Below, one piece after another: positions 1 through 48,440 of a stretch of 48,440 bases of DNA. The DNA is taken from NCBI GenBank assembly GCA_910588315.1, contig CAJUQF010000005.1, positions 1-48,440 of the forward strand, written 5' to 3'. Below the pieces are notes generated by a model. It was not told the origin of the DNA. It worked only from the letters and a program-made list of their open reading frames with translations, and did no database searches. The position numbers and the translations under genes were made by a program. The first letter of the stretch is position 1, and every line of letters starts with the position of its first letter. This DNA comes from an uncultured Christensenellaceae bacterium. Lineage in GTDB: Bacteria; Bacillota; Clostridia; Christensenellales; Pumilibacteraceae.

Positions 1-6
1 GTTAGT

Positions 7-27
7 ATTGTAGCAAAATGCTACAAT
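7..27. promoter_or_regulatory. Palindromic operator overlapping an extended -10 (TGcTACAAT) upstream of the XRE gene
   Basis: Perfect 9-bp inverted repeat ATTGTAGCA-AAA-TGCTACAAT, 32 nt upstream of the HTH start. Confidence 0.6.
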
Positions 28-59
28 TTTATGCAATATCGACTTAAAAAGGAATAGTT

Positions 60-239
60 ATGAAAGGATTGAAAATACAAAGGATAAAAAAAGATATCAC
101 GCAAGAACAATTGGCGCAATCGACCGGGATATCAGTTAGATGTATAAGATCTTACGAACAGGGAAAAAGGCGACCCAAGCCGGAAACATTGGAACTGCTT
201 GCAAAATATTTCGATTGCTCGGTCCAAGATCTTCTATAA
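60..239 (+). CDS. Small XRE/Cro-family helix-turn-helix regulator (59 aa, not in ORF track)
   Basis: Manual translation MKGLKIQRIKKDITQEQLAQSTGISVRCIRSYEQGKRRPKPETLELLAKYFDCSVQDLL; TQEQLA..GIS..YEQGKRRP..LA..F pattern; AAGGA RBS. Confidence 0.9.
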   Translation: MKGLKIQRIKKDITQEQLAQSTGISVRCIRSYEQGKRRPKPETLELLAKYFDCSVQDLL

Positions 240-731
240 ATTAGGTGTTGCGTGGAGCATGTCTTGTATATTATGCAGGCTTGCAATGTCTTTCCGCCGC
301 AATACTGTATAACATAAATTTAACGCCATCCCAAAAACGTTTTTTCTAATATTTTTTTTATCGAATAATGCTTTACAATCGAAAAAACCGCTAAATCGCG
401 GTTTCTCTCGGAATTTTATTTATTTTTTTGATTTTTACCCGATGAAAACCCCGGTACGACACTGTTTTGCTGCGTCTTTTCGGCTCTTTTGCCACTGATT
501 GCGCTCATAGCAGAATCCGATTCGATGCAGTGATTTGAGTGTATATACAGAAATTTTAAAATATATCGACTTTTCTCCCACTGTATATGTCTTACTTGTA
601 CTTGTTTGTGGCTTAAAACGCCGTTATATTACTTGATGGACTGCGTATCGCTTGGTTTTCAATCCGAACTGTAAACTATTAATTTGTTATACTGCTGCAC
701 AATAAATACGTTTAAATTTACAAGCAAAACT

Positions 732-1232
732 TTATTTATAGCTGTTTATTTCGCGTGCTGCCGTTCTCGATATATCGCGGTCTTTAATTACTTGTTTTTT
801 CTCGTAATTTTTCTTTCCTTTTGCCAAAGCGATCTCTACTTTTACAAATCGTCCTTTAAAATACATTTTCACCGGTACTATGGTGAAGCCTTTTTCCGCG
901 GCTTTATCTGCCAACCGTCGTATTTGCGTTTTGTGCAGCAGCAACCTTCTCGACCGACGCGGATCGGGCGCAAACGCTCCTACGTTAGCATACGGGCTTA
1001 TTTGACAATTTTTCAATTCCAGCCCGCCGTTTTCCATATGACAAAAACTGTCTCTGAGCGAAACGTCGCCGTTTTTGACAGACTTTACTTCGGATCCTTC
1101 AAGCGATATCCCCGCCTCGAATGTCTCGACAAAGAAATAATCAAAGACAGCCTTTTTGTTTACCGCGACAGTCTTATTTGTTTGTTTAGGCGCCGAATTT
1201 TTTTTGTTTTTTCTTTCAATTTTATTTTTCAT
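732..1232 (-). CDS. smpB: SsrA-binding protein
   Basis: NKKA.FDYF..FEAGI.L.GSEVKS, R.RRLLLHK, AKGKK.YEKK motifs. Confidence 0.97.
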   Translation of the reverse strand: MKNKIERKNKKNSAPKQTNKTVAVNKKAVFDYFFVETFEAGISLEGSEVKSVKNGDVSLRDSFCHMENGGLELKNCQISPYANVGAFAPDPRRSRRLLLHKTQIRRLADKAAEKGFTIVPVKMYFKGRFVKVEIALAKGKKNYEKKQVIKDRDISRTAAREINSYK

Positions 1233-1234
1233 GA

Positions 1235-2569
1235 TTATTTACCTACACAAAATCGTTCAAACACGGCGGAGATCACATTTTCGTCGGCTTTTTCTCCGTA
1301 TAATTCCTCTATTGCCGAATACGCTTCGTATAACAATGCCGCAACGATCTCCAAGCTCTCTTTCTTCTCCGATTCTTTTTTTGCGGCATAAAGACTGTCG
1401 AGACACTTAATTACACAGCCGTATTGTCTGTGATTGCATATCGCACCATGGTCTTTGGGGCATATATCGTATAATTTTTGCTTAAGCGCCGTAATATTTA
1501 TGCCGGATTTTGCGCTTATTTCGAGTTTTCCGTCGCTTTCTGCTTTTTTATATTCGATTCCGACGTCCGTTTTTTCATCGCATTTATTGATTATTTCTAT
1601 TTTCTTCGCCATTATTTCCAATTTCGGGATAATTTTCTCTTTTTCGGTCTTTACTATTATTACCGCATCGGCATCGTTTGCCGCTTTCATGGCGCGCTCG
1701 ATACCGATCTTTTCCACGACATCGTCGGTATTACTGTTCAATCCTGCCGTATCGGTGACTATAAACTTTTTTCCGTTATAAATATAAAACCCTTCTACGG
1801 TATCGCGCGTCGTGCCTGCGATAGGTGTCACTATTGCTCTGTCGCTTTCCGTCAAAGCGTTTAAAAGTGTGGATTTTCCTACGTTCGGCTCGCCTATAAG
1901 CGCTACTTTGAAACCGTCGTTAATTATTTTTCCGCCGGCAAATCCGTTTTCTTCGTGTTTCAATACCGTAATTGCTTTGTCTATAGCCGTTTCCACGTCT
2001 TCTATCAATCCGATTTCTATCTCGTTTTCTTCAAGCTCGTCGCTGTAATGCAATACGGCTTCGACTGTACTCAGTGCTTTCTTTAGCAGTTCTTCCGCTT
2101 TTCCGAGCTCTCCGAACCCGCCGTCATACCGTTTGTTTCCATAAATCAGCTGTTCCGAAGTCTGTGCATCTATTATATCCGCAAGCGCTTCGCATTGCAT
2201 TAGATCGAGTTTTCCGTTTATAAATGCCCTGCTCGTAAATTCTCCGCGTTCTGCCAGTCTTGCTCCGCCGCTTATCAACGTTTTTATAATTCCGTCGCAA
2301 ATTGTCATGTTCCCATGCGGATATAATTCTACCGAATCTTCTCCGGTAAACGAATGTGGCGCTTTAAACCCGACCGCAAGCAAATTTTCTTTGAAATTGT
2401 TTGCAAAGAACGTTCGATAACACATTTTTCCGATTTTTACCGAACGCGACAGAAAACCGTCGACTAATTCTATACTTCCTTTGCCGCTTACCCTGATTAT
2501 CGCCACTGCCGACTTTCCGTAAGGAGTCGCCAGCGCTACTATTATTCCTTTTTGTTCATTATTGTTCAT
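1235..2569 (-). CDS. mnmE: tRNA modification GTPase MnmE
   Basis: [47 protein letters not shown]-terminal FCVGK. Confidence 0.97.
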
Positions 2570-2823
2570 AAGTTATCTACGTTATGTCTATAAATTTTTA
2601 TTTTTTTGATACTTCTTTGGTTGTCATTCATCTCCGCGCGTTTTTATACACTTTTTTCTACATAGATATTAAATTTCAATGCACTTTTTTGTTCTTTTCC
2701 AAACACTAATTGTATCCACTTATGCGGTCTTTTTACACCATATATTGTATAAAATTTAGTTTTGAACATTTTTACACATCTTACTATATATATCTACTAT
2801 AAAAATTATATATAAACACAACA
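2570..2823. other. Candidate replication origin (oriC): degenerate DnaA boxes, DnaA-trio-like tract and AT-rich unwinding element
   Basis: TTATCTACG 2573, TTATACACT 2644, GTATCCACT 2712, TTTTACACC 2731, TTTTACACA 2770, then TCTTACTATATATATCTACTATAAAAATTATATAT; parS cluster 4 kb away. Confidence 0.5.
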
Positions 2824-3465
2824 CTAAGACTTGATAAAAACGAATAATCGTCGTTTGATGTCTGTTCCAGGTAATGTGTAATCAAATGCATTTTGAGTTT
2901 TTATTTCAAATCGGACTAGGATCTCGTTATTTACCTGTTCGTCGTTTTGAGTTTTAAATAGAACTATTTTTCCACCTTGTTTTGTAAGAGGTGCGCAATA
3001 TTTAAGCGTTTTACCGAGGTCGGCTACTGCGCGGGCTGTCACTGTGTCGTAACTATTTCCGCGAGATATCAATTCTTCGGCGCGAGAATGAATAGGAAAG
3101 ATGTTGGAAAGCTTGAGTTCGGAGTTGGCGCGTTTAATGAGCGTAAGCTTTTTACCGACGCTTTCGACTGCGTCGAAGTGTTTTCCAGTCACGATCGACA
3201 GCGGTAAACTCGGAAATCCGCCGCCGCATCCGACGTCGCAGCAGGTCCCGGAGAAATATTCGTAAGGATAAATGCTGTCGAGATAGTGTTTGATGTAAAT
3301 ATCATCGATTTGCCGGATCGCCGATATGTTTATGCAAGAGTTTACTTCATTATATAACTCAGTGAGAGCGTCGAACTTATCTATTGTCGTGTTATCGCCG
3401 AAACGATCTTTCAAAAATGATATGAGTATTTCCCGACCGAGCGAGTTTTGTATGGAAAAAGACAT
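2824..3465 (-). CDS. rsmG: 16S rRNA m7G527 methyltransferase RsmG (GidB)
   Basis: NISAI, KHYLDS, DVGCGGGFP, RAEE, TARAVA motifs. Confidence 0.95.
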   Translation of the reverse strand: MSFSIQNSLGREILISFLKDRFGDNTTIDKFDALTELYNEVNSCINISAIRQIDDIYIKHYLDSIYPYEYFSGTCCDVGCGGGFPSLPLSIVTGKHFDAVESVGKKLTLIKRANSELKLSNIFPIHSRAEELISRGNSYDTVTARAVADLGKTLKYCAPLTKQGGKIVLFKTQNDEQVNNEILVRFEIKTQNAFDYTLPGTDIKRRLFVFIKS

Positions 3466-3500
3466 TTTGTCTCCAAAAATTATTATATAATTATAAATCT

Positions 3501-4130
3501 TTATAAGATCGCAAGTATCTTCGATGTGATTCTGCTTTTATTCAAAGCGCCGTAGTATCGGCTGTCGCGTGAGTTGTTGCGATTATCGCCTAAAACGTAT
3601 ACGCAGTTTTCCGGAACAGTAATCGTATAATTTGCAATGGAATGATCGAGAGCGGGAATTTCGGTTATTAAATCGTTATATTTTAATATAAAAATTTTGT
3701 CGTAAACGCCTGCTTTTTTTAACATACGTTCTTTTATATAAGGTTCTTTTATCGGTTCGAAACTATTTTTTCCGGCTTTGCAAATATATAGATCGACATA
3801 AATACCGTTTTCGGATTCCATAAAGATCAATCGGTCGCCGTCTGTAGCAACGACACGTTTGATGATTATATGTTCGGTACTTGTATTGGATGTGTTTACG
3901 GTAATAATATCGCCGCGCTCGACTGAAAAACTTCTGCGCTGCACAAGACAGTAATGTTTGTCGTAAATAGTATTTTCCATGCTATCCCCTATTATCGGGA
4001 CGAAAGCAAAGAAGAAAAAGAAAGTGACAAACGCGATCAAAAGAAATATTACGGTATATAAGGAGGGCGAAATAAATGAACTTTCTTTTGGTTTAAGTAA
4101 ATTTTCACCCGAAGAAATATCGTTTGTCAT
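3501..4130 (-). CDS. lepB: Signal peptidase I
   Basis: N-terminal TM helix, GDSMENT (catalytic Ser), IKRVVA (Lys), GDNRNNSRDSR. Confidence 0.93.
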   Translation of the reverse strand: MTNDISSGENLLKPKESSFISPSLYTVIFLLIAFVTFFFFFAFVPIIGDSMENTIYDKHYCLVQRRSFSVERGDIITVNTSNTSTEHIIIKRVVATDGDRLIFMESENGIYVDLYICKAGKNSFEPIKEPYIKERMLKKAGVYDKIFILKYNDLITEIPALDHSIANYTITVPENCVYVLGDNRNNSRDSRYYGALNKSRITSKILAIL

Positions 4131-4136
4131 TTGTTT

Positions 4137-5723
4137 CTATACCCACAAAACGGAACCGACGATAAGTTGTTCTTGCGAAGAAATCTCCAACAAAAGAATT
4201 TCGGACCAATCGGCAAGAGTACCGTTAGTACCTTTGAAATTAATAGGAGAAAGAGAGAATTTATGCCAGTCGTCGGAATTTGTCAGAGTGAGACCGCAGT
4301 TGTAAGAATTTTTTCCGTCGTTTACCGAAATTGTAATCTGTTGCGGATTTCCGCACAACATAAGTTGCAAAAGAGTATCGGCAGAAACTTTAAACAACGG
4401 ATCGCCAGGCTTAAATGTTATGATTGTATTATCATCGCTTGTAACGCCTTCGATATCGTATGGTCCGGTAACAAGCTTTATGGATCCGCCTTTTCTTGTA
4501 GTCCAACCGTCTACGCCCATACTGCTATCGTAAATTTTTCTGTGACTGACGCCTACACGAGCCTTGACGCCGAGATTTTTTGGAATTATTCCGAGCACCG
4601 TCGAAGATTTTACGTTTCCGTCAGAGTATACAAGATTTGCGAAAGCATGGATCGGTTTATCACCCTGACAGACGTTTATATTGGCAATGTATTTATCTTT
4701 TCCCAAACTTATTGTGGGTAAGCACATCCAATTTCTGTAAGGAGCTTTCTCTATACAAAATGATACAAACAGCTTTAACTGTGCATCTATTTCCAAGTCC
4801 GCAGTGTTTTCCGGACGATGAATATCTATATTAAAATATAAACTTCCGTCCGAATTGGAGGCGGTTATTTCCGGCCACGGCATGACAAGATCGGACGATA
4901 TGCAATCCGAGAAAAAGCGATCAAGCTCGCTTAAAACGGAAAAAATACCGGAAGCAAAAGCACGCTCCACTATTCTGAACCGTCTTATCGATTCGGTATT
5001 TGCGACAAGTTCCGACATATTATCCAAAGAACCGTCACCGTCGTTTGAGGCAACCGCCATAAACAAAGGAATTTGCGTGATCGGAGCGTAAGCACTGTTA
5101 TCAAGAGAAGCATGATAATTGATAATAGCATTTCCCTCGCCGCTTACGTTCGGTATTACGTTTAAAAGAGTGGCACACGCAGTCAGTCCGTCGTCGAAAG
5201 CAGAAAGTTTATATACTGTACTGCCGCCAAGTCCGATGCCGAGCGCGAATAATTTGTCGTTAGGATATAGAGTTTCTATAAATTTGACCGCACGGCGCGA
5301 TATGCAAGTCCATATATACCAATTACTGAGCTTGTCGTTGTTCTCTATGGAAAACGATGTTTCGCCGCGTAAATTACAGTAAGAAAGAGACTGCGGGTAA
5401 AACGTGTAGTGCGCGGCGGATTGAGAAAAACCCAAATAATCGAGTGCGGCGACTGTGTAACCGAGATCGAAAATCTTTTTAACGATTTTGTCATCAACGC
5501 TGCCGTCCGAACCGCAAAGATAAAGGACCGTTCCGCGGTGGTCGGGATTTTCCGAAATCTTGATATAAGCGCGTACTCTGCCGTCAACGGTAGTATAACC
5601 GTCGAAATAATATTCTTTGACGGTTATTTCGTTTTCGGATTTTTGAGAAAGAGCGGACGCATTAAAAGGCAAAGCCGTAACATCATAGTCTTTCCATAGA
5701 GTTATAGGGCTGGTGATATCCAA
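4137..5723 (-). CDS. Alpha/beta-hydrolase-fold protein (possibly catalytically degenerate) with C-terminal beta-rich domain; probable TTG start at 5723
   Basis: LGY.VAALDY.G and ALGIGLGG (GxSxGG position with Gly instead of Ser); GGGAG RBS before TTG; TTGACA-17-TATAAT lies inside the longer ORF's 5' end. Confidence 0.6.
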   Translation of the reverse strand: MDITSPITLWKDYDVTALPFNASALSQKSENEITVKEYYFDGYTTVDGRVRAYIKISENPDHRGTVLYLCGSDGSVDDKIVKKIFDLGYTVAALDYLGFSQSAAHYTFYPQSLSYCNLRGETSFSIENNDKLSNWYIWTCISRRAVKFIETLYPNDKLFALGIGLGGSTVYKLSAFDDGLTACATLLNVIPNVSGEGNAIINYHASLDNSAYAPITQIPLFMAVASNDGDGSLDNMSELVANTESIRRFRIVERAFASGIFSVLSELDRFFSDCISSDLVMPWPEITASNSDGSLYFNIDIHRPENTADLEIDAQLKLFVSFCIEKAPYRNWMCLPTISLGKDKYIANINVCQGDKPIHAFANLVYSDGNVKSSTVLGIIPKNLGVKARVGVSHRKIYDSSMGVDGWTTRKGGSIKLVTGPYDIEGVTSDDNTIITFKPGDPLFKVSADTLLQLMLCGNPQQITISVNDGKNSYNCGLTLTNSDDWHKFSLSPINFKGTNGTLADWSEILLLEISSQEQLIVGSVLWV

Positions 5724-5890
5724 GAAGATCTCCCGATTTGCTGATTTCCAAGTATTATATACCAATTTAAATATTTTGTCAAGTGTAAGGATATAAAAAA
5801 GATATGCCGGCAAACACGATGCAGGCTCATTAAAAAAAAGAATATTTGCCGTAAAATTGAGTTTACCGATAGTTCGACGGTCGGTAACGC

Positions 5891-5919
5891 TTGACTTTTT
5901 GAGTCGCGCCGTTTATAAT
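5891..5919 (+). promoter_or_regulatory. sigma-A promoter of parB
   Basis: TTGACT-17 nt-TATAAT. Confidence 0.75.
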
Positions 5920-5944
5920 AGAAAAAAACAAACGGAGTGATAAA

Positions 5945-6823
5945 ATGGCACCTATCAGAAAAGGCGGTCTGGGCAGAGGTCTCGGCGCGTTACTCAGCGA
6001 TATCGAAGAAGAATCGGTAATAAATACGGTCGACTCGTCGGAATTGTTACTTTCCGAAATAGAACCGAATGTAGACCAGCCGCGCAAACAGTTTGACGAC
6101 GAAGCGCTTGCCGCGTTAATAGAAAGCATTAAAACGCACGGCGTTATTACGCCTTTGATAGTGACGCCTAAATCGGACGGAAAATATATGATCATTGCCG
6201 GCGAAAGGCGGTACAGAGCCGCGACCGCCGCAGGACTTGTGTCTGTGCCGGCCTGCATTCGCGAATGTACGCAAGTACAGATAGATGAGCTGTCTTTGAT
6301 AGAGAACATACAGCGTGAAGATCTGAACCCGATGGAAGTTGCGCGCGCAATAAAAAAGCTCATGGACGATTACGGCTATACGCAGGAAGAAGCCGCAGAG
6401 CGTATAGGAAAAGCCCGCCCTACCGTTGCAAACTTGCTGCGTCTGATGGATCTGTCGGAGGCTGTGCAAAAAATGGTGGAAAGCGGACACTTGTCCGCAG
6501 GACATGCTCGGTGCTTGGTAGTTGTTGCGGATGAAAAACTGCAATGGGAACTCGCGCAAAAAGCTCGCGATGATAAAATGAGTGTTAGAGATTTCGAAAA
6601 ACTCGTTAAAAACACTATAAATCCCAAGAAAAAGACTGAGCCGCAATCCCAAAGTTTGGAGCTTAAGGATATGATCGTCAGAATGCAGCGAACACTCGGC
6701 ACCAAAGTATCCCTGCTCGGCAATGACAGAAAAGGAAGAATATTTATCGATTACTATACCCCGGACGACCTGGCGCGAATCGAAAATATGCTTGCATACC
6801 TCGAAGAACACTATAAAACCTGA
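5945..6823 (+). CDS. parB: Chromosome partitioning protein ParB/Spo0J
   Basis: GLGRGLGALL, QPRK.F, IIAGERRYRA, ENIQREDLNPME, HTH, GHARCL. Confidence 0.97.
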   Translation: MAPIRKGGLGRGLGALLSDIEEESVINTVDSSELLLSEIEPNVDQPRKQFDDEALAALIESIKTHGVITPLIVTPKSDGKYMIIAGERRYRAATAAGLVSVPACIRECTQVQIDELSLIENIQREDLNPMEVARAIKKLMDDYGYTQEEAAERIGKARPTVANLLRLMDLSEAVQKMVESGHLSAGHARCLVVVADEKLQWELAQKARDDKMSVRDFEKLVKNTINPKKKTEPQSQSLELKDMIVRMQRTLGTKVSLLGNDRKGRIFIDYYTPDDLARIENMLAYLEEHYKT

Positions 6824-6914
6824 TGTTCCACGTGAAACAAATCGATCGACTCGGAGAAAATGTTCCACGTGAAACATAACAGAGACTAAAAAGAAAAATG
6901 TTCCACGTGAAACA
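6824..6914. promoter_or_regulatory. Three parS centromere sites
   Basis: TGTTCCACGTGAAACA at 6824-6839, 6861-6876 and 6899-6914; matches the Firmicute parS consensus TGTTNCACGTGAAACA. Confidence 0.95.
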
Positions 6915-6916
6915 AA

Positions 6917-6945
6917 AAAGAACGCCGAAATAAACGGCGTTCTTT
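6917..6945. terminator. Bidirectional intrinsic terminator between convergent genes
   Basis: AAAGAACGCCG-aaataaa-CGGCGTTCTTT. Confidence 0.8.
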
Positions 6946-6956
6946 CTATTTGAGAG

Positions 6957-8213
6957 TTATTGTTTCTTTCTGCCGACGTCGATATTGTCCTCGCGGCGAT
7001 TCCTGAGAGCTTTTACGGGGTGTTCCGCCACCGTAAAGCGGTAATCTTCGCCGAATTCCGTAATATAGTTGTCGATAACTTTATGGCTTGCAACCGCAGA
7101 CGGGACTTTATTGACGGTTTGATTATATTTAAAGTATTCGTAATCATCGGGCACATTGGTGATATCCGTATATTCTTCGAGAATCGAAGTGTTGTTAACG
7201 GTATTCTTCAAGATATTGCGAATATAGTGCTTGTTTTTTTCGCAGTTTTCGTTAAAAGCGAGAAGAGTAGGAAATTCGGCGTCCGGAATAACCTGCGCCC
7301 ATTCCTTTCCTTCGTACTTTTTGAGAAGATCGGCGGCGTAATGAAGATGAGCGAGTTCTTGCTCGAAGTGCAGCGTCCATATCTTTTTCGCGGCTTGGTC
7401 GGTTTCTTCGTTCATCGCGGAGTAATACAGATAACATTCGCAGTATTCGTGCATCAAAAGACATTCGAGCCAGGTTGTAGTAGGATCCATAAGGGATTCG
7501 TATTGAGTGACGTGCTGTTCTTCTATCATGCCGATTTCGAGAAAAAGCTTGCGGCCTATATCGGACGACGGATAGAACGTGCCGAGATTCATATAAAAAT
7601 TCATTGTTTGCTGCTCGGCGGCGGTGATAATCATAGTGTGGAGCTTTGTCGATACGGGCGCGGCGGGAGTGACCGGACGGCGCACGTCGTCAAACGGATG
7701 TCTGTGTTCCGAGATAGTCGGACGACCCGGCATTATCTCGGTATAGCTGCCGACAAGTTTTTCGCCGTGTATACCCTGTTCCATTTCCAAAAGATCGCTG
7801 AAACGGTAGAGATGATCGAAATCTTCGAGCAAAGCAAAATCGAGCGCGGCTTTTACATATTTGTTTTTTTCTATTTGTGCGAGTGTGGCTGTGAGATCGA
7901 CGGCAAGTTGCTCGTACGAAATCGTCGTTTCGAGTACGGTTTCGTCTTTGGGCTTGAAAAACGAAATGCGTTTTTGCTGCTGCTGTTCGAGTCTGCGAAG
8001 ATACGCGACGTCTCGGCGTAAATTATTGTCCGCGGTGTGGCGCGCGAGCTGGTGCATAAACCAGGATTCTTCGAATTCCGCGCCGTTCAGTAATATAGTG
8101 CGAACTTTAGTATAGGCGTCGGTTTCGTTTTTGTTGTAGGCGATGGGATAAAGTTTTCGCCAATCGTTCAGACATTTTTCTATTTTGTATGGTTTTTCGT
8201 TAAAAGGATTCAT
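6957..8213 (-). CDS. Ferritin-like/Mn-catalase-like protein with tandem four-helix-bundle domains, probably sporulation-associated
   Basis: Repeated ExxH metal motifs (EDFDH, IEEQH, QELAH); GGAGG RBS; sigF-like promoter. Confidence 0.7.
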   Translation of the reverse strand: MNPFNEKPYKIEKCLNDWRKLYPIAYNKNETDAYTKVRTILLNGAEFEESWFMHQLARHTADNNLRRDVAYLRRLEQQQQKRISFFKPKDETVLETTISYEQLAVDLTATLAQIEKNKYVKAALDFALLEDFDHLYRFSDLLEMEQGIHGEKLVGSYTEIMPGRPTISEHRHPFDDVRRPVTPAAPVSTKLHTMIITAAEQQTMNFYMNLGTFYPSSDIGRKLFLEIGMIEEQHVTQYESLMDPTTTWLECLLMHEYCECYLYYSAMNEETDQAAKKIWTLHFEQELAHLHYAADLLKKYEGKEWAQVIPDAEFPTLLAFNENCEKNKHYIRNILKNTVNNTSILEEYTDITNVPDDYEYFKYNQTVNKVPSAVASHKVIDNYITEFGEDYRFTVAEHPVKALRNRREDNIDVGRKKQ

Positions 8214-8232
8214 ATTTAACCTCCGTAAAAGC

Positions 8233-8262
8233 GATTATCGCCCGTTACGGTCAATTTTAAAC
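8233..8262 (-). promoter_or_regulatory. sigma-F-type promoter
   Basis: Minus strand GTTTA-15 nt-GGCGATAATC fits the sigF consensus GYWTA-15-GGnnAnAHT. Confidence 0.55.
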
Positions 8263-8344
8263 ACGTCGAAATTTTATATCCGAATTTTATAATTATCCAT
8301 AAAAACAGTGGCATTTTTTGTTGTACGGTGATACAATATATCTT

Positions 8345-9793
8345 ATGAAACCGTTGCATCGAAAAAAGGCAATATCTTTGTATGAGACGCGGCTACGCCC
8401 TATGTTTGTAGTGACTACGATCGTCTGTTATTTGTTTGCCGCAATAATTTGGTATGCATTGGCGGCAATGACTCCGTATGCGATCATTGCCGAGGTTTCG
8501 CCGGAACAAAACAAATCGATAACTCGTGCGGCGTTTACGGCGACACGCGAACAGATCGATGCCGACGAGAATGTCAAAGAACGAGCATTATTGATGCCGA
8601 CGAGCGAGCAATCGTTTTGCCGTCGGCTTAAATTGGTCGAAGACGCAAAGGCGACTATAGACCATATGGTATTCGATAATTACGAAGGGAAGTTTACGGA
8701 GTATTATTACACGGCGTTGATCCGTGCCGCCGACCGCGGAGTGCGCGTAAGAATACTTGTAGACGGCAAACTTGGCAAGCTGAGCGGAGAATTGACAAAT
8801 CTCGGCAATATAATACAAAATCATAACAATATCGAGCTTTATTATTTTAACACATTTAATTTTTGGAATCCGTCTGCGTTAATGACGTTGATGCATGATA
8901 AGGTATTGATAGTCGACGGCAGTAAGATGATAGTCGGCGGAGTCAATATGGGGACCGGCGCATACTTAAGTAATTTCGATATGGAAGTTATGATAACAAA
9001 CAGCGGGGAAAACGGCAGTGTCGGGCAGGCGTCCGAGTATTATGAACAAATGCTATCGAGCGGCTGCGTCGAGCGATACAAATCGAAAAGGCGCGATCAT
9101 TCCTCTAAAAAGCATTATCTCGAGCAATACGAACAATATTATTTCGCCTGTGAATTTTCCGATTCGGACATCGATTATGAAAAACAGGGTATTGCGGCGG
9201 ACAAGATCACCTTTCTTACCAATCCGATTTCCAAAAAGAAGAAGTCGCCGATCATTTTGCAGGCTATGTATAACCTTATGGACGGCGCCGAAGAATCCAT
9301 TATCGTAACGCCGTATACCCTATTGCAAGGCGAAAAAAAATCCAAACTGCGTAGTTTAGCGGAAAAAAACGAAAAATTTCTGCTTATAACAAATTCTTTA
9401 TATAATACGCGAAACGTGGCATATGCCGATTATTATTATAATCGCGATGACTATCTTACCGACTCAATCACATTGCTTGAGTTTCAACAGAAAAATCAAT
9501 TACATGCGAAACTGTTTTCTTTTGATAAGAGATACAGCGTGATCGGCTCGTTTAATATGGACGAACGCAGTGCGCATATAGATACCGAAAGCGTGGTAAT
9601 AATAGATTCGCCGGAATTTAATACCGTGCTAAACGAGTATATCGAGCGAACTTTTATACGCGACAGCCTTCGCGTCGGGAAAAATAACGAGTATATCCAT
9701 GACGATAATATCGTCCCGCAACCGGTACCGTCATCGAAGAAAACCAAATATGCGTTTCTCAGCGTTCTCGGTCTTGTTCGCTATTTAATCTGA
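8345..9793 (+). CDS. Phospholipase D family protein (cardiolipin synthase ClsC-like)
   Basis: Two HKD motifs (HDKVLIVD, HAKLFSFD), AADRGVRVRILVD, GSFNMDERS; N-terminal TM helix; ATG at 8345. Confidence 0.88.
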   Translation: MKPLHRKKAISLYETRLRPMFVVTTIVCYLFAAIIWYALAAMTPYAIIAEVSPEQNKSITRAAFTATREQIDADENVKERALLMPTSEQSFCRRLKLVEDAKATIDHMVFDNYEGKFTEYYYTALIRAADRGVRVRILVDGKLGKLSGELTNLGNIIQNHNNIELYYFNTFNFWNPSALMTLMHDKVLIVDGSKMIVGGVNMGTGAYLSNFDMEVMITNSGENGSVGQASEYYEQMLSSGCVERYKSKRRDHSSKKHYLEQYEQYYFACEFSDSDIDYEKQGIAADKITFLTNPISKKKKSPIILQAMYNLMDGAEESIIVTPYTLLQGEKKSKLRSLAEKNEKFLLITNSLYNTRNVAYADYYYNRDDYLTDSITLLEFQQKNQLHAKLFSFDKRYSVIGSFNMDERSAHIDTESVVIIDSPEFNTVLNEYIERTFIRDSLRVGKNNEYIHDDNIVPQPVPSSKKTKYAFLSVLGLVRYLI

Positions 9794-10585
9794 AATAAAT
9801 AGATATTAAAACATAACTTAATAAAAGAGATTGTGCGTAAAAAAATAAAAATCAAGGAAAAATTCGCGTGTTTTCGGAAAAAACGCCGGATTTTTTTGCT
9901 TTGTATGACACGAAAATAAGTTTTTCGGGAAAACAGTCGATTGCATACGATCTCCCGTCTGAGGCTAAATTTGAGCAAATTACGGCATAGCGTATATAAT
10001 TATATGATATTTTTTAATTTTTACGAACTCAATTTGCGGTTTTTTGTAAAAATGCGTCATTATTGTTAAATAATCTGTTTTGCAATTTATAAATATATTT
10101 ACATATTAATATAGCTTACGATCATTATTTAGTATAATAAAAATATTAAGTATCCCATATATAGTATGGAATGTTCGGCGCTTACTCCGAAGTTTAATTT
10201 TTGTTATGCGGTGAACCGGCATAGCACTGTCATCTATATTTATAAAAGAATAATTTATGCCGTTAAAGAATTTGAATAAAGGGAATGCCGGCATTCGCCG
10301 GGAGCGATCTGTTTCATCTTTATCGTTATCGATGTAGACTTAGGACCGAATCATGCGTCCAAAACGTTTTTCGCGGTATCATGTGTCTGTAAACTCGATT
10401 TGGAGTTTTTATCGTCTTGCAATAAAATATGTTTAATATGACGCTATTGCCCATTCGAGTTTTTGTTACTGTAAATGTAAAGAATCGCTCATATAAAAAT
10501 TTGATGCGACATACGAATGAAAGTATTATCGGTAAGCTTGTTTGTTCAAATGACTCGGATCTGCTTTTTAGCGACGGTCTCATTC

Positions 10586-10890
10586 GAAAAATCGCAAGAA
10601 TGAGAAAAGATCTCGGATACCCTCACGTGTCGCTAAACCGTCGGTTTAGTAAATCATGATTTCTGCGAATTTTCTCGGCGTGCGGAAATCGTTCGGCGGC
10701 GAAAGAAAAAGTTTTTCTGAGCTGCGATAAAATGATTTTTAATGTGTGCGATGTTTCAGATCGAGCGAGTTATCGACTCCGGCAAAATTCCATTACGGAA
10801 AAATACGGCGGCTTCATTTGAAAAACCGCAAGAAAGAGAAAAGATTTCGGATGCCCTCACGTGCCGCTAAACCGTCGGTTTAGTAAATCA
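10586..10890 (+). repeat. Two imperfect 71-bp direct repeats (10586-10656, 10820-10890), each containing an 8-bp inverted repeat
   Basis: GAAAAA(T/C)CGCAAGAA(T/A)GAGAAAAGAT(C/T)TCGGAT(A/G)CCCTCACGTG(T/C)CGCTAAACCGTCGGTTTAGTAAATCA. Confidence 0.9.
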
Positions 10891-11069
10891 AGAAAAATCT
10901 AATAATTGTCGAGCGTCGATATAGGCGATCGGCCATATTCTATTGCCAAAAACATATAGAATGCCGGAAAAGCCTGTTGTGTCGTGCAAATCAATTAATA
11001 GCAATTGTTATCGGTACCTTACGACTAATCGTAAAATATGTGCAACTGAGATCGGCATCGAGTAAAGAA

Positions 11070-11098
11070 GTATATTTTGCTTGCTGCGAGACAAACTA
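11070..11098 (+). promoter_or_regulatory. sigma-G-type forespore promoter
   Basis: GTATA-17 nt-CAAACTA, matching the sigG consensus GHATR-17/18-CAWWHTA. Confidence 0.55.
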
Positions 11099-11150
11099 TA
11101 ATTACCGACGGGCAGCAGCTTTGTTCGGAAATCAATAGGAGGAAGAAAAA

Positions 11151-11288
11151 ATGGCTACCACGAAAAAGACGACTAACAAGACAAGCGCATGCTCGTCGAA
11201 AAAGTCTCAGTCCGTTTCGAACAGCAACACGACCAAAAATTGCAATTCGAATAAGACTCAGAGCAAAAAGACCGGCACAACGAACTAA
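11151..11288 (+). CDS. Small basic Ser/Thr/Lys/Asn-rich peptide (45 aa, not in ORF track), candidate spore protein
   Basis: AGGAGG RBS; MATTKKTTNKTSACSSKKSQSVSNSNTTKNCNSNKTQSKKTGTTN*. Confidence 0.7.
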   Translation: MATTKKTTNKTSACSSKKSQSVSNSNTTKNCNSNKTQSKKTGTTN

Positions 11289-12706
11289 TAGACCGATCTT
11301 TTATCGGAGGAGTATTTTTGCCTGCTTGCTTTGGTCGCAGACCGGATTGTTTTGTTCGGTATTTCTATCGAAGTAAGAAGCAAGAAAAACTACGCGCAGC
11401 ATTTGGCTGCGGACGACAAATTTGGTGATCCTGCTAATTACGAATAAAGTTAGCGCAAGCGTTCGCGTAGCCTATGGAGCGTTGGATCGCTCAGGGGAAT
11501 ATACCAAATTTATTACATCATTGCAGAAACATAAAACGAGTTGAAAAATCGGGATCGATAAACGATCAAAGAATAAATTATTTTCGCGTTTTTTTCGCAA
11601 TAATAAAGAGCCGAATTTTTAAAGTTCGGTTTTTTATTTGCAGATAAAAATTTTAATATGTACCGATACTATCGATTCGAATCGACATATATTCAATTTT
11701 AAAAAATATTCTTTTCATTTGTATACGACAAAAGTTCATTAATGTAAAATTGCGAATCGGTTTGCCGTGTGCGAGATATATACGAGCCTATTCGAGGCGA
11801 ACTCTATTGCCGGTTCTTGCAGACGGATCTTTTACGACTTGCGTTCATTCGATTTCCGCCCCGACGTATAGGTCGATCCGAAAAGCGCTCGATAATATTA
11901 TCGAGCGTCGTCATTATAATTTGTCATTGTCGAAAAAATATATTATAAAATTCGATAAATTTCTTCGAAAAAAAATAAAATTATTATTTTTATGGATTCA
12001 ATTTATTATTAAAGCAATATAATAAATAATAATTCAGCCGAAAAAGCACGATTTTCATATAATAAATGTGTTTTACGACGGATTTTTAAATAAAATCAAA
12101 TATTTTGTAAACAAAAATAATAAATTAAATTGATTTAAATCGTTTTTGATATTAAATAAATTAAATTTTTTATAATATTTTTATTTAAAATTAAATTTAA
12201 ATTTCGATCGACTGTAGTAGTCGTGATTATATAGCAAAATCATAATTTTCCTTTTGCCGGCTGCGAGTAAAACGAATGCAGACTGCGACATATATCGAGC
12301 AGTAAATCGGATACGCCGAGCAAAATTCCGAGTATATGTTTATTTTTTGCACCGTTAATTCGATTCGATTTATTCGGAACATGGTCGGATTTAATAAATC
12401 GATCCTTTCTATTATACCCAATCGACTGTTACGTCGTCAGTCCTGTATAATACCGCAAAAAACTTCGCATATCGAGATCGCGTAACATCGGCTTTATAGC
12501 AATGCAATGCCGACATCATTACTGTGTGTTTCATTATATATATAATATAGGGTACTGCTGTTTATCGTTTTCGTTCGCAAGCGACGTTTAAGCGGGCTAA
12601 AACGGTTCCGGGCGCTTAGCATAAAGACACGCAATCCGTTCGTTTCATTATATAATATAATCATAAAATCTTTTAAGAAAAAATTGCAAAAGACATGTTA
12701 AAACAG

Positions 12707-12735
12707 TTGACACGCAAGAAGATATGGGGTATAAT
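12707..12735 (+). promoter_or_regulatory. Consensus sigma-A promoter of the S10 operon, followed by a ~150-nt GC-rich leader
   Basis: TTGACA-17 nt-TATAAT. Confidence 0.9.
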
Positions 12736-12887
12736 GGACAAGCTGCGCAATATGCGTGGTGATTTTTGTGACGGAAAAACGGGGCCGAGAAGCCCCGAAA
12801 AATTTTCGCACAAAACGGCACGCCCGAGCGCGTGAAACCCCACTATATCTTGGGGTCGTAGCGTCGGGTGGACACAAGGAGAAACAT

Positions 12888-13196
12888 ATGTCCAGTCAGA
12901 AAATCAGAATCAAGTTGAGAGCTTACGATCACGAGTTGGTCGATAGTTCGGCGCAACGGATCGTAGATGCGGCGAAGCAGACGGGCTCCAAGGTATGCGG
13001 ACCGATTCCGCTGCCTACGCAGAAAGAAGTTGTGACGATATTACGCTCCGTACACAAGCACAAAGATTCGCGCGAACAGTTCGAGCTCAGAACATATTCG
13101 CGTTTGATCGATATTTACAGTCCGTCGGGCAAGACGGTCGATTCTCTTATGAGATTGGATCTTCCCGCCGGCGTCGACATCAAGATTAAGCTGTAA
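12888..13196 (+). CDS. rpsJ: 30S ribosomal protein S10
   Basis: [33 protein letters not shown] places the start at 12888. Confidence 0.98.
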
Positions 13197-13207
13197 AGGA
13201 GCCGACC

Positions 13208-13837
13208 ATGAAGAAAGCGATATTAGGCAAAAAGCTCGGCATGACGCAGATATTCGGTGAAAACGACATAGCTATTCCGGTTACGGTCGTGCAGTGCGGT
13301 CCCATGACCGTCGTCGATCTCCGCACCGTCGAACATAACGGTTACGATGCGGTGGTTTGCGCATTCGAAGAAATCAAAGAAGGTAAACTCAACAAGCCCG
13401 AAGCCGGTCTTTACAAAAAGGCAAAGGCAAAGCCCGCGCGTTATCTGCGTGAGTTCCGCTATGAGGACGCGGCGTCTTACGAAGTGGGCAAAGTTATAGA
13501 TTGCACTATGTTCGACGAGGGCGACATGGTCGACGTCAGCGGCGTTACAAAAGGCCGCGGTTTTACGGGCGTTATAAAACGCTGGAACCATCACCGTCTT
13601 AAAATGACTCACGGTACGGGTCCCGTTCACCGTGAAGTCGGTTCGACCGGCGCCAACTCCAATCCGTCACGCCGCATCAAGAATCTCAAGATGCCCGGTC
13701 AGTACGGACACGAGAACGTGACCATTCAGAACCTTAAAGTCGTTAAAGTGGACAAAGCGCGCGGCGTATTACTTATCCGCGGCGGCGTTCCCGGACCGAA
13801 AGGCGGACTTGTTACCGTTAAAGAGACGGTCAAATAA
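13208..13837 (+). CDS. rplC: 50S ribosomal protein L3
   Basis: GKKLGMTQIF, KGRGFTGVIKRW; operon order. Confidence 0.98.
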   Translation: MKKAILGKKLGMTQIFGENDIAIPVTVVQCGPMTVVDLRTVEHNGYDAVVCAFEEIKEGKLNKPEAGLYKKAKAKPARYLREFRYEDAASYEVGKVIDCTMFDEGDMVDVSGVTKGRGFTGVIKRWNHHRLKMTHGTGPVHREVGSTGANSNPSRRIKNLKMPGQYGHENVTIQNLKVVKVDKARGVLLIRGGVPGPKGGLVTVKETVK

Positions 13838-13858
13838 GGTCGAGGAGATTAAACGGAA

Positions 13859-14500
13859 ATGCCTACAATCAAGATATATAAACAGGACGGCAGCTCTGCC
13901 GGCACAATGGAACTCGACGATACCGTATTCGGAGCCGAATACAGAGAGTCGGTCATTCATCAGGTAGTAGTGGCGCAAATGGCAAATGCGCGCCAAGGAA
14001 CGAAAAGCACTCTTACGCGCACCGAAGTCACGGGCGGCGGCAAAAAGCCGTGGCGCCAGAAAGGCACGGGCAACGCGCGTCAGGGCTCTATCCGCGCACC
14101 GCAATGGAAAGGCGGCGGTGTGGTGTTCGCGCCGAAGCCGCGTTCGTTCCGCAAGAAGATAACCAAGGTCATGCGCATAACCGCTATTACGAGCGCGCTC
14201 TCCGCTAAACTTTCGGACGGCAATCTCGTGGTTTTGGATAAACTCGATATCGCGCCCAAGACCAAGGAAATGGCTAAAGTGCTTGCCGCGCTCAAGATCG
14301 AGAGCCGTGCGCTTTTGGTTCTCCCCAACGGCAGCGATAACGCCATGCGCGCGGCGAACAATATCCCCAACGTACGTTTGGCAAACAGCGACCTGCTCAG
14401 CGTATACGACGTAGTTGCCAATACGGTAATGCTCACGACGGTAGACGCGATCAAAGCGATCGAAACGAAATACACTTCAAAGGAGGTCGCGGCGAAATAA
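13859..14500 (+). CDS. rplD: 50S ribosomal protein L4
   Basis: GGGKKPWRQKGTGNARQGSIRAPQWKGGG. Confidence 0.98.
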   Translation: MPTIKIYKQDGSSAGTMELDDTVFGAEYRESVIHQVVVAQMANARQGTKSTLTRTEVTGGGKKPWRQKGTGNARQGSIRAPQWKGGGVVFAPKPRSFRKKITKVMRITAITSALSAKLSDGNLVVLDKLDIAPKTKEMAKVLAALKIESRALLVLPNGSDNAMRAANNIPNVRLANSDLLSVYDVVANTVMLTTVDAIKAIETKYTSKEVAAK

Positions 14501-14790
14501 TGAATGCACACGATATAATCATTCGTCCGGTATTGACCGAAAAATCCAACGACGGCGTCAACGCCAAACGCTATGTGTTCATGGTAGACCCGCGCGCCGA
14601 TAAGGTTCAGGTCAAAGCGGCTGTCGAACAGGCATTCGACGTCAAAGTCGAATCGGTGAACATAGTCAACGTTCGCGGAAAGTACAAACGTCAGGGGAGA
14701 ACGGGCGGCTATACGTCCAAAGGCAAAAAAGCGTACGTCACGCTCGACCAGTCGTCCAAAGCGATACCGTTCTTCGAGACGCTTTCGTAA
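14500..14790 (+). CDS. rplW: 50S ribosomal protein L23
   Basis: [19 protein letters not shown]. Confidence 0.97.
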
Positions 14791-14804
14791 TTAGGAGTAA
14801 AAAA

Positions 14805-15632
14805 ATGGCTATTAAGAGATATAAACCCATTACGCCAGGCACACGGTTCAAAACCGTTATAGCGGCGCCGGAACTCACCGGCGACAAGCCGTATAAGCCC
14901 TTATTGAAAGAACAGAGCCGCAAGGGCGGACGCAACTTTTCCGGTAAGATAACCGTTCGCCATATCGGCGGCGGCAACCGTCAAAAGTACCGCGTTATCG
15001 ACTTCAAGCGCGACAAGGACAACATTCCCGCCAAGGTCGCGACCGTCGAATACGATCCCAACCGCACCGCGTTCATCGCACTTTTGAACTATGCCGACGG
15101 CGAAAAGAGATACATTCTCGCCCCGCTCGGACTTCAGAAAGGCGACACCGTGATTTCCGGCGAAACCGCGGACATCAAAGCCGGCAACTGCTTGCCGCTC
15201 GCGTTCATTCCCGTAGGTACGATGGTGCATAACATCGAAATGCTGCCGGGAAGAGGCGGTCAAATGGCGAGAGTCGCGGGCGCTGCGGCACAGCTTATGG
15301 CTAAAGAAGGTAAGTACGCGACGCTCAGACTTCCTTCCGGCGAAATGCGTATGGTTCTTCAACGTTGCAAAGCGACGATAGGTCAGGTCGGAAATCTCGA
15401 TCACGAGCTTGTCAGTCTCGGCAAAGCAGGTCGTAAACGTCACATGGGCGTCAAACCCACCGTTCGCGGTGTAGTCATGAACCCCTGCGATCACCCTCAC
15501 GGCGGCGGCGAAGGAAAGAGCCCGATCGGCAGACCCAGTCCGGTATCGCCTTGGGGCAAGCCGACGCTCGGTAAGAAGACGAGATCCAAGCACAAGGCTT
15601 CCGACAAGTTCATTGTCAAGCGCGTAAATTAA
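14805..15632 (+). CDS. rplB: 50S ribosomal protein L2
   Basis: [23 protein letters not shown]. Confidence 0.99.
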
Positions 15633-15646
15633 GGAGCGTTTAAGGT

Positions 15647-15925
15647 ATGTCAAGATCGACAAAAAAAGGTTATTATGTTGACGCCAAGCTTATGAAAAAA
15701 GCAGAGGCGATGGTAGCGACGGCGGACAAACGTCCCATCAAGACGTGGTCGCGCGCTTCCACTATATTCCCTCAATTCATAGGTCTTACGTTTGCCGTAC
15801 ACAACGGCAAAAAGTTTGTTCCGGTATACGTTACGACCGATATGGTCGGACACAAACTGGGCGAATTCGCGCCTACCCGTACCTTCTTGGGTCATGCAGG
15901 CGAAAGCAAGACCAAAGGTAGATAA
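15647..15925 (+). CDS. rpsS: 30S ribosomal protein S19
   Basis: [19 protein letters not shown]. Confidence 0.98.
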
Positions 15926-15936
15926 GGAGATCAAGT

Positions 15937-16329
15937 ATGGCAACAAGAATGAAAGAAAAAGCCGCAAGAGTAGAAGAATTGCGCGAAAAACGTCCGTTTG
16001 CCGTAGCTAAGCACGTACGCATCTCGCCCGATAAGGTGAGGATCGTGCTTGCGCTCATTCGCGGCAGATCGGTCACGGAAGCCATGGCTATTCTCCAAGC
16101 GACTCCCAAAGCGGCAAGCGAGCAGATATTCAAAGTATTGAATTCGGCCGCTGCCAATGCCGAACACAATAAGGGACTTTCGGTCGACGATTTGTATGTA
16201 GCGGAAGCGTTTGCGGACATCGGACCCACACTCAAGCGTTACCAACCCGTCAGCAAGGGCAGAGCGCATCACATCTTGAAGCGCACCAGCCACATCACCG
16301 TTATTCTCGACACCAAGGAGGACAAATAA
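15937..16329 (+). CDS. rplV: 50S ribosomal protein L22 (N-terminal extension)
   Basis: [25 protein letters not shown]. Confidence 0.97.
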
Positions 16330-16331
16330 TC

Positions 16332-17009
16332 ATGGGTCAGAAAGTCAATCCCCACGGTTTGCGCGTCGGCATTATCGAAAAGTGGAATTCGCAGTGGTAT
16401 GCGGGCAAAAACGAATTTGCCGCGTTCATACTCGAAGATCGCAAGATCCGCGAACACATCGAGAATAAATACAAATCCTGCGGCATCAGTAAGGTCGTTA
16501 TCGAGCGTCCGCAAGGAAAGGTGCAGGTTTCCATCCATGCGCAGTTCCCCGGCAAGATAATCGGGCAAAAGCACGTCGGTATAGACGAGCTTAAAAAGAA
16601 TCTCGAAAAGCTTGTCGACGGCAAAAAGATATATGTCAACATCATCGAGGTAAAGCATCCCGATCTCAACGCCAAACTTCTTGCGGAAAGTATAGCGGCT
16701 CAGCTCGAAAAGCGTGCATTCTTCCGCCGTACCATGAAGCAGGCAATGTCCAAAGCGATGCATGCCGGCGCGAAGGGCGTTAAAGTTCAGGTCGGCGGTC
16801 GTCTCGACGGCGCGGAGATCGCGCGTGCCGAGCATTATCAGGAAGGCTCGATACCTCTTCAAACGCTGCGTGCGGACATCGATTACGGTTACTGCATCGC
16901 GCGTACAACGTTCGGTGTTCTCGGCGTTAAGGTTTGGATCTACAAAGGCGACGTTCTCGCCGCAGCCAAGCCCGCGCAAAATGCCGGCGAATTCAAGGAG
17001 GGCGAATAA
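16332..17009 (+). CDS. rpsC: 30S ribosomal protein S3
   Basis: [33 protein letters not shown]. Confidence 0.98.
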
Positions 17010-17473
17010 TGTTAAGTCCCAACAAAGTCAAGCACCGCAGAGTTCAGCGCGGCAGAATGAAAGGCAAAGCTACTCGCGGCAATAAGATATCATACGGCGA
17101 GTTCGCGCTTGTCAGCGAGGATCCGGGTAGGATCACATCCAACCAGATAGAGGCGGCTCGTGTCGCTATGACTCGTTACACCAAGCGCGGCGGTAAAGTT
17201 TGGATAGACATTTTCCCGCACAAACCGTATTCCAAAAAGCCCGCAGACACCCGTATGGGTAGCGGTAAAGGCGCTCCGGAATATTGGGCGGCGGTAGTTA
17301 AACCGGGAACGGTAATGTTCGAAATGGCGGGCGTTGCCGAAGCGGTTGCAAGAGAGGCGCTCCGCCTTGCGTCGTACAAGCTCCCCGTTCGCTGCAAGAT
17401 CGCAAAGAAGGGTGAACCCGGTTACGAGGACGATACGGCGCCTGTAAACGAAACGGCAAAGGAGGTTGAATAA
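17009..17473 (+). CDS. rplP: 50S ribosomal protein L16
   Basis: [24 protein letters not shown]; start overlaps the rpsC stop (TAATG). Confidence 0.98.
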
Positions 17474-17679
17474 TGAAAGAGAAAGTTCACGAGTTAAGAG
17501 ACGACGAATTACAGGAAAAGCTCGCGTCGCTCAAAACGGAGTTGTTTAACCTCAGGTTTTCCAACGCGACGGGACAGCTTGCCAATCCCTTGCAGATCCA
17601 GAATGTCAGACGCGACATCGCGCGCGTAAAGACGGTTATAAGAGAGCGCGAGATCCGCGCCGCCAAGGAGGCCAAGTAA
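17473..17679 (+). CDS. rpmC: 50S ribosomal protein L29
   Basis: [21 protein letters not shown]. Confidence 0.97.
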
Positions 17680-17936
17680 TGGAAGAGCGTAACGACAGAA
17701 AGACGCGCGAAGGCATCGTCGTTTCCGATAAAATGGATAAAACGGTCGTCGTTTCGATCGTCGAAAAATATAAACATCCGCTTTATAAAAAGACGGTCAC
17801 GCGCACCAAAAAATTCAAAGCCCACGACGAAAACAACGAGTGCGGCATCGGCGACAGAGTGGAGATCACCGAGACCCGTCCCATATCCAAAGACAAGTGC
17901 TGGCGGGTAAGCAAGATCATTGAAAAAGCCAAATAA
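17679..17936 (+). CDS. rpsQ: 30S ribosomal protein S17
   Basis: [24 protein letters not shown]. Confidence 0.98.
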
Positions 17937-17953
17937 CCAAAACGCGTATAGCT

Positions 17954-18048
17954 CGCGTGATGCGCGCTACGCTTGGCTCGGCGGCTTGGTTACGTAGGTC
18001 GAACTACGCGCCCGTCGCCGCCGCACCAACTGTTGCGCACCTGACGCG
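17954..18048. repeat. Long imperfect hairpin repeat, copy A (rpsQ-rplN spacer)
   Basis: CGCGTGAT..CTACGCTTGGCTCGGCG..CGTAG-loop-CTACG..CCAACTGTTGC..CTGACGCG; homologous to 26521-26648 and 33471-33594. Confidence 0.85.
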
Positions 18049-18294
18049 GCTCTCCGCGCTTCGAGACAAAAGCATGCGTCGCAATACGAACTACGAGTTC
18101 ATCGTGCGGCGGTCGCGTACCGAACTTACGGACTTACGTTCTTGCGACTGAGATTTTGCATGAATTAACGGCGAAACAGTTTTGCGATACAGGTTCGAAA
18201 AACCGTAACAGAGAACACTACGTTCCATATAAAGAGTGGCGATGCCCGGGGATACGGGTAACTGCTCTATCAAACAAGGAGAACATGAGTAATC

Positions 18295-18663
18295 ATGATA
18301 CAACCCCAATCATATCTGAAAGTCGCCGACAATACCGGCGCGAAAGAAATAATGTGTATACAGGTCATGGGCGGCTCGATCCGTAAGAGCGGAAACATCG
18401 GCGATATCATCACCGCGTCCGTAAAATCCGCTCAGCCCGGCGGCACCGTCAAAAAAGGCGACGTCGTTAAGGCCGTTATCGTGCGTACGCATCAAGGCAT
18501 CAACCGTCCGGACGGCTCGCATATTCGTTTCGACGATAATGCGGCAGTTATAATAGACAATCAAAAGCAACCGCGCGGCACCCGTATATTCGGGCCGATA
18601 GCGCGCGAATTGCGTGACCGCGACTTCACAAAGATTATATCTTTGGCGCCGGAAGTACTGTAA
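18295..18663 (+). CDS. rplN: 50S ribosomal protein L14
   Basis: [30 protein letters not shown]. Confidence 0.99.
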
Positions 18664-18676
18664 CGGAGGAACCGGT

Positions 18677-19171
18677 ATGAACAATCTCAATGTCAGAAAA
18701 GGCGATAATGTCAAAGTTTTGACCGGTAAAGACAAGGGCAAGACCGGCAAAGTGCTTGCTACCGAACCCTCGACCGGCAAAGTGCTTGTGGAAGGCGTCA
18801 ATATCGCGACTCATCATATCAAAGCGCGGTCGGCGACCGAACAGGGCGGCAGAAAGAAAGTGGAAGCTCCGCTCGACAGTAGCAACGTGCAAATAATTTG
18901 CCCGTCCTGCGGCAAGAGCGTTCGCGCTCGTCACCAAGTCATAGATAACAAGAACGCGCGCGTATGCGCCAAGTGCGGCGCAAGCCTCGACGTTTCGCTC
19001 AAAGCGGATAAGGCCGATAAGAAAGCCAAGAAAACCGCGAGCAAAGCCAAGAAGGACGACGGCGCGGAAAAGAAGCCTGCGGCAAAGAAAGCGCCGGCTA
19101 AAAAAACCGCGACCAAAGCGGAAGATAATCAAGTTCCCGTCGAAGCGACTTCGGACGGTAAAACAGAGTAA
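18677..19171 (+). CDS. rplX: 50S ribosomal protein L24 with two CxxC pairs and Lys/Ala-rich C-terminal tail
   Basis: KGDNVKVLTGKDKGK, VEGVN, SNV; GGAGG RBS before ATG 18677. Confidence 0.97.
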   Translation: MNNLNVRKGDNVKVLTGKDKGKTGKVLATEPSTGKVLVEGVNIATHHIKARSATEQGGRKKVEAPLDSSNVQIICPSCGKSVRARHQVIDNKNARVCAKCGASLDVSLKADKADKKAKKTASKAKKDDGAEKKPAAKKAPAKKTATKAEDNQVPVEATSDGKTE

Positions 19172-19184
19172 GGAGTAAACGGTA

Positions 19185-19814
19185 ATGGCAGAAAAAGCAA
19201 CCAAAGCCAAGGACAAGGCACAAGGTGTTGCGACCGCAAAAGTCGGCAAACCCGTAAAATCGACAAATCCCGACAGGTACCGTCTTAAAAAACGTTACAA
19301 AGCGGAGATCGTCCCGCAGCTCATGAAAGAGCGCGGATACAAGAACGTCAACGAGGTCCCCAAGATCGAAAAGATCGTATTGAATATGCGTTTGGGCGAC
19401 ATCAAAGACAACTCCAAGAGCATTCAGCTCGCGCAGGCGGAATTGGAAGCTATAGCCGGACAAAAGAGCGTGCTTGTAAAAGCCAAAAAGTCCGTCAGTA
19501 ACTTCAAACTCCGCGAAGGGCAGTCGATCGCTATAAAGGTCACGCTCCGCGGCGAAATGGCTTACGAGTTTTTGGATCGGCTTGTTTCGATAGCGCTCCC
19601 GCGCGTTCGCGACTTTCGCGGCATTTCGGGCAAATCCTTCGACGGCAGAGGCAACTATGCGCTCGGCATCAAGGATCAGACCATATTCCCCGAAATTTCG
19701 TACGAGCTTATCGAAAAGATCCGCGGTTTCGACGTAGACGTAGTCACGACTGCGGCGACCGACGAAGAAGCAAAGCTGCTGCTGACTAAGCTCGGCATGC
19801 CGTTCAAGAATTAA
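19185..19814 (+). CDS. rplE: 50S ribosomal protein L5 (N-terminal extension)
   Basis: [30 protein letters not shown]. Confidence 0.98.
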
Positions 19815-19824
19815 GGAGAACATT

Positions 19825-20010
19825 ATGGCTAAAAAAGCGATGATAAATAAACAGCAAAGAACGCCTAAATACTCGACGCGCGCATACACGCGTTGCAGTC
19901 TTTGCGGTCGTCCGCACTCCGTTCTCAAAAAGTACGGTATTTGCAGAATTTGCTTTCGCGAACTTGCGTACAAGGGAGAGATCCCCGGCGTAAAGAAGTC
20001 GAGCTGGTAA
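19825..20010 (+). CDS. rpsN: 30S ribosomal protein S14, zinc-binding type Z
   Basis: 61 aa; [23 protein letters not shown]. Confidence 0.98.
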
Positions 20011-20024
20011 GGAGGTATTAAGTT

Positions 20025-20420
20025 ATGGTTACAACAGATCCTATCGCGGATTTGCTCACGAGAATTCGCAATGCTATTACGGCTAAGCACGAGACCGTTT
20101 CGATACCTGCGTCCAAGATGAAAAAGTCCATTGTCGACATACTTGTCGCCGAAGGTTTTGTGACGTCCGGCGAGATAGTCGAAGAGCAGGGCCACAACAA
20201 CATCAAGGTCGTACTCAAATACAGCGGCAAACAAAACGCCATTACCAATCTTAAGCGCATTTCCAAGCCCGGTCTTCGCGTATATTGCGGTTGCGAAGAT
20301 CTTCCCAAGGTTCTCGGCGGATACGGAATAGCGATAATATCCACTTCGCGCGGCGTCATGACCGACAAGAAGGCGCGCGAAAACAAAATAGGCGGCGAAG
20401 TGCTCGCCTATGTATGGTAG
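20025..20420 (+). CDS. rpsH: 30S ribosomal protein S8
   Basis: [30 protein letters not shown]. Confidence 0.98.
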
Positions 20421-20429
20421 GAGGCTACA

Positions 20430-20975
20430 ATGTCGAGAATAGGCAGAAAACATATCGACGTGCCGGCGGGCGTGACCGTTACTTACGAGAACGGTATCGT
20501 CACCGTCAAAGGCAAGCTCGGCGAGCTTAAACAGGAAATCAAGTGCGCGGACATAAATGTCGTTATCGGCGCGGGCGTTGTGAACGTCGAGCGTAGCAAC
20601 GATAATAAGCAGACCCGTGCATATCATGGTTTGTACCGCCAGCTTATAGCAAACATGGTACACGGCGTTCAGAATGCATTCACCAAAACGCTCATAGTTG
20701 CGGGTGTCGGTTACAAATGCGCCGTTACAGGCAACAAGCTCGTCATGAACATCGGATACTCCAAGCCGGTGGAATACACGATCCCCGCGGGCATAACCAT
20801 TACGTGTTCCGACCCGCTCACGATCGTAGTCAGCGGTATCGATAAAGAAATGGTCGGCTCGGTCGCGGCTCAGATCAAATCCAAGCGTCCGGTCGAACCG
20901 TATCACGGCTACGGCTTGCATTACAGCAACGAAGTTGTCCTCCGTAAAGAGGCCAAGACCGCGGGCAAGAAATAG
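20430..20975 (+). CDS. rplF: 50S ribosomal protein L6
   Basis: MSRIGRK, GVGY, EPYHGYG. Confidence 0.97.
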
Positions 20976-20986
20976 GAGAGTGGCAA

Positions 20987-21355
20987 ATGATTAAGAAGAT
21001 CGATAAAAACAAAATCCGCATGAAACGCCACGCGCGTTTGCGTCATGAATTAAAAGGTACCGCTGCGCGTCCGCGCCTTGCGGTTTACCGTTCGACAAGC
21101 CATATCTATGTTCAGCTCATCGACGACGTTAAGGGTGTGACCCTTTGCAGCAGTTCGACGCTTGTAAAAGGCGCCGACATCAAAGGCAAAACCAAAACTC
21201 AGCAAGCCGAGTTCGTCGGCGGCGACGTCGCCAAAAAGGCGCAGGCTCAAGGTATTACCGAAGTTGTTTTCGATCGCGGCGGATACCTTTACACCGGCAG
21301 AGTCAAAGCTCTCGCCGACGCGGCAAGAGCTGCGGGTCTTAAATTTTGGGAGTAA
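20987..21355 (+). CDS. rplR: 50S ribosomal protein L18
   Basis: [23 protein letters not shown]. Confidence 0.98.
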
Positions 21356-21358
21356 ACT

Positions 21359-21880
21359 ATGGCACGCGAAGATTTCAGAAAGAAAAGAGAAAAAGACGTT
21401 GTCGACGACGGTATCAAAACCAAGCTCGTCACCACGAGAAGAGTCAGCAAAGTCGTTAAAGGCGGTCGTAACAGCTCGTTTGCCGCGCTTGTCGTTGCCG
21501 GCGACGGCAAGGGCAGAGTGGGTATCGGCATGGGCAAAGCCACCGAAGTTCCCGAGGCTATCAAAAAAGCGGAGCAGTCCGCGCGCCGCGATATGAAAAA
21601 GATCGCGCTCAACGGCACTGCGATCCCGCACGAAACGGTCGGCGAGTTTTCTTGCAGCAAGGTACTTCTCCGTCCCGCGCCCGAAGGTAAAGGCGTTATA
21701 GCGGGCGGAAGCGTACGTGCGGTGTTGGAGCTTTGCGGCGTTAACAACATTACTACGAAATGCTACGGTTCGCGCAACCCCATTAACGTGGTCAAGGCTA
21801 CCATGAAAGCATTGGAAAGCTTGCGCAATTTGGATCAGGTTGCGGCGTTAAGAGGGAAGACGGTCGACGAAATACTTTAA
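21359..21880 (+). CDS. rpsE: 30S ribosomal protein S5
   Basis: RVSKVVKGGR, EVPEAIKKA, GVIAGG. Confidence 0.98.
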   Translation: MAREDFRKKREKDVVDDGIKTKLVTTRRVSKVVKGGRNSSFAALVVAGDGKGRVGIGMGKATEVPEAIKKAEQSARRDMKKIALNGTAIPHETVGEFSCSKVLLRPAPEGKGVIAGGSVRAVLELCGVNNITTKCYGSRNPINVVKATMKALESLRNLDQVAALRGKTVDEIL

Positions 21881-21881
21881 T

Positions 21882-22005
21882 CGAGCGCGTATATGCGTCG
21901 TTAGACAAACTGCGTGCTCCTCGGCGCTCGGTCGTTTAGGACTAACTAAACTCCCGTCGCGCCTTGTCGCCGGCTGTTCGTCTAACTCGCATCTTCGCAC
22001 TCTCG
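21882..22005. repeat. Long imperfect hairpin repeat, copy B (rpsE-rpmD spacer); its 3' arm recurs at 26709-26744
   Basis: CGGTCG-TTTAG-gactaa-CTAAA-CTCCCG core; GTTAGAC/GTCTAAC stem; GCCGGCTGTTCGTCTAACTCGCAT(C/A)TTCGCACTCTC shared with the rpmJ-rpsM spacer. Confidence 0.75.
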
Positions 22006-22189
22006 GTTGACGGTTTAGCAACAGTGTCGAGCGCGTACATGCAACTTGTATCTCCGCACTCTTGAATGGCGATAAGGAAATGTCGCGCAAGCATTGTCGC
22101 TCAAAAACGCTAACGTAATCTAAATGCACCGTCTTGCTCGTATCCTACTGTAAAGTCGGGCATGAACGTGTATCAATTAGGAGAATAAT

Positions 22190-22396
22190 ATGGCAAAGAA
22201 AGCTGAACAAACCGAAAATAAAAAGCTTAACGTAACGCTTGTCAAAAGCACGGCGGGACGTTTGGTAAAACAGCAGCGCACGGTAGAAGCATTGGGGCTT
22301 AAAAAGCTCCATCAGACCGTAACGGTGGAAGATACTCCCGCTATGCGCGGCATGATAAGAACGGTCAGTCACCTTGTGACCGTAGTGGAGGCTTAA
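22190..22396 (+). CDS. rpmD: 50S ribosomal protein L30
   Basis: VTLVKS, ALGLKK, RGMI..VSHLV. Confidence 0.97.
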
Positions 22397-22398
22397 TT

Positions 22399-22842
22399 AT
22401 GAAAATGCATGCACTTATGCCGGCAGACGGCTCTCATACCAAAGCCAAACGTTTGGGTCGCGGTATAGGCTCCGGTCTGGGAAAGACGTCCGGTAAGGGT
22501 CACAAAGGTCAGTGGGCGCGCAGCGGCGGCGGCGTTCGTCCCGGATTCGAGGGCGGACAGATCACGCTTATGCGCAGACTTCCCAAGCGCGGGTTCAACA
22601 ATAAATTCCAAAAGGAATTTTCCGTCATCAACATCGACAAGCTCAATATGTTCGACGACGGCACCGTTGTCGATCTTAAACTCCTTGTCGAGGCGGGCGT
22701 AGTCAAAAAAGTCGAAGCATACGGACTTAAGGTCTTGGGCGACGGCGAGATCACCAAAAAGCTTACCGTCAAAGCGGCTAAGTTTACGGCGTCCGCAAAA
22801 GAAAAGATCGAAAAAGCGGGCGGCACGGTCGAGGTCATTTAA
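22399..22842 (+). CDS. rplO: 50S ribosomal protein L15
   Basis: [30 protein letters not shown]. Confidence 0.98.
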
Positions 22843-24144
22843 ATGTTTGAAACGCTAAAAAACGCTTTCAAAAATAAAGATGTGCGCAAAAAGATTCTGA
22901 TCACGCTTGCGCTTCTCTTTATTTATAGGCTTGGGTGCTGGGTCCCCATTCCGGGCATTGATGCGGTGACGTATCAAAGCAATTCCGGTGCGGACGGACT
23001 TTTGGGGCTTTTGAACGGTATTACGGGAAGCGCGCTCCAAAACGGCGCACTGTTTGCTATCGGTATAACGCCGTATATCAATGCGTCGATTATTTTGCAA
23101 CTGCTTACAGTAGCGATCCCGCGCCTTCAGGAATACCAAAAGCAGGGCGACGAAGGAAAGCGGAAAATAACGCAGATCACGCGTTATATAACCCTTATAC
23201 TTGCGCTTGCGCAAGCGGTGGGCGTAACCATATCGTTCCAACGCGCCGGCGCTATTTCGTCGACGGTATTCGGACCGATGAATCAAGAGTGGCTCATTTG
23301 CATGTTTGTAGCGGTACTCATGATAATGGGTTCGATGCTTACGATGTGGTTGGGCGAGCGTATCACCGACTACGGCATCGGTAACGGTATAAGCCTTTTG
23401 ATCTTTGTCGGTATCATCTCGTCCGCGGGACAGGCTATCGTCGGTTCTATTCAGAGCGCAGTGGGCGGCGACGAAATGGCTATATGGCAGCTTTTGGGCT
23501 TTGTCATCATGGTAGTCGCGGTATTCATGCTCATCGTTTTTGTCGATAACTCCGAACGCCGGGTACCCGTGCAGTATGCCAAACAGATAAAAGGCAGAAA
23601 GCAGTACGGCGGACAAAGCACTTTCATTCCGATCAAGCTCAATGCCAGCGGCGTCATGCCGATAATCTTCGCTACGGCGCTCATCACTTTCCCGCAAATG
23701 ATAGCACAGCTCGTCGCACCTACAAGTAGTTTCTATATTTGGTGGTCGACATGGCTGGGCGCGGGCAGTTGGATATATGCGATACTCGTAGCGCTGCTCA
23801 TACTCTTCTTCTCGTATTTCTACGCGTCGATAGAGTTTAACCCCGAAGATATTTCGCGCAATATACAGCAGTACGGCGGCTTTATCAACGGAATACGTCC
23901 GGGCAAGCCGACGACCGAATATCTCTCGCGCATATCCAAGCGGCTCACGCTTTTCGGCGCTATATTCCTTGCGTTTATCGCGCTTGTCCCGTCGGTCATA
24001 TTCGCCGCGGTTCTCGGCAGCGATTCGCTCGTTAACGCTTTCTCGGCGACCGGTATGTTGATCGTAGTTTCGGTCGCACTCGAATTCGAAAAACAGTTGC
24101 AGAGTCAGTTAATGATGAAGCAGTATAAAGGCTTCTTAAAGTAG
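22843..24144 (+). CDS. secY: Preprotein translocase SecY
   Basis: Multiple TM helices, GITPYINASIILQLL, GIGNGISL, GIRPG. Confidence 0.98.
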   Translation: MFETLKNAFKNKDVRKKILITLALLFIYRLGCWVPIPGIDAVTYQSNSGADGLLGLLNGITGSALQNGALFAIGITPYINASIILQLLTVAIPRLQEYQKQGDEGKRKITQITRYITLILALAQAVGVTISFQRAGAISSTVFGPMNQEWLICMFVAVLMIMGSMLTMWLGERITDYGIGNGISLLIFVGIISSAGQAIVGSIQSAVGGDEMAIWQLLGFVIMVVAVFMLIVFVDNSERRVPVQYAKQIKGRKQYGGQSTFIPIKLNASGVMPIIFATALITFPQMIAQLVAPTSSFYIWWSTWLGAGSWIYAILVALLILFFSYFYASIEFNPEDISRNIQQYGGFINGIRPGKPTTEYLSRISKRLTLFGAIFLAFIALVPSVIFAAVLGSDSLVNAFSATGMLIVVSVALEFEKQLQSQLMMKQYKGFLK

Positions 24145-24303
24145 GTCGTCTTCGACTGTTGTCGCTACACAATCTTGTGGTAATTTTCGGCGATAGCGGC
24201 GTTAATTCTCCTGGACGTAGCGCTGCTACGACTTCGTCGAATTGCCTTGCTCTCGCACGAAAATTCCTCGCAATCTTATGTAGTTCAACACTCTCAGCCG
24301 ACC
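24145..24303. repeat. Long imperfect hairpin, divergent member C (secY-adk spacer)
   Basis: CGTAG-cgctg-CTACG apex; AATTTTCG/CGAAAATT and CTACA/TGTAG stems. Confidence 0.6.
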
Positions 24304-24378
24304 TTGGACGCTCAAATCCAAAAAGACAAGATAAACGACCACTAATTCTGTATTCCGCATTAGCTAAGGGAGTAATAA

Positions 24379-24996
24379 ATGAATCTCATAATCATGGGAG
24401 CGCCTGGCAGCGGCAAAGGCACGCAGGCGGCGATCATATGTAAGACGCACAATATACCGCACATATCCACAGGCGATCTGTTGCGCAAAAACATTGCGGA
24501 CGGCACCGAGCTCGGTAAAAAAGCCAAGGAGTTCATGGATGCGGGCAAGCTCGTTCCGGACGATCTGGTGATCGCGCTGTTGAAAAACAGGATAAGCGAA
24601 GCCGATTGCAAAAACGGATTTCTTCTCGACGGATTCCCGCGCACCAAGGCACAGGCGGACGCGCTTGCGGAGATAGTCGATATCGATATCGCACTCAATC
24701 TCATTACGGATCTTAACAAGCTTGCGGATCGCATGGCAAGCCGCAGAGTATGTCTCAAATGCGGATTCACCACCAGCGCGCAGGATGCGCCGGACGGGAT
24801 ATGCAAGGCATGCGGCGACAAACTCGTCATTCGCGACGACGACAAGCGCGAAGTCGTGGAGAACAGACTCAAAGTTTACGAAGCCAACACCGCGCCGCTC
24901 GTCGAGTATTACGAGCAGAAGGGCTTGCTCAAAGCGGTGGACGGCATGCAGTCCATAGAGGCTGTAAACGCCGCGATCGAGGCGGCGCTTAAATGA
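24379..24996 (+). CDS. adk: Adenylate kinase (zinc-lid type)
   Basis: GAPGSGKGTQA, HISTGD, LDGFPRT, CxxC..CxxC lid. Confidence 0.98.
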   Translation: MNLIIMGAPGSGKGTQAAIICKTHNIPHISTGDLLRKNIADGTELGKKAKEFMDAGKLVPDDLVIALLKNRISEADCKNGFLLDGFPRTKAQADALAEIVDIDIALNLITDLNKLADRMASRRVCLKCGFTTSAQDAPDGICKACGDKLVIRDDDKREVVENRLKVYEANTAPLVEYYEQKGLLKAVDGMQSIEAVNAAIEAALK

Positions 24997-25733
24997 TAGT
25001 CAAGACCGACAAAGAGCGAGAGGGCATGCGCGCGGCGAGCCGCGTGGTAAAAGCGGCGCTCGACGCGGCGGAGCGGTTCATCAAACCGGGCGTAACCACT
25101 CTGGAGATCGACGCGATCGTGGAAGAAACGATAAGAAGTTTCGGCGCGACGCCGTCGAGCAAAGGGTTTTGCGGTTATCCTAACGCCTCGTGCATATCGG
25201 TCAACGACGTCGTCATTCACGGGATACCGTCGCTCATGACGGTCAAGGACGGCGACATAGTGTCTGTTGACATTACCGTACTTTTAAACGGATATCAAGG
25301 CGACGCGGCGCGCACGTTCCCGGTCGGGAGCATAAGCGCCAAGGATGCGGCGCTCATCGCCGCCGCCAAGGACGCGTTTTTCGCCGGCATGGAATATGCC
25401 AAAGCGGGCAATCGTGTGGGCGACATATCGAGCGCCGTGCAGCTGTATTCGGAACTTCACGGTTACGGCGTCGTCAGAGCGTTTACCGGACACGGGATAG
25501 GGCATAAAATGCACGAAGCCCCGGAAGTTCCCAACTTCGGCAAACACGGCACGGGTTCTCCGCTTAAAGCCGGACTGTGCATAGCCGTCGAACCGATGAT
25601 AACGACCGGCGATTGGCGCGTGCATATCGAACGCGACGGCTGGACGGTCAGAACGAACGACGGCAGTAAAGCGGCGCACTACGAAAATACCGTAATTATT
25701 ACGGACGGCGCGCCGGAGATCCTTACATTATAA
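24993..25733 (+). CDS. map: Methionine aminopeptidase type I
   Basis: CISVND..IHGIP, GDAART, GHGIG..MHE, EPM, AHYENT. Confidence 0.97.
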   Translation: MIVKTDKEREGMRAASRVVKAALDAAERFIKPGVTTLEIDAIVEETIRSFGATPSSKGFCGYPNASCISVNDVVIHGIPSLMTVKDGDIVSVDITVLLNGYQGDAARTFPVGSISAKDAALIAAAKDAFFAGMEYAKAGNRVGDISSAVQLYSELHGYGVVRAFTGHGIGHKMHEAPEVPNFGKHGTGSPLKAGLCIAVEPMITTGDWRVHIERDGWTVRTNDGSKAAHYENTVIITDGAPEILTL

Positions 25734-25751
25734 TATAACGGAAGGCAATCA

Positions 25752-26006
25752 ATGCAGATCGGCGACATAGTCATAAGCAAAGCCGGACACGACAAAGGCT
25801 GCCCGTTCGTGGTAATAGCTGTCATGAACGACGATTTCGTCCTTATAGCGGACGGACGCGGGCGCGGGATGGACAATCCCAAGCTCAAACGCAAACGGCA
25901 TTTACGGGTCGCGGCGCAGAGCGACTTGACCGACCCGACAAACGCAACGCTCAAAAAGAGTATCAAACAATTCAATTCGGACAGGAGGATGTATGCCGAG
26001 AAGTGA
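25752..26006 (+). CDS. KOW-motif RNA-binding protein (L14e-like), conserved between map and infA in Clostridia
   Basis: [28 protein letters not shown]. Confidence 0.85.
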
Positions 26007-26214
26007 CAATATCGAAACGGAAGGCACCGTCGAAGAATGCTTGCCGGGTACAAAGTTCAAGGTCAAGCTTGATAACGGCGCAACGGTGCTGTGTACGATA
26101 GCAGGTAAAATGCGCGTCAATTACATCAAGGTTTTGCTTGGTGACCGCGTCAAAGTAGCCATATCGCCCTATGATATAACCAAGGGCATAATCACTTTCC
26201 GCAGCAAATCCTGA
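25993..26214 (+). CDS. infA: Translation initiation factor IF-1
   Basis: [28 protein letters not shown]. Confidence 0.97.
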
Positions 26215-26402
26215 TCCCGCGGGAGCGTCAAAGTCTCGAAGTCGGAGAAATGCCGATCCGGGCTTGATAATCGCCCGCCGCGTCGAGCGCCGAGCAAACG
26301 GTTCTCGCGCATAACGGATCGGTCACATAATATCCGTATCGTTCGCCGCATGGATGGAACGTTGTACGGATCACACATTAATCTCGTAGTAGGAGAAAAA
26401 TC

Positions 26403-26519
26403 ATGAAAGTCAGATCTTCGGTAAAACCCATGTGCGATAAATGCAAAGTCATTCGTCGTCACGGCAAAGTAATGGTCATTTGCAGTAAGAATCCCAGTCA
26501 CAAGCAACGCCAAGGTTAA
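26403..26519 (+). CDS. rpmJ: 50S ribosomal protein L36 (38 aa, not in ORF track)
   Basis: [46 protein letters not shown]. Confidence 0.97.
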
Positions 26520-26520
26520 C

Positions 26521-26648
26521 TTTTTTCACGCACTCATCGCGTGATACGGGCTACGCTTGGCTCGGCGATTCGGTCACGTAGGTGGGTCTACGCTCCCGTC
26601 ATCGCCTCACCAACTGTTGCCCGTCTGACGCGCGATTGCGCGAAAAAA
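26521..26648. repeat. Long imperfect hairpin repeat, copy D (rpmJ-rpsM spacer)
   Basis: ACGGGC/GCCCGT, TTGG/CCAA, GGCGAT/ATCGCC, CGG/CCG and CGTAG/CTACG stems. Confidence 0.85.
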
Positions 26649-26992
26649 GATACGTTCTGTATGGAGTAGGCGGCTCTTTGAGCGCGTATTCATTCCATAG
26701 TATCTCGTGCCGGCTGTTCGTCTAACTCGCATATTCGCACTCTCACATACGTTCGGTATGGTAAGGCAACGCCGCTTGTTGCGCTCGTCGAGCGCGAATT
26801 CATCGCATAGATTGACGTTTCTTGCGGCTGAACGAGCGGTACAAATTATTCACGGCGTGCCGGCACGAAATAGGCAATACTCAAAAATAACCGTTCTCGG
26901 TCCGTTGCGCGACATTCCACACGCACGGGACAAGCGGAGCGTTATTCATATAACAACATAAAAACTCATCAAACAATTCAAGGAGTAAAAAA

Positions 26993-27370
26993 GTGGCAAG
27001 AATAGCAGGTATTGATTTGCCCAAGGAAAAACGTATCGAGATAGGTCTTACCTATATCTACGGTATCGGACGTCCCACGGCGAATAAAATTCTTAAAGCG
27101 ACGGGCATCGATCCCGACGTTCGTGTAAAGGACTTGACCGGCGATCAGGAAAACGCGCTCCGTACTTATATCGACAAAAATATCAAGACGGAAGGCGATC
27201 TTCACCGCGAAGTCGAACTCAATATCAAACGCCTTAAAGATATAGGCTGTTATCGCGGCGTGCGGCATCGTAAAAACTTGCCCGTGCGCGGTCAGAACAC
27301 CAAGCAAAACGCGCGCACCCGTAAAGGCCCGAAGCGCACCGTTTCGCGTAGCAAGAAGAAGGAGCGTTAA
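26993..27370 (+). CDS. rpsM: 30S ribosomal protein S13 (GTG start)
   Basis: [32 protein letters not shown]. Confidence 0.98.
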
Positions 27371-27376
27371 TCTACT

Positions 27377-27766
27377 ATGGCAGTAAAGAAAACTTCTACC
27401 AAAAAGAAGATAACCAAAAATATCGATAAAGGTTGCGTCCATATCCACGCGTCGTTCAACAATACGATCGTAACGTTTACGGACGAACAGGGCAACGCGA
27501 TTTCCGCATGCTCGGCGGGCGCGCTTAAATTCCGCGGCTCGCGTAAGTCGACGCCGTATGCGGCGCAGATGGCAGCCGAGGAAGCCGCCAAGCGCGCTAT
27601 GGAACACGGCTTGCGTTCGGTCAAGGTCTTTGTAAAAGGTCCCGGCGCGGGCAGAGAGTCCGCTATACGCGCAATGGAAGTCGTAGGTCTTCAAGTGACC
27701 GAAATCAACGACGTTTCGCCCATCCCGCACAACGGATGCAGACCGCCCAAACGTCGCAGAGTGTAA
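27377..27766 (+). CDS. rpsK: 30S ribosomal protein S11
   Basis: [27 protein letters not shown]. Confidence 0.98.
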
Positions 27767-27781
27767 GGAGTAGCATAGATT

Positions 27782-28402
27782 ATGGCAAGAAATATTTGTG
27801 CAGATTGCAGACAGTGCCGCAGAGAAGGACAGAAATTGTTCTTGAAAGGCGAGCGCTGTGTTTCCAAAAAGTGCGCGATGGAGCGTCGCCCCGTTCCCCC
27901 GGGCGCGCACGCCATGACTCGGCGCAAGAACAGCGAGTACAACACTCAGCTCCGCGAAAAACAAAAGGTAAAACGCGCGTACGGAGTGCTTGAAAAGCAG
28001 TTCAGAGAATATTACGAAAAAGCGGAAGCGCAAAAGGGTGTTACCGGCGAGAACATGCTCGCCATGCTCGAAAAGCGGCTTGACAACGTTGTGTACCGCA
28101 TGGGTATCGGCGCGTCGCGCAAAATGTCGCGTCAGATAGTAAACCACGGTCACATTCTCGTCAACGGCAAGCGCGTAGACATTCCGTCGTATCAAGTCAA
28201 GCTCGGCGACGAGATCTCCGTAAGAGAAACAAGCCGCGACAACGCGCTGTTTAAAGAGCTGCGCGGCGCAAAGATCGTCATGCCCAAATGGGTAATGTTC
28301 GATACGGAAAACTTCGTCGGCAAGGTAGTTGACAATCCGAAGCGCGACGATATCGATCTCAATATCAACGAGCAGCTCATCGTCGAGTTGTATTCCAAGT
28401 AA
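27782..28402 (+). CDS. rpsD: 30S ribosomal protein S4
   Basis: CRREG.KLFLKGERC, LREKQK, RLDNVVYR, ELYSK. Confidence 0.98.
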   Translation: MARNICADCRQCRREGQKLFLKGERCVSKKCAMERRPVPPGAHAMTRRKNSEYNTQLREKQKVKRAYGVLEKQFREYYEKAEAQKGVTGENMLAMLEKRLDNVVYRMGIGASRKMSRQIVNHGHILVNGKRVDIPSYQVKLGDEISVRETSRDNALFKELRGAKIVMPKWVMFDTENFVGKVVDNPKRDDIDLNINEQLIVELYSK

Positions 28403-28418
28403 TAAGGAGTATTTGGTC

Positions 28419-29372
28419 ATGATGGAAATCGAAATGCCGAGAATAACAATGGAAGAAACCGACAGCTACCGTACCGGCAAGTTTGTCGTCGAGCCGCTCG
28501 ATCGCGGTTACGGCCACACGCTCGGTAACGCATTGCGTCGCGTATTGTTGTCCAACCTTCCCGGCGCGGCGGTCATCGGGATCATGATCGAAGGCGTCGA
28601 TCACGAGTTCTCGACCGTAAAGGGAGTTAAGGAAGATGTGACCGAGATCATTCTCAACCTTAAATCGCTCAATCTCAAAGCCAACTATACCGACAAGGAT
28701 CTCGTCAAGGAACTGCATATCCAAAAGAGCGCACCCGGTATAGTGACAGCTGCGGACATCGATGTCGACCCCGAGATCGACGTACTCAACCCCGACCTTT
28801 ACATCTGCACTCTCGACGAGGGCGCCAAGCTCGATATGACGCTTTATGTCGGTAAGGGCAGAGGCTATGTCGTTGCGGACGAGCTTAAAGATCCCGCGCG
28901 TCCCATCGGCTATATTCCGATCGACGCCATATTTACGCCCGTCAAGTTCGCGTCGTACTCCGTCGAGCCGACGCGCGTCGGACAGTCCATGGACTTCGAC
29001 AAGCTCACGATCAACGTAAAGACCGACGGTTCGCTGTCTGCCAAAGATGTGTTGAGCTTAGCGGCGAAAGCGCTCGAAGATCATGTAAAACTGTTCGTGG
29101 CGCTTTCCGACACGATCTCCGGTATGGACATTCTTGTCTCGCGCTCGGAAGACCGTCAGGCGAAAGTGCTGGAAATGAACATAGAGGAAATGGATCTGTC
29201 GGTGCGCAGCTACAACTGCTTAAAGCGCGCAGGCATTCACACCGTTGCCGATCTTACCCGCAAGACCGAAGAGGACATGCTCAAAGTGCGTAACCTCGGA
29301 AGAAAGTCGCTTGACGAAGTCATCGCCAAGCTGCGCGGATTCGGATTGGACCTTAAGGCAGCGGAAGACTAA
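28419..29372 (+). CDS. rpoA: RNA polymerase alpha subunit
   Basis: EPLDRGYGHTLGNALRRVLLS, HEFST, LSVRSYNCLKRAG; AAGGAG RBS before ATG 28419. Confidence 0.99.
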   Translation: MMEIEMPRITMEETDSYRTGKFVVEPLDRGYGHTLGNALRRVLLSNLPGAAVIGIMIEGVDHEFSTVKGVKEDVTEIILNLKSLNLKANYTDKDLVKELHIQKSAPGIVTAADIDVDPEIDVLNPDLYICTLDEGAKLDMTLYVGKGRGYVVADELKDPARPIGYIPIDAIFTPVKFASYSVEPTRVGQSMDFDKLTINVKTDGSLSAKDVLSLAAKALEDHVKLFVALSDTISGMDILVSRSEDRQAKVLEMNIEEMDLSVRSYNCLKRAGIHTVADLTRKTEEDMLKVRNLGRKSLDEVIAKLRGFGLDLKAAED

Positions 29373-29391
29373 ATAGGAGAACAAAACGATT

Positions 29392-29901
29392 ATGGAACAG
29401 AGAAAACTTTCCCGTCCTACGGACCAGCGCAACGCGCTTTTGCGCAACCAGGTAACCGCGCTGCTGTGGAACGAAAAAATAACCACGACGCATGCCAGAG
29501 CGAAAGAAGTTTCGCGGCTTGCCGATAAGATAATCCAGCTTGCCGTCGACACCGTTCTCGACGTCAAAAAAGACGTCAAAAAATCGGTCGACAAAAAGGG
29601 TAAGCCCATCGAAGTCGAGGTCATTCTCGACGGACCGCAACGCCTTGCCGCGCGCAGAAAGATCATGGCTATGATCTACGATCCGCCCGAAACCAAAAAG
29701 CCGGGCGAGACCGGTCCCGCATTCAGAGAGCGCACGCAGGACGTAAAGCATCCGCTTGTCGAGCGTATCTTTAACGTGTATGCTATCCGTTATTCTCAGC
29801 GCAACCACGACAACAACTCCGCCGGCGGTTATACGCGCGTGCTTAAGCTCGGCGCCCGCAGAGGCGACGGCGCGGAAGAAGCGCTTATCGAGTTGGTATA
29901 A
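29392..29901 (+). CDS. rplQ: 50S ribosomal protein L17 with internal insertions
   Basis: KLSR, I.TT.ARAKE, GGYTRVLK...RRGDGA. Confidence 0.96.
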   Translation: MEQRKLSRPTDQRNALLRNQVTALLWNEKITTTHARAKEVSRLADKIIQLAVDTVLDVKKDVKKSVDKKGKPIEVEVILDGPQRLAARRKIMAMIYDPPETKKPGETGPAFRERTQDVKHPLVERIFNVYAIRYSQRNHDNNSAGGYTRVLKLGARRGDGAEEALIELV

Positions 29902-29923
29902 TTTAAAGTAATATAATAAATTA

Positions 29924-29958
29924 CGGCATCGGTAGTAAAACTATCGGTGCCGTTTTTA
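29924..29958 (+). terminator. Intrinsic terminator of the ribosomal protein superoperon
   Basis: CGGCATCGGTAG-taaaa-CTATCGGTGCCG followed by T tract. Confidence 0.85.
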
Positions 29959-30001
29959 TGTTATGCCCGCAGGATCAACGATCGGCAAATCAAAATCAAA
30001 T

Positions 30002-30541
30002 TTATAAAGCGGCAACGATTTTTCTATGCGCTTTTAATTTCTTCAATGCCCATTCGTAATGTGCTATCGTGGTGGAAATAAAATACTGTCCTAACGTACT
30101 GCCGCCCACCCAAGAAAAAACATTTTTATCGAATAATTGCCGTGTATCGTATTTTTGCATCAAAGTCATTATTTCGTTATGCGATCGCGACAATAATTCT
30201 TTTGCTTTTTCAAGGGAGATTTTTTGCGCCCTTTCAAAGAATACCGTATTCATATCGCCGTAATTTGCCCACGAGTATCCGTCCATTAAAAATTGTCTCG
30301 ATCTGCCTTGTTCGTTTTCCGATACCCAATGCAGCATTAACTGTTGCCATTCGTACAGGTGCATTAAAACGTCTCGCAAATTTTTATCTCTTTTCCAATG
30401 AGCCTCGCTTTTATTAAGGCGTGAAAAATCAAATTCCGTATCGAGCTCTTTTTCGGTTAAAGAATTAATGAAATCAAAAAGGTTATCGTATCCCTTTGTG
30501 CTTTCCGATATCAAATCTTCTTTTGTTCTCGGTCTTGCCAT
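30002..30541 (-). CDS. ClbS/DfsB family (DUF1706) four-helix-bundle protein
   Basis: MARPRTKEDL, RDKNLRDVL.HLYEW, HYEWALKKLK; AAGGAG RBS before ATG 30541. Confidence 0.85.
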   Translation of the reverse strand: MARPRTKEDLISESTKGYDNLFDFINSLTEKELDTEFDFSRLNKSEAHWKRDKNLRDVLMHLYEWQQLMLHWVSENEQGRSRQFLMDGYSWANYGDMNTVFFERAQKISLEKAKELLSRSHNEIMTLMQKYDTRQLFDKNVFSWVGGSTLGQYFISTTIAHYEWALKKLKAHRKIVAAL

Positions 30542-30645
30542 AGTAAACTCCTTGATCAATGAATTTCTTACGTGTTTAGTTTGTTGTGCAAAATGAATAA
30601 AGTCAACTTCCCGACGGGTGTGCGGCGCTCGGCAGTAATTACGAT

Positions 30646-31500
30646 TTATCGAGTCCAAGTATCGTATTCAGAGGACTCTTTAAAACCGATCCGGTGATAA
30701 AAGTTTTGGTCGGATATAACTATCGCTCGCTTGGCGCCGGATTTTTTGGCGCGCGCCATAGCTTCGTAAACCACTGCTGTTGCCAAGCCGAGCTTTCTGC
30801 ATTGCGGAACGGTGGCGACAGGCTCGATATATGCGGTTGCTCCGTGCGTGTACCAAATACCGCAATGCGAACAATATTCTTTCGAGAGATCCAGTGCGAA
30901 AATTTTCAGATCGCTGTTGAAATGAGCAGACGGTTTTAAAAGCTCGTCGCTCCATTTTTCCGGTATGCCGTCGTTGTCGAAGCCTTTGTGTATAACAAGT
31001 TGATATTTTCGATTATCTATTTCGAAATGTTCCGGACTGATCGAATAGCCATAGGGGATCACATATTGCAAATCGTTTTCCAAATCGAATTCCAAAACGC
31101 AATCGGCTTTGCCGCGGTTGTGAAAATGATATTCTTGCAAAACTTCGATTAACGCCGTGTCTTGCGAATTTACCTTGACGGACGATCCTTTTTCTACAAC
31201 ATACTCTACCATTGCGCTCAATAACTCTTTATCCGATACGGCGTGTATGATATAAGCCCGGTCTTTATAACTCGTATCGAAAGTAATCAAGCCGACGATT
31301 TCGCCGGAGCTGTCTCTGAATATCGCGATATACGTAAGAGCATCCACGTCCAAAAAGCTATGGCACATCATCCATTCGAATCGCGCCCAGTGAAAATGTT
31401 CGTTATATCCCTTATCGGCGGACTTAGATAAAAAAAGATATATCTCTTCGTATTGTTCGTTGAATCGGATATTGCTTTTGTAATTGTCTATCGTGTACAT
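30646..31500 (-). CDS. GNAT-family N-acetyltransferase
   Basis: C-terminal IEPVATVP..RKLGLA..FY.RIGF acetyl-CoA motif. Confidence 0.88.
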   Translation of the reverse strand: MYTIDNYKSNIRFNEQYEEIYLFLSKSADKGYNEHFHWARFEWMMCHSFLDVDALTYIAIFRDSSGEIVGLITFDTSYKDRAYIIHAVSDKELLSAMVEYVVEKGSSVKVNSQDTALIEVLQEYHFHNRGKADCVLEFDLENDLQYVIPYGYSISPEHFEIDNRKYQLVIHKGFDNDGIPEKWSDELLKPSAHFNSDLKIFALDLSKEYCSHCGIWYTHGATAYIEPVATVPQCRKLGLATAVVYEAMARAKKSGAKRAIVISDQNFYHRIGFKESSEYDTWTR

Positions 31501-31752
31501 GCGAGACTTCCCGAAAGAACAGGTTAATTAAAAGCATTATACCATAATAGAATACAGAAGTAAAACGAATGGGCGGCAATGCTAATATTACGTGATGGTC
31601 GCGGTAAAAACAAATGATCAAGGCGCATTTTTAATACGGTTTCGGCGATAAGGCGCGCACATTTTCCTTTGTAAAAATTTTTAAAAATATTGTCAAAAAA
31701 GGTATGCAAAATCGTTGACTTTGGTATTGTTAAATGATATAACATTTAAACC

Positions 31753-33198
31753 ATGAACGTGCCATTACCGCATCATAAACACCACCGTTCAACGGCCCTC
31801 GACCTGACGACAGGCAAGCCGTTGTCACGTATACTTATTTTTATGTTGCCTATGATACTCGGCAACATTGTGCAACAGTTATATTCGATGGTCGACACCG
31901 TTATCGTCGGTCAGGCTTTGGGCGCTAATGCGCTGTCCGGCGTAGGCTCGACGGGCGCGCTGTCCATGCTCATACTCGGTCTTGTCGGCGGTCTTGCCGG
32001 CGGATTTTCCGTTATCGTAAGCCAAAAGTGCGGCGCGCGCGACGAAGAGGGCATGCGGCGTTCTTTTGCCGTCGGGATAGTTTTGATGTTGGCGATCGTG
32101 GCGATCCTTACCGTCATCGCGGTGTTTATTTCCAAACCCATGCTTACGGCAATGCACACCAAAGAAGAATTCATGCCGTATGCGTACGATTACATAACCG
32201 TAATTTTCGGAGGCATGCTCATTTCGGGTTTTGCCAATCTGTTCGGATCGGTGTTGCGCGCGATAGGCGATTCCAAGATCCCGCTTTTCATACTTATAGC
32301 GTCGTGTTTTGTGAACGCGGGCTTGGACTGTTTGTTCGTCATGGCGCTTGGACTCGGCGTTAAAGGTGCGGCGTACGCTACGCTGCTTGCCAATCTTTTC
32401 TCCGCGGCGCTCACGTTTATTTATTTGTGGAAACGCTATCCGGCGTTACGGTTCAAAGCAAAGCATTTCAGACCGAACATAAAAGAATACGGGTCGCATT
32501 TGAGACTGGGATTGCCCATGTCGTTGCAGATGTCCGTGATCTCTATAGGCATGATATTCTGTCAGTCTGCGCTAAACACGCTGTCGCCGACGTCGGTCAC
32601 GGCGTATGTTGCGGCGAGCAAAGTCGACGGGTTGGCGACAAGTATACTGAACACCACGGGAACGGCGATGGCGACGTTTGTCGGACAGAACTACGGCGCC
32701 AAGCGATACGATCGTATCAAGACGGGCGTCGCACGGTTCACCGTGTTTGCGACGTGCATGGCGCTCGGATTGGCGATAATCGAACTTAGTCTGTACCGAC
32801 CGCTCATAAAGCTGTTCATTTCGCCGTCCGACAGATCGGAAGAATTGTTCGAGTATGCGCTGAGATTCTTGCTGTTGAATTCGTCCTTTTACATAATGCT
32901 CGGCACGCTGTGCATTTCGCGCGGCGCGTTGCAGGGCATGGGACGAGGCACGATCGCGCTCGTGTCGGGAGCAATGGAAGTTGTTATGCGCGTCGTGATA
33001 TCGCTCATTGCCATGCACTTCTCGAGTTTCCTTATAGTCTGCCTTTGCAACTGCTCGTCCTGGATGGCGGCAAACATCGTACTGCTGCCCGCATTCTTAT
33101 TGACTTTACGCAAGTACATCCCGTTGTTCGGCACGAGTTCGAGATTGGAAAAACTACCCAATCCGTCGGAGATACCGTTTGTGGACAGAGTATCGTAA
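31753..33198 (+). CDS. MATE family efflux transporter
   Basis: DLTTGKP, P..LGN..QQLYSMVDT..VG, RAIGDSK.P, GQNYGAK; about 12 TM helices. Confidence 0.95.
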   Translation: MNVPLPHHKHHRSTALDLTTGKPLSRILIFMLPMILGNIVQQLYSMVDTVIVGQALGANALSGVGSTGALSMLILGLVGGLAGGFSVIVSQKCGARDEEGMRRSFAVGIVLMLAIVAILTVIAVFISKPMLTAMHTKEEFMPYAYDYITVIFGGMLISGFANLFGSVLRAIGDSKIPLFILIASCFVNAGLDCLFVMALGLGVKGAAYATLLANLFSAALTFIYLWKRYPALRFKAKHFRPNIKEYGSHLRLGLPMSLQMSVISIGMIFCQSALNTLSPTSVTAYVAASKVDGLATSILNTTGTAMATFVGQNYGAKRYDRIKTGVARFTVFATCMALGLAIIELSLYRPLIKLFISPSDRSEELFEYALRFLLLNSSFYIMLGTLCISRGALQGMGRGTIALVSGAMEVVMRVVISLIAMHFSSFLIVCLCNCSSWMAANIVLLPAFLLTLRKYIPLFGTSSRLEKLPNPSEIPFVDRVS

Positions 33199-33232
33199 AA
33201 GCGCTGTGCGTAAAAATTTATAACGGTTTTGC

Positions 33233-33262
33233 TTGACATGATCTGTATACGAGAGTTATAAT
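33233..33262 (+). promoter_or_regulatory. sigma-A promoter of the FMN riboswitch-ribU unit
   Basis: TTGACA-18 nt-TATAAT. Confidence 0.8.
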
Positions 33263-33280
33263 ATTAACGAATTTAAGGTC

Positions 33281-33395
33281 ATTCTTTGGGGCGGGGTGAA
33301 ATTCCCCACCGGTGGTCATAGTCCACGAAGGTCGCATGCGACCCCGAGCGGGTGAAATTCCCGCACCGACGGTACAGTCCGGACGATAAAAGAAT
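33281..33395 (+). ncRNA. FMN riboswitch (RFN element)
   Basis: GGGGCGGGGTGAAATTCCCCACCGGTGGT..AGTCCACGA..GGTGAAATTCC..ACCGACGGTACAGTCCGGA; P1 ATTCTTT/AAAGAAT; upstream of an ECF S-component gene. Confidence 0.95.
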
Positions 33396-33414
33396 TACTT
33401 CGGTTGGAAAGTAT

Positions 33415-33450
33415 TCGTCCCGAGTTTTTTCGGGACGATTTTATTTTTTT
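33415..33450 (+). terminator. Riboswitch expression-platform terminator
   Basis: TCGTCCCGA-gtttt-TCGGGACGA followed by TTTTATTTTTTT. Confidence 0.85.
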
Positions 33451-33470
33451 CAAAGAACGGCTTTAATCTG

Positions 33471-33594
33471 CGGCGGCGCATTCATCGCGTGATGCGAGCT
33501 ACGTGCGGCACAGCGGCTTGGTCATGTAGGTGGGTCTACATTCCCGTCACCTCTGTTCCGCCTGTTGCTCGCCTGACGCGCGACTTCGCCGCCG
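33471..33594. repeat. Long imperfect hairpin repeat, copy F (ribU leader)
   Basis: Same frame as copies A and D, with compensatory pairs GCGAGC/GCTCGC, GCGG/CCGC, TGTAG/CTACA. Confidence 0.85.
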
Positions 33595-33659
33595 AGTCGG
33601 GTCTGTTTTGCGGTTTGCCACAAGACATTTTATTTAAATAAAGCGAAAAGGCGGTTCTT

Positions 33660-34454
33660 ATGGAAACTACTACAATTTCAAACTCGGGCAGCGGCGAAAA
33701 AAACGTCGGCGGACGGCGAATGTTTTCGTCTACGCACATTGCGTTCATCGCGACGTTTGCCACGCTTGCGGCAGTACTGTACATACTCGATTTCACCATG
33801 CCGTTCGCTTTTCCGGGTTTTTTGGAATTCAAGCTGTCGGACATACCCATTCTTATCGGGTCGTTCACGCTCGGTCCGTTGTACGGCGCGGTCATAGTCG
33901 TTGTCGAAATTCTATTGAAACTTGTTATAAAAGGCACGTCCACGATGTTCGTCGGCGAACTGTCCGATCTTCTCACGTCGTGCGCGTTTGCCGTGACGGC
34001 GGGGTTGATTTATAAACGTCACCGTACGTTTAAAGGCGCGCTTGCGGCAATGGGTGTGGGTACGCTCGTCGAGGTGACGGTAGCTTTGCTCGTAAATTGG
34101 CTCGTGCTTGTGCCGTTCTACGTTCAATTCTTTTTCGGCGGGAACTGGGCGCCGCTCGTCGGCATGATGAAACCGCTGTTCCCGAGTTGTACGCGCGAAA
34201 CGTTCTATCATTTCTATTTGTGGGTGTCGGTGCTGCCGTTCAATCTTTTGCGCTGTCTTGTAGCCAATCTCGTAACGTTGCTCGTGTATAAGCGTATTTC
34301 TCGGCTTATAAACAGCGTAAATCATAAAATTTACGGTAAGCCCGACCGAAACGTCGCCAAAGAAAAAAGAGTAAACGTTGCGCTGATAATCACGCTTGCG
34401 GTAGTCGTTGCTTTGCTTGCGACGTTTGCATTATTGAGATTTTTTGTGTTTTAA
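33660..34454 (+). CDS. ribU: ECF transporter S component, riboflavin-specific (RibU)
   Basis: FP.FLE..LSDIP, GP..G, VGEL, LPFNL; preceded by FMN riboswitch. Confidence 0.88.
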   Translation: METTTISNSGSGEKNVGGRRMFSSTHIAFIATFATLAAVLYILDFTMPFAFPGFLEFKLSDIPILIGSFTLGPLYGAVIVVVEILLKLVIKGTSTMFVGELSDLLTSCAFAVTAGLIYKRHRTFKGALAAMGVGTLVEVTVALLVNWLVLVPFYVQFFFGGNWAPLVGMMKPLFPSCTRETFYHFYLWVSVLPFNLLRCLVANLVTLLVYKRISRLINSVNHKIYGKPDRNVAKEKRVNVALIITLAVVVALLATFALLRFFVF

Positions 34455-34501
34455 GATAATATATCCGAATTGCGAGCGCGAAAATCCCGCATACTAAACG
34501 T

Positions 34502-35497
34502 ATGCTTATTATCGACAGATACGGAGATGCGGCGGAAGCGCTCGGCTTGGCGCTCGGCGGGACCGATTACGTCAAACGGCTCGAAAGGTCGGAGACGGCG
34601 CAGGGTCGAAATGCGATCGCCGTAAGTTCGCTCGACGGAGCGTTACATACAGCCCTATACTTGTGCGGAGTGCGATCGGGAGACTATGTTTTCGTGCCGA
34701 CGTTTACTTTTTACTCTTACATCGCTACGGTCATGAACATGGACGCCGTGCCGGTGTTTTTGGACTGCGACCCTATAACGCGTTGCGTGTCGGCATCTGC
34801 GCTTGAGACCGCGCTTATGTGGGCGGAGCTTCAGAACAAACCGCCAAAGGCAGTCGTAATAGATAATGCTTTCGGTTCGATAGCGGATTACGATCTGTTG
34901 ATACCGCTTTGCAAGGCGTGGGGAGTGCATACGATCGAACTGAGCGCCGATGCGTACTCCGGTGATTACAAGGGCAAACGTTGCGGCAACAACTGCGATT
35001 ACGGCGTCGTCGGGTTCGATAAAAGATTGCCGGGCGGCGGCGCATTGCTTTATTCGGACGACGGAGATAAGGCGCGCAGGTTTTGCAGAATGGAATATAC
35101 CGACGGCGAATCGCACGATTACAAAATGAATAATTTCGTTGCGGCGTTATGGGTCGCGGGTAAAACCGCATCGGATAAAATAACCGCGCGTGCGCGCAAA
35201 AATCTCGACGCGCTGTGCGCCGCGCTCGATACGGTCGCTCCGCCCATGCCGGGCGATGCCGCAACGTATGCGCTTGTCAAGGCGGCGGATATCGCGGACG
35301 AGCTTAGCGCGGCAGGTTACGACGTGAAGCGGCCGCCGCCCGTGCATACTCTGCCGATGTACCGCGATTGTTATTTTTTCGAACACGAGCGCGGTTATGC
35401 CGTGTGCGATTCATTTAAAAAATACTGTCTAATAGGTTTGGATCTGTCTTTTTTACAAAGATCTAAATTGATACGAATGCTTAAACAGTCGCGATGA
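34502..35497 (+). CDS. Divergent DegT/DnrJ/EryC1/StrS PLP-dependent aminotransferase-like protein
   Basis: ALHTAL...GV..GD.V.VPTFTF, PVFLD, PKAVV, GFDK..GGG. Confidence 0.75.
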   Translation: MLIIDRYGDAAEALGLALGGTDYVKRLERSETAQGRNAIAVSSLDGALHTALYLCGVRSGDYVFVPTFTFYSYIATVMNMDAVPVFLDCDPITRCVSASALETALMWAELQNKPPKAVVIDNAFGSIADYDLLIPLCKAWGVHTIELSADAYSGDYKGKRCGNNCDYGVVGFDKRLPGGGALLYSDDGDKARRFCRMEYTDGESHDYKMNNFVAALWVAGKTASDKITARARKNLDALCAALDTVAPPMPGDAATYALVKAADIADELSAAGYDVKRPPPVHTLPMYRDCYFFEHERGYAVCDSFKKYCLIGLDLSFLQRSKLIRMLKQSR

Positions 35498-35825
35498 TAT
35501 CGCTAAATTTATTCGATGAGCATTTCTGCTTGCAACGGTAAGAATGCGGGATGACGACAAACCGGGCGAGGCCCGTCACTTGGGTCGGCATGACGCGCTT
35601 TCGCGCGGTCCGCTTGCCATGGGTATGATGCCTGATTTATATTGTTCGACCGAAAGCGTGATAAATACCTTAAATCGCGCTTTTTGTTTTTCGAGAAACC
35701 TTTTTTTGCCGCGAATAAAAAACAAACGCTTTTTTCAATATACTTGCCTTATGTCGGTCGTTGTGATATAATTCATAATGGATAGCGGGCGCATTCCGCA
35801 ATTAAAACGTTGTTACGGGAATACC

Positions 35826-36095
35826 ATGAAAGCAGTAGTATCGGTCATAGGAAAAGACAGAACGGGTATCATCGCCGCCGTTGCCGGCGCACTCGCCGAG
35901 CGCAATATCAATATAGAAGATATTTCGCAGACCATTATGCACAGCAACTTCGTAATGATAATGCTTGTCGATACCGAAAAATCGAATGTGCCGCTCGATA
36001 AGCTTTGTACCGAGCTTCAGTCCGCAGTAAAGGATCTTGGCGTAACTGTGCATGTTCAGCATGAGGACTTGTTCGATTCGATGCACCGAATATAA
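35826..36095 (+). CDS. ACT-domain protein (UPF0237)
   Basis: MKAVVSVIGKDRTGIIA, NIEDISQT, QHEDLFDSMHRI; usual partner of UPF0210. Confidence 0.9.
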   Translation: MKAVVSVIGKDRTGIIAAVAGALAERNINIEDISQTIMHSNFVMIMLVDTEKSNVPLDKLCTELQSAVKDLGVTVHVQHEDLFDSMHRI

Positions 36096-36099
36096 TTAG

Positions 36100-36262
36100 C
36101 CTCCTCACGGTTTCTTAAGCGGTGTCTTGCTACCGATATCGGTGCTTGCTGTGTTGCGCCCCCACTCATCGTACCGCAGAAGGGTACGATTTCGGGAGGC
36201 GACGCCTTGCAATCACACGATATCGCCTACGCAATACACTCGCTACAAAACCGTTCGTCGGC
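36100..36262. repeat. Long imperfect hairpin, divergent member G; a partial copy of the A/D/F family follows at about 36300-36350
   Basis: ATCGTACC/GGTACGAT apex, ACGGTTT/AAACCGT and CGATATCG stems; GTAGGTGG..CCGCCTGTTACCCGTCTGAC resembles copies D and F. Confidence 0.6.
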
Positions 36263-36504
36263 TTTTGGCGACGTTATACGATAGCGTTTGATGTCGTTGT
36301 TAGTAGGTGGATCTTCGCCGCTTTACCGCCTGTTACCCGTCTGACACGCCGTCTCCGTTGCCAAGGCTTGGTCGCTTTTGCGGAGAGAGGATGTGTTTCA
36401 GGCACAATACGCTCGCGTCGTATCGGCTCGTCGGCAGCATTCTCTTGGAAATACTCGGGCGGCGTTTCGGCAATAAAAAGAAATGCGATCTCCGATCTCG
36501 ACCC

Positions 36505-36530
36505 GTAGGGAGCGCAGACCCTTGCGCTCC
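36505..36530 (+). repeat. REP-like sequence (GTAG tetranucleotide plus palindrome)
   Basis: GTAG-GGAGCGCA-gaccct-TGCGCTCC. Confidence 0.55.
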
Positions 36531-36687
36531 GCAAGAGACACACTCTATATTCACGGAACGGCAGATAACGGTTTGCTTGCCATACGAATTACACAACAAG
36601 CGTGTCGGCAATAAAAAGAAAAGCTGCCACGATTACCGATACGCCTAAATAATAAAATAACCGCAATTTCACTTATTCGGAGAATAA

Positions 36688-38040
36688 ATGTTTACCGAAA
36701 ACGAAATTATCGAAACCATAGACATGCTTGACAATCGGCATTTGGACGTGCGCACCGTTACGGCGGCGCTATCCCTGCTCGATTGTATCGACTCGTCCGG
36801 AAAGCGCTGCGCCGAGCGAGTGTACGACAAGATAACGCGCGTATGCGAAAAGCTGGTGCCGGTGTGCGACATGCTGTCGGCGCGATACGGCGTGAAGATC
36901 GTAAACAAGCGCATATCCGTAACGCCCGTATCTATCATCGGCTCGGCAAGCGGCGACTTCATCGGTATAGCAAAAGCGCTTGATCGCGCCGGCAAAGCGC
37001 TGGGTGTGGATTTTGTCGGCGGGTATTCTGCGCTCGTTCAAAAGAAGGCGACAGACAAGGAAAGTTTGTTCCTCGATACCATACCCGAAGCCTTATCAGT
37101 GACGGATATCGTCTGTTCGTCTGTCAACGTTGCTTCGAGCAAGAGCGGCATAAATCTCGACGCTGTCGGTAAGCTCGGCACGATAATCAAAGATCTCGCG
37201 TACCGTACACGCAACAATAATTCGTTCGGGTGCGGCAAGCTTGTGGTATTTTGCAACGCGGTGGACGACAATCCGTTCATGGCGGGCGCATTCACGGGAC
37301 TTTCCGAAGGTGAAAGCACGATAAACGTCGGCGTTTCCGGTCCGGGAGTCGTCGAGTACGAGATAAAAAAACATCCCGATTACGATATAACGCAAATATG
37401 CGAGCTGATCAAACGCACGGCGTTTAAGATAACGCGGCTCGGTTCGCTTATCGGAAACGAAGCGGCGAAAGCGCTGTCGCTCACGCCCGGCATAGTGGAT
37501 CTTTCGCTCGCGCCCACGCCGGCGATAGGCGATTCGGTCGCGCGCATACTCGAAAGCATAGGCTTGTCGTCCGTCGGCTCGTGCGGTACGACCGCATGTC
37601 TCGCACTTTTGAACGACGCCGTCAAAAAGGGCGGCGTGATGGCGGCGGACAAAGTAGGCGGACTGTCGGGCGCGTTCATTCCCGTGTCGGAGGATGCGGG
37701 CATGATCGAAGCGGCGCGCGGCGGAAAGATAACCGTCGAAAAACTGGAAGCCATGACCGCCGTGTGTTCGGTCGGACTCGATATGATAGCGATCCCCGGC
37801 GATACGAGCGCCGCCGTTATTTCCGGAATAATAGCCGACGAGTGTGCCATCGGCATGATAAACAACAAAACGACCGCGGTGCGCGTAATACCGGTTTACG
37901 GCAAAGCCGTGGGCGACGAAGTCGATTTCGGCGGACTGTTCGGAACGGCGCCGATAATGCCGGTCAACGCAGGCGACCCCGCGGCGTTCATATCACGCGG
38001 CGGAGTTATACCGCCGCCGGTACACTCGTACAAGAATTAG
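36688..38040 (+). CDS. UPF0210/DUF711 (PFL-like) protein
   Basis: [40 protein letters not shown]. Confidence 0.93.
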
Positions 38041-38065
38041 TTAATAATTTCATAGGAGTTATATA

Positions 38066-39841
38066 ATGAAAAGGAATCAAATAACCGAAAATTACAAGTG
38101 GAATCTCGGCGACATGGTGGACAGCGCCGATACGTTCGAAAAGCTGTTTGCCGAAGTGGACGGCGCGCTTGCGGATATAGAGGCGTATAAGGGCAGGCTC
38201 GGCAACCGCGCCGACGCGCTCGCATGCTTGAAACTCGATTGCGAAGTGTCAAAGAAATTCGAGTTGATATATATCTATTCGCACATGCTGCGCGATCAGG
38301 ATTCCACCGATAACGCCGCTTGCGCGCTTGCGGCGCGAACGGACGGGCTTGCCGGCAAGTACGGCACGGCAGCGTCGTTTATGACGAGCGAACTGGGCGC
38401 GCTCGACGCGTCGGTTTTGGATTCGTATATAAACGATCCCGAGTTTGCCGATTTCGATTTCATGCTTAAAGAGATAGTGCGACAGAAAGCGCACATACTG
38501 TCGGATAGGGAAGAGAGGCTTTTGGCGCTGTCGTCGGACGCGCTCAAAACGACGTACAACGTCGCGCATATGCTGTTCGATGCGGACTTAAAGTTCAAGC
38601 CCGTCAAAAAAGACGGCAAAAAAGTCGAACTCAACAACGGATCGTACGGCGAACTGCTCGCCGATCCCGACAGAGCGGTGCGCAAACAGGCGTTTAATAA
38701 TCTTTACGACGGGTATATTGCGCACATAAATACCATTGCCGCCAACTATGCCGGTAACGTCAAAGCGGACAACTTCAAAGCCAAAGCGCGCGGCTATAAG
38801 GATTGTTTGGAAAAATCGCTGTTCGGCGACGGTGTGCCGAACTCGGTGTATACAAATCTCATAGACGCGGTCGGAAAGAATTTCGAACCGTTGCACCGTT
38901 ATATCGCTCTGCGTAAAAAATTGCTCGGCGTCGATAAACAGCATATGTACGATCTTTACACGCCCATCGTAGACAATGCGGAAATGAAACTGCCGTACGA
39001 AGAAGCGTGCGAGACCGTCAAAGCGGCAATGGCGCCTATGGGCAAGGAGTATGTCGGTTTGCTCGATAAAGCGATGAGAGAGGGGTGGATAGACGTCATG
39101 CCCAACGACGGCAAACGCGGCGGCGCATACAGTTGGTCGTCGTACTCGGCGCATCCTTACGTGCTTTTAAATTACACGCCGACGACCGAAGATATATTCA
39201 CGCTCGCGCACGAACTCGGGCATTGTCTGCATTCGTATTATTCTCAACACGGTCAGCCTTATTCCAAGTGGGATTATCAAATATTCGTCGCGGAGGTCGC
39301 GTCAATTTGCAACGAAACTTTGCTTGACGACTACCTGATGAAAAACGTTAAGGACGACAACGTCAAGAAATATCTTTTGAGCTTACGACTCAACAGATTC
39401 AGAACGACGTTGTTCCGCCAGGCTATGTTCGCCGAATTCGAATACAACGCGCATAAAATGGATCTCGAAGGCACGCCGCTCACCGTCGACAATCTCAGCG
39501 AAATGTATCTCGAACTCAACAAGAAGTATTACGGCAAAGACGTAGTTTCCGACGATAAGATAGCATATGAGTGGGCGCGCATACCGCATTTCTATACGGC
39601 ATTCTACGTATACAAGTATTCGACCGGCATGACTGCGGCGACGAGTATCGCGCACAATATACTTTCGCGTCCCGGTTATGTCGATATCTATAAGAACAAA
39701 TTCCTTTCGGCAGGCGGTCATAAATCGCCGTATGAGATACTTTGCGATACGGAAGTCGATTTGGCGACGACCAAGCCGTACGACGATGCGTTTGCGTTCA
39801 TGAGCGCGGCGCTCGACGAGCTGGAAAAACTTTGTAAATAG
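38066..39841 (+). CDS. pepF: Oligoendopeptidase F (M3B)
   Basis: GKRGGAYS, HPYVLLN, HELGH, AEVAS, WARIPHFY. Confidence 0.96.
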   Translation: MKRNQITENYKWNLGDMVDSADTFEKLFAEVDGALADIEAYKGRLGNRADALACLKLDCEVSKKFELIYIYSHMLRDQDSTDNAACALAARTDGLAGKYGTAASFMTSELGALDASVLDSYINDPEFADFDFMLKEIVRQKAHILSDREERLLALSSDALKTTYNVAHMLFDADLKFKPVKKDGKKVELNNGSYGELLADPDRAVRKQAFNNLYDGYIAHINTIAANYAGNVKADNFKAKARGYKDCLEKSLFGDGVPNSVYTNLIDAVGKNFEPLHRYIALRKKLLGVDKQHMYDLYTPIVDNAEMKLPYEEACETVKAAMAPMGKEYVGLLDKAMREGWIDVMPNDGKRGGAYSWSSYSAHPYVLLNYTPTTEDIFTLAHELGHCLHSYYSQHGQPYSKWDYQIFVAEVASICNETLLDDYLMKNVKDDNVKKYLLSLRLNRFRTTLFRQAMFAEFEYNAHKMDLEGTPLTVDNLSEMYLELNKKYYGKDVVSDDKIAYEWARIPHFYTAFYVYKYSTGMTAATSIAHNILSRPGYVDIYKNKFLSAGGHKSPYEILCDTEVDLATTKPYDDAFAFMSAALDELEKLCK

Positions 39842-40755
39842 TGCTTTTCGCTGCGCTTAAAAATCCAAAGCGGATAATATTCGCAGTTATCGCGACGCTC
39901 ATCGCATTCGTTTTTATCGGTTGCGGCGCATCGGTCACGGTATACGACTACTCGGAAGACGGCGTGAGATACAACATGTACGAACTGAGTTTCGACGCAG
40001 ATACGCTCGAAAATATGGAGCGTACCGCCGCGACGGACGTGAACGGCAATAAGTATAAGATCGAAGATTATCTTTACGAGCTTTTCACCGATTTCGGATA
40101 TACGCCCGTCGACGCGACGCGCGACGCAAACGGGTATACCGTTTGTTATCGCAGAGCGGTCGGCGTTAGCAGCGAACTTTTCCAAGCGGGCAGTACCGTC
40201 GAATTTGTGCGGACGTATAAGGAAAATCCGTTTATCCGAACGTACAAAGACGTTTCGCCCAACCCGTTCAACGGTGTGCGCGAAACATATGACAATATAG
40301 AGCCGACTCACTCTTCGACGTTGCTCGAGAGGATCAAGAACGGGGCGATAGCGTTCGATGAGTTCGGCGAACCCATGATGGGTCAGCCTGCGCTGGCGGA
40401 TGCGTTTCCATATCTCAAGAGCGCGAACTTGGACGGATTGCCGCTTAATTACGTGCGGTACGGCACGAGCCGTATGACGTCGTCCGGTAAGTCGATAGAA
40501 ACGGGCGATAAGACCGCGGCGTACGTGTTTACAAGGTATTTCGATACGACCGAAACTCAGATCGCGTTCGAGTATAAGCGAGCCGTGCCGTACGGCTGGT
40601 ACATGACTGCGCTCATCGCAGGCGGCTTTGTGCTTTTGATATTCATACTCGCGACGCGCAAAAAGAAAGAAAAACCCACGTTGCTCGACAGGTTCCCTTA
40701 TAACCCCGAGGAGTATCGCGATTACGAATCGCATTTGCCGACATTGAAACGGTAG
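39841..40755 (+). CDS. Hypothetical membrane-anchored protein: lipobox-like N-terminus and C-terminal TM helix
   Basis: Signal peptide ending FIGC; WYMTALIAGGFVLLIFILA followed by RKKKEK; GTG start overlaps the pepF stop. Confidence 0.7.
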   Translation: MLFAALKNPKRIIFAVIATLIAFVFIGCGASVTVYDYSEDGVRYNMYELSFDADTLENMERTAATDVNGNKYKIEDYLYELFTDFGYTPVDATRDANGYTVCYRRAVGVSSELFQAGSTVEFVRTYKENPFIRTYKDVSPNPFNGVRETYDNIEPTHSSTLLERIKNGAIAFDEFGEPMMGQPALADAFPYLKSANLDGLPLNYVRYGTSRMTSSGKSIETGDKTAAYVFTRYFDTTETQIAFEYKRAVPYGWYMTALIAGGFVLLIFILATRKKKEKPTLLDRFPYNPEEYRDYESHLPTLKR

Positions 40756-40771
40756 ATAAAGGAGGCATGCA

Positions 40772-42352
40772 ATGCCCAAGACCAACGACAGAGACGAATT
40801 TGTGAAAAAGCATCCGCACGTGATAGCGCGCGAAACGCCCAATAACTACGAGGCGGAAACCGCGCTTATAGGCGGTATGCTCATAGACGGACCGACGGCG
40901 TCTAAGTTCATGCCGCAGCTTAGTGCGGACGACTTTTATACGCCGGGACATAAATATATATACGAGGCGCTCGCAGAGCTTTTCAATGCCGCAAAGCCGA
41001 TAGATTTTGTTACCGTAGTAGGCGCTTTGGAAAGCAGCGGCACGCTTGAACTTGCCGGCGGAGTCGAGTATCTTTCCAAAATGATCGCCGCGGTACCGTC
41101 GGTTGCAAACTCCGATTATTATTTCGCGCTCGTTAAAAAAACGTCGAGACTGCGTGCGATCATAGATATAGCCAAAAAAATGGCGGACGAGGCGTACGCG
41201 CTCGATCCGGACGATATGGCGCTGACAAGAGCCGAAGCGTCGCTTTACGGGCTTGCGGAATCGACGCGGCGCGGCAAACCGGAAAAACTCGAGGGCTTTG
41301 TCAAGGAAGTGTTGGAAGATCTTAAACAGCGCGCGACGGAAACAAACGTTTTCCGCGGCGTTCCGACCGGGTTTTCAAAAGTGGACAATATCCTCGGCGG
41401 CGGATTCCAAAAGAGCGACCTTATCATCCTTGCGGCACGGCCCGGTCAGGGTAAAACGAGTTTCGCGATGAACTGCGCGGTAAACGCTGCGCGGCGCAAG
41501 CGTCCCGATAACGGTCAGCCTTATCACGTTGCAGTTTTCTCGCTCGAAATGAGTGCTGTCCAGCTCGCAAAGCGTATACTTTGCTCGGTCGGTAATTACG
41601 ATATGTCGCGCGCAAACCGCGCAGTCGTTACCGAATCCGAATGGGACAGACTGTATTCGGCACGCGACGAACTCAGCCGTGCGGGAATGTACATCGACGA
41701 ATCGGGCGATATCACGCCTGCGGAGATACTGTCGAAATGTCGGGCGCTTAAACATTCGAAGGGCTTGGATTTCGTAATGATCGACTACTTGCAGCTTATG
41801 CAGAGCGGCAAGCACGTGGACAATTTCGTGCGCGAGATTGCAGAGATAACGCGCGCGCTCAAGCTCGCCGCCAAAGAGTTGGACGTGCCTATTTTGCTTC
41901 TTTCGCAGATGTCGCGCAGTATCGAACAACGCAAGGGCGCGGATAAAGAATCCAAGCTCAGCGATCTTCGCGACTCCGGCGCGATCGAGCAGGACGCAGA
42001 TATCGTTCTTTTTATAGACAGAAAAGAAATGCTCGGCGCGCCGGAAAACAAAGGCGCGGCGTCCGAAGTATATCTGAATATCGCAAAACACCGTAACGGC
42101 GAGACCGGGAATGTAAAACTCATCTGGAATCCTTCGACAACGACGTTCCGGTCTGCGGACGACAACGGACACCCCGATCCGCCGCCGCAATACTACAACG
42201 GCAGAGACAGCGGATTCGAAGAATCGGTACCGGCGCCCGACGATCCGATTGCGTCGGTAGAACCGAACGATGCGCCGTGGGACGAAGAACCGCAGAAACA
42301 AATGTCCGCGGAAGATGCCGCCAGGCAGGCGGAGGACAGCGGATTGCTGTAA
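40772..42352 (+). CDS. dnaB: Replicative DNA helicase with acidic C-terminal extension
   Basis: AARPGQGKT, FSLEMS, IDYLQL, LSQMSR, LSDLRDSGAIEQDAD, IAKHRNG. Confidence 0.97.
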   Translation: MPKTNDRDEFVKKHPHVIARETPNNYEAETALIGGMLIDGPTASKFMPQLSADDFYTPGHKYIYEALAELFNAAKPIDFVTVVGALESSGTLELAGGVEYLSKMIAAVPSVANSDYYFALVKKTSRLRAIIDIAKKMADEAYALDPDDMALTRAEASLYGLAESTRRGKPEKLEGFVKEVLEDLKQRATETNVFRGVPTGFSKVDNILGGGFQKSDLIILAARPGQGKTSFAMNCAVNAARRKRPDNGQPYHVAVFSLEMSAVQLAKRILCSVGNYDMSRANRAVVTESEWDRLYSARDELSRAGMYIDESGDITPAEILSKCRALKHSKGLDFVMIDYLQLMQSGKHVDNFVREIAEITRALKLAAKELDVPILLLSQMSRSIEQRKGADKESKLSDLRDSGAIEQDADIVLFIDRKEMLGAPENKGAASEVYLNIAKHRNGETGNVKLIWNPSTTTFRSADDNGHPDPPPQYYNGRDSGFEESVPAPDDPIASVEPNDAPWDEEPQKQMSAEDAARQAEDSGLL

Positions 42353-42460
42353 AGATCGATCTTCGATTCGAATCGATTTACTTGACTGTTTGTGCTTTAT
42401 AGGTGTATATTATTAACGTATCGTCGGACGACAATACACAAAATTATCAAGGAGAGAATT

Positions 42461-43600
42461 ATGAAGAAAAGGTTTATCGCAACTATTCTCTGTGCCGTTA
42501 TGGCGGTTTTTACCGCACTGGCTTTTGTCGGCTGCGGCGGCAACGACGGCGGGGAGTATCACCCCAAAGATACGTTCTATAAGGGAACGGTTTCCGAGTC
42601 GAGCTACGAAACTACGAATGCGGCGGCGGAGGCGTTTATCTCCGAGCAGATAAGCGGCGATGTCACGGATGCAACGTTTGTCGCTTACGACAAAAAGTCA
42701 GATCTTACCGAGGAGGAGATCGCGGAACTTGTTATTCCCGAAACAGAGAAGGAAAAGATCGCGTCGGTAGAGAAAGGCGAGATCAAATATACCATAGCGG
42801 CGGAAAGCGGCGTACTCGCTTCCGCAGAAGAAAACGTCAAGCTGTACGTTATTATCATCATTCGCTATAACGACAATACATACAAGTATTATGCGCCCGT
42901 ACTAAATACCGGCGATCCGATTACGAAGGCGTATTACGACGAGGTTTTCGCAAACGAAAAGTATGAAAACTGCACTATGAAGGGTGTTGTCGGCGCGGAT
43001 ATTACCGCAAAGCAGAGCGGTATTACCATGACGGCCAATATGAAAATTACCACAGAAGGTAAGATCAATGACGAGTATATGTACGTTAAGGTCACTACTT
43101 CGTTGAATATGCTGGGGATGAGCAATAAGAGCGTAGTAGAAAATTTTGTTGTGTGGGACGAGAACATGAATGCAACAAAAGAGTTTACGAGAATCGACGG
43201 CGGAGAATGGTCGAGTCTGGGAAATTATTACGATGCGGCGCGCAGCAGTGTTGCGGACAATAAGTTATCGGCTATGCCCGCATTCGATTACTCGTACTTT
43301 CAAAAGACGAGTACCGGCTTTAAACTTAACAGCGAAAAGTTCGCGGCATTCTTGCAAGGAGTAATGGACGAGGTCATGGGAGATATGTCCGATATGATAA
43401 GCAGCGGCGTCAAAATCAACATTACAAAAGCGACGTACGACTGTTTCGTCGAGGACGGCAAAGTATCGCAAACCGTCATGACCGTCGCCGGTAACTATAC
43501 AGTTGACGGAGTGAATTGCACGCTCAATGAAAAAGTAACGCTCAAGTATTCGGACTTCGGTACAACGACAGTCACGATACCGAGCGACCTTGTGCTTTAA
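42461..43600 (+). CDS. Lipoprotein of unknown function
   Basis: MKKRF signal peptide, AFVGC lipobox, C-terminal YSDFGTTTVTIP; own TTGACT promoter and AAGGAG RBS. Confidence 0.85.
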   Translation: MKKRFIATILCAVMAVFTALAFVGCGGNDGGEYHPKDTFYKGTVSESSYETTNAAAEAFISEQISGDVTDATFVAYDKKSDLTEEEIAELVIPETEKEKIASVEKGEIKYTIAAESGVLASAEENVKLYVIIIIRYNDNTYKYYAPVLNTGDPITKAYYDEVFANEKYENCTMKGVVGADITAKQSGITMTANMKITTEGKINDEYMYVKVTTSLNMLGMSNKSVVENFVVWDENMNATKEFTRIDGGEWSSLGNYYDAARSSVADNKLSAMPAFDYSYFQKTSTGFKLNSEKFAAFLQGVMDEVMGDMSDMISSGVKINITKATYDCFVEDGKVSQTVMTVAGNYTVDGVNCTLNEKVTLKYSDFGTTTVTIPSDLVL

Positions 43601-43642
43601 TAAGAGCGTCGTAAATATAAATTTTATATTCGGTATAACGCG

Positions 43643-43670
43643 GAGCCCGACGATTTTTTGTCGGGCTTTA
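43643..43670 (+). terminator. Intrinsic terminator
   Basis: AGCCCGAC-gattttt-TGTCGGGCTTT. Confidence 0.7.
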
Positions 43671-44003
43671 AGTTATAAAAAATACAAATATAATATTCGG
43701 TGTGGATTTGGGAGTAATATTTTCGATGTAGTCAAAATAAATAAAATCGATATTACATGATCATGGAAGGGCAAATTATCAACAAAAAACCGGCAAAATA
43801 TTTTCGTTTCCGTACCTTTTGCGGTGAAATAATAATAAGATCAAATTAATGAATCTTTGATGTTTAGCAATAAAAATCCTTGTAGGGAATTTAATAATAA
43901 AAATAACGCTTAAACGATAAATCGTAAGCGAAATTTTTTGTAATTTATTATGGCTAATATTTCATACCGGTAATTCTTATAGTTTGATTTATGACCGGTA
44001 TTA

Positions 44004-44351
44004 CTATGCTCTCCAACCCATTTCCTTATATATACGTTTAATTTGTAAAATAAAAGAATCATCATTTCTGTCGGAACTCTTTATTGTTTTTAAGTCTGTT
44101 GTTGCCCATCTGAAAATTTGTTCAATGCTACCATAACCTCGTTTAAAAGCTTTGGCTAATAATAAACAATTTTCTTTCGTTGGCGCAAATGATAAAATAA
44201 CCTTCAGTTCATCATCAGTCCAAGGCTTGCCTTTATTTGATTGGTCATATTCAAAGTTCAATTGCTTCTCAAAGCAATACTCTTTTAATAATTTTTCTTT
44301 ATTATCAATTTGTATATTGTCCAACTCTGCAAATAATTCATCCTTTTTCAT
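44004..44351 (-). CDS. AT-rich accessory gene; small protein with Myb/SANT-like HTH
   Basis: GKPWTDDEL..LAKAFKRGYGSIE pattern; low GC. Confidence 0.6.
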   Translation of the reverse strand: MKKDELFAELDNIQIDNKEKLLKEYCFEKQLNFEYDQSNKGKPWTDDELKVILSFAPTKENCLLLAKAFKRGYGSIEQIFRWATTDLKTIKSSDRNDDSFILQIKRIYKEMGWRA

Positions 44352-44518
44352 GTTACTTTAGTGATTCTCCTTATAAAATAGAATGACTGACAAGATTGCG
44401 GTTCTTATCAGTCATTACGTGGTGGAACGGAAAGTCTTAAATACGCACACTACCATATACAAGGTTAACAAACTTGAATATTATTGTCAAGTGATATTGC
44501 CGTTGTCAGATTACCCGC

Positions 44519-45491
44519 TTTATGGCAAACAGTTAGTCGCAAGGGGCTAATTGTTCGCCGCTTGCCCGTTCCGCAGATATGGCTGTCATAGCATTCTTAT
44601 AGATACGCTTTGACAGCCTTTTTTCGTGTAATTCATTTTGAAAAAGGAGTGTTTATGTGTAAAAAATAGGCTTATAGAAAATGCACTGTATTGACAAAAT
44701 GAGTTTTTTATATTATACTTTCTAAACAACAAATTATATGGTTTTTCAAAATTTCCAATGGAGGTTAAATTCAGTTAAATGAAAAACAAACCACCGTATT
44801 CAAAAAGTAAATCTAATTTTTATGTCATAAGAGAAAATGATAGAGATATTGAAGTGGCGTTTAGATATAAAGAAAAATTGCCAGATGGGAAAGAGCAAGA
44901 AAATTTTAATGAACTAAATGTATTGCATTTTGTTGCTAATTCTTATATGAATAGTTGTATTTGTATAATAGAAAAAATTAAAAAGGGTTTACATAATAAA
45001 AAAGACGATATTATTACATTGTATTTGCCGTTAATGTTTTGTTTTAGACACTATTTGGAAATGAAATTAAAACTATTATATGTAGATTGTGCGAACGAAC
45101 TTTTTGATAAGGGACATAAATTATCTGATTTAAGAGATGCACTAAATGGAAAAGGATACATAGATGTAAATATTTTTAATTCGGCTATTGACTATATTGA
45201 AAATCTTGAAAATAACTATCCAGAGCATTTTCGTTACATAGTTGCAACAGACTACAAATTCACAGATAAGTTAATTATACCTAAAAATGTATGTGATGTG
45301 ATATTTAATTATATCAATCATATTGAAACAGCCGCGATAAATGCTCGCGTGAATAGTATGTCAACAAACAAATAGAAAAGTACAATTTTACGGCAAACAG
45401 TTAGTCGCAAGGGGCTAATTGTTCGCCGCTTGCCCGTTCCGCAGATATGGCTGTCATAGCGTTCTTGTAGATACGCTTTGACAGCCTTTTT
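44519..45491 (+). repeat. 105-bp direct repeats (44519-44623 and 45387-45491, 3 mismatches) flanking a cargo gene
   Basis: GGCAAACAGTTAGTCGCAAGGGGCTAATTGTTCGCCGCTTGCCCGTTCCGCAGATATGGCTGTCATAGC..GACAGCCTTTTT present twice, offset 868 bp. Confidence 0.95.
44779..45375 (+). CDS. AT-rich cargo gene, HEPN-like protein
   Basis: LPLMFCFRHYLEMKLK..KGHKLSDL..HFRY pattern; own TTGACA promoter and GGAGG RBS; opposite strand to element genes. Confidence 0.6.
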   Translation: MKNKPPYSKSKSNFYVIRENDRDIEVAFRYKEKLPDGKEQENFNELNVLHFVANSYMNSCICIIEKIKKGLHNKKDDIITLYLPLMFCFRHYLEMKLKLLYVDCANELFDKGHKLSDLRDALNGKGYIDVNIFNSAIDYIENLENNYPEHFRYIVATDYKFTDKLIIPKNVCDVIFNYINHIETAAINARVNSMSTNK

Positions 45492-45583
45492 GCTTGTTCC
45501 TTGTCGAGTGGTAATTCCGCATAGATATTTTTGCTTTTATCGTTAAAGTAAATGACCGTAATTCCGAGAGGTATATTATTCAT
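45401..45583 (-). CDS. Small hypothetical protein of the ssDNA-type element (60 aa)
   Basis: AAGGAG RBS; directly downstream of rep on the same strand. Confidence 0.7.
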   Translation of the reverse strand: MNNIPLGITVIYFNDKSKNIYAELPLDKEQAKRLSKRIYKNAMTAISAERASGEQLAPCD

Positions 45584-45638
45584 ATATAAAACTCCTTTAA
45601 GATAACCCCACCCAAGAGAAAACCCACCCTATAAGCCG

Positions 45639-46667
45639 TTAAAACGGCAAGTCGCTGTCGTCGTCAATAGGTACGAGCGAAAGCGGCTTTTTCAATTCGC
45701 CCGTATGCTTGTTTACGGGCGTATCTTTGCTTATGTCAAAATTATATACCGCCGTAATACGCCGTAGGAACGCCGCCCAAGTTTTCGGCTCGTCGTTTTG
45801 TATGTTCTTATATTGTTCGTTAAGCGGTATATTTGAAACGATATAAACCGTATCATAGCAAGCAACGCGGTTATAGTGTCGCCCTCGTATTCTTATCGGT
45901 TGCCCGTCCAAGTAGTCCAATATTTCCGAGATTTTGAACGAACTGCGGAACTCGTCCAAGAACAAAACCCTTTCGCCGTTGTAATCGTCCACCCAGCCGA
46001 ACTCATAATTTGTCGTTCGGTAAACCTCGTCATAGCCGTGTTTCTTAAATACATAACTTGTTTTGCCGCAACCCGCCGAACCGTATATATAGTAAACTTT
46101 CATATCACGAAAAACCCGCTTAAACTTGTTTTCTAAATGTGCTTGCCTAAATTCTTTTGCCCATTTCATAACCCTAATAAAACGGTTGCCGTGCTTTTTA
46201 GATAAGTCGTAAAAACTCATATCGTTTTCAATATCTCGCATTATGTCGGTTAAATCGGAGCGTTCGCCGTCCTCTATAAACTCGCCGCACTCGTAATATG
46301 TAGGACTTATTCTTGTTTCCTCGTCCATACAGTATAAGCGGGCTTGCGTTCGTTTTCCTCGTCGTGCCTCTATATGTGCATCAACGCCGATAGTATCTTT
46401 TGAAAGACATTTTTTAATCGTTGTAAACCATTTCGGTTGTATAAATTCGATATAACCTTGATAGTGTTCTGTTCCCGTTTCGGGAGCGCGTTCCCTTTGA
46501 AAAACCGCGTATCTTAAATCGGGTACGGCTTTTAAGTAGGTTAAAAATTCTTGCTCGTTCTGAACGGGGTTATTTACGGTAAAGCACCAATCACGCGCTT
46601 GCGTGTTTTTCTTTGTTTCGGTGTCTGTTTCTATAATCGAATAGTCGATTTTAACTTGATTTTCCAT
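45639..46667 (-). CDS. rep: Rolling-circle replication initiator of CRESS/circovirus type (HUH endonuclease plus SF3 helicase), 342 aa
   Basis: Motif I WCFTVNN, motif II EHYQG, motif III YCMDE, Walker A GSAGCGKT, Walker B FLDEF, motif C IVSN, Arg finger FLRRI; start MENQVK at 46667 after a GGGGGT RBS. Confidence 0.93.
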   Translation of the reverse strand: MENQVKIDYSIIETDTETKKNTQARDWCFTVNNPVQNEQEFLTYLKAVPDLRYAVFQRERAPETGTEHYQGYIEFIQPKWFTTIKKCLSKDTIGVDAHIEARRGKRTQARLYCMDEETRISPTYYECGEFIEDGERSDLTDIMRDIENDMSFYDLSKKHGNRFIRVMKWAKEFRQAHLENKFKRVFRDMKVYYIYGSAGCGKTSYVFKKHGYDEVYRTTNYEFGWVDDYNGERVLFLDEFRSSFKISEILDYLDGQPIRIRGRHYNRVACYDTVYIVSNIPLNEQYKNIQNDEPKTWAAFLRRITAVYNFDISKDTPVNKHTGELKKPLSLVPIDDDSDLPF

Positions 46668-46680
46668 AAAACCCCCAAAA

Positions 46681-46725
46681 AGTGTTACAGTGTTACGGGG
46701 TGGCGTAGGTAATACTATACGCCAC
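46681..46725 (-). other. Rolling-circle origin: stem-loop with nonanucleotide TAGTATTAC and two tandem 8-bp iteron-like repeats
   Basis: Minus strand GTGGCGTA-TAGTATTACC-TACGCCAC (46700-46725), then GTAACACT GTAACACT (46681-46696), ending 13 nt before the rep ATG. Confidence 0.88.
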
Positions 46726-46726
46726 A

Positions 46727-46750
46727 GCGCGGGCGGCAAGCCGCCCGCGC
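46727..46750. other. Second GC-rich perfect hairpin next to the origin
   Basis: GCGCGGGCGGC-AA-GCCGCCCGCGC. Confidence 0.75.
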
Positions 46751-46759
46751 CCGTTGCCG

Positions 46760-47083
46760 TCATTGCCCGTGTATGAGTTCTGCGGGCAGTACATATAAAA
46801 GCGTTTCGCGCTTGCGTTGTTTCCGTTGTTCTGCTTGCCGTTTGCGTTGCTCCCGTCGCAGTAGCCGAAAGTCTTTCATCAGTTCGCGCGTAACAAACTT
46901 TGTGTTCTTATTCAGAATACACATTTTCGCCTTGTAGTCTAAAACGGTGTCGTCTATGATTTCGCGGAAAAATCGCGGCGGCAGTTGCGTGTCGCTTTCT
47001 TTCATTGTCGCAAGTATGTCAATGTTCTCGAATATGACCGCAAGTTTTTCCTTGTGCAATTCGGTAAAGTCTAATTTGTCCAT
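46760..47083 (-). CDS. Hypothetical protein of the element with basic helical C-terminus
   Basis: Overlaps the ATPase stop with a GAGGT RBS; RREQRKRQAEQRKQRKR. Confidence 0.7.
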   Translation of the reverse strand: MDKLDFTELHKEKLAVIFENIDILATMKESDTQLPPRFFREIIDDTVLDYKAKMCILNKNTKFVTRELMKDFRLLRREQRKRQAEQRKQRKRETLLYVLPAELIHGQ

Positions 47084-47946
47084 ATTGCCGTAACCTCGTT
47101 ATTATCTTGTTTTTGTTCGTTCTGATTAAATAGCGGGTAACGCTCGCATCGCGCAAGCATAGCCGCCTTGTCGTTGCCCGTAAGCGTGGCAAGCCGTGTA
47201 TGATAATTGCCCGTCATACCGTAATAAAAGTATTCTTTGCCCGAATAACTGTCAACGCAAGCGTAAATATTGCCGTAGTGCGTGTATGCCGTTTTAACAC
47301 CTATTTTTGCGTTTCCGCTGTCTTTATAACGCCCGTATTGCCGAACGCCCGAAAACTCCAAGCAATGCCAAACTGTCTTTGTAAGTCGCCCGTGAAAGTC
47401 GTAATAATCTTGTTTGCCTTGTACCTCTATGAGTTTGTCGGAAAGAGAGCGAAAGCGTTTGTCTGCGCTATCGTCTATTTGCGTGTCAGCCCACATTTGA
47501 ACGCCGACTTTTCTTTGCCGTTCTATATAGCGCAGAAAGTAATCTGCAACCCGTTCGGCAGTCATTGACTTGCGACTGTCTAATTTGCTTTGTATTTCGG
47601 GCAAGAATATTTTTGCATACGGCAATAAATAGTCCACCTCGTGAACGCCGTCATATAGCCCGATTTTTTCAAATTGCAATTCCATAGATATGCGCGGTTT
47701 ATAGCCAAGCCCGCGCGCAATGAAAGTATCGTCAACGACATAGACAAGGTGTTGAACGTGCGGAGCAAGCGAGAGATTAAGCCAACCGCCCGCACGCAGC
47801 CGCGCTATTTCCTTGCGGCATAATTGCAAGTCATAGACCGAGCGCGGCGGTATCATATATTCGGTTGCAAAATGCGCGAGTAGAGTTGTTTTGCCAACGC
47901 CGCGCTCGCCTACGACATAAGTCAGATAATATGTTTTGTTTTCCAT
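47071..47946 (-). CDS. Zot/inovirus pI-like P-loop ATPase (morphogenesis/packaging type)
   Basis: N-terminal Walker A GERGVGKTT; IFLPEIQ (Walker B position); RQRKVGVQMWADTQ..DKRFRSL matches the Zot-family xRKxGxxxxxxTQ..D..R signature. Confidence 0.75.
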   Translation of the reverse strand: MENKTYYLTYVVGERGVGKTTLLAHFATEYMIPPRSVYDLQLCRKEIARLRAGGWLNLSLAPHVQHLVYVVDDTFIARGLGYKPRISMELQFEKIGLYDGVHEVDYLLPYAKIFLPEIQSKLDSRKSMTAERVADYFLRYIERQRKVGVQMWADTQIDDSADKRFRSLSDKLIEVQGKQDYYDFHGRLTKTVWHCLEFSGVRQYGRYKDSGNAKIGVKTAYTHYGNIYACVDSYSGKEYFYYGMTGNYHTRLATLTGNDKAAMLARCERYPLFNQNEQKQDNNEVTAIWTN

Positions 47947-48000
47947 AATGCCCCCGCAAAAAGATAGAGGGCGAGCAAACGCCCGCCCTCATAAATTGAT

Positions 48001-48429
48001 TTACTTGTTATTATTGCTATTGCGCTTGCGCCCCGTTGCGGGGGTAGGCGGTGCGGCGGGCGGTTGTGCCGCGCCGTCCTTTTGCAAATTGTTGTGTATG
48101 AAAAATGAATTGCGCTTGCCGATATTCCCCATATGTGCGTAGGCACTTTGTTGACCTTTACGGTACGACTGAATTTCGCGCGGGGTAAATTGCTTTGCGT
48201 ATTCCTTTTTCTGTTCGGTGGTATAAGGTACATATTGACCTTGCGCCGGTTGCGGCGCGTCCGTCATACTCATTTGTTCGGGCTTGTTGTTTGCCATAGG
48301 TTTATGCTCCTTTTTTTCGGTGTAGTCGGTTATATCGTCGGAACGCGACACCATAATGAGAACGGGCGAGCCGTCGGCGGCGGTTGCGTATGTTCCTTGA
48401 TAGCCTTGCGGTATTTTCGGGTTTGCCAT
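48001..48429 (-). CDS. Hypothetical low-complexity protein of the element (alternative start at 48297)
   Basis: Open frame on the element strand; AAGGAG RBS before internal MANNKP; Gln/Pro/Asn-rich with basic tail. Confidence 0.65.
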   Translation of the reverse strand: MANPKIPQGYQGTYATAADGSPVLIMVSRSDDITDYTEKKEHKPMANNKPEQMSMTDAPQPAQGQYVPYTTEQKKEYAKQFTPREIQSYRKGQQSAYAHMGNIGKRNSFFIHNNLQKDGAAQPPAAPPTPATGRKRNSNNNK

Positions 48430-48440
48430 AGATTACGCCT

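Follow-up and report, generated by a model that had tools for sequence, protein, structure and literature searches.

Features of the locus

The window, by which we mean the whole 48,440-bp stretch of DNA analyzed here, runs to the end of its contig at position 48440, and contains at that end part of an integrated mobile element (Table 1). Every element gene visible in the window lies on the same strand as the nonamer TAGTATTAC found upstream of rep. Reading along that strand, a GC-rich hairpin stands immediately 3′ of the stop codon of ORF107, and 1 nt further begins a second stem-loop that presents the nonamer; 3 nt beyond its stem come two tandem 8-nt repeats and then a candidate ribosome-binding site for rep, retained in many relatives. 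The original prediction, made from the sequence of the window, had described an 8-bp stem with a circovirus nonanucleotide in its loop, two tandem repeats on the 3′ side followed by the rep ribosome-binding site, and an 11-bp GC inverted repeat on the 5′ side; each of these parts was located on the minus strand. TAGTATT^AC is the nick site of circoviruses and nanoviruses, and from this knowledge we take the nick here to fall between T46711 and A46710 (minus strand). A pair of direct repeats, GGGTGGG and GGGTGGGG, directly follows the rep stop codon in the window, and most of the 30 relatives shown share it.

Table 1. Features of the element within the window
Feature	Coordinates	Strand	Description
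attR, right end of element	44420..44428	-	Ends ...GTTCCACCA, a copy of a tRNA 3′ end; similarity to relatives ends here
ORF60	45401..45583	-	Small conserved gene after rep, common to the sub-lineage of L008, L011, L023 and L033
Direct-repeat pair 3′ of rep	45606..45629	-	GGGTGGG (45629-45623) and GGGTGGGG (45613-45606)
rep	45639..46667	-	342-aa HUH endonuclease and SF3 helicase; ATG at 46667-46665
GGGGG, putative ribosome-binding site	46672..46676	-	4 nt 5′ of the rep ATG; read from the sequence
Iteron-like tandem repeats (direct repeat D2)	46681..46696	-	GTAACACT GTAACACT on the rep strand; 8-nt copies at 46681-46688 and 46689-46696, 100% identity
Nonamer stem-loop, predicted origin (inverted repeat I3)	46700..46725	-	5′ arm GTGGCGTA (46725-46718) and 3′ arm TACGCCAC (46707-46700), 8 nt each, 100% complementary, 10 nt between; loop TAGTATTACC (46717-46708) with nonamer TAGTATTAC (46717-46709)
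GC hairpin (inverted repeat I1)	46727..46750	-	11-nt arms GCGCGGGCGGC / GCCGCCCGCGC, 100% complementary, at 46727-46737 and 46740-46750
ORF107	46760..47083	-	Small basic conserved protein directly upstream of the nonamer region; L005 homologue 106 aa
Zot/pI-like P-loop ATPase	47071..47946	-	Stand-alone, 291 aa; fold match of an AlphaFold model
ORF142	48001..48429	-	Conserved element protein; L005 homologue 140 aa

Rep protein

The Rep protein is full length and matches the Pfam families Viral_Rep (PF02407, 2.5e-18) and RNA_helicase (PF00910, 1.6e-4). Its motif I reads CFTVNNP, motif II HYQGY and motif III YCMD with Tyr112, and its Walker A motif is GSAGCGKTS; His68 and Tyr112 are invariant among relatives. 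Residues 25-307 match the Rep of porcine circovirus 2 (7lar) with an E-value of 9.1e-20. The sole plasmid match was p4M RepA (30.7% identity over 86% of the query, E 2e-31). In place of the motif III lysine (YxxK) the window Rep has Asp, and Asp or Glu is found there across its clade, while more distant relatives have YCxK. Since this lysine is replaced, catalysis cannot be assumed to be identical to that of circovirus Rep.

Element ends and cargo

The carrier is an element of 6-12 kb, which a large serine recombinase integrates at the CCA ends of tRNA genes. Carrier elements sit at tRNA genes in bacterial contigs of 250-400 kb, and the recombinase of the relatives shows the domains PF00239, PF07508 and PF13408. 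The elements are bounded by direct repeats that copy tRNA 3′ ends, which marks the integration as site-specific. In L103, a tRNA-Ala gene ending ..GCTCCACCA lies at the left end and ..GTTCCACCA at the right, with ..TCCACCA at both; in L104, TGGTGCACC(A) is found at both ends. The right end in the window reads ..CCGTTCCACCA with CGTAATG across the border, the end ..TTCCACCA falling at 44420. On the other side the contig ends within the element, similarity to relatives reaching the last base, and a DNA search of the window's assembly for the rest of the element (recombinase and left end), with L005:401-4700 as query, matched the window's end alone. A candidate left border at L005:401 was rejected, as it marks merely fading DNA similarity within a gene, and longer flanks show the element continuing.

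ORF107 matched no Pfam or PHROG family, and PHROG searches with the window ORFs gave no informative match. The ATPase encoded upstream of ORF107 was compared by fold. Its AlphaFold model (pLDDT 73) had as best PDB match the Zot N-terminal domain 2r2a (E 2.8e-8, TM 0.61 on target), and matches in BFVD included several Inoviridae Zot proteins and an Acholeplasma phage L2 protein; by sequence it has weak AAA matches only, and its similarity to the Zot proteins of the ‘bajarodino’ inoviruses discussed below is marginal. Zot is a morphogenesis protein of inoviruses. Because a Zot-like assembly ATPase appears to be carried, the window variant looks like an inovirus-type prophage, as far as a modeled fold can indicate. 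Sibling elements lacking a Zot-like gene (L104 and L105) agree with it in origin, GC hairpin and Rep.

Pfam and PHROG searches revealed no capsid homologue among the element proteins. The carrier, in which a CRESS capsid gene was likewise not seen, lies outside Cressdnaviricota and is not a CRESS virus. The module of L005 that corresponds to the region beyond the window's end contains no coat protein family in PHROG or Pfam; it encodes a 724-aa membrane-anchored protein with Flg_new repeats (PF09479, 6.3e-27) that, from its sequence, could be an adsorption protein.

Chance, folding and sequence data

A single copy of the nonamer TAGTATTAC is present in the 48,440-bp window. Shuffled sequences are expected to contain 0.23 copies per window, and at least one copy was present in 17/100 shuffles, so the nonamer alone is not significant; taken singly it could be explained by chance. 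Chance occurrence of the whole arrangement is ruled out by the counts among close and distant loci given below. Folded as DNA, the nonamer hairpin has an energy of -7.8 kcal/mol (z -3.99) and the GC hairpin -16.1 kcal/mol (z -4.16), values equaled by 0/200 shuffles in either case. An Rfam search gave no relevant match.

The 22 public sequencing runs that hold the stretch are all assembled contigs, and four were compared (X1, X2, X6 and X8). These four yielded no usable depth, molecule ends or circle junction. Their contigs break at 46692, 46707/8, 46725/6 and 46760, where co-occurring variants border on one another. A 100-nt skip from 46607 to 46708 came from one contig only and is probably a divergent variant.

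Conservation in close relatives

Close loci were counted where they hold the 5′ end of rep. TAGTATTAC lies upstream of rep in 59/63 of these, and the hairpin is missing in 4/63. The origin has been lost by deletion in L082 and by truncation in L025, L031 and L029. The 38 distinct close origin sequences fall into 12 stem/loop types, nearly all fully complementary, and the loop TAGTATTACC is invariant across all 38. Perfect stems of 7-11 bp were found by script in 35/38. Two more, of 8 bp in L028 and 6 bp in L030, were scored by eye because the last C of the loop takes part in the pairing. When the 3′ flank was shuffled as a control, a stem of at least 7 bp appeared in 20/7600 trials. Covariation was tallied with our own scripts, and the stems in alignment A2 differ by whole-base-pair indels. 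The stem is maintained through compensatory change while its sequence itself is free (12 types among close relatives and 62 distinct 5′ arms among distant ones). As a check, the original prediction had suggested looking upstream of homologous reps for a conserved loop and a covarying stem, and the family passes it both in the 38 close origins and in 76/88 distant loci.

The GC hairpin keeps a stem of at least 8 bp in 34/38 close variants, and compensatory changes are seen there too, from GGGCGG/CCGCCC to GGACGG/CCGTCC and from GCGC..GCGC to CACAC..GTGTG. A second hairpin near an origin could serve complementary-strand synthesis or packaging.

Both iteron copies vary jointly among relatives, for example between GTAACACT twice and GTCACACT twice (6 loci); GTAACGT-GTAAC and GTCATAGT-GTAAC are further forms. 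Iterons of the GTCAT type co-occur with a Lys before QARDWCFT in Rep. We make no claim of a link between iteron type and this residue, because the association is confounded by phylogeny.

Four loci have natural recombination breakpoints inside the loop. The similarity of L031 and L025 to L005 begins at TTACC, that of L029 to L028 and L030 begins at AGTATTAC, and L006 is L007-like on the 5′ side of its breakpoint and L005-like on the 3′ side. The breakpoints have an ambiguity of 2-6 nt, within which all are compatible with the T^A nick position. In classical rolling-circle origins, deletions and recombinants likewise end at the nick site. The junction in L031 is an internal deletion or replacement rather than a chromosomal insertion site, because a recombinase-like stretch lies ~1.8 kb upstream of it.

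Conservation in distant relatives

Distant loci were found with three Rep sub-alignments. The third (A6) for the most part returned members of the close family (hairpin in 47/58) and was therefore left out as independent evidence. The resulting set has 88 loci, with Rep proteins about 36-54% identical. A NAGTATTAC-type loop on a 5-14 bp stem, upstream of rep and on the rep strand, is present in 76/88 and missing in 12/88; the same search returned 0/88 on the opposite strand and 0/88 inside rep. Exact TAGTATTAC occurs in 49 distant loci. All 62 distinct 5′ arms among these origins have complementary 3′ arms, and tandem repeats follow the stem on its 3′ side in 57/76. The GC hairpin is weakly enriched (21/75, against 6/75 in a control stretch); it is a feature of the window's clade alone, outside the family-wide origin and the circovirus layout.

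A search of viral contigs returned only one partial relative. Cultured isolates with relatives include Anaerocaecibacter muris CLA-AA-M11, Eisenbergiella tayi DSM 26961, Pseudoflavonifractor strains, Paenibacillus dendrobii, Brevibacillus ginsengisoli KCTC 13938 and a strain with a complete Lacrimispora genome.

Proposed function

The hairpin is, in our judgment, probably the plus-strand (double-strand) rolling-circle replication origin of a mobile element of gut Clostridia. The element would leave the 3′ CCA end of its tRNA gene through its own large serine recombinase. On the resulting supercoiled circle, Rep would bind the two GTAACACT iterons and the 8-bp hairpin would be extruded. The HUH domain is then predicted to cut TAGTATT^AC at 46711/46710 (minus strand), leaving Tyr112 linked to the 5′ end and a free 3′-OH that a host polymerase could use as primer, with the SF3 helicase domain of Rep unwinding the duplex. 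After one round Rep would cut the regenerated loop and ligate a rep-sense circular single strand. That strand could be converted to duplex again or, in variants with the Zot-like ATPase, might be exported as the genome of a filamentous phage. Binding of Rep probably regulates the expression of rep as well, given that the iterons lie between the hairpin and the ribosome-binding site of this gene.

The hairpin might instead be mainly a transfer origin, at which Rep acts as a relaxase and mobilizes the excised element through a foreign conjugation system. HUH Rep proteins of Firmicutes rolling-circle plasmids can double as conjugative relaxases, and such a role would suit L104 and L105, the Zot-less variants without export machinery of their own. 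We nevertheless think it unlikely: Rep has an SF3 helicase domain and is itself of the circovirus/p4M type, no coupling protein or type IV secretion gene was seen in the elements examined, and the same layout occurs in p4M, a plasmid typed as non-mobilizable by MOB-suite in PLSDB. Transfer and replication roles are mutually compatible.

Expression signals were also considered, with the hairpins as a terminator and the repeats as an operator of rep, as was a decaying origin relic in a domesticated element. The hairpins do come just after the ORF107 stop codon and the repeats just before the rep ribosome-binding site, and the origin losses in L082, L025, L031 and L029 are what a relic would show. 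A terminator or operator, however, needs no invariant 10-nt loop with the circovirus nick sequence across 62 stems; a T run is absent 3′ of both hairpins, and neither was among the sites found in a scan for terminator-like sequences. Free circular replicons bear the same loop, and we hold this pair of explanations to be quite improbable. A regulatory role of the iterons fits an origin too.

It is very improbable that the nonamer is the end of the element, with Rep cutting and joining at the loop much as IS91 or Helitrons move: unrelated DNA does meet the element exactly within the nonamer in L025, L031 and L029, with flanks resembling the nonamer 5′ half (GAGATTT, CAGTATT), but the full hairpin is internal, with genes on both sides, in the window and in 59/63 close loci, and Rep-mediated integration of this kind is ruled out by the true ends, short tRNA CCA-end repeats beside the large serine recombinase gene.

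Implications

With the hairpin read as a replication origin, the Rep protein and the DNA signal at which it would start appear, from the sequences compared, to have been inherited together. Because the nick sequence and the layout are conserved across many Firmicutes elements while the stem covaries, origin and initiator seem to move together as a single cassette. Rep trees have been the basis for proposing that eukaryotic CRESS-DNA viruses obtained their replication module from bacterial plasmids, and the present comparison adds the cis side. Circovirus-type initiation could be studied in bacteria, because relatives occur in cultured isolates. Through the link to a Zot-like module, it becomes testable whether there are filamentous phages of gut Clostridia with circovirus-type initiation of replication. 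In annotation, the hairpin offers an easy way to tell intact from origin-less copies.

These strands can be drawn together in a broader scheme, which we offer tentatively and consider rather doubtful as a whole. Zot-bearing variants, including that of the window, may be temperate filamentous phages of Clostridia, chimeras of inovirus morphogenesis and CRESS replication, and the Zot-less siblings may be satellites or plasmids riding in the filaments of these phages. Breaks made by Rep at TAGTATT^AC may exchange the morphogenesis and cargo modules that precede an unchanging origin-rep cassette, and such swapping could have passed the cassette to the ancestors of eukaryotic CRESS viruses.

Comparison with known systems

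Circovirus and nanovirus origins, such as that of the porcine circovirus 1 type, present the same nonamer TAGTATTAC in the loop of a short stem. The NANTATTAC-type nonanucleotide at a stem-loop apex by which CRESS-type origins are recognized is present in the window. Circoviruses likewise have direct repeats on the 3′, rep-proximal side, rep on the same strand, and a Rep with HUH and SF3 domains. They differ in being viruses of 1-2 kb with hexamer repeats, whereas the window has two 8-nt iterons in a tRNA-integrated element of 6-12 kb; their layout lacks the 5′ GC hairpin, and motif III is YCSK in the porcine circovirus 2 Rep against YCMD in the window Rep. The original prediction held that the whole cis architecture is shared with eukaryotic CRESS viruses. 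This reading is supported for the hairpin, the iterons and the Rep kinship, with the qualifications that the GC hairpin is confined to the clade, that motif III of the window Rep lacks its lysine and that the carrier is no CRESS virus.

Plasmid p4M of Bifidobacterium pseudocatenulatum has its parts in the same order as the window: a GC-rich hairpin, a stem-loop with TAGTGTTAC, GTACCA twice, a ribosome-binding site and rep. The Rep kinship of p4M and the pCRESS elements has already been published (Kazlauskas et al. 2019, PMC6668415). In that account the p4M-like pCRESS1-3 have a motif III without the YLxH signature and integrate site-specifically into chromosomes, and none of the pCRESS elements has homologues of known viral structural proteins (PMC6668415). 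Judged by its sequence, the window Rep fits the p4M-like pCRESS1-3 cluster, being akin to p4M RepA and having a motif III without YLxH, and the site-specific integration between direct repeats agrees with that cluster too; the window variant appears to differ from pCRESS1-3 in having a Zot-like ATPase module. The main text of PMC6668415, supplements aside, mentions no nonanucleotide, stem-loop, iteron or ori. With the same reservation for those supplements, we found no description in the literature of such a cis origin in bacteria, and no paper linking the TAGTATTAC nonamer to inoviruses or bacterial plasmids.

Firmicutes gut inoviruses (‘bajarodino virus’ in GenBank; Clade-1 of Sugimoto et al. 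2021, PMC8530359) have a short stand-alone Zot-type ATPase immediately 5′ of rep. Their Rep proteins are 30-33% identical to the window Rep (E down to 7e-39), their genes lie mainly on one strand, as in the window element, and 4/5 of the circular inovirus records examined have a single TAGTATTAC hairpin upstream of rep. We found no paper on the ‘bajarodino’ GenBank records. These inoviruses are free circular virome genomes, whereas the window element is integrated and belongs to a family with a serine recombinase; the window-type element has no identified major coat protein, and its likeness to Zot is by fold alone.

The double-strand origins of classical rolling-circle plasmids and of Ff phage also consist of a Rep-nicked hairpin beside Rep-binding repeats. 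These systems have another Rep family and another nick sequence, whereas in the window both are of the eukaryotic CRESS type.

Origin anatomy

The stem-loop upstream of rep is, as judged from sequence, an intact, family-typical origin of the circovirus type, paired with its own Rep. Strand reading and a repeat finder located every part listed in the original prediction (nonamer stem-loop, tandem repeats, RBS and 11-bp GC repeat) on the rep-coding minus strand. The circovirus-type nonamer TAGTATTAC occurs once in the window; since a 9-mer is expected 0.23 times there and 17 of 100 shuffles held at least one copy, the nonamer by itself proves nothing. Folded as ssDNA, its hairpin reaches -7.8 kcal/mol (z -3.99) and the GC hairpin -16.1 kcal/mol (z -4.16), values that none of 200 shuffles equalled in either case.

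Features of the origin, rep and surrounding DNA in the window
Feature	Coordinates	Strand	Description	Basis
GC hairpin	46727-46737 + 46740-46750	minus	perfect 11-nt inverted repeat GCGCGGGCGGC/GCCGCCCGCGC	repeat finder, both strands read
Nonamer stem	46700-46707 + 46718-46725	minus	perfect 8-nt inverted repeat GTGGCGTA/TACGCCAC around 10-nt TAGTATTACC	repeat finder
Iteron-like repeats	46681-46696	minus	two exact tandem 8-mers GTAACACT	repeat finder
rep start	ATG at 46667	minus	GGGGG, then rep ATG; 342-codon frame	sequence reading
Rep motif III, codon 115	about 46323-46325	minus	Asp at the Lys position of YxxK	alignment
Post-rep repeat pair	45606-45629	minus	GGGTGGG, 9 nt, GGGTGGGG, right after rep stop codon	
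Direct repeat	45387-45497 + 44519-44629		111 bp, 95% identical, flanking an insert of ~870 bp	
ORF198	44779-45375	plus	198-aa ORF within the insert, on the strand opposite to the element genes	
Element right end	44420		..CCGTTCCACCA followed directly by CGTAATG	
115-aa ORF	44004-44351	minus	no family, no homology to relatives	
Stretch outside right end	43600-44420		low GC, 0.31-0.39	
Other low-GC stretches	1-13000; 30000-32000		GC 0.36-0.46, against about 0.51 in the rest of the contig	

The Rep protein

The rep ORF matches Pfam Viral_Rep (2.5e-18) as well as RNA_helicase, and it aligns over residues 25-307 with the Rep of porcine circovirus 2 (7lar, E 9.1e-20), pairing FTVNNP with FTLNNP, HYQG with HLQG and YCMD with YCSK. 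Across the window's Rep and 23 aligned relatives (37-57% identity), His68 and Tyr112 never vary. The Lys of motif III is replaced in the window's Rep, and by Asp or Glu throughout its clade; the more distant relatives in the same alignment retain YCxK, and a passage of PMC8780604 treats the Lys/His of this motif as absolutely conserved. RepA of the Bifidobacterium plasmid p4M was the sole plasmid match among 72,556 records (30.7% identity, E 2e-31), while matches in phage records were to 'bajarodino virus' genomes, 5-10 kb circles from rodent faeces that are filed as Inoviridae and whose Reps are 30-33% identical.

Conservation among close relatives

A word-based protein search yielded 156 Rep relatives, and at locus level the yield was 53 in species-representative genomes, 41 in metagenomes and one in viral contigs; certain contigs appear twice, under two collections, so distinct sequences were counted as well. 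Where the rep 5' end is present, TAGTATTAC lies upstream of it in 59 of 63 loci, the window counted. The proposed check of loop conservation and stem covariation came out in favor of the origin: the loop decamer TAGTATTACC is invariant in 38 distinct 98-nt origin regions, which comprise 12 stem/loop types, such as GTGGCGTA/TACGCCAC, GGGTGGACT/AGTCCACCC, GGTGGCGT/ACGCCACC, TGGCGTAAA/TTTACGCCA and CGGGGTGGACT/AGTCCACCCCG. Stems were tallied with our own script, whole-base-pair indels being out of register in the MAFFT alignment. A perfect Watson-Crick stem of 7-11 bp was found in 35 of these origins; two loci, L028 and L030, draw the decamer's last C into the stem, giving 8 and 6 bp, and a third, L006, has none. 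A control that shuffled the 14 nt on the 3' side of the loop gave a stem of at least 7 bp in just 20 of 7600 trials.

Both iteron copies vary in concert in the close family. The types are GTAACACT-GTAAC (18 loci), GTAACGT-GTAAC (14), GTCATAGT-GTAAC (12) and GTCACACT-GTCAC (6), with a hybrid pair in one locus, L074. Iterons of the GTCAT type co-occur with a Lys directly before motif I, a split that parallels phylogeny, so no conclusion is drawn from the association. The GC hairpin reaches at least 8 bp in 34 of the 38 close variants, with compensatory changes, and is weakly enriched in distant relatives (21/75, versus 6/75 in a control stretch); its possible roles are complementary-strand origin, packaging signal or terminator. 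The repeat pair that follows rep is kept in most of the 30 relatives printed and complements the CCACCC words that many origin stems have in their 3' arm and flank; it might serve as another Rep site or as a signal for termination.

Distant relatives

Distant Reps were too diverse for one locus-finding profile and were therefore split into three sub-alignments, one of which was left out as non-independent, being mostly the close family again (47/58). The other two gave 88 loci, found with query Reps about 36-54% identical to that of the window, in Oscillospiraceae, Lachnospiraceae, other Clostridia, Paenibacillus, Brevibacillus, Alicyclobacillus and Erysipelothrix. Scanning up to 450 nt upstream of rep on the rep strand, we found a NANT[A/G]TTAC nonamer in the loop of a 5-14 bp stem in 76 of the 88; the same scan gave 0/88 on the opposite strand of these regions and 0/88 in 480 nt inside rep. 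The nonamer is exactly TAGTATTAC in 49 loci, AAGTATTAC in 12 and CAGTATTAC in 11, and there are 62 distinct 5' arms. A tandem direct repeat (e.g. of the TGTACC, GTCGCA or TGTAAC type) lies within 45 nt 3' of the stem in 57 of the 76. Hairpin, repeats and rep layout are kept in relatives, and the reading of this region as an origin architecture shared with eukaryotic CRESS viruses holds.

Breakpoints at the origin

In four loci (L031, L025, L029 and L006) recombination breakpoints fall inside the loop. Beginning at ...TTACC in the loop, L031 shares 93% and L025 89% identity with L005, and the unrelated DNA to the left of the junction ends in GAGATTT. L029 resembles L028 and L030 solely from AGTATTAC onward, its unrelated left DNA ending in ...GC. 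The 5' half of L006 is like L007 (72/75 nt up to and including the loop), and its 3' half is unlike L007 and equals L005 over the 60 nt compared, bar one base inside rep, so that the stem is broken. Such junctions are what one would expect if Rep had miscut and rejoined DNA at TAGTATT^AC; with an ambiguity of a few bases, they do not fix the cut position.

Two loci are decayed copies. L082 (10037-10161) has lost both hairpins and the repeats in a deletion between AACGTG words, and in L041 rep is truncated (residues 138-342) and the upstream module lies inverted downstream of it.

Contigs assembled from four mouse-gut runs, in which several element variants are present together, end or fork at 46692, 46707/46708, 46725/46726 and 46760, exactly where iterons, 3' arm, loop/5' arm, GC hairpin and ORF107, the gene just upstream of the origin, adjoin one another. 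This pattern is consistent with module exchange there.

The carrier element

The window is an entire contig of a 195-contig assembly, and its homology to relatives spans from its last base down to the element right end; the recombinase end, beyond 48440, was not found in the same assembly. The general plan was taken from longer flanks of five relatives: a large serine recombinase (PF00239, PF07508, PF13408) at one end, then variable cargo and a sigma-70 region-4-like protein, and at the opposite end GC hairpin, origin and rep. Short repeats matching a tRNA 3' end bound the element: in L103 the left one is tRNA-Ala ..GCTCCACCA and the right one ..GTTCCACCA, and in L104 the left one is tRNA-Leu ..GGTGCACCA and the right one TGGTGCACC. 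Rep-side ends in other loci adjoin tRNA-Ser, tRNA-Leu, tRNA-Tyr and tRNA-Ala genes. The tRNA gene may stand at either end, elements occurring in both orientations relative to it, which fits the near-palindromic attachment core TGGTGCACCA. At L104:7945-7955 and L105:8030-8045 this core is a perfect palindrome with a self-complementary GC center; both orientations would be open to a serine recombinase whose central dinucleotide is symmetric.

The 111-bp direct repeat is the 3' half of ORF60, the gene after rep, plus a few bases beyond. Three relatives (L065, L068, L071) carry a different insert of ~1.9 kb at the same site, which looks like a cargo hot spot within the element. The low-GC stretch outside the right end may be the remnant of another insertion at that site, and the other low-GC stretches may be further islands. 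By eye, the translated post-rep gene of L029 (7050-7400) and L030 (7060-7400) resembles a tyrosine-recombinase N-terminal domain; if it is one, different integrases have been joined to the same origin-rep cassette.

Between cargo and GC hairpin, the window and some relatives (L101, L102, L103) have a 4-6 kb block, of which the window holds just the last three genes. The block of L005 codes for proteins of 321, 175, 724, 121, 140, 291 and 106 aa; that of 724 aa is membrane-anchored and coiled-coil with Flg_new repeats, that of 291 aa is a P-loop ATPase and that of 106 aa is basic. No sequence family was found for the ATPase. Its AlphaFold model (pLDDT 73) best matches the zonular occludens toxin (Zot) N-terminal domain (2r2a, E 2.8e-8); its matches among viral models include several Zot proteins from Inoviridae and a protein of Acholeplasma phage L2. 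The search for a coat protein in this extra module identified none. All element genes in the window are on the nonamer-bearing strand; in filamentous phages this strand is the one displaced and packaged. Stand-alone Zot is described as typical of Firmicutes gut inoviruses in part of PMC8530359. An inovirus-like prophage is our reasoned reading of the carrier. On this reading the origin sits in a tRNA-integrated and probably temperate element resembling inoviruses, in a Clostridia genome whose mouse-gut habitat is that of the best-matching sequencing sample, which may be its source.

Comparison with known systems

Two kinds of free circular replicon have the same layout as the window origin. 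In p4M a stem of GTGGGCGG and CCGCCCAC with TAGTGTTAC in its loop is followed by two copies of GTACCA, an RBS and rep, and a GC-rich hairpin occupies the same place as in the window. In four of five bajarodino genomes examined a single TAGTATTAC hairpin lies 119-297 nt upstream of rep. Bajarodino genomes also have Zot directly upstream of rep, an order shared with the Zot-like ATPase here.

That p4M Rep resembles circovirus Rep has long been known (PMC2702318). Kazlauskas et al. 2019 (PMC6668415) defined the integrated pCRESS plasmids, equating the p4M-like cluster with pCRESS1-3 and placing 97.5% of the Reps outside groups pCRESS7 and 9 in integrated elements; the main text makes no mention of nonanucleotide, stem-loop, iteron or ori. 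Passages on the nonanucleotide in a review of pCRESS Rep structures concern viruses only (PMC8780604). Full-text searches turned up no paper tying this nonamer to bacterial plasmids or inoviruses, and a search on the bajarodino records likewise gave none. Phytoplasma plasmids share a geminivirus-like nonamer, so the principle is not new; the value here is that the cis elements are so broadly conserved and that cultured hosts make this origin testable.
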